DNA of 64,000 bases from Paragordius varius (GCA_964247055.1 OZ176051.1:12586001-12650000); one strand, 5' to 3'; shown: positions 1-64,000, numbered from the stretch's first letter. Translations and numbers: made by a program. Notes: generated by a model not told the origin, from the letters alone.

Positions 1-1
1 T

Positions 2-705
2 ATAAAGCACATCTGTGCAGCACCCTATCACCCCAAAACAAACGGCCTAGTAGAGAGAGTAATAAAGACATTAAAAACGAAATACGCCGCTACTAAGACC
101 CAACAAATGCATGCATATGAAGCTATCAACACGGTCCTTTATTCGTATCGAACTAGCATGCATTCTTCGCTAAAAGAAACGCCTTCCGCCATATTCCTAA
201 AACGGCGTGTACACAATCCTATCTCTTGGGTAAAAACAACCCCTGTCGAATTTATAGAGCATGAAAATGAACCGAGACGTGAATTCCAACAAGACGATCC
301 TGTCTATATTAAAAATGAAATGGCCGTAGGCTGGCGGCCAGGTCACATTCTGGAGAGAAGGGGGTTACTCTCGTATGAAGTGCAAGATGAGGAAGGGATT
401 CGAAAACGTAAACATGCAGATCAGTTACGACGTAGGTCAGGAGGGAATTCATACGAAACTAATCCCTTAATAGAGCATAAATATCCCAGCGTCGAAAGTG
501 TCCCGGGTCATGTCGAGGGAGCCCACTCCGAACAAACCTTCCATCCCACCTCGGAATCTCAAATAGTCCATGCCCCAACTCCTGCTCCCCAGAATCGCTG
601 ACGCCTGTAGAGGCTACACCCGACGTGGTAAAGGAGGTTTCTGACCTATCCGAGCGTAGATATCCGCTAAGACGACGGCAGCCTCCCGATCGTTTAAACT
701 TATAG
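2..705 (+). pseudogene. pol: Gypsy integrase C-terminal part, one frameshift near 590
   Basis: Open 2-601 (track ORF 107-601). The typical tail RRYPLRRRQPPDRL continues in another frame to the stop at 703-705, like the RRYPIRSRKPPDRY tail of the pol at 17737. Confidence 0.88.
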
Positions 706-756
706 GTATAATGTACGAACACGACAGCCCCCGTGGTTAACTTAGGGGGAGAGTAA

Positions 757-1024
757 TGTAAGGTTATAATATTCTATTTTGTTAACACACTCAATTCATG
801 TTGCATCAGTTATTTTGTATTTGAATATTATATATATATTTCGTGTTAAAGCTTATCTGTTGTTGAGAATAACCATTGTGTAACGTCTACGCAAATAAGG
901 CATGCACACATAAAAAGAACTTGTGATATAATAGCAACTCACTTTTATATTTTGGTTTTCCTTTTTATCGCTCAACTCTATTTTATTATACCATATTGCT
1001 ATACGTGAATAAATCAACCTTACA
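757..1024 (+). repeat. 3' LTR (268 bp) of gypsy element 1
   Basis: TG...CA ends, 9-bp terminal inverted repeat, AATAAA at 1008-1013, directly downstream of the PPT. Confidence 0.88.
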
Positions 1025-1099
1025 AATACAAAGTATTTTTCAATTATATAATTTTTGGGAAAGAATTAATTTAGCGACTTTTCGTCCAATTAACACAAA

Positions 1100-3121
1100 A
1101 TCGAAATTGAATGGCTCATAAAAACCAATAGCGCCACCAAAATTTCTACACACTTTTTTAAATTAAAATACAGGGTATTTTTTTGGTATAATTCTTGACA
1201 AATTTGGTTCGCCTCATGACCTGCCAATCTTTGCCCATATGATCATCGGTTAAGCGAGCTCTGCATGCATTTTTGACAAACTTCATTTTTTATGCACGTG
1301 GTAAGTTGAGGGAAAAACAGTTAGGATAACCTGAGCACATTTTTTTATATTTCCATATTTATTTGGCACTTGTCAAAACTTTACGTATCTTTTTTCTCTA
1401 TGATTCTCCTTGAATATAGCCTCCAAATTGGAATCGTTTTTAAAATCTACGAATTTTTCAATGATATGCGCCTGATAAAAACCGGAATGCTCAAGTTGCT
1501 TAATATTGGATCCATATGCCATGGATTTTTAACGAGTTAAGTAATGTGGCAAAGGTCGGCTAATAAACACCATTTGTCACAATTAATTTCCTCGTCAAAC
1601 TTTCTGTTATCTTTTATGAATAATAGAATTTCATGTCTTAAAACAAAAAATATATTTAATACTTGTACTTTGCTAAGGCTTAGCTATCTCACAGCGGTGT
1701 ACAAAAAAATATCATCAAACCCACTGTGGATATCTTGCAGAAGGTTTTTAAATTTACGATGGTTGAATTCTCTGCCACGGATGTGGTTAACTATATCCAC
1801 AACCGTTTTTATTATTGAATTGAGTGATTCATCTTTTACAAAACCAAGTTTTGCTGATGAATAAAGCAGTGAAAGGATAAAAATTTTGCAACTCGTTTTC
1901 AAAAGAGGAATAAATCCCTTGTTTATTCCAATCATAGAGGGACAGCCATCTATGCAAATCGAAAACATTTTTTTCATAAATATACCATTATTATCGAAAA
2001 AAGTGCTAATTATTTTCAGAAAATCTTTCTTTCTTGGTTTTATTCACTGGTAAAGATTTTAATTATTCATCGTTGATTATGTTGTCATTGAAAATTCACA
2101 CGAAGAGCGCACATTGAGGTGAACTAATATCAGTGCTAGAATCAATAGCAATACTAAAATATTTGCAGTTTTTCAGACCCAATAGGGTATTGTCAAAATA
2201 TTTGGACATATCTTCAATGCGTCGAGCACATGTTGAATCAGAAAGTTGAAGTTTTTTAATATGCCTCATGATTTGATCTTTATTATGGAATTCATCAAAT
2301 AAAAAAGTCCAACCATTGATTAGAATTTTTTTATTAGTTGGGAATCAGTAAACGGTTTCATATTTTTTCCTATATAGCGAATTTCATACGAAGTTAATGT
2401 TACAGCTTTTTTCTGGGAGAAGGCTATGGACATAATAGATTTTTCTTTCTGGTATAATTCCTTAATCTTTTTATATTTTTCGTTTCTTTCCTCATGATTT
2501 TCTGGTTTATGAGAATGATGGATTGTAAAATGTCTTTTAATATTGTATTTTTTTATAATTATTTTGTTTTTACATATAAGGCAGGTAACAACATCCATTC
2601 TTTTTTAAAGGAGAGAATCGGATAATTTACTTTTATTAGATGTCATCCTTTGAATTTATGTTTAAATATTATGTAAATTTTTTCAAAAAATAGGAATAAA
2701 TATAATTTGAATTATGCTATAAAAAAACAGGTCATAATTTAATGATGTTGATTAGAAAATTTTTTTGAATGAGAAAATGGTGCAGAATAGCAATGAAAAG
2801 AATATGTATATGCAAGCTTGGGTGAAAGGCTTGCTTAAAAAAATGAATGCAATAAAAATTTCAAAATAGACAAGAAAAGAGCATACAAACAGAAACAACT
2901 TTGCCAAAATTTTGAAACCCTTTTTACATTGGGAATTTTTTCTACATTTAAATGGTAATAAATAAAAATTACCAAAATTAATAAATTAATATTAAAATAA
3001 GCGAAAATTCGTTTATGTGTTAAAAATTCATCAATAAAAAACTAATTTAAGTATCAATATGGTAATAGGGAAAAAAAGCACTCTTAGGGCCCTATGCGGC
3101 CCGCGGGCCGCGATACCACTG
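1100..3121 (-). mobile_element. Degenerate hAT element (Buster/SPIN/GTF2IRD2-like), 5' end at 3121
   Basis: Fragments VTCLICKNKIIIKKYNIKRHF (2320-2598) and SICIDGCPSMIG...HIRGREFNHRKF...LYTAVRW (1684-1977), plus an RARLTDDHM-like C-terminus near 1250. Terminus CAGTGGTATCGCGGCCCGCGGGCCGC at 3121, next to an NNNTANNN site (CTTTAGAC). Homologous to 13179-22824. The 3' boundary is uncertain. Confidence 0.82.
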
Positions 3122-5360
3122 CTTTAGACCTATGGATTGTACCTCAGAGGTTATTCGTACCTTATTCAATAAACAATTTACAAGTGTCCGTACAAAGGCT
3201 GAAGCCATTGTATGCAATGTCCTTTCGCCACATGCATTTTCTGAAATACAAAAAGAAATGCTGAAAATTAATTTCATATCGCTATACTCTGATGCATCAA
3301 ATCACAAGGAAACAAATTATTTACCATTTTAATAAGATATTTTGATCCAGAAAACGGAGTAAAAATTTAAATTTTGGATTTTATTTCTCTACCCGGTGAA
3401 ATTTCCGACATAATTTTTCTTCGATAATGAATGTTCTAGAAAAAATTTAAAAGACAATATCATCGCATATTGGGCTGACAACACCAATACGAACTTCGGT
3501 GGAAAAGCAAGGAGGGGAACAAAAATTATTTTTCATAAATTAGCAGATAATCTTAATCAAAATATTATTGGCGTTGGGTGTGCAGCGCATATAATACACA
3601 ACGCTATTCAAAGAGCTGCTGATTTGTTACCCTAGATGTGGAAAAGGTAGTAGTTAAAATATATTCCTATTTTTATATATACATGGCACGCTTGAAGCTC
3701 TTAATGAATTCTGTGAAAATGTAGAAATTTTATATCAAAAAAATGCTTGAATATTGTAAAACTCGTTGATTAGCTTTTCCGCCAGCCATCGAAAGAATTT
3801 TAAAAATCTATGATCCTTAAGAATCCATTTTCTATCACAGGACAAATGTCTTACTTTGGAAAAGTTTTTTGAAAGTGATTCTTCAAAAATATGGTTAGAG
3901 TTCCTACATAATCAAGCTTCTATCTTTCAAAATGATATTAAATTGATAGAAGGTGACAAAACTTCGGTAATCGAAGTAGCCAATGAAGTAAGTAACAAAT
4001 TTTAATGTCAAGAAAGGTTAGAAAATATTTTTATACCATTAACCATCCGCAATATAATAAATAATTTAGAAAAACAAGGCTTAATAAATCGCCAAGATAT
4101 CCTGTACCATATAAAAATGTTTTATACAAACTGTAAGGATTATTGGAAGACTGGACGACGCAATTCAATGAAATTGATCATTTTCATTGGATAACATTAA
4201 AATTAGAATTTAATTGGTGCGATGTTCAAAAATCATTTGATTATATCTGCTCCCAAAAATTCTCAAAAAGTAATCTTTCAGAAAATGATCTTTTTTCTGA
4301 AGTATCATTAGTTAAAAGATATATTAATAATGAAAAACTGGTTGGAAATATTTCATCATTTTGAAGCCAGCCTACATTACATACAAATATTTTAAAAATT
4401 GAAGAACGCACTATCTTTACCTGGAACCAACGCTGCTACTGAGCGCGTTTTTTCCACAGTAAATCAGGTGTGGACATCGGAAAAATCAAATTTAAATGTT
4501 AAAACTTTAAAGGCCGTTTTATCTGTCAAATATAATTTGACAAATTCTTGTGAAGACTTCTACAATATTTCAAAAAATGATGACAATCTGCTAAAACGCA
4601 TTCACTCAAATAAAAAATATACCAAAGAATAAATATTTTCTTGTATATATAAAGTTTTGTGTAAAAAAATTAAAAATACTTTATTTTTTAAGAATCATTT
4701 TCAAAAAACTTTTCTAAAGTTGTAGGACATATGTCCTGATATAAAAAATAGGATTCTTAAGGATCATAGATTTTTAAAATTCTTTCTATGGCTGGCGGAA
4801 AAGCTAATCAACGAGTTTTACAATATTCAAGCATTTTTAGATATAAAATTTCTACATTTTCACAGAATTCCTTAAGCGCTTCAAGCGTACTGTGTGTATA
4901 TAAAAATGAATATATTTTAACAACTACATTTTCCACATCTAGTGGTAACAAATTAGCAGCTGTTTTTATCTGCTAATTTATGAAGAATATTTTTTCCCCT
5001 CCTTGCTTTTCCATCAACGCAATATGCGATGATTTTGTCTTTTAAATTATTTTTTCTAGAACATTAATTATCGAAGTAAAAATTATGTCGGAAATTTCAC
5101 CGGTCAGAGAAATAAAATCCAAAATTTTAATTTTTACTCCGGTTTCTGGATTAAAATATCTGATTAAAGTGGGAAATAATTTTGTTTTCGATTTGATGCA
5201 TCAGAGTATAGCTATATAAAATTAATTTTCAGCAATCATTTTGTATTTTAGAAAATGCATGTGGCGAAAGGATATTGTATACAATGGCTTCAGCCTTTGT
5301 ACGGTCACATGTAAATTGAATAAGGTACGAATAACCTGTGAGGTACATATAGATCTAAAG
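3122..5360 (+). mobile_element. hAT-Blackjack-type element Z, both ends missing: transposase 3' part (3122-4632, +) followed by an inverted partial copy (~4700-5360, -)
   Basis: MDCTSEVIRTLF...ISLYSDASNH and LSLPGTNAATERVFSTVNQVWTSEK match elements X and Y. Bases 5360 to 4700 are a diverged reverse-complement copy of ~3122-3870. Confidence 0.82.
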
Positions 5361-6660
5361 CAGGGGTGTCCAACCGGGTGCTCGCGAGCCACTAGTGGCT
5401 CATTGAAAATTTTGAGTGGCTCTTTGAAAATTTTGAAGAAAAATTTTTTTTTAATAAAAAATAATTTTTAATTTTTTTTATATGTAAATTATGCATTTTT
5501 AATTTGACATTTAAATTATTTTTAGAAACCTTTAATAAAAGTCTTTATTATAAATATCTATCATCGCATTCATTTAATCATTTATAAAACACATTTTTTC
5601 CTGCATGTTATTTCCAACTTCAAGATGATAACTTTCACATTAAATTAAAACATTAAGTTACTTGCAAAAAATAGGTATTTAAAATAATTTATTTAGCTTT
5701 CATACCAATACTGAGAATTATTGGGTCCATTGAAACATTGAGATACTTCCAAAAAATAGGTGTTTAAAATAATTTATTTAGCTTTCATACCAATACTGGG
5801 AATTATAATTAAGGTCCATTGAAAAATTAAATTACTTGCAAAAAATAGGCATTTAAAATAATTTATTTAGCTTTGAATATGCATATATCTAAAAAAGTAA
5901 CTAGAAAAATTTTATTGATATGACTACAGAAGTGAAAATAAAAAAATTATAATCTTTAAAAAATATTAATAATCTCCAACCAACAATTCATTCACGCACC
6001 TTATCTGATAGTAAAGGCAAGTTATATTGTTGCCAATTTACTCGCCAAAAAAATGAAGCCTTATTCTGATTGTAAAGGAATGCGTACTAGAAATTATAAA
6101 ATGTGTTTTGCCTAATAAAGTTAAATTAATATCCAGTATAAGTTTTTCGCGATACTATGTGTCGACGAATTACAGACATCGCAGAAGAAATTCGACTTTC
6201 CCTAAAAGAAAGAATTCAAAATGTGGTGTTTTCCTTGTCATTTGATGAAAGCACAGATATAAGCAACATATCACAATTGGTAGTCTTTATTCGAGGGATA
6301 GATGAATTTTTTAATATAACAGAAGATATGTTAGGCTTACTTCCGATGAAAAATACAACTAAGGGAGTTGATATGTTTCATGCAATTTTAAAATGTATTG
6401 AGGACAATAAATTAAATAAGAGGGCGCTATCTTATTGACAACAGATGGTGCCCCAGCTAGGATGGGAAAAAACAAGGGAACCGTGAAATTATTGTTAAAT
6501 AAGATGGAATCCGATGGTATTAATATTGACCATATATATAATGCATTGCATGATTCACCGTGAAAATTTTTACGCACATGCTCTGCCAATGGACAATGTT
6601 ATGACCGTTGTTATTAAAGTAGTTAATTTTATAAAATCTCATGCTTTGAAGCATAGGCAG
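5361..6660 (+). mobile_element. Buster/Charlie-type hAT element, left end and partial transposase, cut off by a LINE
   Basis: Terminus CAGGGGTGTCCAAC after ATCTAAAG (NNNTANNN). Fragments FSLSFDESTDISNISQLVVFIRG, LTTDGAPA, HCMIHRE, HALKHRQF. Confidence 0.85.
5655..5880. repeat. ~87-bp tandem repeat, ~2.6 copies, in the hAT subterminal region
   Basis: ACTT(G/C)CAAAAAATAGG...AAAATAATTTATTTAGCTTT recurs near 5658, 5745 and 5832. Confidence 0.8.
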
Positions 6661-9260
6661 TTTATCATAAATCCATTGTCCAATCAGGTCAAAGAGGTTA
6701 GACGCTACAGCGGAATCATGAATTTAGATATTTTGGTAGATAACGAGGTCATAACGGTGTTCAGTATATATGCTCCGCAAATAGACTTACCAAAACAATA
6801 AAGGAGGAATTTTACGAGACTAGATGAAAAATTAGTCGCTCTCCCTCAGCTGAGAATAAAGTTTTTATGCGGGGATTTAATGGTCAACTTGCTTCAAGTA
6901 GGGAATCTATTGAAATATGGTACGCGGGAATTCTTATGGATAAAGAAACGAGGAAGGAATTAAATAGCCTAGATTTTCACAATCCCACAATTTGGCGATA
7001 GCGAGTTTTTTGAAAAAAGAGAGAGTCGTCTAGTAACTTACAAAAGCGGCATAAACAAATCACAAATAGATTTTGTACTCCCAAGAAACTCATTGAAGCT
7101 TGTATTAGACTGTAAGGTCGTGCCAAACTTAGGAAGTTCGCAACATAATTTACTTATTTGAAATTTTTTGTGAAAGAAAGGTCAAAACAAATTGTTCCAT
7201 GCTCAAAGAGATTAAAAACTATAAAGTGGGAGAAATTATCTGAAAAAAAGCATGCTTTTATAAAAGAAATACGGTTATTCGAGGATGGTGGGTTGAATGG
7301 TGAGTGGGATAAAGTCAGCCAGTTAATTAAAAAGGCAGGGACTCCAGTTTGTGAGTTAAAAGGCGGCAAATCTCAAGTATACAGAGAGGTTTGACTTTAC
7401 GATGAAAGAATAATATTGATGTCACGAGAAAAAGGTAAGGCTTTTGAAAAATAGAGACATACAAGGAATAATGATGATAGAGATAAGTATAAAAGTTTAA
7501 ATAAGAAATTGAAAAAATTCGGCCAGGTATAAAAAGAAAAAATAAATTATTTTATGAGTAAAATAGTAAGCAAGATTTTAACAAAGTGTATTAGGTTGCG
7601 CAGCAAAGGAATAAACTCAGGATGGATTTACCAGGTATGCGACTGCAATAAAAGAAAAAAATGGAAACTTGCCGTGCGAAAATGTCGAAATATTTAAAAG
7701 ATGGAAAGTCTTAGTGAGTTTGGATGAAGGGATAGACGGGATATTTTTGCCAAACACAGTTGATGCTACTATGGATCAATAGAAGCAATTACAGCAAAGG
7801 AAGCAGAATCTAATTTGTTAGAAATGCCAAACAACAAGGCTGTAGGATCGGACGACATATATAGATATTGTTGGAAAGTGCTTGGAAAAGCTGGATTAAA
7901 TTTCTTGGAGCGTGTTTTTAATAAATTGTTTCAACTTATGAAATCCCGGTTGAAACGAAGAAAAGTTTAACTGTGCCTTTATTTAAAGGAAAAGGTGATA
8001 TAAATGAATGTAGTAACTATAGAGGGATAAAACTAATGTCGCCCACCATGAAATCGTTTGAAAAAATAATTGAAAAATAAATCAGGAAAATGATATCTAT
8101 AGAAGGAAATCAATTTGGTTTCATGCCAGGAAAGTCAACAATAGACCCTATACATGCGGTTAGGAGGTTGATTGAAAAACACATTGAAAAAAAGAAAGAA
8201 TTACCCGGGGTTTTAATTGACATAGAGAAGGCGTTTAACAGGATTCCTCGAGGAACTATTAGGTGGAGTCTCCGTCGTAAAAAGGTGCCAGAAAGTTATA
8301 TTAAGTTGTTACAAATAATGTACGAATCCCACACCTCCAGGATTAAAACCCCACAAGGTTTGTCAGAGTCCTTTTCAATGAAGCATGGAGTCTACCAAGG
8401 CTCATCACTCAGCCCCTTATTGTTTATAATTTGTATGGACGAGGTAGCCAAGGTCGTTAATGTAAGGTCAGGTTGGTACTTAATGTATGCAGATGACATA
8501 ATCATCTTGTCTGATTCATTGGCTGAGTTAAAGCGAACGGTAAACAGATGGGTTATTATACAGAATTAATACGGTCTCAAAGTAAACAAAGCAAAAACCG
8601 AACTTTTACTTTTGGGGGGTCCACAACATGAAATGGAAATTGATGATAGTTGGGTTCTGAAGGGTAAAGAAAGTTGCAAATATTTGGGGGCTGTGTAAAA
8701 TTCAGATGGATCGTTGACCGATGATATTAATTTAAGAATAAAGAGCAGTTGGGCAAATTGGAAGAAAATTTTAAGCGTGTTATGTGATCGAAATATTGAT
8801 TTAGAGTGAAAAATAAGATATACAGTTCAGTCGTTCAACCCTCAATGATGTATAATTCACAGACGTGGGGTGTCAAAAAATGCGAAGAAAGACATTTTAA
8901 CCTGACTGAAATGAAAATGCATAGAAGGATGTGTGGGGTAACAAGAAAGGACAGAATTGAGAATAGATTTATTCGTGGGAGCACAGATATTAAACCAATA
9001 GCGGAAAGAATGTCAAAAAATAGGATACGTTGTTTCGGGCACATTGAAAGGAGAGATTCAATTATATTGCAAAAATAATAGATAGTCATATAATTGAGGG
9101 AAAACGAGGACGTGGGCGGCCTAAAAAGAAATGGATAGATACAGTAAAAAGAGAGCTAGCAGAGCTTAATGCAGAGGACGCCATAGATAGAGTTCTATGA
9201 CGAGATAGGTTGTATAACATGATCGCTTTCACGAAAAACATGTAATGTAATAATAAAAAA
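6661..9260 (+). mobile_element. 5'-truncated RTE-clade LINE (partial APE plus RT), multiply disrupted
   Basis: Colinear with the full copy from ~15840 on. RT fragments GVYQGSSLSPLLF and YLMYADD, the GKRGRGRP C-terminus, and the 3' tail ATGTAATGTAATAATAAA. Confidence 0.92.
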
Positions 9261-9424
9261 ACAAAAGAAATTCTTACATTAAATTAAACCCAATTAAATC
9301 AGCTAATAAAACAATCGATATTCTTCTATTCTATGCACACAACTATGATCGCAAGAATGCCTAAAAGTGCTTTTTATGGCCCTAAATTAATCATATTTTT
9401 TGATCATTATAATCGAAAGTGTAA

Positions 9425-10892
9425 ATCCACTGTGTGCAAAAAAGAGGGATTTTTTTACAAAAAATTTTTTTTATGAGATAGCATTTGACCAGAGAGTTTA
9501 TTTGCCGCAAAAATTTTAATTTGTTGACCCGTTTTTAAAATATTGAGAGAAAATCGAAATCGGGCAAAAAGTGAAAATTAAGGATCATTGAGGATAATTT
9601 AAAAAATAATGATAAAATTTGAGATATTATGGTTTATTATCATTTTAGGAGATATTTTATACAAAATATTTTAAAATCATATAGTTGATATTTCTATTTA
9701 ATCTCAGCTAAAAAGATGGCGTTTTTTATATGCATAAAAAATTTAAGATAATTTTAAATCAATACTCCGGTACCGATTCCAAAATTTCAGGAACCACCCC
9801 GGTTCTATCTATAAATTTTTAGGAACCAACCAGGTTCCGGTACCAACTCCTTAATTAGTGGTTCCCATATGATTTTTATTATAAAAATTTCCTTTTATTA
9901 TTTAAATTTGATTGTACCACTACATATTATATACTTCAAACTTAAAACCTAAAACTAAGCGCCTAATATTATATTAGCGATAATCTCTAAATTTGCATCT
10001 CTTCTAAAAAAACTAATAATCATAACTTAACTTTTATAATACATATGTTCGTAAATATAAGTCTCCGTTGAATGGATTTTTCAGCCTTTATTTATTTTCA
10101 TACCTGGGAAGCAGTTATACCAGCGAAATGCTTGGTGCAATAATTTTTTAAAGTTATATAAATTTTTTAAATTCCATACTTAATTTAACACTCATTATAA
10201 ACCTTTGTACCTATTCATTTTCGTATATTTTTATGAATTGTTTCATTTATGATACTACACTATAAATCTTCTTTGACATTCACTTAGCAATTTATAATAA
10301 ATTGTGTGATTTATAATTATTAATATTTTGGTTGTTGTAAGAAAATCATTTAATCAAAAGTCAGGAACCGAAAATGGAACCGGTTCTAAATGTAAAGAAC
10401 TGGTTCCGTTGGTTGATATTCCTTTAAATCCTGTTTTGCATAAATTATTTACTTTATGATTCCTACTCATGTAAAACTCCAAAATAAAACAGTATAAATT
10501 TTTTAAACACATATAAACCAGATGACACGGAATAAAATATGAATCTAATAGTGAGTTTAGCTAGTAAATTGAAAAAATTATTTTAATATAGTTTTCTTAA
10601 AAATTTTTGTCTTTTAAGTGTGTTAAAAGAAAAACGCCATCTTTTGAGCTGAGATTAGAAAAAACCAGATGTTCTAATCTATTTATATATTAAAATAAGG
10701 ATAATAAACCATAATATCTCAAATTTTATCATTATTTTTTGAAATATCCTTAATTTTCACTTTTCTCAGATTTTGATTTTCTCTCAATATAAACTAGGTC
10801 GTAAACAAATATTTTTACGGCAAATGAATACGCTGGTCATAAGCTATATCATGTTAAAAATTAATTTGTTAAATATTTTGTGCACACTGTGA
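9425..10892. repeat. Diverged ~300-bp inverted repeat pair (9425-9735 / 10630-10892), foldback or MITE-like
   Basis: For example AATGATAAAATTTGAGATATTATGGTTTATTATC (9608) versus its reverse complement at ~10700-10735, and ATCTCAGCTAAAAAGATGGCGTTTTT versus AAAAACGCCATCTTTTGAGCTGAGAT. Confidence 0.65.
9765..10420. mobile_element. Terminally eroded copy of the GGAACC-rich hAT MITE (see 34020-34767)
   Basis: Shares AATTTGATTGTACCACTACA, GCGCCTAATATTATATTAGCGATA and AATCAAAAGTCAGGAACCGAAAATGGAACC with the copies at 34020 and 53339. Confidence 0.7.
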
Positions 10893-11309
10893 ATATGTGC
10901 ATAGAGCTAGGCAGAAAAGGGTATAATGCACATCCCTTCACGCAAGAAAAGTATAATATACGACCCTAAAAATTCTTTGTAAATATCACTGGCAGAGACA
11001 TTGATAGTTTTGCAGTGTTTATAAAAAAAGTACTATCGATATAGGTGTCTAAGTTATATAAACTCGCTTGATATATACCAAAGACCCTTAATTTTTATGA
11101 ATTTGGTACATATTGGATGCGCACTGGGATCTACGTTGCAATTTACCCATAAAACATTAATATTTTTCTAAGATATTGATATAAATTTACATCTAAATTT
11201 TAGATACATACACAATTTTGAAATCTCCGTATAGTATAGTAAAAATTTATCTAAATATTTGGCTTTATTATAAATACGTGTGCAAATAAATACAAAGTGC
11301 AAATAAATT

Positions 11310-12368
11310 TTATGAAACAGATAGGACAAATAATCTATTATACAGCAATTGGTATGGTAATAACAATATTGATAATATGATATCCATCAAGTTTAATACG
11401 TAACATAAAATTGTTAAATAAAAATTATTAAATCTTTCCACCAAAATTATTATTGTATATATAAACATGTGAACAGCGGATAGAGTTAACAAAATCTTTA
11501 TTAAGTTGCAGGCTTGTAAGTATTTGTTTAGTTTCAAAAAGGTGTTAGATAAAATATTATTGGTATCAGTTATTGGAGCTACCGTGGCACTATTAAAAAG
11601 TGAAATGGCATTCCGTATTAATCCACCATTCATATTCTGAATGCGTCTCAAATGAATTTTTTTAACTGACAAAAACCATACAGCTCCGAAGAAGAATGAC
11701 ATGCTTTGCGTAAAACTTCCATATCTTATTAAATCAGTTATAGTAGTCATCCGATACGGTAATTTATATATAATAAACATTGGGATGACACCAAATGTAT
11801 GGTTATTTGAAAAACCTAAAAAGTAATACGTTTCGTTTTCAGTAAATGGTTGTATATAGTGATGTAAGATGGTCAAATCTCTATTGCCATAATCATGGTT
11901 ATCACTTATATTATGATGCGATTGAACAGCCCTATTTAACGTTACAAAATATCCAGACATTAGGATTACGTAATAGGATACAAAAATAGCATATTGAAAG
12001 CAAATGAACCCCATAAAACATTTATATAGCCGACGACCTATAAGCATACACCTCAGATAAATGTTAGATAAAATGGAATCCCTAATCACAATTCGAATTT
12101 GCAACAGTATTTCGGCCACGAAACGATTTAAATACCATGTATGAGGATAACACCCCAAATATAATGGATTTAATTGAATAAGAGCGTTTTGAATATTGGA
12201 TATAATTATTGCTACACTAATGGCGATATAGAATACAATCACAAATATTTGGCCGTTATTTTTGTTCAGGAGTTGTCGTTTAGCCATCTTCCAAGTTACA
12301 AGGGGTGTCACAACAGTCAAAATTGTTAGAAAACATATATCCAAAGACAGTAGCCATTTTATTAACAT
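11310..12368 (-). CDS. Orphan multipass membrane protein, 352 aa, single exon, 7TM/GPCR-like (gene A copy 1, intact)
   Basis: About seven hydrophobic stretches, a Cys ahead of TM3 (GCYP), TM3 ending IYLRC, a long loop with N-glycosylation sequons (NIS, NET, NHT) and a basic loop before TM6. Two paralogues in the window. The GPCR assignment is inferred from topology only. Confidence 0.72.
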   Translation of the reverse strand: MLIKWLLSLDICFLTILTVVTPLVTWKMAKRQLLNKNNGQIFVIVFYIAISVAIIISNIQNALIQLNPLYLGCYPHTWYLNRFVAEILLQIRIVIRDSILSNIYLRCMLIGRRLYKCFMGFICFQYAIFVSYYVILMSGYFVTLNRAVQSHHNISDNHDYGNRDLTILHHYIQPFTENETYYFLGFSNNHTFGVIPMFIIYKLPYRMTTITDLIRYGSFTQSMSFFFGAVWFLSVKKIHLRRIQNMNGGLIRNAISLFNSATVAPITDTNNILSNTFLKLNKYLQACNLIKILLTLSAVHMFIYTIIILVERFNNFYLTILCYVLNLMDIILSILLLPYQLLYNRLFVLSVS

Positions 12369-12897
12369 GAGACTCCAATTATTTTTTCAAAATTATATTT
12401 CTTTAAAAATGAACTAATTATATTGGGTAAGTGATAGAATTCAGAATGTTCATGACGCAGTTAATCGTTTTAGCCTATTAATATATCGAATCAACAAGCA
12501 TCATAAGTCTTATTTCATCATTAATAAATTACACAATATTATATCAAAAATGGGAAATATGGCTACATATTTTCCCCTAATTTTTCTGAAGGAACTTTTT
12601 TAGCACAATTTTCAATGTTATTGTTATATCGTAGTTTCATTTTTATTTTTTAGATTATTAATAAGCAACGAAATATTTGTTGTAAGTTTAGCCAACGTTG
12701 GTTTTAAATTTAAGATGGTTTTTTATTAATGAATTAGATTGGTTCATAAAGAAAAGTATTATTATCAAAATAATTTATTATTAATCAAATATTTATTAAA
12801 TCGTTGCATATATCAAATTGCCTGGTAAAATTATTATCATGCGTTTATTATCAATGTTAAAATGTCATGATTAGACGTAATACAGTCGTGAACTTAG

Positions 12898-12898
<1 letters not shown>

Positions 12899-12934
<36 letters not shown>
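12899..12934. repeat. (TA)n microsatellite
   Basis: Direct. Paralogous tract at ~40708-40744. Other (TA)n tracts at ~13925-13958, ~27516-27542 and ~49628-49672. Confidence 0.95.
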
Positions 12935-12936
<2 letters not shown>

Positions 12937-13923
12937 GATGACTATCCGGATCATGGTTCATGGGTTTATTTACAAATAATTTAAAAAGATTTTACCGATT
13001 TGTGGATATTGTTTAAAATCAAAATTCACATGGGCGCAAAAAAATGTGTTTGACTCAAACCGGAACAGATTTTTGTGAAAAGACCACTCAATATTTTAAA
13101 TTTATTGAGAAACGAATCATTTAATCAAAAATTATAGGTGATAGAAAAAATCTGATGAAAAATATATATAATATAAAGCAGTGGTACTCACCAAAAAAAT
13201 TTGACGGGTCAAATAAAATATATTTTTTTTTCGAGGGCCATGAACCTTATAATGGCAAATAATCTATAGTTATTTGACACATATGCACTTATTTATACTC
13301 TAAATTAGCACAATGGTTTTTGCGGATAGCATGTAAATCCAGCTAAAAACTCGTTTTGCACCATTTAGTTTAAAAAATTAAAATATTTCGATAACAACAG
13401 TTATTTGGACATTAACCAATAATTTTTGACAAATTTGGTTTCGCCTCATGACAGGCCAATACAAAGTCGTCCATATGATCATCGGTTAAGCGATTTCTGT
13501 ATGTATTCTTTACATACTTCATTTTTGAATATGCCCTCTCACACGTGTAAGTTGAGGGAAAAACAGTTTGGATAACTTGAGCACATTTTTATATTTTCAT
13601 ATTTATTTAATACATCTTGCCAAAACTCCTTCCCTACGATTTTCCTTGAAAGCCCCAAATTAAAATCATTTAATATACGAATTCTTCAATGAAATGCGCC
13701 TGATCATGCTCAAGTTGCTTAATATTGGATATATCCATATGCCATGTATTTTCAACTAGTTTTAAGCAATTTTTAATATTTCTTTTGAAATCTGAAATTC
13801 ATTTCATTAAATAAAAATGTTAAATGATTGTCTATTATTAAATTAACCGCGGTAAATTCCATATTTTCACGATGAATCGTTTTAAGTGTTGGAAAATATA
13901 GGAGTGTTTTATTTTTAAAATCT

Positions 13924-13962
<39 letters not shown>

Positions 13963-15544
13963 TTTTCTTCATAAGCAAATATATTAGCAAATTGGGTTAT
14001 TATTTTGGTCCCTTGAACTTGTATTAAAAATACTAAGTTTATGAGTAATGACGCAAAGGTCTAATAAAACCGTCCATTTATCCCTATTAATTTCATCGTT
14101 AAACCTTCTGCTATCTTTTAAAAATAATAGAATTTCATGTCTTAAAACAGAAAATCTTTTTAATACTTTGCTAAGGCTTAGCCATCTCACAGCGGTGTAC
14201 AGAAGAATATCATCTAACTCACTGTGGATATATTTCAAAAGGTTTTTGAAACAGCGGTTGAATTCTTTGCAACGGATGTGGTTAACATACACACAACCGT
14301 TTTAATAACTGAATGAAGTGATTTATCTTTTAAACAACGCAGTGAAGGGATAAAATATTTTGCAAATTATTTGTTTTTCAAAAGAGGAATAAATCCTTTT
14401 ATTCCAATCGTTGAGGGACAGCTATTTGTGCAGATCGAAACCAATTTTTTCATAGATGTACCATTATTATCGAAAAAAGTGCTAATTATTTCGTGAAAAC
14501 TTCCTTTCGTGGTATTATTCATTGGTAAATATTTTAAATATTCCTCGTTGATTATGTTGTCGTTACAAAATCGTACGAATAGCTCACATTGAGGTGTTGA
14601 ACTAATATCAGTGCTAGAATCAAGAGCAATGCTAAAATATTGCAGTTCAGAGCCAATAATATATTGTTAAAAATATATTTAGACATATCTTCAATGCGTC
14701 GATTGAATCAGAAAGTAATTAATTTGCCTCATGATTTGATCTTTATTATGTAATTTATCAAATAAAAAAGTGCAACCATTTATTAGACATTCTTTTGTTA
14801 GTTGGAAATGGTTATATATTTTTTCCTAAATAGCAAATTTCATACGAAGCTAATGTTAAAGCTTTTTCCTGGGAAAAAGCCATGAACATAATAGATTTTT
14901 CTTTCTGGTATAATTCTTTAATCTTTTTGTATTTTTTGGTTTTCAGCAATCTGTTAATCTATGAGAAATTTGGATTTTAAAATGACTTTCAATATTGTAT
15001 TTTTTTATAATTATGTTGTCCTTACATATAAGGCAGGTAATAACCTTATAATTTTAACAGTTTTCTTTTTATTATGTATTAAAAACACGCGCGCGCGTTC
15101 GACCCATCTGACGCAACTTCAAAAACGAAAAATTCTTAATAAATTTTATATTATGTCTATTGTTATCTATTTATCTTCAAAGTTTATTCTATCTTTTATC
15201 ACTTATCCTATACTTTAAATTTTGTTATAACATACCTATTCCCATTTTTGTTTTTGGACGTAGGACTTACCGTTGGCCTTTTCCTATAATTTGCCTATTA
15301 ATATTCTCCTAAAATATATAGATTGTATTCTTGGATAAGTATTGTAGCACTATTTTATTTAATTTTTTACTATGACACATAAAATAACCCTTGATTTATA
15401 TTGTTTTATACATAAATTTTGCTTTAAATTTATTGCGAAATATAATTTCCGTTTTTACCTATAGCCTAGGTTTTTTTTAACATCTATCAATTTTCATAAT
15501 TGACACTTCAATTTTATTTTTATTTGTTTGTTTAAAGCTGTCAA

Positions 15545-17422
15545 ATGAATATTGATGTGTATAGTAATAACCGGTCAGGCCTGGCCAGCCGCGGTTTTGG
15601 TGTTGTGGCCAATAATTCAAAGAGAATGCAAAGAAAAAAGAGATGCCTGTGTTTTGCTAGTTTAAATGTTGGTTCATTGAAAAGTAAGTTAAATGATATT
15701 GAGAGAATAATGAAAGTTAAACATATTGATATTTTGGCATTACAAGAGACTTGTTACCGCGGAAACGGAGCAAGGACTTTGGAAGAGAATAATTATCGAC
15801 TATATTACTCAGGTGAAAGTGGCGGACGAAATGGAGTGGCAGTTATCATTAATCCCAAATTGTCTAATCAGGTTAAAGAGGTTAGACGCTATAACAGCCG
15901 AATCATGAATTTAGATATTTTGGTAGGTAACGAGGTCATAACGGTATTTAGCATATATGCCCCGCAAATAGGTTTACCCAAACAAGAAAAGGAGCAATTT
16001 TACGAGACTTTAGATGAAAAAATAGTCGCTCTCCCTCAGCTCAGAGTCAAGTTTTTATGTGGGGATTTTAATGGTCATCTTGGTTCAAAAAGGGAATCTT
16101 TTGAAATATGGCACGGGGGACATTCTTATGGAGAAAGAAACGAGGAAGGAATTAATTTGCTCAGATTCACAATCTCAAAATTTGACGATAGCGAACACGT
16201 TTTTCGAAAAAAGAGAGAGTCATTTAGTAACTTACAAAAGTGTCATAAACAAATCACAAATAGATTTTATACTAGTCCCAAGAGACTTATTGAAGCTTGT
16301 AATAGACTGTGAGGTCGTGCCAAACTTAGAGGTTAGTTCGCAACATAATTTACTTATTTGTAAATTTTTCGTGAAAGAAAAGTCTAAACAAAGTGGTTCT
16401 TATTCAAAGAGATTAAAAAGTATAAAGTGGGAGAAATTATCCGAAAAAAGGCAGGCTTTTATAAAAGAAATACGGTTATCCGAGGATGGTGGGTTGAATG
16501 GTGATTGGGATAAAGTAAGTCAGTTAATCAAAAAGGCAGGAACTCTAGTTTGTGGATTAAAAGGCGGAAAGTCTCAAGTATACAGAGAGGCTTGGCTTTA
16601 CGATGAAAGAATAATATTGATGTCACGAGAAAAAGGTAAGGCTTTTGACAAATGGAGACATACAAGGAATGATGATGATAGAGATAAGTATAAAAGTTTA
16701 AACAAGGAATTGAAAAATTAGTCGGCCATGTTAAGAAAGAAAAGATGAATTTATTTTATGATGAGTTAAATAGTAAGCAGGGTTTAAACAAAGTGTATAA
16801 AGTTGCGCAGCAAAGGAATAAACGCAGGATGGATTTGCCAGGTTATGTGACTGCAATAAAAGGAAAAGATGGAAGCTTGTTGTGCGAAAATGTAGAAATA
16901 TTGAAAGATGGAAAGAGTAATTTGTGAGTTTAGATGAAGGGGTAGGCGAGATATTTTTGCCAAATACAGTTGAAGCTACTGATAGACCAATAGAAGCAAT
17001 TACACAAAAGGAAGTAGAATCCAATTTGTTAGAAATGCCAAACAACAAAGCTGTAGGATCGGACGACATAAATATAAATTGTTGGAAAGTGCTTGGAAAC
17101 TCTGGTTTAAATTTTTTCGAGCGTGTATTTAATAAAGTTGTTTCAACGTATGAAATCCCGGTTGAATGGAAGGAAAGTTTAACTGTGACTTTTTTTAAAG
17201 GAAAAGGTGATATAAATGACTGTAGTAACTATAGAGGGATAAAACTTATGTCGCACACTATGAAATTGTTTGAAAAAATAATTGAAAAGCGAATCAGGAA
17301 TATGATATCTATAGAAGGAAATCAATTTGGTTTCATGCCAGGAAAGTCAACAGTATATACACATTGAAAAAAAGAAAGAATTACACGGGGTTTTAATTGA
17401 TATAGAGAAGGCGTTTGACAGG
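15545..17422 (+). pseudogene. RTE ORF, 5' part: APE endonuclease and RT N-terminus, frameshifted
   Basis: SLNVGSL, LALQET, GVAV, IYAPQ and GDFNGH (APE motifs); KGKGD..DCSNYRGIKLMSHTMKLFEKII and QFGFMPGKST (RT). Split across track ORFs 15545, 16059, 16745 and 16924. Confidence 0.92.
17418..17422. repeat. 5-bp target-site duplication ACAGG, left copy (right copy 21261-21265)
   Basis: The uninterrupted paralogous LINE reads GCGTTTAACAGGATTCC at 8231-8247 with a single ACAGG. Confidence 0.96.
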
Positions 17423-17725
17423 TGACAAATAGTTAATATAAATTATAAAGGATATATTTATTTATTTAGTATAACATCAAAATCGAATAATATAATATAA
17501 TGTGTTCTGTGTGTTACAATGATTCCTTATATACATTAGGAAATTTGGTTATTGCATTGGATAAAGTTGTGTGGTTTAAACGTTGTTAAAGATAATAAGT
17601 ATAAATAAAATAATTTGCATTCACAACCAAGGTAATATATATATTTTAAGCGTAACAAGGACCAAAGTATATTATGCACTAAAAAAGAGAAGGATAATTT
17701 GCGTATGATGATAACCCTATTAACA
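17423..17725 (-). repeat. 3' LTR (303 bp)
   Basis: Identical by eye to 20953-21260 except that it lacks 5 bp (CACAA on + strand). AATAAA on the minus strand at 17457-17466. Confidence 0.96.
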
Positions 17726-17727
17726 TA

Positions 17728-17738
17728 CCTTCTTCCTT
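17728..17738 (-). promoter_or_regulatory. Polypurine tract AAGGAAGAAGG
   Basis: Lies between the pol stop codon and the TG of the 3' LTR, 2 nt from the LTR. Confidence 0.85.
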
Positions 17739-20160
17739 AAGCTTGATATCGGTCGGGTGGCTTTCGGGATCTAATCGGGTACCGGCGAGTTGTGGTAGGA
17801 GAAGTGTCACTTGTTTGCACGGGAGTATTCTCACTTGAAGGCGCACTTTCTGATTCCGGATTCTCCTCGATGTTTTCAGGGGTTCTTATTTCATGTTCCG
17901 TGGGATGTTTTCGGAGGTTATTATCATTGTTGTTTAAGTTGTTGGTTAAGTTTTTAGTCTTTTCCTCACTGTTATTATTATTGTTGTTTAAGTTGTTGTT
18001 TAAGTTTTTAGTCTTTTCCTCACTTCTCCCGTCTTCTCCTTCGGCCGACCAATCCATGCGATTCCTTAATTGATCAGCATGTTTGCGGATAATTTTGCCA
18101 TTGTCGTTGACATTGTACGATAACCATCCCGTTCTGTCGACGATTTGTCCCTCCCTCCAACCAGAACACAACTCATTCTTGATATATACTTTTTGCCCCT
18201 TTTCAAACTCCTGCGGAATGTCGGGAGTATCCATGAATTCGTTGGGTTTCGTTTTCATCCATGTTAATGGGCTTTGCATAGTTCTTTTTAAAAACAAATG
18301 CGCGGGGGTCTCCTTCGTAGAACTGTGATGCGTGTTTCGGTAAGCCCATAAGATTTGGTTTAATCTTCGTACTGGGTCTGCGGAAAGGTCTGCGGAAAGT
18401 GGGGTTGACATTGAATAATGATTTTTTAGAGTGTAAATTACCCTCTCTACCAACCCATTTGTTCGGGGGTGGTAGGGAGCTGATGTTACGTGTTTTATAT
18501 TAGAGGAAGCTAAAGTTCTCTCAAACTCCCCCGATTTAAAATAAGAGCCGTTATCAGTAACCACCACTTTTGGGTACCCATACCGGCAAAAACAGGTTTC
18601 TAAAAACTTAAGGATATTACCGGTATTCACAGAACGTAACGTTTCTACCTCCACCCAGCGGGTGCAATGATCAATTAGTACCACCCAGTATAAATTGTCA
18701 ATGGGTCCAGCGATATCTAGGTGGAGCCGTTCCCATATGGTTGTATTCTCGTTCCATTGATAGGTGGGATTTTCGGGTACATTTGGGCGCAGCCTTTGAC
18801 AGTTTTGGCAACTACGCACCCATTTATCGATATCTTGGCTCAACCCGGGCCAATAAACCTTTTCACGGCTTAATAGTTTCATGGCTTGTATTCCCGGATG
18901 GCCACTATGCAGGTATCTTAAAATATCTGGCTTAATTTTGTTCGGGATTATTACCCGATCTCCCACAAATAATAGACCGTATGCATCCTCAATTTCATTT
19001 TTTATTGCTATGAAAGGCTTGACCAGGGGGTCCGTCCAATTATTAGACCTTAGGGCTACTTTTAACTTTGCTATAGTAGGATCCTTCATAGACTCTTGAT
19101 AGATAATTTCTCTATTTAAATTTAATTCGTTGGACCAAATCAAATGAACATTGCTACTTTCATCATCTTTCTCAAACGCCATCGGCTCCTGGTTTTCAAT
19201 GGGGAGTCTCGATAGGCAGTCAGCTATGTTTTCTGTACCAGGGTGATATTCTATGTTAAAATCGAATACCGATGTTCTAGTTATCCAGCGTACTAGTTTA
19301 CAATTATTAATTTTACTTATATCTCTTTGAGGCCCAAATAGTTTCACTAAAGGTTTGTGGTCCGTTTGTATTATAAATTTCCTGCCATACAAAAAGGTTT
19401 TAAACTTCTCTAACGCTATTAGGATAGATTTTGCTTCTCGCTCAATTACTGAATAGTTTCCTTCAGCCTGAGAGCATTTTTTTGACGTGTAGGCGATCGG
19501 GCGATTACCCGCTGTTGTTCTATGTGATAAAATAGCACCGTATCCCGACATTGACGCGTCGGTTTCCAAGACTATAGGTAGTTTGGGATTATACGGATGC
19601 AAGGAACTACTCTGGCAGATCAAGTCTTTAGCTTTTTTGAATATCGAATCATGCGTTAGAGACCAACACCATTTTTGTTTGTTGCCTGCTAATTTATGTA
19701 GTTCTCCCATTAAAATGCTTAGGGAAGGGATGAATTTTGCATGAAAATTAAGTAAACCCAAAAATGATCTAAGAGTGGTTTTGTTGGTCGGGGTCGGGCA
19801 CTCTCGGATGGCTTTAATTTTGTTTGGGGAGGGCTTAATGCAATTTTCAGAAATAATGTGACCAAGATATTCTACAGATGGTTGAAAAAGTTTTATTTTA
19901 TCTTTGCGCAATTTTAATCCCATTGTCTCCAATTTGGTAAATACCTTTATTAGGTTGTCCTTATGCTTTGTCTCGGTTTCTCCTGTCACGATAACGTCAT
20001 CTAAATAAACGGCTGTACCTGCGCAATCTTTTAATAACTCGTCCATTATTTGTTGAAAGAAACTTGGGGCGCAATTCAACCCGAAAGGCAATCGTTTATA
20101 CTTATAAAACCCCTTATGTGTCGAAATTGTTAGTAAGTGCTGACTATCTGGGTCTACCAG
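17737..20160 (-). CDS. pol: Gypsy pol lacking its N-terminus: RT C-half, RNase H, integrase
   Basis: No stops from the junction (~20160; LVDPDSQHLLTISTHKGFYKYKRLPFG) to 17737. YLDD present. RNase H motifs LETDAS, EREA, TDHKPL, ADCLSR. HHCC zinc finger; RLHLD / TDNG / NGLVER with D-35-E spacing. The track start at 20091 is TTG; the first ATG is at 20046. The upstream RT motif with the first catalytic Asp is absent. Confidence 0.94.
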   Translation of the reverse strand: MVDPDSQHLLTISTHKGFYKYKRLPFGLNCAPSFFQQIMDELLKDCAGTAVYLDDVIVTGETETKHKDNLIKVFTKLETMGLKLRKDKIKLFQPSVEYLGHIISENCIKPSPNKIKAIRECPTPTNKTTLRSFLGLLNFHAKFIPSLSILMGELHKLAGNKQKWCWSLTHDSIFKKAKDLICQSSSLHPYNPKLPIVLETDASMSGYGAILSHRTTAGNRPIAYTSKKCSQAEGNYSVIEREAKSILIALEKFKTFLYGRKFIIQTDHKPLVKLFGPQRDISKINNCKLVRWITRTSVFDFNIEYHPGTENIADCLSRLPIENQEPMAFEKDDESSNVHLIWSNELNLNREIIYQESMKDPTIAKLKVALRSNNWTDPLVKPFIAIKNEIEDAYGLLFVGDRVIIPNKIKPDILRYLHSGHPGIQAMKLLSREKVYWPGLSQDIDKWVRSCQNCQRLRPNVPENPTYQWNENTTIWERLHLDIAGPIDNLYWVVLIDHCTRWVEVETLRSVNTGNILKFLETCFCRYGYPKVVVTDNGSYFKSGEFERTLASSNIKHVTSAPYHPRTNGLVERVIYTLKNHYSMSTPLSADLSADPVRRLNQILWAYRNTHHSSTKETPAHLFLKRTMQSPLTWMKTKPNEFMDTPDIPQEFEKGQKVYIKNELCSGWREGQIVDRTGWLSYNVNDNGKIIRKHADQLRNRMDWSAEGEDGRSEEKTKNLNNNLNNNNNNSEEKTKNLTNNLNNNDNNLRKHPTEHEIRTPENIEENPESESAPSSENTPVQTSDTSPTTTRRYPIRSRKPPDRYQA
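17917..18024. repeat. 54-bp tandem duplication (18 aa, Asn-rich) in the integrase tail
   Basis: SEEKTKNLNNNLNNNNNN / SEEKTKNLTNNLNNNDNN; two nucleotide mismatches. Confidence 0.9.
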
Positions 20161-20942
20161 GGTATGATAGTTTTTTCCCTTTGTTTCACATCACTGGCAT
20201 AACAAATCTTAGGTGCTTCCAAAACACGGCCTTGTAATTCAATCAATTTATCATCGACACTAATGCCAAAAGCTTTCATCACTGGGTCTTGATTAAATTT
20301 TGCATCATGAATCTTTCCCATAATTGAGCGTTCACGTTCAGGAGCCGGTATAGCAGTGTGCCGTATCATATTGGCAACCATGGTATCTGTCACTCGATTT
20401 TTCTTTTGTCCGGCTTTAAGTTCACAAACCTCAAAAGGCAAATAAACTTGTTTTTGTAGACTACCGACTCTCAGACAAGGCAAATTGGGATATTGTAAGC
20501 TTTTATTGTATTGCAACTTGAAATATTCGGCAACAGATACCTTCGTTTCTTTTCCATCGCGAGACATGGTAAACATTTGTTGAGCCGCTGATAAATTTGA
20601 TATTTCTCGTATAACATAAGTCCTTTGAATATGACCTTGATGTGTAACTCTAACTTTAAGGTTTTTCAATTCTTTCTGCAACATAGATTTTTGATGCGGA
20701 CTCAAACTATTGATTTGACGTAGATTCAAAAATTCTTGAGCAAAATTAACGATTGAAATTTGTTTGTAGAAAGCGGTGGCAGCCAAATCAATGTTTAAAG
20801 TCATTTTCCATTGGGTTGGTCTAGCGCTCTGAAAACGACCCATCCATAATTCACATCCTTCAAACAGATTTGGCGGATTGGTTGGATAAGGATATAGCGA
20901 ACGACCAACAGGGACATATCTTAGAGAAGGTGTGTGCTTCAT
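20154..20942 (-). CDS. AGO: Argonaute (AGO-clade) fragment, 262 aa: L1/DUF1785, PAZ and L2 linker; no MID or PIWI domain
   Basis: Colinear with animal AGO proteins as recalled: MKHTPSLRYVPVGRS (cf. human AGO2 MRHLPSMRYTPVGRS), WKMTLNIDLAATAFYK (WKMMLNIDVSATAFYK), VAEYFK..Y...LQYPNLPCLRVG...YLPFEVC (PAZ), MIRHTA..APER, FNQDP..KAFGI, GRVLEAPKI. Intronless, no stops. Confidence 0.95.
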   Translation of the reverse strand: MKHTPSLRYVPVGRSLYPYPTNPPNLFEGCELWMGRFQSARPTQWKMTLNIDLAATAFYKQISIVNFAQEFLNLRQINSLSPHQKSMLQKELKNLKVRVTHQGHIQRTYVIREISNLSAAQQMFTMSRDGKETKVSVAEYFKLQYNKSLQYPNLPCLRVGSLQKQVYLPFEVCELKAGQKKNRVTDTMVANMIRHTAIPAPERERSIMGKIHDAKFNQDPVMKAFGISVDDKLIELQGRVLEAPKICYASDVKQREKTIIPW

Positions 20943-20950
20943 CCGCGCCA
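20940..20950 (-). promoter_or_regulatory. Primer-binding site TGGCGCGGATG, overlapping the Argonaute ATG
   Basis: Starts 2 nt inside the 5' LTR end with TGG, complementary to tRNA CCA. The priming tRNA was not identified. Confidence 0.75.
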
Positions 20951-20952
20951 GT

Positions 20953-21260
20953 TGACAAATAGTTAATATAAATTATAAAGGATATATTTATTTATTTAGT
21001 ATAACATCAAAATCGAATAATATAATATAATGTGTTCTGTGTGTTACAATGATTCCTTATATACATTAGGAAATTTGGTTATTGCATTCACAAGGATAAA
21101 GTTGTGTGGTTTAAACGTTGTTAAAGATAATAAGTATAAATAAAATAATTTGCATTCACAACCAAGGTAATATATATATTTTAAGCGTAACAAGGACCAA
21201 AGTATATTATGCACTAAAAAAGAGAAGGATAATTTGCGTATGATGATAACCCTATTAACA
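20953..21260 (-). repeat. 5' LTR (308 bp)
   Basis: TGTTAAT...TTTGTCA on the minus strand. TATATAA at 21063-21057; AATAAA at 20987-20996. Confidence 0.96.
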
Positions 21261-21265
21261 ACAGG

Positions 21266-22278
21266 ATTCCTAGAAAAACTATTTGGTGGAGTCTCCGTCG
21301 TAAAAAGGTGCCAGAAAGTTATATTAAGTTATTACAAATAATGTACGAATCACACACCTCCAGGATTAAAACTCCATAAGGTTTATCAGAGCCCTTTTCA
21401 ATAAAGCATGGAGTCTACCAAGGCTCATCACTCAGCCCCTTATTGTTTATAATTTGTATGGACGAGGTAGCCAAGGTTGTTAATGTGAGTTCAGGATGGT
21501 ACTTAATGTATGCAGATGACATAATCATCTTGTCTGATTCATTAATTGAGTTGAAGCGAACGGTAAACAGATGGGTTGTTATGCTGGATCAACATGGTCT
21601 GAAAGTAAACAAAGCAAAAACCGAACTTATTACTTTTGGGGGTCCACAACATGAAATGGTAGTTGATGATAGTTGGGTTCTGAAGGGTAAAGAAAGTTGC
21701 AAATATCTGGGAGCTATGTTAAGTGCAGATGGTTCGTTGACTGATGATATTAATTTAAGAATAAAGAGCAGCTGGGTAAATTGGAAGAAAATTTCGAGCG
21801 TATTATGCGATCGAAATATTGATGTTAGAGTGAAAGGTAAGATTTACAGTTCAGTTGTCCATCCCTCAATGATGTATAATTCACAGACGTGGGGTGTCAA
21901 AAAATCCGAAGAAAGACATTTTAACGTGACTGAAATGAAAATGCTCAGAATGATGTGTGGGTAACAAGAAAGGACAGAATCGAGAATAGATTTATTCGTG
22001 GGAGCACAGATATTAAATCAATAGTGGAAAGAATGTCAAAAAATAGGCTACGTTGGTTCGGGCACATTGAAAGGAGAGATTCTAATTATATTGCAAAAAT
22101 AATAGATGGTTATATAGTTGAGGGAAAACGAGGACGTGGGCGGCCTAAAACGAAATGGATAGATACAGTAAAAAGAGAGCTAGCAAAATACGAGCTTAAT
22201 GCAGAGGACGCCATAGATAGAGTTTTATGCCGAGACAGGTTGTATAACATGACCGCTCTCACGACTGAAAACATGTAA
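21266..22278 (+). pseudogene. RTE ORF, 3' part: RT core and C-terminus
   Basis: GVYQGSSLSP, YLMYADD, KYLG and RLRWFGHIERR...GKRGRGRPKTKWID. Frameshift near 21960. Confidence 0.92.
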
Positions 22279-22889
22279 TGTAATAATAATAATAAATAAC
22301 CTTATAATTTAAACCAAGAAAGAATTTTTCTTGCCATTCTTTTTTATTAGCATTAGATGTCATCATTTGAATTTATGTTTCAATATTAAGTAAATTTTTC
22401 CAAAAAATAGGAATATAATTTGAATAACGCTATAAAAAACAGTTAATTATGTTGATAAAAATATTTTATGGGAATGAGTTATAAAAAATAATGCAGGATA
22501 GCAATGAAAAGAATATATATATACTTAAATACAAAAAAAGAATGCAATAAAAATTTCAAAATAGAAAAGAAAATAGAATGCAAAAACAGAAACAACGTGC
22601 GCCAAAATTTTGAAATCATTTTAATGTATGGAAATTTTCTACATTTCGAATGGAGTAAAAAATAACAATTACTAAAATTAAATGTAAAGAAAATAAAATA
22701 TTAAAATAAGCGAAAATTCGTTTAAGTGTATTTTAAAAAAATTCATCAATAAAAAAATTTAAGTATCAATGTGGTCAAAGGGCAATTTTAAAGCGCTCTT
22801 AGGGCCGCGGTTTGAGTACCACTGATAAACTGTTTATACCGTTTGAAGCTTCAAAATACCATCTACATAGGATATAAAATCGCGGGTTA

Positions 22890-23995
22890 TATAAAATATT
22901 CCTGATGATATAAAAATTATAGAAAGATGTATTCGGATTATTATAGTGCTTTTGGTTTTGCCCCTTCCGAGGGATGTAAGAAAGTTATTTATATGGACGC
23001 TCCATATCAAGAAAATTACAAAATTAGCGCACATTTTATTTTTTTAGTGAAAGCTAATGCTAATTTCAAAAGATCTCGCTAAATCATAATCTACATATTA
23101 ACAAAACAATAATTTTAAAAAATACAATGTTGGAATGCTAAGTCCCAAATGTTACGCTCTAAAATGGTCTAATTCTCTTAAAACGCTAAAATGCCCCGAA
23201 TGAGAGATAAAAATTTAAGTCAAGCTAAATTTTGTTATCAATTAAAAATTTATACAAATACCTACTTTTTTTAAAAATTTAATTATAATTTGGTTAAAAT
23301 ATTTTGATATTATTTTAAGGAAACGTTTCAAAATTAAAAAATGCTTAAGATGCTATAAAACACTTCTTATTTATAATTCGATGAAGTTGAACAATCGCTT
23401 CAGAATTTAATTTAAATCATTTCTTTCAAATTTTAGCATGTAAAAAACACATTTTATATTATACATTTGGAGACGACTAGATATAATTAATTAAAATGAG
23501 TTGATATGAATGTTCATTGAATTATGCGGAAAAAGTTTTTTTTTTCATATCTTAGAACGTATTTTTGTTACGCCAAAATAGTATACCGCTACCAAAATTT
23601 TGTCATTAATTTAATTTTAAATATTTTTTTCTGGCAAATTATTTATTATTGTCAAAGTTTAGCCTATATTTATAATTATTATTGCTCAATCTCTGTCTTT
23701 TTGTTTTTATTTTAAAAAAAATACCCATTTTATAACGGTGAAAAAATTAGGGATTTTGGAGTCCATAAAATTTAAATTTTAAAAACTATTTTGCTTTATA
23801 TATGTAATTTTGATTTTCAGTGATATTTTTTGGAATTAAGGATTTAGCTTTTACTATATTTAACAATGTGCGCAAACTTCGCCATATTTTGGAAGGGGCA
23901 CTTACCCCAAAAGTTAAATACTTTCACTTATAAAGGTAAAAATCAAAATAATTATGATACATTATCTTATATATTTTTCATCAGGATATTTTTTG
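22890..23995. repeat. Diverged inverted repeat pair (~22890-23150 / ~23760-23995) of the foldback-like family; paralogue ~44140-45150
   Basis: ATATTCCTGATG...GCGCACATT...AAAGCTAA on + strand is mirrored by TTAGCTTTT...AATGTGCGC...CATCAGGATAT. Confidence 0.6.
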
Positions 23996-25012
23996 TTTAC
24001 AATGGGTATAGTTCATTTCACCAAAGTTTTGCTATAAATAAAATTTTTATGCGAAATTTTTACTTTTTCGGAAAATATTTATCGCACAATATCGATTTAG
24101 CGTTTATATAGTTTTTTAAGTGAAACAGATTAGTTAGCTTTCACCAATTTTTTTTAAAATACATTTTGATATATAGCAATTACCACAAAAAATAATAATT
24201 TTCGCACCACCAAAATGATATTATCTACAGAGCCATATATTTTATCAGGATAACTTTGTTTGTGCGCTCTGCATGCACAAAATGGTATTCATTAATATTT
24301 TCTTAAAATGGAGTTATTCAATCATAAAAAATATTTTATGTTGTTTTATACTGTAAAAAAAAGTTAACATTTTACACAATCGGATCGAATTTTAAACAAT
24401 ATGAGGAGGTACTTATCAGGATATAAATATAAATAATCTTTAAAATACTAATTGTTTAATATCGTTTTAATGATGTGTTTAAATAGTGAAAAATTAACTT
24501 ATTTAAAATATAAATGACCAAAACTATGTTTTTTTAAAAAAACATTATGTAAATCTTATTATAATCTAGGCTCGTTTAAACCATTTAACCAAGTACAAAA
24601 ATGTAAGATTTTAATTTACTTAACATATTTAAAAAGTCTCTGTCACAAAATATCAATCCAATTATAATTAATATATCATTTTCACTTCTAAAGTCTTTAA
24701 ACATTTATAATTGTCTTTGCGCATTTTAGACTGTCCGTTACACTTTAAGTTGGTTTTAAGCAGTTGAATTGGTGCTTAAACATTTAGACATTTTAAGATA
24801 CTGATTTTATTTTTATTTAATTTCAATATATTAATTCAAATTTTTGAATCATTTTTTTTCATTTATTAAATTAAAAACTAAAAAATATAAATAAAAAATA
24901 TTAATAAATAAAGATATCAGGTTAAAAACTTGTAAGATGGGGCTACATGTAAAAGGAAATATTTATTGTGTATATAATAAACAAGGTTGGTAATATATAA
25001 ATATATATATAC

Positions 25013-25243
25013 CATTTCCCAGTCTAAATAAACGTTTTCCCAGTCAATCGAAACATTTTCCCAGTCTATCGAAACGTTTTCCCAGTCAATCGAAACATTT
25101 TCCCAGTCAATCGAAACGTTTTCCCAGTCAATCGAAACATTTTCCCAGTCAATAAAAACGTTTTCCCAGTCAATCGAAACGTTTTCTCAGTCAATCGAAA
25201 CGTTTTCCCAGTCAATAAAAACGTTTTCCCAGTCAATAAAAAC
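25013..25243 (+). repeat. 11 x 21-bp tandem array in the left TIR
   Basis: Unit TTTTCCCAGTCAAT(CG/AA)AAAC(A/G), head-to-tail with no spacers. Confidence 0.93.
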
Positions 25244-25958
25244 GGTTTTATTTTTGATAATAAATATCAAAACAAGATACAAAAATAACTTTTAACCATT
25301 ATCAGCGTAATATTAGGATATTATTTTGCAAAAAAACACAATTTTCCCCTTATATTTCACTACACAATCTTTGAACTTATCTTTGAAAGCTATATTTTAT
25401 TAGCTGGATGAGTATGGTTTTTGAGATTTTTTGAAGAAAATTAATAATTTATTTTTATCAATCGTTCGCATTTATATTCGGGGCTAACCTAAAATATCTA
25501 AAATTTCGAATTGAATTATAAAATTTAAATGTATTAACTCTTTACAATCAAAAGGAAACCTTTCAACTTTGTCCTTGATCAAAATACTGTTTTAAAGAAT
25601 AATTATACGATGAAAAAGTTGATTTTAATAAAAAAATATATTGGATAAAATACAAATACATAATATTATGGTACGCAAGTTTATGTTAATTTGAGATGTT
25701 TAAGTATGAAATTTTAATGTTTAAGGGCTAACCTGAAATGCAAATGGTATATAATTTGATTACTTATATACAATGCAGCGATTAAGTTTTAGATACGAGT
25801 TGTTAATTTTTCTGTGACTATCTGGTGTGCAATATTGTAATTATATACCATTATTTTCTCGTCTGCTTTTAATTTATTGGATAAAAACCTTACGTTGATT
25901 ATTTTGCCTACATCAAATTATCTATATAAGGTTCATTTTATTTAGTAATATTTTAGTA

Positions 25959-26983
25959 ATGTCAGTAACAGAAATCAAGAAAAAATTAGTTATATCTTAA
26001 CAAGAAAAGCGATTAGTAAAACGAGTTTTTTTGATGGAGAATGGACTGTGGATGTATCAAAGGATTTAGATATAAACTATAATACTGCTCGTCAAATTAT
26101 GTATAAATATAAAAAAACAATAGTTCAGAAATTCTAACTCGTGGAGGCACTAAAAATAAAAAAATTACGGAAGATATTATGCATTTCATAGATAATAAAC
26201 TAACTTATCAGCGGTCATTAACAATTAACCAGTTAAAAAATTTTTTGGAAGATGAACAAAAAATAAAATTATATAAATCCTCTATAGACCCAGTAATCAA
26301 ATCCTTAAAAATAACTTTGAAGTTAGCCCATCATCTTGAAAAAGTCAATGATCCTCAAATAATAGATTTAAGGAAAAAATACGCAATATGGTTTTCACAA
26401 TCTTTCTCCGATGACTTAACAAATATTATTTATTTGGATGAATGCGGTTATAATAACCATATTAGAAGAAGCCAAGGTCGACTCCAAAAGTGGCACGAGA
26501 GCCAATATTGTGGTGCCTAGCGTAAAAGGCAGAAACATCACTTTTATTAAAGCTCTGTCATTAAGAGGTATGGTTTATTACGAAATAGAAAGCCAAAGAA
26601 CAGTCAATTCCCAACGCTTTACAAGTTTTTTTGATGGACTTTGTGAATATTTAAAGCGGGACGATATTTAATATCATTTTATTATGGACAATGCACGGAT
26701 TCATAAAAAAAATGAATTAAAAGGTAGAGCCTATTTATACAAATACAAAATTGATTTTTTGTCCCCGTACATTAATATGTTAAATCCAATCGAAATGGCA
26801 TTTTCAAAAATGAAAAATTTTGTCCGACAAAATATTATATTAAATAATATGAATGCGAATGTGGAATTAGTGAATCTGATAAAATTGGCAGCGGGCTCCA
26901 TAACATCGGAGGGTAGCAGAAATTATTTTGAAAATATAATGACAAATATGGTAAAGGCGGCAGCCGGTTTACCTTATATGTGA
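25959..26983 (+). pseudogene. DD34E transposase, frameshifted
   Basis: IIYLDECGYN ... MDNARIHK-(34 residues from D)-NPIE...FSKMK. HTH-like piece near 26050-26110. Split across several frames. Confidence 0.9.
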
Positions 26984-27264
26984 TCTTTTTATAACATATA
27001 CAATAAATGAAAATCATTTTTTAATATATTATCTCAATTTGTCTCTTTAATAAAATCAAACAATGATTGATTTATTCAGGTGTATGTACAGTAATAATTC
27101 AACTTTTTAAAAATAAGTCATTAAAAAATGTGTAGTGGAAATATGGGAAAAATTGTCATTCAATAATTGTGTTTTCTTGCAAAATAATATCCTAATATTA
27201 CGCTGATAATGGTTAAAAGTTATTTTTGTATCTTGTTTTGATATTTATTATCAAAAATAAAACC

Positions 27265-27495
27265 GTTTTTATTGACTGGGAAAACGTTTTTATTGACTGG
27301 GAAAACGTTTCGAATGACTGAGAAAACGTTTCGATTGACTGGGAAAACGTTTTTATTGACTGGGAAAATGTTTCGATTGACTGGGAAAACGTTTCGATTG
27401 ACTGGGAAAATGTTTCGATTGACTGGGAAAACGTTTTGATTGACTGGGAAAATGTTTCGATTGACTGGGAAAACGTTTATTTAGACTGGGAAATG
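27265..27495 (-). repeat. 11 x 21-bp tandem array in the right TIR
   Basis: Mirror image of the left array, including the single CTCAG variant in unit 9. Confidence 0.93.
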
Positions 27496-27624
27496 GTATA
27501 TCACATCGGGCTGGTATAATATATATATATATATATATATATGCGCCTAACTTAATGTGTATAAATGTATTCGAATTCATAGGGGGTAAAATGCCTGCAA
27601 TACGGTTTTTTCAATAATATAATC

Positions 27625-30319
27625 CAGGGGTGGCCAACGAGGTGACCGCGACAACTCAAAAAGTGACCGCCTGAAAATATTTTTTTTTAAAAAATTTTAT
27701 TGATTTTTTTCGGATAGTTGGCTACTTCTGAGCGAATTTAAATTTAAAATACAAAAAAATACGGTTTAAATTAAAAAAAAACGTCTAAGAAAAGGGTGTA
27801 AAAAAATTATTTTATTAATTATAATTCATATGTTTTGGAGCATTTGCATTAAAACTTAAAATCAGTCATTTCCCTTGAATATATCAAAACTTTGAGCAAA
27901 GCTTATTCATAAATCAGAAGCATAATCGTGAAGTTAGATTTGATTTGATACACCAAAAGTAGGTTTTTAAAACTTATATTTTAGAATGAGCCAAAAAAGT
28001 TGTACAGATACAAGAAAGATTGGGAGCATGAATACTCTTTTATTATGATAAATGAAACATGCACCTGTCTAATATGCAATAGTACTGTTGCTTTGCCCAA
28101 AAAGTCAAATATTGAAAGACATTATAGATCTCTGCATCCACATTACTCCAAACACTACCCCTTACAAACTCAAGAACGCAACATTAAAGTAAAGGAATTA
28201 AAAGAACAATTATCCGCCTCACAAAATAGCATACTTTCAACAAAGACTATAAAAATGCTACGATTGCTTCATTCAAGGTAGCGGAAATACTCATTCGGAA
28301 CAATAAGCCATTTAAGATGGTGAAATATTTAAAGAAGCCTTTATTAGCGCTTATGATATTTTATTTGAAAATTTTGATAACAAAAATAATATTATGACAG
28401 CTATTAAAAGCATAAGCTTATCGAGAAATACCGTTATGCGCAGGGCTGAAGATATTAGTAATAATCTTGATGAAATTTTACATGAAAATATTAATAACTG
28501 TATTGCAACTCGATGAGTCCACCGATTATGTTGGAATCGCCCAATTATGCATTTTCATTCGTATGACATTTAGTGATTTATCTGCAAAGGAGGAATTATT
28601 AACTATAATACCTCTCCACGAACGAACCAGAGGGCAGGATATTTTTGATTCTTTTTATAAATTTATCACAGATACGAAACTTCCCATCGTAAAACCCGCA
28701 TCTATAACTACTGATGGAGCTCCAGCTATGATTGGCGTTAACAACGGCTTTATCTCTTTATGTAAAAATCACAGTGCATTTCCCAAGTTCATTGATTACC
28801 ATTGTATAATCCATAATCAAGTTTCATGTTCAAAAGTTTTAAAATACCATCATGTAATGAACCCCTGTTTTAAAATTGTTAACGCCATTCTAACAAAAAG
28901 CTTGTCCCGCCGCCAATTTCGAATTTTGTTAAATGAGTGCGGCGTGGAATATGGAGAACTTTTATTACATACTGATGTAAGGTGGTTGAGTCGTGCCGCA
29001 TTTTTAATTAGATTTAGGCAACTTTTACCACAAATAGAAATTTTTTTAGAGAATTCTAAATTTTCATACCCTGAATTGAAAGATCAAGATTGGCTGCTTG
29101 ATCTTGCATTTTTATGCGATATCACGGAAAAATTGCATAAATTAAACATCCAATTACAAGGAAAAGATAAAACAATAATGGATATGATGGGTGCTTTAAA
29201 ATCTTTTAAGGAAACACTAACAGTAGTAGAAACACAATTAAAAAACCGAGATTTAAAACATTTTTTTAATCTGGCAGCGGTGTCTGAAAAAATAGAGAAT
29301 CTCTCTTTTGAAAAATATGCAGATGATATTGGTCTGCTTATTAATGATTTTGAAAAACGATTTTCATCTATAAATAAACTTGAAGACATCGCTATTTTTT
29401 TATCATGCCCATTTAATAATAATAATAATGTTGAATATATTGCTCAAAAACTCAGCCACTTTCTTAGTGTACCAAATTTAGCAGAGTTGGAAGAGGAATT
29501 AATAAATGTTAAATGCGATATCCATCTAAAATCATTAGGATCAGATATATATAAATTTATAAATAAAGATAAATACCCCCATATTTGGAAAACCGCTGCA
29601 TTATTCAATTCTTTTTTTGGATCCACATATTTATGTGAATCGGCTTTTTCAATTATGAATGCTATCAAAACTAAACAGAGGTCACAATTAACTAATAAAC
29701 ATTTAGAATCATGTTTGAGAATTGCTTTGACTTCATTTGAACCTAATTTAGATAAACTTTCTGAATTTTTTCGCAGTCGGGCGTTTTAAATATTTTTTTC
29801 TTTATTAAATATGGATGTTTATCGAGTTGTATTTTCGCTTAATAAAAAGCCGATTTACTAAAAAATATGTGGATAGAATTAAAACTGATACAATTTTAAT
29901 GTACTCTTATTTATGTTCAAATTATGGTTCTAAATTGGAATGATATTTTTTATTTCTTTTATTTTTTGTATCATAATGTATTCTCCCCTGTAATTTCAAA
30001 TGCATTGTTTAAATTTTTATATTGTAAAATTTCATATAATAGAAATTTAATAAATAAATATTTTGAAGTGTTTTATGTTGGTTAAAAAATTAAGGTAGTT
30101 AATAACCCGTTGTCTTTTAATTAAAATTATTTTTGTATTTGGTTGATAGATAAAAAAATTACAATTTTAAAATGGTTTAAACAAGTCACTCTAATCTGTA
30201 AAGCAGGTATATACATCATTTAAAGTGTTGATTGAGTTTTTTTGATAACTATTTCTGGGTGACCGCGAACACTTTTTTTAACAAAAAAACTCGCGACAAA
30301 AAAAGTGTGGCCACCCCTG
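27625..30319 (+). mobile_element. Complete Buster/SPIN/GTF2IRD2-type hAT element
   Basis: TIR CAGGGGTGGCCA / TGGCCACCCCTG; perfect 8-bp TSD ATATAATC (NNNTANNN). Empty site at ~49745. Confidence 0.95.
27986..29789 (+). pseudogene. hAT transposase with N-terminal frameshifts; 28467-29789 open
   Basis: Zinc-finger CLIC..KKSNIERHY; LQLDESTD, ITTDGAPAMIG, HCIIH, VRWLSR, FGSTYLCESAFS. Confidence 0.92.
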
Positions 30320-30699
30320 ATATAATCTATATATTTATAAAAATAGAAAATACTGACTTTATGATCTGTTTCCGGAAAACTGGTAGACCCATTCAAATCC
30401 AAATCTCGAAAAAATATAGTCATTAATGAATGCCCTGACAATAGCTTCGCCTATTTTTGAATTAGGTCGCTAGTTCGGCCCCACCCCGTGTAAAAAACGG
30501 TTTTTTTTGAAAACAGAAGTCCACAAAAATTGGGTCTGTGAGACAATTTTGTGGAAAAAGTGTTGGACCACTCGATTTTAAATATGATTTTTTTACTTAT
30601 TTTCGATTGCGCCGAACATAGTCGGCTCACCTTTTAATTTAGGCCCTCTTTTTACCCGCTCTCCCAGTAAAATGTAATTTTTTTAAAAAAAGTCCACAA

Positions 30700-32050
30700 A
30701 AATAATTTTTTGAATTTATTTTTTGCCCAAGGTACGAGACCGTATAAAATTCAATGAGGATTGCAGGTATTCCCTGTTATAAGGCAAAAATTTTAGTCGT
30801 GGGTGTTTCTTATATTGGCTGCTGGGTAAGGAGATACCCGCTAAAATCTGCCCGTCATATGGAAATACCGTACCCTTGGAGCTAAATTTTAAATTTATAA
30901 GACCATATGAGCCGTTAATTAGGCCTTTCACGCCCTGAAAAATGCGCCACCATAGAATGCTTTTTCAGTTGAGGCAATTTTTCCAAAAACTAATGAGAGC
31001 ATATGGAATCAATCATGATTCTAGATATTCTCCGTAAAAATGGAAAATTTTAATATGCTTTTATTGTATCAGCCTCTGGGAAGGGAGCTAACCTCCTAAA
31101 ACTGCGCCACCATATCTAAATTGCGTTGTTTAGGAGTTAATTTGTAGATGACCTATCAGGCCATATAAATTTAATAAGGCCTATAATATTAACTGTAAAA
31201 AATTTAGTAGGTCGGTTTTTCTATTAGCCGTTAATTAGGCCCTTTACGCCTTAAAAAATGCGTTATCACTGAACTATTATTTAGTTTTGACATTCCAAAA
31301 ACTATTAAGAACATATGGAATAAATGATGATTCCAGGTATTCTCCTATAAAGCCAAAAAATTTTATCGAACGTCTTTTTTATATTGGCCTCTGGGTAGGG
31401 GCCTACCCGCCTACAACTGCGCTCATATCGATACAGCTGGGTTTGGAGGCAAATTTTAGAAAACTTATTAGGCCATATGAGTTCAATAAGGGCCTGAAAT
31501 ATTACCCGTAAAAAGGCAAAAATTCAAGTCGAGCGGTTTTATTAAATTACTCCTTAATTAGGCTCTTGTCCTGAAAAATGCGCTATATAGAATGACTTTG
31601 AGGCAATTTTTCGAATATCCCACGAGAGCATATAGAATCAATCATAAATCCAGGTATACCCGAATTAAGGCAAAAATTTTAATCTAACGTTTTTTGTTTC
31701 CCCCCTGGATAGGGGGCTACCCGCGTAAAACGTCATATTACCATTAGGTAGTGTCGAGGTATTTTTTCGAATAAACCATGAAACAATGGTATCGAAGACG
31801 ATTCTAAATATTTACCCTATAAAAGCAAAGAAGTTAACCCGGCGCTTTTTCCACATAGGTCTATGGGTAGGGGTCTACCGGTTTAAAACTGAGACGCCAT
31901 CCGAAAATGGCGTGGTTTTGGAGCTTATTTTCAATAACTTAAGAAGCCATACGAGTTCAATAAAGGCTTTAAATAATACCCATAAAGAGGTAAAAATTAT
32001 AGTATAGCGGTTTTTCCGTTAGCCGTCAATTTGGGGCCTTCAAACCAATA
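30700..32050. repeat. Degenerate ~320-bp tandem repeat, 4-5 units; paralogue ~50110-51500
   Basis: TTAATTAGGC(C/T)...AAAAATGCG recurs near 30916, 31230 and 31555 (variant near 32025), with GCCATA(T/C)GAGTTCAATAA and GGGTAGGGG.CTACC motifs. Confidence 0.65.
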
Positions 32051-32439
32051 AAAAATATATTAGTATGAATGCACAGTTTTGAAAATTCTTGAAACACCGT
32101 TTTGAAAATCCTATGAGATGATAACTATTAAATAATGTTTCGAAATAATTCATTGTTGAGCCCTTTCTTCAAATAGCGACTTCGCAGGCTCCAATCCAAT
32201 TGTTTGTAAGCCATAGTATCTACTCCATAAGGACAAACTCATTACAGTGATCAACTGCATCACAGGTTATGCATTTATGTTTTATAGAAATTTTACAAAT
32301 GTGTGTAAGTCAAACCTCTTTACTCCATAAGTACAAAATTATACATGTCTTTTTTTATTATTTACATACCAGATGTCAAAAATAAAGCTTTTTTTGCACG
32401 GTGTACCCAATAATTGACTCTCAAACCCGATCAACAATA

Positions 32440-33990
32440 TGTTTTTGTGGTTATTTTTCGCCAAAATTATGAGATCACGCGTATAAAGGCAAAATATTTG
32501 CCGCCCAAGAAGTCCGAAGGACTTCCGCGAGCTGTGTAGCAGCCCGAGCTTTATGCTAATATTATATAAAACGATGGTTGCGAAGTTATCCACTTATATA
32601 GTAAATACATAAAACGTTCATGCAAATGAGCTATTAATCTCTTTCGAAACGAGTTGGTAATAAATGTCAGTTGCAACTACATCACTTCCCTTTTCTAACG
32701 CGGACGGGTTTCTGACAGGTTCCCGTTAGGTACCGTCTTTCCTAGAATTTTGTAGGATAGCTGGTCGCCGTAGGTCCTTGGTATTATTATTGTTTAGACT
32801 TGTGACTGTCTGGGTAATCGATTCGGTTATGTTATTGTGGGTTATCGTGTTGTGTGGTTTAATTCAGCTGTTATAATATCAACCTGACAGTGGTTATGTC
32901 CTCATAACTTGTGTTGCTTGATGTGGTTAGACGCTGTTGTGGCTGGTGTATTGTGTTGCTTGATGTGGTTAGTTGTTGTTGTGGCTGGGGCATGATACGA
33001 TCGTGTTTTCTCACGAGTTTCTTCCGTTCTTTGTCCAAATAGCTCTGTACGGTCGTGATCTCTCCGGCGTGCCAGCCTGGACTTAGCTCATTTTTGATTA
33101 TTACTGGGTCATTAATCGCAAACTAACGTCGGGGGCCGGTGCCTCTAATAACCTCGCTCTACTATTTAACCAGGTTAGGGGCTATAGGGTGTTCGTTTGA
33201 ACATTAATTAAGCCGGGGTTTCTTTAGTTGGCTAGTGTTAAAAACTTCGTGGGTGGATATCGCACTATTTTTTATTCTGTTGTTATTTTTTATCGTACCT
33301 ACTAACCTTTCTATCATCCCATTACTTTTGAAATGGTAGGGGGAAACTTTACTCATTAATAAAATGATGCGTTATCGATCACTATCTCTCTTGCAAACCC
33401 TGCAAAAATTTCTTCTAGTTTGTGGATTACATTCGCTGCGGTTACCTTTTTCAAAATAAACCCATGTGCCCATTTACGCTATCGATTCTCAACAACCAAC
33501 CGGTCCGGCTATATAGATATGCGAACGCTCCCACACAGCAAAATTATGATTCCACTGATAAGTGGAATTCTGAGTTACATTTAGTACGTTGGCAAGAATC
33601 GTGCAGACTACTGGCTTTTAGCAGGTCGTTTTCTCTCTGGCCAATTACACGTATATCTTGTTATTTTCTTTCATAGTCTCTACGTTGTTATGACCGTGTA
33701 GGTATCTCACCACCTCCTTTTGGAAAGGCCTTGGGTTTATAATCCGATCATTTAAACTTAACAAGTCATATGCCAACTCGACTTTATGGTTTACAAACTT
33801 TTCTAGTTCTGGATAACTCCAGTCATGGATGTTAAACTCTTTAATTACTTTTTTGGAATACCGGATCTAACGCGATTTCTTTTCGAATTTCATATCTGCT
33901 TAACGTGATGACATTTGAAAATCTCAGGTTAACCGCATCTTCATCATAGGCATCGATCTCCTCATTGGCCATCTCTATAAATCAGCTCTA
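32440..33990 (-). mobile_element. Old gypsy remnant (integrase, PPT, probable 3' LTR 32440-32681)
   Basis: Zinc-finger-like HGHNNVETMKE...WP near 33600-33690. PPT AGAAAAGGGAAG at 32685-32696; TG...CA bounded segment. The paralogue translates APYHPKSNGMIERLV. Confidence 0.68.
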
Positions 33991-34019
33991 ATCCTTTTTG
34001 GTGACTTGATACATAATCG

Positions 34020-34767
34020 TAGGGCTTGGAACCGGAAACGCATGGAACCGGAACCAGGTTCCTGGGATTTTAACAAGAACCTGTTCCATTGGGATGGAAC
34101 CAACGCGGTTTTGATTCCAACCGTTTAGAACCAACCCGGTTCCACCCCCTTTATGATTTTTATTATAAAATTTTATTTTATTATTTAAATTTGATTGTAC
34201 CACTACACATTAAGTACTTCAAACTTCAAACCCAAAACTAAGCGCCTAATATTATATTAGCGATACTTTTTGAATTTCGGGCGATTTGGCTGTTTTAAAA
34301 AAAACTAATAGTCATAACATAAGTTTATTTATAATACACATGCTAGTATATATTGGTCTCCGCTGAAAGAATTTTTTTAACCTGTAATTTATTTTCAGAC
34401 TTGAGAAGCAGGGTGACCAGCAAATTGCTTGGTGCAAAATTTTTAAAGTAAAGTAAAGATTTTTCTTCATTTAACACTCATTATATACCTTTGTACTTAA
34501 ACATTTATATTTTTATAATTGTTTTATTTAGCTTCACTATATTTCTTTCACTAAACATTTGGCAATTTACAATAAATTGTTTGATTTATAATGTTAATAT
34601 TTTGGTTGTATTATTATTATTATAATTTTGTAAGAAATCATTTAATCAAAAGTCAGGAACCGAAAATGGAACCGCTAAATTTTTGAGGAACCAACGCGGT
34701 TCCTGTTCCATTTGCAGGAACCACCCCGGTTATGGTTCCACTTTTTTTGAACCGGTTTCAAGCCCTG
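34020..34767. mobile_element. Non-autonomous hAT MITE, 748 bp, inserted before the segmental duplication
   Basis: TIR (C)AGGGCTTG(G/A)AACCGG; degenerate 8-bp TSD CATAATCG/CTAAATCG; many subterminal GGAACC motifs. Present at the same site in unit 2. Confidence 0.82.
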
Positions 34768-35399
34768 CTAAATCGTATTCATTTATTTTAATCCATCTTA
34801 GCACTTTAGCATTAATTTCTTTTAAGTGATCTCTACTAATTAACTTTACTTGGTAAATGATCAGTTAATTTACAATTTTTTTACTTAATATAAAACTATG
34901 AAACTTTTTTAGCGCAAACAATATTGCATTCAATTTTTTCTCAGCGGAGTAATTCCGTTCGGCGTTGGTGCATTTTTGCGAGGCATGCGCTATCGGTACC
35001 CTTATTATCCTCATGACGTAAAATGCACCTGAATCCTAAATCTGACGCATCCGTTTATATTAACAATTCCTATTAGGATTATATGGTTTTAAAAACACTT
35101 TTCGCTTAACAAATTCTTAACTGCTATCCATCTTTATCATGTTCCTCGGTCCAAGACCAACTCGTATTTATACTATTTAATTCATGAGGGACCGACTATC
35201 ATTTATTTTGGTATAAAACATTTAGGAAACATCAAACCTAAAAAACTAAGTAACGACTTCTTATCCATTGCCACTTTAAATTTCTTAATTGCCTTGATTT
35301 TGCTTTTACATGGGCTTATGTCTCTTTTTATATTTCAAATCCTAAATAACTGATTCTGCACCTATCATTATTTTATGTTCCAATCTGAATCCGTTCTTA

Positions 35400-36330
35400 T
35401 TGAGGCGACCTAATACGTTATTTAGATTGTTAATGTGCTCACTTTCCATCTTATCATAGAACGTCAAAATACACACAAGTTTCCGGACTGTCATCTATCA
35501 CCTGTTCCATCACCCGTCAAAAATGATGGGTGTCGTGGCCAGTTCAAACGGCATGCGTTTATATCTAAAAAAAACCTTGTGTCGACCACTGGCATCTGGA
35601 GGTACACGAAGTATTTTCTCCATCAGACATTTCAAAAAATATTTATCCTTTTTTCGTCATTTTTTAATGGCATTTTTATGGCTTGTGAGCTGGAACTTGA
35701 TGTGTTAATAATGCTTCCCAGATATGTATGTTCGTTCGCCTCGATTATTTCGTTATTTATTCGTAGCGAAAAGGTATAAAGGAGTTGGTGCGTTAGATTT
35801 TGGTGTTGCTGATAATCAGTGTTTTGTAATTTTTGCACACATTTATAAAAGCGCGAAGACTGTTTTTGAGGTTTGTTTGTGAATTGGTTACTGTGTCGTC
35901 GGTATAATGGAGAGTCGTCAGAGTGCGACCCCCTACTTTTATTCCTGAAAGATTGCCCTCGTGATACATTCTAGATAGATGTTGAACAACATTAGAAATA
36001 AAAGGCAGCCGTGAGGTAAACCTGTATTCATTGGGCTCCAAGCGGTCTGTCCGTGCAGGTACTAAATTATAGGAATGAATTGATATGCTGATTTTTATTA
36101 AAAGCGTGTATTATGGCTTTCCAGAGAATTTTTCGGTTGATATCGAGGGATTTATAGAGAGCCACGAAGCATGATGTAGATCATTTCGGTATTTACATTT
36201 TTTTTCCATTTATTTATAATATGTTGTAGTAGATGATGACTCGGCATCCACTTTTTCCAAAACCTGCCTGTGTCATTGAGATCTCAAGGTTGGCATAGGT
36301 TTTCCAACGATTTGGTGTTATTTTTGAAAC
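35400..36330 (-). pseudogene. Old non-LTR retrotransposon RT remnant
   Basis: GIKVGGRTLTTLHYTDD and EHTYLGSIIN fragments; shared with 54640-55490. Confidence 0.75.
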
Positions 36331-37944
36331 TTAGAACCCGAAAAAACATTTTACAGTTACCCTCTAAAGTATTGTTACAGTTTTAACGGTATCTAGTCCT
36401 GAATGCACCAAAATATCTTTTTTCTCATAGTTTCAACTAACCATAAAGCTTATTTCTTAACAAACCAACATTTTTTTAAAAACACACTCTACACATCATT
36501 TATTCCTGTTGGCCGACTTCCGAGCGACTGGACGGGTCTGGCCTGCACTAGCACATAAAACCCAAAAAAATGAAAATGCAAGATACACATCTTTATTTCA
36601 GACCTTCGATTCGAATTGGGGTAGGGGACTTCATGCCTCTTTAGAATCAATATTTTTAAAAATCTGGAACGAATTAAAATGTTAAATATGATTTAAAAGA
36701 TTAGTTTAATTTACGGTTCAAATAAACACAATATTTTGAAAAATTCAAAATAATAGCGTCGAAGTAGTGTGATATGCTTTTTTTCAAAAATAAATTTTAT
36801 TTAGATATTTTGGTTTATTTATAAAAATTTTTATGGATAGAAGCTTTAAATTGGATTTTTACGAGTCTTTTGGTTAAAGAAGTAGGCAAAACCAATATCA
36901 ATTAAACTAATTAAGACGGTCCGTTTTAAATTCATGCTTCTTTCCTAATAAAGATTATATAAATAAGCTAAATTTATATTTGGAAATAAGGTTCCATATC
37001 ATATTTCTTCGATGCAATTTAATTTTGCAACATTTTTGCAAAAATGCTTTTTAATTCTAACGCTAAAATTAAAGTTAAGCTATTAAAAAAACACATCTAA
37101 CAATTACATAAACAAAAAAGTGATTTATTTTGCATTATTTTTATATTAGCTACACATATGTCTTGTTGGATTTTTACCTCCAGGTTTATCCATAAAATAA
37201 GTGATATTAAATTTTTTATTAACCCCATTTTTATAATTTGTTGTATCAATGTTTAAATGCTTTTGTGGTTTTAATTTATTCCGTATTTCTTAAATTTTTT
37301 TACTTTAAACACGCTTGGAGTCCATAACGACCCACTCGAAGGAATGAATTGAATGTGTTGTATTCAAGTGTTAAAATAATTATTAATTGAATCATTATTG
37401 TTATATGAAATAATTAGGGTTTTAGTATTCTTCCCTATTCACTTCATGGTTTATTGAAGCGATTTACGGACATTATGGCTTTATAACTAATGATTTTACA
37501 AATCATTAGAAAACTGGCCTTTGTCCTTAACGCATTTTCATGCCCAAGCCAACATTGCGTGAATGAGGCAATAGAACTTTCTAGGCTTAACCGAAAACGA
37601 TGAATATTTTATAAATCAGGGTTTTAAAAATGGGTTAAATTAAATTTTGTATTATTTTTACAAACACTAAATAACAACAACTATATTTGGATATCTATAT
37701 ACTGGTAGAGGTATTTTTTAATACAATATATAGATAAATTTAATTTTACCTAGATAATCTCTCTAATGGCTGTTATGCTTTGTTTTTTATCATTTAATTT
37801 TATTTTATTATAATATTGGAGGGCATGTACGTATATTATTAAATTTTGTTTTACTAAAACTAGCCTATACTGACCCATATTTCATTATTATATTTTTATA
37901 TATCGATTTCTTTATCTTCGGCAAAAATTTAATATTAGAAAACG

Positions 37945-38831
37945 ATGATTTTCAATATTTTGCGCATAGGTTTCTATGGTTTGACCATCATAGGATTTAC
38001 ATTTTTAATTGGATATATAAGCTCCCGTAAGAAAGTACGAGATCAAGTATGGTGGAAGTCAAAACAATTCGCATGCCATATAATATTCTTAATTCTACAC
38101 ATAGCTATTTTCATTACAAGCTTGTTAATGCATATTAAACCGAAATTATGTATGATTGGAAAGCGGATATCCTTTATCCAACAGACGGTCTTAGTTTTAA
38201 TGGGTATAATAAAATTCGTTTTAGTTAATGATACAATGATCAAATGTATAACACTTAAACCATCATTAAAATATTCAAATCCATATTTAATTCGATAGCC
38301 ATAGTTTTATTTGTTTTAATTGGTTCCAGAATATTGGCTGCTTTGATTCGATCACCTGATTTTTTAAAGTATGATAGGAAAAAAATACCCCGGTCTATAT
38401 ATTCGCAAAAAATTTCTCTAACTCTAATTTTAAAACGCATTGAGTTTGTTATATTTTTAATGATTACGATATTATTGGCCTTTATGGTTTTAATGCAAAA
38501 GTACCGAATTCGTAATCAAGTTAACTGTACTCAATCAACCCAAAATGTTGAAAGAAAAAATTGTTCCACAGCTATACACCATTCATCCGATCGAGAAATC
38601 AATAGAGAAAATGAAGTAGTATTAACAACGGAGCGACCACAAAAATGTTTATATGCCAGTGAATATAAAAGCAGTTTAATTGTCATCTTCGGTTGCTTTA
38701 TGTTCATGGAAATAACTCATATCATTCTGACTCTTATCCTGATAAAAGGTGCATATATGATTATAACTTTTTTGCAAAATCTAGAAATTGTATTGGCATT
38801 GTTATGGCAACCTCTCGTACCTAAAATATAA
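37945..38831 (+). pseudogene. Orphan 7TM-like membrane protein gene B copy 1, 1-bp deletion at ~38275
   Basis: Track ORFs 37945-38298 and 38334-38831 join by restoring one T (CATTT in copy 2). The merged ~295 aa sequence has about seven hydrophobic segments and a Cys at the start of TM3. Confidence 0.72.
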
Positions 38832-39116
38832 AATTATTTGTGTTAAACGTCGTACCAATAAATGTTGTATCTAAATTATAATTCGATTCTCGATGTTATT
38901 GATAGCATAAAATTAGGATAATAATTGAAAATAATGTCTATCTTATCAAATATTAATATTATACTGAGATATTGATATAAATTTACATTTAAATTTTAGA
39001 TATTAAATATACAATTTTTAAATCTCCGTATAGTATAGTAAAAATTTACCTATATATTTGGCTTTATTAAATTATAAATACGTGTGCAAATAAATACAAA
39101 GTGCAAATAAATTTTA

Positions 39117-40173
39117 TTAAACAGATAGGACAAATAATCTATTATACAGCAATTGGTATGGTAATAACAACATTGATAATATGATATCTATCAAGTTTAA
39201 TACGTAACATAAAATTGTTAAATAAAAATTATTAAATCTTTCCACCAAAATTATTATTGTATATATAAACATGTGAACAGCGGATAGTGTTAACAAAATA
39301 TTTATTAAGTTGCGGGCTTGTAAGTATTTTTTTTAATTTCAAAAAGGTATTAGATAAAATATTATTGGTGTCATTTATGGGGGTTACCGTGGCACTATTA
39401 AAAAGTGAAAGGGCATTCCGTATTAATCCACCATTCATATTCTGAATGCGTCTTAAATGAATTCTTTTAACTGACAAAAACCACACAGCTCCGAAGAAGA
39501 ATGACAGGCTTTGCGTAAAACTTCCATATCTTATTAAATCAGTTATAGTGGTCATTCGATACGGTAATTTATATATAATAAACATTGGAATGACACCAAA
39601 TGTATGGTTATTTGAAAAACTTAAAAAGTAATACGGTTCGTTTTCAGTAAATGGTTGTATGTAGTGATGTAAGATGGTCAAATGTTTGTTGCCATAATCA
39701 TGGTAATCACTTATATTATGATGCGATTGAACAGCCCTATTTAACGTTACAAAATATCCAGACATTAGGATTACGTAAAAGGATACAAAAATAGCATATT
39801 GAAAGTAAATGAACCCCATTAAACATTTATATAGCCGACGACCTATAAGCATACACCTCAGATAAATGTTAGATAAAATGAAGTCCCTAATCACAATTCG
39901 AATTTGCAACAGTATTTCGGCCACGAAACGATTTAAATACCATGTATAAGGATAACACTCCCAAAATAATGGATTTAATTGAATAAGAGCGTTTTGAATA
40001 TTGGATATAATTATTGCGATACTAATGGCGATATAGAATACAATCAGTAATATTGGGCCCTTATTTTTGTTCAGGAGTTGTTTTTTAGCCATCTTCCAAG
40101 TTACAAGGGGTATCACAACAGTCAAAATTGTGAGAAAACATATATCCAAAGACAGTAACCATTTTATTAACAT
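39117..40173 (-). pseudogene. 7TM-like gene A copy 2, 1-bp insertion in a T8 run at ~39327-39334
   Basis: Length 1057 versus 1056 expected. Copy 3 has T7 at the same place and reads through. Confidence 0.8.
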
Positions 40174-40709
40174 GAGACTCCAATTATTTTTTAAAAACTA
40201 TTTTTCTTTAAAAATAAACTAATTATATAATATTGGGTAAGTGATAGAATACAGAATGTTCATGATGCAGTTAATCGTTTTAGCCTATTAATATATCGAA
40301 TCAACAAGCATCGTAAATCTTATTTCATCATTAATAAATTACACAATATTATATTAAAAATGAGAAACATGGCTACATATTTTTCCCCTAATTTTTTCTG
40401 AATGAACTTCTTTAGCACAATATTCTATGTAATTATATCGTATCATATTTATTTTTTAGATTATTAATAAGCAACGAAATATTTGTTGTATCAAGTTCAG
40501 CCAACGTTAGTTTTAAAATTAAAATGGTTTTTTATTAATGAATTAGATTAGCTTATAAAGAAAAGTATTATTATCAAAATAATTTATTATTAATCAAATA
40601 TTTATTAAATCGTTGCATATATCAAATTGCCTGGTAAAATTATTATCATGCGTTTATTATGAATGTTAAAATGTCATGATTAGACGTAATACAGTCGTGA
40701 ACTTAGTGA

Positions 40710-40747
<38 letters not shown>

Positions 40748-40775
40748 GATGACTACCCGGATCATGGTTCATGGG

Positions 40776-43700
40776 TAGGGTGACTAGATGTCCCGCTTTT
40801 AACGATTTTATAAAAAAAAATTTTTTATACATTTAAATTTTTTATAAAAAAAATTTTTTTTATACATTTAAATTTTTTATAAAAAAAATTTTATCCGTTT
40901 AAATTTTTTATCATTAGTTATCTTTAAAATCCATATCAATTTTAAATTTAAATTTTTTATTTTTTTAAAATTTTTTAAATTTTTCATATTTATATCATAT
41001 AATTATACACTTTACCTCCTACTCCTACTGTCAACATTATCAAAAAGATAAATGAATACCACAAATAGGTGGTTTATACGTTTACTCCAGAAAATTAAGG
41101 TTATTAAATATTTTTATATACTAATATTTTAGTTATATTACCTGCCAACATTATCAAAAACACAAATTAATAACATAATCGGTAGCTAATACGTTTACTC
41201 CAGAAAATTAAGGTAATATAATATTTTTTATACTAATATTAGTTTAAAAATATGAGTACAAAAAGAGGTTGTAAATACGATGAATTAATGAAAGAATTTC
41301 CTTTTATCCAAAAAACGAAGAATGAATCATTTGTAAAATGTTCTTTATGCGAGATGGAATTCGCCCTAGCACATGGCGGCAAGCATAATATTACAAAGCA
41401 TAGAAAGACAGAAACATAGAAAATGTTTAGATTTGGCGGCATAATCTTACAAAATGAGCAATTTTTATCGAAAAACCGCTTTTGGAGCGGAAGAAAATAA
41501 TTTGGCACTAGCCGAAGGCGTTTTATCTTTTCACACCGTTAATCACAATCAGTCCTTTAGATCTATGGATTGTACCTCACATTACATGTACCCGTACAAA
41601 GGCTGAAGCCTTTGTATGCAAGTCCTTCGCCACCATTTTCTAAAATACAAAAAGATTTGCTGAAAATTACTTTGATATCGCTATACTCTGATGCATTAAA
41701 TCACAAGGAAACAAAATTATTTCCCACTTTAAAAGATATTTTGATCCAGAAACCTGAGTAAAAATTTAAAATTTTAGATTTTATTTCTCTAACCGGTGAA
41801 AATTCCGACATAATTTTTACTTCAATAATGAATATAGAATAAAATAATTTAAAAGACAAAATCATCGCATATTGCGCTGACAACACTAATACGAACTTCG
41901 GTGGAAAAGCAAGGAAGGGAACAAAAAATATTTTTCATAAATTAGCAGATAATCTTAATCAAAACATTATTGGCGTTGGGTGTGCAGCGCATAAAATACA
42001 CAACGCTATTCAAACAACTGTTGATTTGTGACCCTTAGATGTGGAAAATATAGATGTTAAAATATATTTCTTTTTATATATATACACGGTACGTTTTGAA
42101 ACGCTTAGGAATTCTGTGAAAATGCAAAATTCAATATCAAAAAATGCTTGTGTAAACTCGTTGGTTAGTTTGCCAGCAATCGAAAGAATTTTAAAAATCT
42201 AAGCTACTTTAAAATCCTATTTTTTATCACAGGACAAATGTCCTATAACTTTAGAAAAGTTTTTTGAAAGTGAATCTTCAAAAATATGGTTAGAGTTCCT
42301 ACATAATCAAGCTTCTCTCTTTCAAAATGTTATTAATTTGATAGAAGGTGACAAAATTTCGTCAATCGAAGTAGCCAATGAAGAACCTAAAATTCCAATG
42401 TCAAGAAAGGTTAGAAAATATTTTATACCATTAACCATCCGCAATATTTAAATAACTTAGTAAAACAAGTAATACGCCAACATTTCCTGTACCATATAAA
42501 AATGTTTTATACAAACTGTAAAGATTATTTGGAAGCTGGACGGTGCAATTCAATGAAATTGATCATTTTCATTGGATAACATTAAAACCAGAATTTAATT
42601 GCTGCGATGTTCAAAAATCATTTGATTACATCTGCTCCCAAAAATTTCTAAAAAGTAATCTTTCAGAAAAGGATCTTTTTTTCTGAAGTATCATTAGTTA
42701 AAAAATATATTAATAATAAAAAACTTAAATTATGGACAACAGAAATACAGTAGAAAAGAAATGGTTGGGAATATTTCATCATTTTGAAACAAACTATGTT
42801 CCATATATTTTAAAAATTGTAGAATTCGCATTTATCTGGAACCAACGCTGCTATTGAGCGCGTTTTTTCCACAGTAAATCAGGTAGACATCGGAAAAATC
42901 AAATATAAATGTTAAAACTTTAAAGGCTATCTTATCTGTCAAATATAAATTGACAAATTCTTGTGAAGAATTCTACAATATTTTAAAAAATGATGACAAT
43001 CTGCTAAAACGCATACACTCAAATATAAAATATACCAAAGAATAAAATATTTTCTTATCTACAAAGTTTTTGTGTTAAAAAATAAAAAAATTACTTAAAA
43101 TATTGTATAAGTCTTCATGATAATTTGTCAAATTATATTTGACTTTTAAAGTTTCAACATTAAAATTTGATTTTTCCTTGTCCCCAGTTGTACTGTGGAA
43201 AAACGCGTTCAATAGCAGTGGTTCCAGAAGATAATGCAAATTCTACAATTTTTAAAATATTATTGTATGGAATATAGTTGGTTAAAAATAATTAAAATAT
43301 CTAAGCATAATAACAACTACATTTTCCTCATCAGGGGTAACAAATCAGCAGCTGTCTACCAATAATGTTTTGATTAAGATTATTCGCTAAATTATTAATA
43401 ATATTTTTTGTGCCGCTCCTTGCATTTCCACCCAGCGTACTTTGCGATGATTTTGTCTTTTAAACTATTTTTTTCCAGAATATTCCTTATTGAAGTAAAA
43501 TTTATGTCAATTTTCACTATGTAGAGAATGAGGTTGGAAAGTAATTTTGTGCATCAGAATATAGCGATATGAAATTTATTTTCTGCAAATCTTTTTCTAT
43601 TTCAAAAAATGCATGTGGTGAAAGGACATTGCATACAATCGCTCACCCTTTGTTCGTGCACATGTAAATTTATTGAATAAGGTACGAATAAACTGAGACC

Positions 43701-43857
43701 AAGGAATAAAATATTTAATATATTTATAATGTATTTGTGTTAAAAATAAATAAATATTACAATAATTTTTTTAAATAAAAATTTTTGGTTGGACCCCCCA
43801 TGCCCCCCCTTTCTCAGATTTGTCCCGGTTTTTCCTTCAAAAACTCTGTTCACCCTA
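40776..43857 (+). mobile_element. hAT-Blackjack-type element X with internal inverted transposase copy
   Basis: Ends TAGGGTGACTAGATGTCCCGC / CTCTGTTCACCCTA; perfect 8-bp TSD TTCATGGG. Empty site at ~12958. Confidence 0.92.
41252..43045 (+). pseudogene. Blackjack-type transposase, heavily frameshifted
   Basis: MSTKRGCKY...FVKCSLC start, DNTNTNFG, GVGCAAH, ERVFS, ending YTKE-stop. Confidence 0.85.
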
Positions 43858-45165
43858 TTCATGGGTATATTTACAAATAGTTTATAAAGATTTTACCAAT
43901 TTATGGCTATCGTTTAAAATCAAAATTTACATGGGCACAAAAAATGTGTTTGACTCAAACCGAAACAGATTTTTGTGAAAAGACCACTCAATATTTTAAA
44001 ATTATGATAACGGAATCATTTAATCAAAAATCTTAGGTGATAGAAAGAATGGTATGGAAAAAATATTTAATACTAAAGTGTTTATACCGTTTGTAACAAG
44101 CTTCAACCATATACATAGGGTATAAAATCGCGAGTTAAAAATATCCCTGATAATATATAAATTCTGATAGAAAAATGTATTCGGATTATCATGGTGCTTT
44201 TGGTTTTGCCCTTAGGAGGGATTTAAGAAAGTTATTTACACTTTTGTGGATGCCCCATATCAGAAAATTACAAAATTTGCGCAAATTTTATTTTTTTTGG
44301 TGAAAGCTAATGCTCATTTCAAAAGATCACGCTAGATCATAAACTACTTTAAAAAGCAAAACAATAATTTAAAAAATTACAATGTTTAAATGAGGCCTTT
44401 AAATGTCCCATATGTTGCGGTCTATGGTGTAATTTACTTAAAACGTTAAAATGCCCCGAATGCGAGATAAAAATTTAAGTACCAGCTAAATTTTGTTACA
44501 ATTAAAACTTTATACAAATACATACTTATTTCAAAAATTTAATTTTAATTTGGTCAAAGTGTGTTTGATACTATTTTGAGAAACGTTTCAAAATTAAAAA
44601 AATCTTAAACTATAAAACACTTCTTATTTATAATTCGATGAAGTTGAACAATCGCTTAAGAATTTAATTTAAATCATTCCTTTCAAATTATAGCATGTAA
44701 AAAACACATTTTATATTTAAATACGTTTGGAGACGACTAGATATATTTAATCAAAATGAGTGGATATGAATTTTCAGCATCATCGAATTATCAAAGTTTA
44801 GCCTATATCTATAATTATTATTGCGCAATCTCGGTCTTTTTGTTTTTTTAAAAAAACTACCCATTTTACAATAGTTAAAAAATTTGGGACTTCTGGAGTC
44901 CATAAAATTTAAAATTTTAAAAAATATTTTGCTTTATATATGTGATTTTGATATATTTCGGTGATATTTTTTGGAATTAAGGATTTAGCTTTTACTATAA
45001 ATTTTTTTTACAATAAGGGCAAACTTCGCCATTTTTTGGAAGGAGCACCAAAAGTTAAATACCTTCACTCATAAAGGTAAAAATCAAAAACATCAATAAA
45101 ATTATGATACATTTTCCTATTATATATTTTTCATCAGGATATCTTTTGTTTACAATGGGTATAGC

Positions 45166-48100
45166 TAAGGTGACCAGATTTTTTGAAGGAAAAAGCGGGA
45201 CAAATCTGAGAAGGGAGTGGGTCATTGGGGGATACAACCAAAAAATTTTATACAAAAAATTTATTGTAATATTTATTTATTTTTAACAAAATACATTATA
45301 AATATAAAAAAATTTGTACCTCACAGGTTGTTTGTACCTTATTCAATAAATTTCCATGCGCACGAACAAAGGGTGAAGTTATTTTAATATTTTAGAAAAA
45401 AATAATAAAGACAAAATCATCACAAAGTGCGCTGGGTGATGCAAGAAGCGGCACAAAAATATTTTTAACAATTTAGCGAATAATCTTAATCAAAACGTTA
45501 TTGGCAGATACACAACGTTCAAACAGCTACTGATTTGTTACCCCTGGATGTGGAAAATATAGATGTTAAAATGCTTGAATATTGTAGAACTGTTGGTAAG
45601 CTCTTTTGCCAGCGATTGATATATTTATAAAAATGTGATCTCCCAGAATCCTATTTTTTATCACAGGACAAAGGTCAAAATTCCAAGTCAAAAAAGGTTA
45701 GAAAATAATTCTATACCATTACCTAATCGCAATATTATAAAGCATCCAGAAAAACAAGGCGCAATGAATAGCCAGAATTTAAAAATGTTTTATACAAACA
45801 GAAACGATTATTTGGAAGACAAGACGGTGCACAATGACACTTTTTGATGAAGTCTCATTATTAAATAAATATATTGAATGAAAACTTATATTATGGACAA
45901 CAGAAAAAAATACGTAGGATAGAAATGGTTAAAATAATCATTTTTAAACAAATTATGTTCCATACAATATTATTTTAATTGTAGAATTTGCATTATCTTT
46001 ACCTGAACCACTGCTATTGAACGCGTTTTTCCACAGTAAATTAAGTAAGGACACGGAATCAAATTTAAATGTTGAATAAAAGCCATTTTGTGTGTTCAAA
46101 TATAATTTGACAAATTATGAAGACTTATACAATATTTTACGTGGTTTATTTTTTTACACAAAATTAAAGAAAATATTTTATTCTTTGGTATATTTCTTGT
46201 TTGAGTGAATGCGTTTTAGCAGATTGTCATCATTTTTTAAAATATTGTAGAAGTCTTCACAAGAATTTGTCAAATTATATTTGACAGATAAAACGGCCTT
46301 TAAAATTTCAACATTTAAATTTAATTTTTCCGATGTCCACACCTGATTTACTATGGAAAAAACGCGCTCAGTGGCAGCGTTGGTTCCAGGTAAAGATAGT
46401 GCGAATTACACAATTTTTAAAATATTATTGTATGTAATATAGTTGGCTTCAAAATGATGATATATTTCCAACCATTTCTTTTCTACTGTATATTTTCTTT
46501 TGTCCATAATTTAAGTTTTTCATTATTAATATATCTTTTAACTAATGATACTTCAGAAAAAAGATCATTTTCTGAAAGATTACCTTTTGATAAATTTTGG
46601 GAGCAGATATAATCAAATGATTTTTGAACCTCGCACCAATTAAATTCTGATTTTAATGTTATCCAATGAAAATGATCAATTTCAATGAATTGGGTCGTCC
46701 AGTCTTCCAAATAATCTTCACAGATTGTATAAAACATTTTTATATGGTACAGGATATCTTGGCGATTTATTAAGCCTTGTTTTTCTAAATTATTTATTAT
46801 ATTGCGGATGGTTAATAGTATAAAATTATTTTCTAACCGTTCTTGACATTGGAATTTTAGGTTACTAACTTCATTGGCTACTTCGATTGCCGAAATTTTG
46901 TCACCTTCTATAAATTTAATAACATTTTGAAAGAGAGAAGTTGGATTATGTAAGAATTCTAACCATATTTTTGAACAATCACTTTCAAAAAACTTTTTTA
47001 AAGTTGTAGGACATTTGTCCTGTGATAATGAAAAAGATTTTAAAGGATCATACATTTTTAAAATTCTTTCGATAGCTGGCATAAAAGCTAACCAACGAGT
47101 TTTACAATATCCAAGCATTTTTTGATATTGAACTTCTGCATTTTCACAGAATTCTTTAAGCGTTTCCTACCTATATAAAAAAATAGGATTATATTTTAAC
47201 AACTACATTTTCCACATCTAGGGGTAACAAATCGTTTGAATAGTGTGCATTATATGCGCTGCACACCCAACGCCAATAATGTTTTGATTAAGATTATCTG
47301 TTAATTTATGAAAAATATTTTTTTGTTCCTCTCCTTGCTTTTCGACCAAAGTTCATATTGGTGTTGTCAGCGCAATATACGATAATTTTGTATTTTAAAT
47401 TATTTTTTTGCATTATTGAAGTAAATATTATTTCGGAATTTTCACCGGGTAAGGAAATTAAATCTAAAATTTTAATTTTTACTCCGGTTTCTGAATCAAA
47501 ATATCTCATCAAAGTGGGAAATAATTTTGTTTCATGGTGATTTGATGCATCAGAGTATAGCGATATGGAATTAATTTTCAGCAAATCTTTTTGTATTTCA
47601 GAAAATATATGTGGCGAAAGGACATTGCACACAATGGCTTTAGCCTTTGTACGGGCACATGTAAATTTTTTATGGAATAACGTGCGAATAACTTGTGAGG
47701 TACAGTCCATAGATCTAAAGGAATGATTGTGATTAACGGCCTGAAAAGATAACACGCCCTCAGCTAGTGCCAAATTCTTTTCTTCCTCTCCAAAAGCGGT
47801 TTTTCAAAAAAATCGCTCATTTTGTAAGATGATGCCGCCATATCTAAAAATTTTTTATGTTTCTGTGTTTCCATATGCTTTGTAATATCATGCTTGCCGC
47901 CATGTGCTAGGGTGAATTCCCCCTCGCATATAAGACATTTAACAAATGATTCATTCTTCGTTTTTTTAATAAAAGGAAAATCCTTCATTAATTCATCGTT
48001 GAATTTACAACCTCTTTTTGTGCTCATATTTATAAACTACTATTAGTATAATAAATATTATATTACCTTAATTTTCTGTGATAAACGTGTAAGGTACCGA

Positions 48101-48588
48101 TTTGTGGTATCAATTTGTCTTTTAAGCTACCGATTTGTGGTATTAATTTGGCTTTTTAATAATGTTGACAAGTAATAAAACTAAAATATTAGTATAATAA
48201 ATATTATATTACCTTAATTTTGTGAAATAAACGTGTAAGGTACCGATTTGTGGTATCAATTTGTCTTTTAATCTAGAGATTTGTGGTATTAACTTGGCTT
48301 TTTGATAATAATGACAGTAGTAGTAGGAAGTATAGTGTATAATCACATGATATAAATTCGAAAAAATAAATATTTTTAATTTAAAATTAAAAATTTTAAT
48401 TTAAAATTGAATAGAGTTTAAAGATATTTAATGATAAAAAATTTAAACGGACAAAAAAAATTTATTTGTATTAAAAAAAAATTTTTTTTATATAATCGTG
48501 AAAAAGCGGGACATTTAAAAACGTAGCGGGAAGCGGGACAAAGTGTGAAAAAGCGGTCCCGCCAAAAGCGGGACGTCTGGTCACCTTA
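45166..48588 (-). mobile_element. hAT-Blackjack-type element Y with internal inverted transposase copy
   Basis: Ends TAAGGTGACCAGA / TCTGGTCACCTTA; perfect 8-bp TSD GGTATAGC. Empty site at ~24005. Confidence 0.93.
46178..48027 (-). pseudogene. Blackjack-type transposase, frameshifted
   Basis: Track ORFs 47764-48027 (CLICEGEFTLAHGGKHDITKH), 47306-47773 (SLYSDASNH, CADNTN) and 46483-47118 (KTRWLAFMPAIERIL). Confidence 0.9.
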
Positions 48589-49625
48589 GGTATAGCTCAT
48601 TTCACCAAAATTTTGCTATAAATAAACTTTTTATACGATATTTTTACTTTTTCGGAAAATATTTATCGCACAATATCGATTTAGCGCTTATATAGTTTTT
48701 TTGAGTGAAGCAGATTAGTTAGCTTTCACCAATATTTGTTAAAAGAAATTCTGATATGGAAAACTGGTAACAGCTTTCTAGGCACCACCAAAAGCACCTG
48801 AACATCCTGATATTATCTACAGAGCCATATATTTTATCAGAATAACATTTTTTGTTTACTCTGTATGCACAAAATGGGAATCATTAATATTTTCTTAAAA
48901 TGGAGTTTTTCAATCATACAAAATATTTTATGTTGTTTTATACTGTAAAAAAAGTTAAGATTTTACACAATCGGATCGAATTTTAAAAAATATGAGGAGG
49001 TGCTTATCGAGATAATAATATAAATATCCTAAAAATACTAATTCTTTGTTTTCATAATCTGTTCAAATAGTGCAAAATTTACTTATTTAAAATATAAAAG
49101 ACGAAAACTATGCTTTTTAAAAAAAAATATTTAGATTATTTTAAAATTTAGTTTTAGTTTAATTTAAAAAAAATAAATCCAATTAACCAAGTCCGAAAAT
49201 TTTAATTATTTACTTAACATATTTAAAAAGTGTCTGCCACCAATTATTCAATTATTTTTAATATATTCTCACTTCTACAGCATTTGAACATTTATAGTTT
49301 GTCTTTGCGCATTTTAGAGTGTTCATAAATAACACCTTAAGTTATTTTTAAGCATTTGAGTTGGTGCTTAAACATTCGAACATTTTAAGATACTGATTTT
49401 ATTTTTATTTAATTTCAATATACATTAATCCAAATTTTTAAATCCTTTTTTTCATTCATTAAATAAAAAACAAATAGATTTAAAAAAATTTAAATAAAAA
49501 ATATTAATAAATACCGATATCAGGTAAAAAACTTGTAAGATGGCACATGTAAAAGGAGATATTTATTGTATATAAAATAAAAAAAAAGGTTCGTAATATA
49601 TAAAAAATATATATCACATCGGGCT

Positions 49626-49675
<50 letters not shown>

Positions 49676-52009
49676 TAACTTATTGATGTATAAATATTTT
49701 CGAATTCATAGGGGTAAAATGCCTGCAATACAGTTTTTTCAATAATATAATCTATATATTTATAAAAATAGAAAATGCTGACTTTGAGATCTGTTTCCGG
49801 AAAACCGGTAGACCCATTCAAATTCAAATCTCGGAAAAATATTGTCATTAATGAGTGCCCCAACAATAGCTTCGCCCTTTTTTGAATTAGCCCTCTAGTT
49901 CGGGCCCACCCCGTGTAAAAACGGTTTTTTTAAAAACAGAAGTCCACACAGTTTGTGTCTGTGAGACAATTTTGTGGAAAACGTGTTGGACCATTCTTTA
50001 TATATGATTTTTTTACTTATTTTCTTTTGCGCCGAACATAGTCGGCTCACCTTTTAATTTAGGCCCTCTTTTTACCCGCTCTCCCAGTAAAATGCCATTT
50101 TTTTCAAAAAAACCTCAAAAATAATTTTTTCTATTTTTTGCCCAAGGTATGAGACCGTATAAAATTCAATGAGGATTCCAGGTATTCCCTGTTAAAAGGC
50201 AAAAATGTTAGTTGTGGGCTTTTCTTATATTGGCAGCTGGGTAAGAAGATACCCGCTAAAAACTGCCCGTCATATGGAAATAGCGTGCCCTTGGGACTAA
50301 ATTCCAAATTTATCAAACCATATGAGTTCAATAGGTGCTTAAAATATTACCCCAGGCAAAAATTTAGGTCTTAGCCGTTAATTAGGCCCTTCACGCCCTA
50401 AAAAATGCGCCATAGAATGCTTTTTCAGTTTTGAGGCAATTTTTCCAAAAACTTATGAGAGCATATGGAATTAAATTATGATTCTAGGTATTCTCCGTAA
50501 AAAAGTAACTATTTTAATCAAGAGCTTTTTTTGTATCAGCTTCTGGGCAGGGTTCTAACCTCCTAAAATTGTGCCACCATATCAAAATTGCGTTGTTTAG
50601 GAGTTAATTTGTAGAATACCTATCAGGCCATATAAATTTAATAAGGGCCTGAAATATTACCCGTAAAAAGGCAAAATTTAAGTCGAGCGGTTTTTTTATT
50701 AGCTGTTAATTAGGCCCTTTACGCCTTAAAAAATGCGCTATCACTGAACTTTTATTCAGTTTTGACAATCTTCCAAAAACTATATGGAATGAATGATGAT
50801 TCCAGGTATTCTCCTATGAAGCCAAAAATTTTTATCGAACGTCTTTTTTATATTGGCCTCTGGGTAGGGGGCTACCCGCCTACAACTGCGCCATCATATC
50901 GATAGAGCTGACTTTGGAGGCAAATTTTAGAAAACTTATCAGGCCATATGAGTTCAATAAGGGCTTAAAATATTACCCGTAAAAAGGCAAAAATTTAAGT
51001 CGAGCGGTTTTATTAAATTACTTAATTAGGCTCTTGCCCTAAAAAATGCGCTATATAGAATGACTTTGAGGCAATTTTTCAAAAATCCTACGAGAGCATA
51101 TAGAATCAATCATGATTCCAGGTATTACCCGAATTAAGGCAAAAATTTTAGTCGAGCGTTTTTTGTTTCGCCCCTGGTTAGGGGGCTATCCGCGTAAAAC
51201 GTCATATCACGATTATTTAGTGTCGAGGTATTTTTTCGAATAATCCATGAGACGATGGTATCGAAGACGATAAATATTTACCCTATAAAAGCAAATAATT
51301 TAACACGGCGCTTTTTCCACATAGGCCTATAGGTAGGGGTCTACTGGTTTAAAACTGAGACGCCATCCAAAAATGGCGTGGCTTTGGAGCTAATTATTAT
51401 AAAACTCAAGAAGCCATACGACCTCAATAAAGGCTTTAAATATTACCCATAAAAAGGTAAAAATTATAGTATAGCGGTTTTTTCCGTTTCAATTTGGGGC
51501 CTTCCCACCAGTAAACAATATATTAGTATGAATGCACAGTTATGAAAATTCTATGAAACACCGTTTTGAAAATCCTATGAGATGATAACTATTAAATAAT
51601 GTTTCATAATGATCCATATATATAGATCACAATTTTGTTGAGCCCTTTTTTAAATGGTAGCTTCGCAGGCTCCAATCCTATTATTAAGCCATAATATCTA
51701 CTCCATAAGGACAAATTACACTCATTACAGTGTTCAACTGCATCACAGGTTATGCATTTATGTATATATAGAAATTTTGCAAATGTGTGTAAGTCAAACC
51801 TCTTTACTCCATAAGGACAAAATTATACATGTCATTTTTATTATTTATATACCAGATGTCAAAAATAAAGCTTTTTTTGCACGGTTCACCCAATAATTGC
51901 CTTTGTTTTTATACTAAGATCATTGCTGAGGAAATATTTTTTGATAACATTGTTTAAATTTGGTGTGCTTAGAGCCTTTATACTCTTAAACCCGATCAAC
52001 AATATATTT

Positions 52010-53320
52010 ACATCCTTTCCCTTTTCTAACGCGGCGCCAGGCACCGTTCCCGAATTTTTGTAGGATAGCTGGTCGCCGTAGGTCCTGGGTATTATTATTG
52101 TTTAGACTTGTGACTGTCTGGGTAATCGATTCGGTTATGTTGTGGGTTATCGTGTTGTGTGGTTTAAATTCAGCTGTTATAATACTACCCTGACAGTGGT
52201 TATGTCCTCATAACCTGTGTTGCTTGATGTGGTTGGACGCTGTTTTGGCTGGTGCATTGTGTTGCTTGATGTAGTTGGTTGCTGTGGCTGGTGCATGATA
52301 TGATCGTGTTTTCTCACGAGTTTCTCCCGTTCTTTGTCCCACATATAACCCTGCGGTTTATGATCTCTCCGGCGTGCCAACCTGGACTTAGCTCATTTTT
52401 GATTATTACTGGGTCATTAATCGCAAACTAACGTCGGGGGCCGGTGCCTCTAATAACCTCGCTCTACTATTTAACCAGGTTAGGGGGTATAGGGTGTTCG
52501 TTTGAATATTAATTGTGTCGGGGTTTCTTTAGTTGAGTGTATGGAGTTTACGCCCATAGACGGTGTTAAAACTTCGTGGGTGCCTATCGCACTATTTTTT
52601 ATTCTATTCTTATTTTTTATAGTATCTACTAACCTTTCTATCATCCCATTACTTTTAGGATGGTAGGGGGCAACTTTACTCATTATTAAAATGATGCGTT
52701 ATCGCTTACTATCTCTCTTGCAAACCCTGCAAAAATTTCTTCTAGTTTGCGGAATATATTCGCAGCGGTTACCTTTTTCAAAATAAACCCATCTGATTAT
52801 ACGCTATCGATTATCAACAACCAACCGATCCGGCTATATCAATATGCAAACGCTCCCACACAGCAAAATTATGATTCCACTGATAAGTGGAATTCTGAGT
52901 TACATTTAGTACGTTGGCACGAATCGTAAAGACTACTGGCTTTTAGCAGGTCGTTTTCTCTCTGACCAATTGCACGTATATCTTGTTATTGCTTTCATGG
53001 TCTCTACGTTGTTATGACCGCGGTGTAAGTATCTCACCCCTTTTGGAGGGGCCTTGGAATTATAACTGATCATTTGAACTTAACAAGTCAATACCATCGA
53101 CTTTATGGTTTACAAACTTTTCTAGTTCTGGATAACTCCAGTCATGGATGTTGTACTCTTTAATTACTTTTTTGGACCAGATCTAACGCGATGTCTTTTC
53201 GAATTTCATATCTACTTAACGTGATGACATTTTGAAAATCTCAGGCTAACCGCATCTTCATCATAGGCATCGATCTCGTCATCGGCCATCTCTATAAATA
53301 ATCACTCTAATCCTTTTTGG
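52010..53320 (-). mobile_element. Paralogue of the old gypsy remnant, LTR largely deleted
   Basis: APYHPKSNGMIERLV (52480-52683); colinear with 32680-33990. Confidence 0.68.
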
Positions 53321-53338
53321 TGACTTAATACAAAATCT

Positions 53339-54085
53339 CAGGGCTTGGAACCGGGACCGCATGGAACCGGAACCAGGTTCCTGGGATTTTAACAAGAACC
53401 GGTTCCATTGGGATGTAATCAACTCGGTTCCCGTTCCACCCACTTAATAACTGGTTCCCATATAATTTTTATTATAAAACTTTATTTTATTATTTAAATT
53501 TGATTGTACCAATAAATATTAAATACTTCAAACCTAAAACTAAGGGCCTAATATTATATTAGCAATACTCTCTGAATTTTGGGCGGGCTGTTTTAAAAAA
53601 AACTATTGGTCATAACTCAAGTTCATTTATAATACACATGGTAGTATATATTGGTGTCCGCTAAAAGGATTTTTTTAACCCTTAATTTATTTTCAGACTT
53701 GAGAAGTTGTTTGCCCAGCAAATTGCTTGGTGCAAAGATTTTTAAAGATACGTAAAGATTTTTTTATGTCATACTTCATTTAACACTCATTTATACCTTT
53801 AAACATTTTCTATTATATTTTTATAATTTGTTTTATTTATTATGCTACACTATATTTCTTTCACTATACATTTGGCAATTTATAATAAATTGTTAGATTT
53901 ATAATTGTTAATAATTGGTTGTATTATTATTATAATAATTTTATGACAAAATCATTTAATCAAAAAAGTCAGGAACCGAAAACGGAGCCGGTTCTAAATG
54001 TAAAGAATCGGTTCTGGAACCGCTAAATTTTTATGGAGCCAACACGGTTCCGGTTCCACTTTTTTTGAACCAGTTCCAAGCCCTG
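53339..54085. mobile_element. hAT MITE, paralogue of 34020-34767
   Basis: CAGGGCTTGGAAC / GTTCCAAGCCCTG; TSD CAAAATCT/CAAAATCG. Confidence 0.85.
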
Positions 54086-54639
54086 CAAAATCGTATTCAT
54101 TTATTTTATTAATCCATCTTAGCATTTTAGCATTAATTTGTTTTAAGTGATCTCTAGTAATTAACTATACTAATGGTATATGATCAGTTAATATACAATT
54201 TTTTACCATATATAAAACTAGGAAACTTTCTTAGCGCAAACAATATTGCATTCAATTCTTTCTCGATAGTAGAATTGCGTTCGGCGTTGCTGCATTTTTG
54301 CGAGGCATACGCTATCGGTACCCTTTCACTAATATCCTCATGACGTAGAATGCACCTGAATCCTAAATCTGATGTCCGTTTCTATTAACAATTTCCTATT
54401 AGGAATATATGGTGTTAAAAACACTTTTCGCTTAATAAATTCATAGCTGCTATATAGCTTTATCATGTTTCTCAGTCCAAGACTTAAAAATCCTTAAAAC
54501 CAAAGTAACGACTTCTTATCCATTGCCCCTTTTAATTTCTTAATTGCCTTGATTTTGCTTTTACATGGGATTATGCCTTTTACGATATTCAAACCCTACA
54601 CTGATTCTGCACCTATCATTACTTTATGTCCCAATCTGA

Positions 54640-55490
54640 ATCCGTTCTTATTGAGGCGACCTAAAAGGTTATTTTGATTATTAATGTGCCCACTTTCCAT
54701 CTTATCATAGAACGTTAAAATACACACAAGTTCCCGGACTGTCACCTATCACCTGTTCCATCACCCGTCAAAAATGATGGGTGTCGTGGCCAGTCCAAAC
54801 GGCATGCGTTTATATCTAAAAAAACCTTGTGTCGAAATGGTTAAATCTCGACACTCCTCGGCCACTGGCATCTGGAGGTACGCGAAGTATTTTCTCCACC
54901 AGAACATTTCAAAAATATTTATCCTTTGTCATTTTTTAATTGCATTTTTATGGCTTGTGAGCTGGAACTTGATGTGTTAACAATGCTACCCAGATATGTA
55001 TGTTCGTTTGCCTCGATTATTTCGTTATTTATTCGAAGCAAAACATAGGTATAAAGGAGTTGGTACGTTAGATTTTGGTGTTGCTGAATTTCAATATTTT
55101 GTATTTTTTGCACACATTTATAAAAGCGCGAAGACTGTTTTGGAGATTTGTCTGTGAATTGGTTATCGTGTCGTCGGTATAATGGAGAGTCGTCAGAGTG
55201 CGACCCCCTACTTTTATTCCTGAAAGATTTAGCTTCCTCGTGATACATTCTAGATAGATGTTGAACAACAAATGATAAGAATGAATTGATTTGGAATTGA
55301 GTTTGATTAAAAGCTTGGATTATGGCTTTCCAGAGAATGTCCGGTAGGTTATAGAGAGCCACGAAGCATGGTGTAGATCATTTCGGTATTCACAATTTTT
55401 TTCCATTATTCAAAAAATGTTGTAGTGGATGATGTCTCGGCATCCTCTTTTTCTAAAACCTGCCTGTGTCATTGAGATTTCAAGACTGGC
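54640..55490 (-). pseudogene. Old non-LTR RT remnant, paralogue of 35400-36330
   Basis: LFNIYLECITRKLNLSGIKVGGRTLTTLHYTDD (55068-55271). Confidence 0.75.
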
Positions 55491-57221
55491 ATAGGTTTTT
55501 AAAAGAAATTGTATTATTTTTGAAACACTTTAGAATCTGAAAAAACATTTTATAGTTACCATATATAGTATTTTACAGTTTTAAAGGTGTCCTGAATGCA
55601 CCAAAATATTTTTTTATCATAGTTTCAACTAACCATATAGCTTATTTCTTAACAAACCAACTTGAAAAACACACTCTATCCTTTATTCCTATTGGCCCCT
55701 ACTTCCCTGCAGCGACTGGACAGATCTGGTCCGCACGCCTCGCACATAAACCCCAAAAAATGAAAATCCAAGATAGAACTCCTTTCTCCGATTCGAATTA
55801 GGGTAGGGGACTTCACGCCTGTTAAGAATCAATATTTTTAAAAATTTGGGGCAAACATTGGTGCAGGAAATACAAAAAAAAGATTTATTTAAAACATGAT
55901 AATAATTAATCAACATGACATTTAGCTTATACAAAAAATAATGAATAATAAACCACTTTTTCTATATCAACGTTAAATGTGATTTAAAAGATTAGTTTAA
56001 TTTATGGATTCAAATAAACACAATATTTTGCAATCAAAATAAGTCGTAGTAGTTTGATATGGAACATTTTTTCAAAATAAATATTATATAGATATTTTGG
56101 CTTATATATAAAATTTTTATGGATAGAAGCTTTTATTTAAATTGGATTTGTACCAATCTTTTAGTAAAGAATTAGGCAAAAATAATATCAATAAAACTAA
56201 TTAAGACGGTTCATTTAAAATTCATGCTTCTTTAAGCTAAATTTATATTTGGAAATAACGCTCCATATCCTACCTTTTCGATGCCATTTAATTTTGCAAC
56301 ATTTTTGCAAAATCGCGCTTTTTTGATTCTAACGCTAAAATTAAAGTTAAGCTATTAAAAAAACATCAAACATTTACATAAACAAAAAAGTGATTTATTT
56401 TGCATTATTTTTATATTAGCTAATGCACATATGTCTTGTTGGCTAAATTTTTACCTCCAGGTTTATCCATAAAATAAGGTATATTAAATTTTTAACTAAC
56501 CCCATTTTTATAATTTGTTGTATCAATGTTTAAATGCTTTTGTGGTTTCAATTTATAACGTACTTCTTAAATTTTTTTATTTTAAACACGCCTGGGGTCC
56601 ATAACGACCCACTCGAAGGACTGAATTGAATGTGTTGTATTCAAGTGTTAAAATAATTATTAATTGAATCATTATTGTTATATGAAATAATTAGGGTTTT
56701 AGTATTCTTCCCTATTCACTTCATGGTTTATTGAGGCGATTTACGGACATTATGGCTTTACAACTAATGATTTTACAAATCATTAGAAAACTGGCCTTTG
56801 CCCTTAACGCATTTTCATGCCCAAGCCAACATTGCGTGAAGGAGGCGATAGGACTTTCTAGGCTTAACCGAAAACGATGAATATATAAATCAGGGTTTTA
56901 AAAATTGGTTAAATTAAATTTTGTATGTTTATTTTTACAAAAACTAAATAACAACAACTATATTTGGATATATATATACTGGTAGAGGTATTTTTTAATA
57001 CAATATATAGATAAATTTAATTCTACCTAGATAATCTCTCTAATGGCTCTTATGCTTTGCTTTTTATCATTTAATTTTATTTTATTATAATATTGGAGGG
57101 CATGTACGTATATTATTAAATTTTGTTTTACTAAAACTAGCCTATATTCACCCATATTTCATTATTATATTTTTATATATCTATTTTTTTATCTTCGGCA
57201 AAAATTTAATATTAGAAAACG

Positions 57222-58107
57222 ATGATTTTCAACATTTTGCGCATAGGTTTCTATGGTTTGACCATCATAGGATTTACATTTTTAATTGGATATATAAGCT
57301 CCCGTAAAAAAGCACGAGATCAAGTATGGTGGAAGTCAAAACAATTCGTATGCCATATAATATTCTTAATTCTACACATAGCTATTTTCATTACAAGCTT
57401 GTTAATGCATATTAAACCCAAATTATGTGTTATTGGAAAGCGGATATCCTTTATCCAACAGACGGTCATGGTTTTAATGAGTATAATGAAATTCGTTTTA
57501 GTCAATGATGCAATGATCAATTGTATAACACTTAAACCATCATTTAAAATATACAAATCCATATTTAATTCAACAGCTATAGTTTTATTTGTTTTGATTG
57601 GTTCCAGAATATTGGCTGCTTTGATTCGATCACCTGATTTTTTAAAGTATGATAGGAAAAAAATACCCCGGTCTATATATTTGCAAAAAATTTCACTTAC
57701 TCTAATTTTAATACGCATTGAGTTTGTTATATTTTTAACGATTACGATATTATTGGCCTTTATTGTTTTAATGCAAAAGTACCGAATTCGTAGTTAACTG
57801 TCCTCAATCAACCCAAAATGTTGAAACAAAAGATTGTTCCATAGCTATACACCATTCATCCGATCGAGAAATCAATATAGAAAATGAAATGGTATTAACA
57901 ACGGAGCGACCACAAAAATGTTTATATTCCAGTGAATATAAAAGCAGTTTAATTGTCATCTTCGGTTGCTTTATGTTCATGGAAATAACTCATATCATTC
58001 TGACTCTTATCCTGATAAAGGGGGCATATATGATTATAACTTTTTTGCAAAATCTCGAAATAGTGTTGGCATTGTTATGGCAACCTGTCGTACCTAAAAT
58101 CTTATAA
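57222..58107 (+). pseudogene. 7TM-like gene B copy 2, 5-bp deletion at ~57793
   Basis: CGTAGTTAAC versus CGTAATCAAGTTAAC in copy 1; track ORFs 57222-57797 and 57889-58107. Confidence 0.72.
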
Positions 58108-58239
58108 AATTATTTGTGTTAAACGTAGTACCAATAAATGTTGTATCTAAATTATAATTCGATTCTCGATGTTATTGATAGCATAAAATTAGGATAATAA
58201 TTGAAAATAATGTCTATCTTATCAAATATTAATATTATA

Positions 58240-60905
58240 CTGAGATATTGATATAAATTTACATTTAAATTTTAGATATTAAATATATAATTTTTAAATC
58301 TCCGTATAGTATAGTAAAAATTTACCTATATATTTGGCTTTATTAAATTATAAATACGTGTGCAAATAAATACAAAGTGCAAATAAATTTTATTAAACAG
58401 ATAGGACAAATAATCTATTATACAGCAATTGGTATGGTAATAACAACATTGATAATATGATATCCATCAAGTTTAATACGTAACATAAAATTGTTAAATA
58501 AAAATTATTAAATCTTTCCACCAAAATTATTATTGTATATATAAACATGTGAACAGCGGATAGTGTTAACAAAATATTTATTAAGTTGCGGGCTTGTAAG
58601 TATTTTTTTAATTTCAAAAAGGTATTAGATAAAATATTATTGGTGTCATTTATGGGGGTTACCGTGGCACTATTAAAAAGTGAAAGGGCATTCCGTATTA
58701 ATCCACCATTCATATTCTGAATGCGTCTTAAATGAATTCTTTTAACTGACAAAAACCACACAGCTCCGAAGAAGAATGACAGGCTTTGCGTAAAACTTCC
58801 ATATCTTATTAAATCAGTTATAGTGGTCATTCGATACGGTAATTTATATATAATAAACATTGGAATGACACCAAATGTATGGTTATTTGAAAAACTTAAA
58901 AAGTAATACGGTTCGTTTTCAGTAAATGGTTGTATGTAGTGATGTAAGATGGTCAAATGTTTGTTGCCATAATCATGGTAATCACTTATATTATGATGCG
59001 ATTGAACAGCCCTATTTAACGTTACAAAATATCCAGACATTAGGATTACGTAAAAGGATACAAAAATGGCATATTGAAAGTAAATGAACCCCATTAAACA
59101 TTTATATAGCCGACGAACTATAAGCATACACCTCAGATAAATGTTAGATAAAATGAAGTCCCTAATCACAATTCGAATTTGCAACAGTATTTCGGCCACG
59201 AAACGATTTAAATACCATGTATAAAGATAACACTCCCAAAATAATGGATTTAATTGAATAAGAGCGTTTTGAATATTGGATATAATTATTGCGATACTAA
59301 TGGCGATATAGAATACAATCAGTAATATTGGGCCCTTATTTTTGTTCAGGAGTTGTTAGCCATCTTCCAAGTTACAAGGGGTATCACAACAGTCAAAATT
59401 GTGAGAAAACATATATCCAAAGACAGTAACCATTTTATTAACATGAGACTCCAATTATTTTTTTAAAACTATTTTTCTTTAAAAATAAACTAATTATATA
59501 AAATTGGGTAAGTGTTAGAATTCAAAATGTTCATGACGCAGTTAATCGTTTTAGCCTATTAATATATCGAATCAACAAGCATCGTAAGTCTTATATTATC
59601 ATTATTAAATTACACAATATTATATTAAATATGAGAAAGATGGCTACATATTTCCCATAATTTTTCTGAATGAACTTCTTTAACATAATTTTCAATGTTA
59701 TTGTAATATCTTAGTTTCATTTTTATTTTTTGGATTATTTATAAGCAACGAAATAATTGTTGCATCAAGTTTAGCCAACGTTAGTTTGAAAATTAAGATG
59801 GTTTTTTAATAATGAATTAGATTGGCCTATAAAGAAAAGTACTATTATCAAAATAATTTATTATTAATCAAATATTTTTTAAATCGTTGCATATATCAAA
59901 TTGCGTGGTAAAAACTTTATCAAGCGTTTTTTATGAATTTCATGGGTTTATTTACAGATAATATAGTAAGATTTTATCAATTTGTGGATATCGTTTAAAA
60001 TCAAAAGTCTCATGTGCCTAAAATTTTGACTTAAACCGAAACAGATTTTGTGAAAATATCGTCAAGATTTTAAATTTATTGATAAACGAATCATTCAATC
60101 AAAATCTTAGGTGATAAAAAGAATCATTTGCAAAAAATATATAATACTAAAGTGTTTATACCGTTTGTAACAAGCTTCAAATTATCATATACATAGGGTA
60201 TAAGATCGCGGGTTATAAAAAATATTACTATTATATATATAAATTCTGATATAAAAATGTATTCGGATTATCATGGTGCTTTTGGTTTTGCCCCTTACGA
60301 GGGAGTAGGAAAGTTATTTACACTTTGGTGGATTTCCTATATCAGAAAATTACAAATTGCGCACATTTTATTTTTTTTGTGAAAGCTAATGCTTATTTCA
60401 AAAGATCTCGCTAATCATAAACTACATATTAAAAGCAAAACAAAATTTTAAATACAATGTTTAAAAGGCCTTTAAAAGTCCCAAATGTTACGCTCTAAAA
60501 TGGTCTGATTCTCTTAAAACGCTAAAATGCCCCAAATGGGAGATAAAAATTAAGTACAAGCTTAATTTTGTTACAATTAAAAATTTATACAAATATAAGA
60601 TACTATAAAACACTTCATATTTATAATTCGATGAAGTTGAATCGCTTCTAATTTAAATCATTCCTTTCAAATTTTAGTATGTAAAAAACACATTTTATTT
60701 AAATACATTTGGAGACCACTAGAGTTCAATCGAAATGAGTTGGAATGTTCAGCATCATTGAATTAAGTGGAAAAAGTTTTTTTTATCATAAAACGTATTT
60801 TAGTTACGCCGAAATAGTATATCGCTACTAAAATTTTGCTATTGATTTAATTTTTAATTTTTTTCTGGCAAATTATTTATTGTTGTCAAAGTTTAGTCTA
60901 TATTT
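58240..60905. repeat. Partial third unit of the segmental duplication
   Basis: Colinear with units 1 and 2 up to CAAAGTTTAGTCTATATTT (~60900), then a short ACTTTGACGCA direct repeat and different sequence. Confidence 0.85.
58393..59444 (-). pseudogene. 7TM-like gene A copy 3, 4-bp deletion at ~59357
   Basis: GTTGTTAGCC versus GTTGTTTTTTAGCC in copy 2. Start codon at 59444; length 1052 versus 1056. Confidence 0.8.
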
Positions 60906-60959
60906 TAACTTTGACGCAAAACTTTGACGCAGTACAAAATTAAAACATGCCTGTTTTTG

Positions 60960-63560
60960 GAAATTATTTTACACTTTTGAAAGTGCTTCGAACAAAATTG
61001 CAAAAGATGGGCATTTGAAATATATTTTTTGTTAAAAGCTGAATGCTTTATTTCAAAAATATCACTAAACTATAACATAAACTACATATAAAAAGCATAA
61101 CAATATTTTTTTTAAATAATTAAATTTTTAAATGTGGGCTCTGAAGTCAATTTTTTTAATCTTTTAAAAAGGACTGAGGTCCTTAAACGCAAAATTTCGA
61201 CATTGTGCATTAATTTTAATATATTTTTATGTCAACTAGATAAATTTTTTAAAAATCATACTTTCAAAAATTTGATTTTTAGCAAAATTTTGTTGAGGCA
61301 TACTTTAAATTATTTTGAGCATAATGGAAATATATATATATATATAATTTGATGATGCTAATTTCTCAATCAGAATATGATTTAATTATTCTGTTTTTAA
61401 ATTTATGTTAAATTAAAATGATGTTTTTCACAAAAATTTACAAACAAACCTTTAAATTAAAATTCTAAATGTATAACATCATCGAATTTTTAGAATAAGG
61501 GTTGTATTACATCTTAAAACCTTATACCGTTTCCATCGAGCTTCAAAATTTAGAAGTACGCTAAATCTCAAATTTGTTTATGCAAAAAAAGAAAATTATT
61601 AAAAATTAAAGTTTAGGATAAAAATTAATCATACCTCTCACCTATTGAGTATGTAAAACGTAAAAACTCTTAAATTTATAAAAAAAAGGTTATTTTGAAA
61701 TCATATGCCATATAATATATATCAGGAATAAATTTTCTATATAAATTTCCGTTTGATAATTATAACAAAACATGAACTTTCTAAACCTGATCAAACATTT
61801 ATTAAAAAATTATATTTTAATTTTGTTAGTTTTAAATTTTGAGGCACCTCTTTTTGCGGAAGTAACTGAAATAGCCTGATCTTACGTGCGAAAGGTTGCA
61901 ATCCTAAATATGTATTCGAGCAGAAAATAAAATATTATCCAATTATAAATAGGCCAAGTTTTTACCGCAAAATGAAACATTTTTTACAAACTATGGGGTT
62001 ATTTTTACGGGTACTATATTAAATTCTATAATATTTTTTGAATAAATAAAATTAATATATATTTATAAAAAATTATTATTATTTATTAAAAAAAGCAGTA
62101 CAAAAATGGGCGCTGTACAGGAGCAGTTTTTTTCCAAAAACCCAGCATTGTACTGTAATGTGACCAGATATTTAGAACTTGGACTAATGTGATTAGATAG
62201 GCTGTTTTTCGCAGTACAGTACTGGATTTTCAGAAAAAAAAACTGCGACTGCACTGCGCCCACTTTTGTTCTGCTTTTTGAAATTAAATAATAATTATTT
62301 ATGAATATTTTATTATACATTTAATTTATAAAAAAAAATATTTTAGAATATGATATAGTGACTGTAAAAATAACCCCATAATTTGTAAAGTAATGGTTCA
62401 TTTTGCAGTAAAAAAACTAATCCTAACCTATTTTTAATTGGTTAATATTTTATTTTCCAGAGTTATGAATAAATATGGATTTTGGATCGATCAAACCGCT
62501 TATGATTGCAGGCTTTCGCGAAGTGGCGAAACTATAAATCTAGGACCCCACGGTGAGATTCGGGCTAATTGCCTTTCACTCAGAGCTTCCCCAAAAAGAG
62601 GTGCCTCAAAATTTAAAATTAACAAAGTTAATTTATTATTTTTAATAAATGTTTGTTCAAGTTTAGAGAGTTCATATTTTTTATAATTATCAAACTGAAA
62701 ATTATATAGAAAATTGTTATTCCCGTAACATATTATATAAAATTTATTATATATGCATAAGATTTCGAAAAAACCTTTTTTTCGTATCAAAAAATTAAGG
62801 TTTTGTACGTTTTCACTTGTCATGTGCAAGGTATTATATTTCCTATTTTTTTCTTAAATATATTTTTATTAGTTTTCTTACTATTTGCATTTGAGATATT
62901 TTGTTGAATCGTACTTCTAACGATGATGAAGCATGATGGAAACGGTATAACGCTTTAATTAATAAAACCCTTTTCTGAATAATTCGATGATGTTGAACAT
63001 TCAGAATAATTTAAGGTTTGTTTGCTAGCAAATTTTGGTGAATTTTTGTAAAAAACACAATTTTTATTTAACGAACGAATATTTTAATCAAAATTCTGAG
63101 TGAGAAAAATATTTAAGATTAGGGAATCTAATATATAAAGTGTTATGAATTCTCAACCGTTTATATCGTTTCCCTCATGCTCAAAGTAATAAGAGATATA
63201 CCTCAACAAGATTTTGCGAAAAAATAAATTTTTGAAGTATGCATATTTTAAAAAATATATCTAGTTGATATCAAATTTAGCTATTTAAGATTATTGCACA
63301 ATGTCGGAATTTTCGCGTATTTTAAGAGAACAGTCCATTTTAAAAGAACCAAAAATTTGGAACTTTCAGAGCTCACATCTAAAAATTTTAAATTTTTAAA
63401 AATATAATTGTTTTTTTATGTAGTTTATTTTATATTTTAGTGATATTTTTTGAAATAAAGCATTTAGCTTTTATCAAAAAATATATATGACAAAATTGCG
63501 CACCTTTTGCAATTTTATACGGAGCACCTACCACAAAAGTGTAAATAACTTTCTTTAATA
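60960..63560. repeat. ~2.6-kb imperfect palindrome (foldback-like), centre ~62185
   Basis: Mirrored blocks such as AAATTTTGAGGCACCTCTTTTTG (61834) / CAAAAAGAGGTGCCTCAAAATTT (62592) and CGACATTGTGCA (61198) / TGCACAATGTCG (63295). 63640-63960 repeats the left arm directly. Confidence 0.75.
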
Positions 63561-64000
63561 ACTCGTAAAATTAAAACCAAGAGCACCATGATAATCCTAA
63601 TATTTTCCTATCAGAATATGTATATTTCATCAGGATTTTTTGTGGAAACTATATTTAGAAAAAGGGATTTATTATATCTTAAAGCGTTATACCGTTTCCA
63701 TCATGCTTCAAAATCGTTATAAATACGCTTCAACAAAATATCTCAAATTTGTTTACAAAAAAATAAGAAAACTGGTACAATTAAAGTTTAGGAAAACATT
63801 AAAAAATATTATACCTCCCACCTAAGTGTAGAAAACGTAAAAAACTCTTAATTTTTTTAATACGAAAAAAAGGTATCACTAAATCATATGCCATATATAA
63901 TAAATTCTAAAATATATTTAACGGGAATAATAATTTTCTATATAATTTTCCGTTTGATAATTAACACTTGTATACAACATATTCATTTTGGTCGTTCGAT

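Follow-up and report, generated by a model that had tools for sequence, protein, structure and literature searches.

The analysed window is a 64,000-nt stretch of Paragordius varius DNA, which at positions 17423-21260 carries an LTR retrotransposon on the minus strand. Both LTRs, the 5' LTR of 308 nt (20953-21260, minus strand) and the 3' LTR of 303 nt (17423-17725, minus strand), have TG..CA termini and show no substitutions, a single 5-bp indel being their sole difference. The 5' LTR contains the TATA-like TATATAAGG at about 21063 and AATAAA at about 20996, as well as one upstream ORF of three codons with its ATG at 21007. The PBS-like TGGCGCGG (20943-20950, minus strand), situated 2 nt past the 5' LTR in the 5' junction region, and the polypurine tract AAGGAAGAAGG (17728-17738, minus strand), situated 2 nt upstream of the 3' LTR and overlapping the pol stop codon, were both read from the sequence. 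The recognisable part of the PBS comprises 8-11 nt only and abuts directly on the ATG of the ORF described below; a search for its primer revealed no tRNA gene within the 64-kb window. The element is flanked by the target-site duplication ACAGG, whose left copy (17418-17422) and right copy (21261-21265) match perfectly over 5 bp, a length within the 4-6 bp characteristic of Ty3/gypsy elements. Near-identical LTRs, a polypurine tract and a perfect target-site duplication had been claimed in a sequence-only reading of this DNA, and all of them were reproduced.

The element interrupts a LINE located on the plus strand. The left part of the LINE (15545-17422), comprising the APE endonuclease and the N-terminal half of the RT (Pfam Exo_endo_phos and RVT_1), is 87% identical to positions 6656-8242 of the same window, and the right part (21266-22292), comprising the C-terminal half of the RT (RVT_1) and the tail, is 92% identical to positions 8237-9259. 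Removal of the element together with one ACAGG restores the RT motif of the LINE, DIEKAFDR being joined to IPRKTIWW, while the LINE paralogue at 6656-9259 is uninterrupted and contains ACAGG once, at about 8237-8242. The segment 17423-21260 is thereby confirmed as a bona fide insertion. No further copy of its LTR or pol is present in the window, so that it is the single copy of this element within 64 kb. The window itself is extremely repeat-rich.

The first part of the element past the PBS is occupied by a stop-free ORF of 262 codons (20154-20942, minus strand, 789 bp), ending with a TAG stop at the junction with pol. In a Pfam search the three profiles expected from the sequence-only reading were all matched above their cut-offs on the minus strand: ArgoL1 (about 20763-20912, 53.2 bits), PAZ (about 20391-20696, 90.3 bits, E 1e-25), and ArgoL2 (about 20199-20339, 55.2 bits). 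The ORF is colinear with residues 165-420 of human AGO1 (E 2e-60, in matches to AGO1 and AGO2 of the PDB), and its initiating ATG is a conserved internal Met of Argonautes (M165 in human AGO1, M192 in Gordionus). The context of this start codon is weak, with C at -3 and A at +4, and the three-codon upstream ORF precedes it. The breakpoints lie inside L1 and inside L2, off the domain borders; the 3' junction, leading from Argonaute ...TIIP to RT (L)VDPDSQ..., is placed within 20157-20166 (minus strand). The AF2 model of the 262-aa ORF predicts an L1-PAZ-L2 fold (pLDDT 85.6, rising to 93-98 across PAZ; TM 0.79 versus human AGO1), with the PAZ part deviating from stand-alone hAGO2 PAZ by an rmsd of 1.3 A. 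Neither the ORF nor any other part of the window contains an N, MID (5'-phosphate pocket), or PIWI (RNase H-like slicer) domain, which makes the product a fragment that cannot be a working RISC, in agreement with the earlier claim.

Seven of the eight positions of the PAZ pocket are retained, H101, Y109, F124, Y140, Y145, Y167, and L168 of the ORF corresponding to H269, Y277, F292, Y309, Y314, Y336, and L337 of hAGO1, the last of which we take to be a pocket residue. At the remaining position K313 of hAGO1 is replaced by Q144, and in Gordionus it is likewise not K. The roles of H269, Y277, F292, Y309, K313, Y314, and Y336 in 3'-end binding by hAGO1 PAZ have been described (PMC5896489). Judged by these residues, the predicted 3'-end-binding pocket of the encoded PAZ is intact.

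The nearest relatives of the ORF are two Argonautes of another horsehair worm, Gordionus (Nematomorpha), with 62-63% identity, while identity to sequences from outside Gordionus does not exceed 47%. In the tree the three form a clade with 100/100 support, which together with the Pfam matches and the colinearity with human AGO1 bears out the assignment to AGO-clade L1-PAZ-L2. This AGO clade is lineage-specific and fast-evolving (with a long stem of 0.75 and an identity below 50% in comparisons with canonical AGOs), and one of its Gordionus members has a long repeat-rich N-terminal extension. At the nucleotide level the Gordionus genes and the ORF are 63% identical, with saturated synonymous sites. 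Each of the two Gordionus genes has nine introns in the homologous stretch versus none in the ORF, which was correctly recognised as intronless; the cargo thus comes from a spliced mRNA. It is internal to the coding sequence, devoid of poly(A), and has the same sense as the element. The ORF is thereby shown to be a cDNA fragment of an AGO-clade host Argonaute.

The Argonaute ORF is followed by a truncated pol frame (17737-20190, minus strand), open throughout, which does not begin with an ATG and is shifted to frame -1 with respect to the ORF of the Argonaute fragment. It encodes the C-terminal half of the RT (from about 20165) with the YLDD box, RNase H (about 19279-19665, Pfam RT_RNaseH(_2)), the integrase zinc finger (about 18784-18948, Integrase_H2C2), and the integrase core (about 18466-18699, rve), all on the minus strand; the order RT - RNase H - integrase is that of Ty3/gypsy (Metaviridae-type) elements, and the RNase H and the H2C2 integrase are likewise of gypsy type. 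The best relatives of pol are proteins annotated as 'K02A2.6-like' or 'Gypsy retrotransposon integrase', at 35-38% identity. Its C-terminal tail is N-rich and contains a 54-bp tandem duplication (17917-18024, minus strand; two copies, 96% identical). The alignment to full-length gypsy gag-pol polyproteins begins at VDPDSQ, i.e., at residue ca. 523-550 of 1304-1328 aa, and the RVT_1 match covers profile positions 119-205 only, which agrees with the mid-RT breakpoint proposed before. Neither an ORF nor a domain of gag or protease was found in the element by ORF scanning and Pfam. The claimed replacement of gag and protease is therefore upheld, and the loss extends further, to the leader and the N-terminal half of the RT including the region of the motif-A aspartate; gag, protease, and this half of the RT amount to ca. 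520-550 residues. Without gag, protease, and the N-terminal half of the RT the element cannot move autonomously; it is a non-autonomous Ty3/gypsy derivative. Its remobilisation would be possible solely via helper packaging, which is doubtful since the entire leader and gag region is gone.

The insertion is very recent and its cargo undecayed. The branch of the ORF (0.33) is not accelerated in comparison with those of the Gordionus genes (0.31-0.34), and its departures from residues conserved among Argonautes (at 3 of 27, 5 of 46, and 6 of 68 columns) are within the range of real Argonautes, as its Pfam scores are close to those of the Gordionus proteins. Given no substitutions in 303 nt of LTR, a copy evolving neutrally would have kept its frame free of stops with a probability of at least 0.82, and the open frame is consequently uninformative on selection. 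Youth by itself would account for the intact ORF, the undamaged PAZ pocket, and the lack of acceleration on the branch. GC3 is 0.29 in the cargo versus 0.41 in pol of the element, a weak hint at a short residence of the cargo in it.

Taken together, the structure is real and unusual, and it probably represents a single, very recently integrated, non-autonomous copy of Ty3/gypsy type, made by retrovirus-style transduction and most likely a neutral by-product of it. Intron-free host sequence in the sense orientation replaces coding sequence between intact cis elements, as in retroviral-type transduction, and an internal coding fragment, in sense and lacking poly(A), has the geometry expected of template switching at the RNA level, a process described for LTR elements in reviews (PMC13317346). 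Inside a virus-like particle, the RT engaged in synthesis of the minus-strand cDNA would have departed from the element RNA midway through the RT gene, copied ca. 0.79 kb of a co-packaged spliced AGO-clade mRNA from L2 back via PAZ to L1, and rejoined the element RNA at the PBS. The chimeric cDNA would then have gained normal LTRs, and integrase supplied in trans would have inserted it into the LINE with a 5-bp duplication. The first ORF of the resulting element transcript would encode the 262-aa L1-PAZ-L2 polypeptide. The sense orientation is what template switching yields anyway and is no argument for function, and breakpoints within L1 and L2 are more in keeping with an accident than with a tidy module. 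The neutral one-off capture, kept as a fallback in the sequence-only reading, is currently the best explanation. Several points nevertheless speak against it: the captured gene codes for an RNAi effector rather than being a random one, silencing genes have been captured repeatedly by telomeric elements of Drosophila, apparently under selection (PMC13534243), and the start of the ORF coincides precisely with the junction, at a conserved Met that occupies the place of gag translation. Moreover, seven of the eight PAZ pocket residues are retained, and 'one-off' is an assumption based on one copy in the window; protein and contig collections yielded no related element with this cargo, but other ORFs of the window are absent from them too, so that the source genome lies outside their coverage.

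The alternatives concern either the function of the cargo or the way it was acquired. A counter-defence role, as a decoy, a dominant-negative Ago, or a source of anti-Ago small RNAs, had been proposed as a candidate function. It is unlikely that small RNAs raised against the element and covering the 0.79 kb of Argonaute sequence would hit the host Argonaute mRNA in trans, as in the case of TART-A; the pathway silencing the element would thereby be weakened, and even a single copy could do so as a side effect. The precedent consists of at least nine independent captures by Drosophila telomeric retrotransposons, eight of which involved genes of the piRNA pathway (nxf2, piwi, aubergine) (PMC13534243), where piRNAs map to the host gene and the families with captures are higher in copy number (PMC13534243; PMC7785250). 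The origin of the cargo from a fast-evolving, lineage-specific AGO clade, one member of which has the repeat-rich extension in Gordionus, is also in line with such targeting. However, what the Drosophila elements captured are short pieces (140-235 bp) outside their ORFs, as opposed to the long in-frame ORF found here, targeting requires nucleotide identity to the host gene of roughly 85-90% or more (PMC13534243), nematomorphs are reported to be devoid of RdRPs (PMC13650160), which would leave no secondary amplification, and the element is known from one copy. An action at the protein level, in which the 262-aa product translated from the gag position would sequester siRNA or piRNA duplexes by their 3' ends, or act as a competitor of the full-length Argonaute, either in loading or for partner proteins, is very unlikely. 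It would be favoured by the position of the ORF as the first long one past the PBS, behind an LTR with TATA-like and AATAAA signals, by the confidently predicted fold of PAZ, by the seven pocket residues kept, and by the fact that the ORF spans the whole region solved as isolated PAZ with or without RNA (1R4K, 1SI2/1SI3, 6RA4, 8THQ). All these features, however, would equally be seen in a functional host gene that had just been copied. PAZ domains in isolation bind 3' ends only weakly, and L1 and L2 normally pack on N, MID, and PIWI, whose absence renders solubility and stability uncertain. The breakpoints off the domain borders, the weak start context, the preceding upstream ORF, and one copy in 64 kb, with no sign of a family, argue in the same direction.

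As regards acquisition, an Argonaute retrocopy or its fragment might have been brought into the element after its integration, through illegitimate recombination, gene conversion, or repair, with loss of the part from gag to the middle of the RT and without any template switch in reverse transcription. An internal replacement devoid of its own target duplication also fits double-strand-break repair with a cDNA filler. This route is nevertheless quite unlikely, as LTRs with no substitutions mean that hardly any time has passed since integration in which a second, complex event could have occurred, and the sense cargo, lacking poly(A) and LINE-type hallmarks, exactly fills the span from PBS to RT. 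It is barely credible that the assembler created either or both of the internal junctions by chimeric joining, although a window so rich in repeats could favour this: an intron-free Argonaute fragment in genomic DNA requires a retro-event in any case, the outer ends on both sides are borne out by the duplicated target and by the LINE paralogue with the empty site, and the window contains no second copy of LTR or pol that could be mis-joined.

The element thus regarded as a probable transduction product resembles several known systems. In the literature searched no gypsy family with Argonaute cargo was found, and the novelty claimed by the sequence-only reading holds in this respect; it does not extend to retrotransposons in general, since capture of piwi and aubergine is documented in Drosophila telomeric non-LTR elements (PMC13534243). 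Capture of Argonaute-family fragments by retrotransposons is thus already known, and the gypsy LTR element with an AGO-clade ORF is what differs here. TART-A and other elements of the HeT-A/TART/TAHRE clade similarly carry pieces of host small-RNA-silencing genes, some of the Argonaute family, and an anti-silencing role is the obvious hypothesis for both. Nevertheless, those elements are non-LTR, of the Jockey clade, with PIWI-clade or nxf2 cargo, and not Ty3/gypsy LTR elements of a nematomorph with AGO-clade cargo. Their captured fragments are 76-95% identical to the host gene, often amplified, and form multi-copy families with piRNA data in support (PMC13534243), whereas the 789-bp cargo found here is a complete ORF replacing gag, protease, and the N-terminal part of RT in one copy.

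Maize Bs1 and other plant LTR elements have likewise lost coding capacity and carry spliced host fragments in sense that make up a new ORF, and the accepted route of such capture is a switch of template among co-packaged RNAs (PMC13317346). Bs1, however, is an established, expressed low-copy family whose cargo (H+-ATPase, xylan endohydrolase, as well as beta-1,3-glucanase) is unlinked to silencing, whereas a single copy with a silencing gene is known here, in an animal host. The same replacement of coding sequence by cDNA, and the same defectiveness, characterise the acutely transforming retroviruses, in which viral coding sequence has given way, between LTRs that remain intact, to host cDNA free of introns and which are defective and helper-dependent. 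Classical v-onc capture starts with read-through out of a provirus located upstream of the host gene, with cell transformation providing the selection, but nothing here points to a read-through route or to selection. The concept of a transposon-encoded protein countering host silencing is embodied by VANC of VANDAL, Mutator-like DNA transposons of Arabidopsis, an experimentally proven anti-silencing protein acting sequence-specifically on DNA methylation; it differs in belonging to a DNA transposon and in not being derived from a silencing gene.

The element, a minus-strand gypsy-type LTR retrotransposon inserted in a LINE, occupies positions 17423–21260 of the window. It is bordered by a 5' LTR of 308 nt (20953–21260) and a 3' LTR of 303 nt (17423–17725), both on the minus strand, starting with TG and ending with CA, and is flanked on both sides by the target duplication ACAGG (17418–17422 and 21261–21265). 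The LTRs differ by a single 5-bp indel and no substitution, and carry a TATA-like box and AATAAA. A PBS-like sequence, TGGCGCGG, and a polypurine tract, AAGGAAGAAGG, are each set off by 2 nt from the neighbouring LTR, the former from the 5' and the latter from the 3' LTR; past ca. 11 nt the sequence following TGG is unlike a tRNA 3' end, and the window contains no tRNA gene. The anatomy described in the sequence-only reading, i.e., near-identical LTRs, a polypurine tract and a perfect target duplication, was thus reproduced in full. Removal in silico of the element together with one ACAGG rejoins the LINE RT frame at the conserved DIEKAFDR/IPRKTIWW, and a second copy of the host LINE (6656–9259, 87–92% identical) runs uninterrupted across the insertion site with a single ACAGG, so the outer boundaries of the element are proven twice over. 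The LINE family (APE and RT) has two copies in the window, 6656–9259 and 15838–17422 with 21260–22292, stops being present in both; the former represents the empty site of the LTR insertion. Elsewhere in the 64-kb window neither the LTR nor the internal region is repeated.

The cargo, an ORF of 262 codons (20154–20942, minus strand), occupies the span from the PBS to the middle of the RT. Its identification as a module colinear with the L1–PAZ–L2 part of AGO-clade Argonautes is borne out by three Pfam families, all scoring over their cut-offs (PAZ 90.3 bits, ArgoL1 53.2, and ArgoL2 55.2), and by an end-to-end alignment with residues 165–420 of human AGO1 (E 2e-60). The ATG of the cargo corresponds to a conserved internal methionine of Argonautes. 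The AlphaFold2 model, built with 34 homologues, has a mean pLDDT of 85.6 (93–98 in PAZ) and compares with human AGO1 at a TM of 0.79, its predicted PAZ part matching the stand-alone hAGO2 PAZ–RNA structure at 1.3 Å. The N, MID, and PIWI domains are found neither in the cargo nor elsewhere in the window, in agreement with the originally claimed absence of the last two.

The pol remnant 3' of the cargo is an open frame of ca. 817 codons in the −1 frame, comprising the C-terminal part of RT with the YLDD box, RNase H, the integrase zinc finger and core, and an N-rich tail, in which no chromodomain is found. It is 35–38% identical to gypsy-type gag-pol polyproteins ('K02A2.6-like', 1304–1328 aa), and its alignment with these full-length relatives begins at VDPDSQ, their residue 523–550, indicating that some 520–550 residues have been replaced by the 262-codon cargo. 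Gag and the protease are gone, as is the N-terminal half of RT with the region of the first catalytic aspartate. Autonomous replication of this copy is therefore impossible; the entire leader is missing as well as gag, and with them probably the packaging signals, for which this is the usual place. The 5' junction of the chimera is located between the PBS and the start codon of the cargo, and at the 3' junction (ca. 20157–20166) the Argonaute-like ...TIIP abuts (L)VDPDSQ. The end of the cargo overlaps pol by 34 nt (20157–20190, minus strand), with the frames at −1 and an A6 run, GGGAAAAAAC. A gag-pol-like −1 frameshift from the cargo into the truncated pol was considered and rejected, there being no in-frame X XXY YYZ heptamer, and since this canonical slippery sequence is absent, the gag-pol-like arrangement is probably a coincidence. 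The N-rich tail of pol also contains a 54-bp tandem duplication (17917–18024, minus strand, 96% identical), due to which the peptide SEEKTKNL(N/T)NNLNNN... occurs twice.

Among 1.84 billion representative proteins searched, the best match of the cargo is 64% identical and all the others at most 47%. The former, together with its full-length form, represents 'argonaute-2-like' proteins of the horsehair worm Gordionus sp. m RMFG-2023, and a paralogue encoded on the same chromosome of this worm is equally close (62% identity to the cargo). A maximum-likelihood tree unites the cargo with both Gordionus proteins in a single clade (support 100/100) on a long stem (0.75), which places the donor, the host gene that supplied the cargo, in a divergent, lineage-specific AGO group outside the slowly evolving miRNA Argonautes. 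Over the stretch homologous to the cargo each Gordionus gene is interrupted by nine introns, one of them 15.7 kb long, and their absence from the cargo shows that its template was a spliced mRNA; the initial claim that an intronless sequence had been captured is thereby upheld. Synonymous sites are saturated between the cargo and the Gordionus genes (pS 0.79–0.83), and hence no dN/dS ratio is given. No donor Argonaute gene is present in the window, and 81 kb of Gordionus DNA compared with the repeat-dense window has no other similarity to it at the DNA or protein level and no common repeat. The window is therefore unlikely to come from Gordionus itself, in which case the capture would be ancient; its source is most probably a different nematomorph. 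The Gordionus paralogues, designated P0281 (OX940784.2, positions 10001–26675 of stretch L002) and P0151 (stretch L001), lie ca. 6.5 Mb apart, with identical intron positions across the L1–PAZ–L2 stretch. P0281 has an N-terminal extension of ca. 330 residues with K/G/D-rich repeats and recurring QKKWPKS motifs, which we take to be reminiscent of the repeat-rich insect Ago2 N-termini.

As judged from its sequence, the captured module is undamaged, and none of five tests speaks for its maintenance. In the tree the cargo has a branch of 0.33, not longer than the paths leading to the two Gordionus genes (0.31–0.34), and its Pfam scores are about equal to those of the Gordionus proteins. Where at least 90, 80, and 70% of 33 other Argonautes agree, it departs from them at 3 of 27, 5 of 46, and 6 of 68 columns, respectively, which is within the range of genuine Argonautes. 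The PAZ pocket positions H269, Y277, F292, Y309, Y314, Y336, and L337 (human AGO1 numbering) are all kept, L337 presumably being, like the others, a residue that holds the small-RNA 3' end; the K313 position is occupied by Q in the cargo and is not K in Gordionus either. For the first six of these positions such a role has been described in the PAZ domain of human AGO1 (PMC5896489). GC3 is lower in the cargo (0.29) than in the element's pol (0.41). Zero substitutions in 303 nt of LTR set a 95% upper bound of 0.5% on the per-copy divergence, at which a neutral frame of 262 codons would still be stop-free with a probability of 0.82. The sense orientation is forced by capture at the RNA level, and a long ORF is to be expected from any sense capture of coding sequence, as in-frame methionines are found also at codons 34 and 47.

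The simplest account of the chimera, one requiring no function of the cargo, is that during reverse transcription of the element RNA two template switches with a co-packaged Argonaute mRNA would have led to transduction. Such an event would yield an intron-free, internal, poly(A)-less, sense cargo filling exactly the space from the PBS to mid-RT, as well as perfect LTRs and normal integration. Maize Bs1 and the retroviruses that carry oncogenes are long-known examples of the same route. For LTR elements it has been reviewed (PMC13317346). Taken as one claim, a transduction by template switching that was recent and probably neutral is the reading we hold to be rather probable. A rearrangement at the DNA level, by which the Argonaute sequence would have entered an element already integrated, is improbable; an assembly error, which would make the chimera an artefact, is scarcely credible, and the restored LINE frame and the uninterrupted LINE copy attest at least the outer ends of the insertion.

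The counter-defence role proposed in the sequence-only reading (a small-RNA decoy, a dominant-negative Argonaute, or a source of anti-Argonaute small RNAs) is an attractive hypothesis. A TART-like effect of small RNAs on the host Argonaute is unlikely, if somewhat less so than the rearrangement; it has its precedent in TART-A of Drosophila melanogaster, which contains a fragment of nxf2 (PMC7785250). Action of the product itself as a protein decoy or dominant-negative is more doubtful still. Scarcely more probable is an amplifying, helper-mobilised family of gag-less gypsy elements in horsehair worms, with the cargo expressed and selected as an anti-RNAi factor; if true, the cargo would act by binding small-RNA 3' ends as a protein decoy or by giving rise to small RNAs directed against a fast-evolving host Argonaute, and the Drosophila telomeric-element captures would have in this element their first counterpart among LTR retrotransposons and the first of the AGO clade. 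No second captured copy was found among homologues of 144–458 aa (best match 43% identity), no PAZ or Argo domain among the 120 listed matches of pol (best 37–38% identity), only full-length Argonautes 40–43% identical and one partial match of 78 residues (50%) among metagenome contigs, and nothing in a viral contig scan and a phage-database blast; these results carry no weight, because the source genome is outside the collections searched, where exact look-ups of the 262-aa product and of two other window ORFs in the assembly collection gave no record.

The finding is best classed as a host-gene transduction by a retroelement, a known phenomenon, here with a silencing gene as the cargo. The literature search revealed no gypsy or other LTR element with an Argonaute cargo, so the suggested novelty may hold for the element, but not for the theme of silencing-gene capture, already known from Drosophila. 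According to a 2026 survey, telomeric non-LTR elements have captured host-gene fragments independently at least nine times, in seven cases from piwi or aubergine, the captured piwi/aubergine fragments being 140–235 bp long and 76–95% identical to the host gene, with piRNA evidence of host-gene targeting and higher copy numbers of the capturing families (PMC13534243). The element differs from these in its class (LTR/gypsy), phylum, Argonaute clade (AGO, not PIWI), and cargo size, and mainly in that the cargo, occupying the place of gag, is a complete ORF; the Drosophila cases are convincing by family, donor, and small RNAs, whereas the element is known from the sequence of one copy. Nematomorph genomes are reported to be rich in transposable elements, with recent bursts (bioRxiv 10.1101/2024.06.11.598342), and to lack RdRPs, PIWI being present at least in Nectonema (PMC13650160). 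The theft by transposons of parts of their own silencing machinery is a newly recognised theme, so far based on fly telomeric non-LTR elements and short non-coding fragments, and the element would extend it to an LTR type in a distant, barely studied phylum, with a long translatable Argonaute module where gag would be. If it belonged to a family, the strategy would prove general and a directly testable protein-level variant would be added; as a one-off, it would be a clean, datable case of retrovirus-like transduction in an invertebrate, marking the gypsy lineage as active now. For now the finding is of moderate interest, which the discovery of a family or of small-RNA targeting would raise to high.

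The window has 24–40% G+C and consists nearly entirely of interspersed repeats; an Rfam scan of it gave no family, and it shows no clear protein-coding gene of the host. Its left edge (2–436, plus strand) is taken up by the C-terminal integrase portion of a different gypsy-type element, with 50% protein identity to residues 532–678 of the element's pol, which denotes a related but distinct family and, by DNA identity, no helper candidate. A block of ca. 10 kb occurs twice in the same orientation (30320–40664 and 49745–59938, 81–94% identical in pieces) and holds degraded gypsy-like pol remnants at ca. 33.0–35.3 and 52.3–54.4 kb; the pair represents either a segmental duplication or a large composite repeat present in two copies. 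A 1.8-kb repeat in three copies, 93–94% identical (11149–12965, 38945–40776, and 58221–59938), represents an unclassified, possibly coding family, its long ORFs (352, 313, and 268 aa) having no Pfam match. A pair of 337-bp inverted repeats (25007–25343 and 27165–27501, 98.8% identical, with ca. 108-bp sub-repeats), enclosing ca. 1.8 kb, resembles a foldback or long-TIR DNA transposon, and just downstream of it a 440-aa ORF (28467–29789) shows a weak match to the hAT dimerisation domain.
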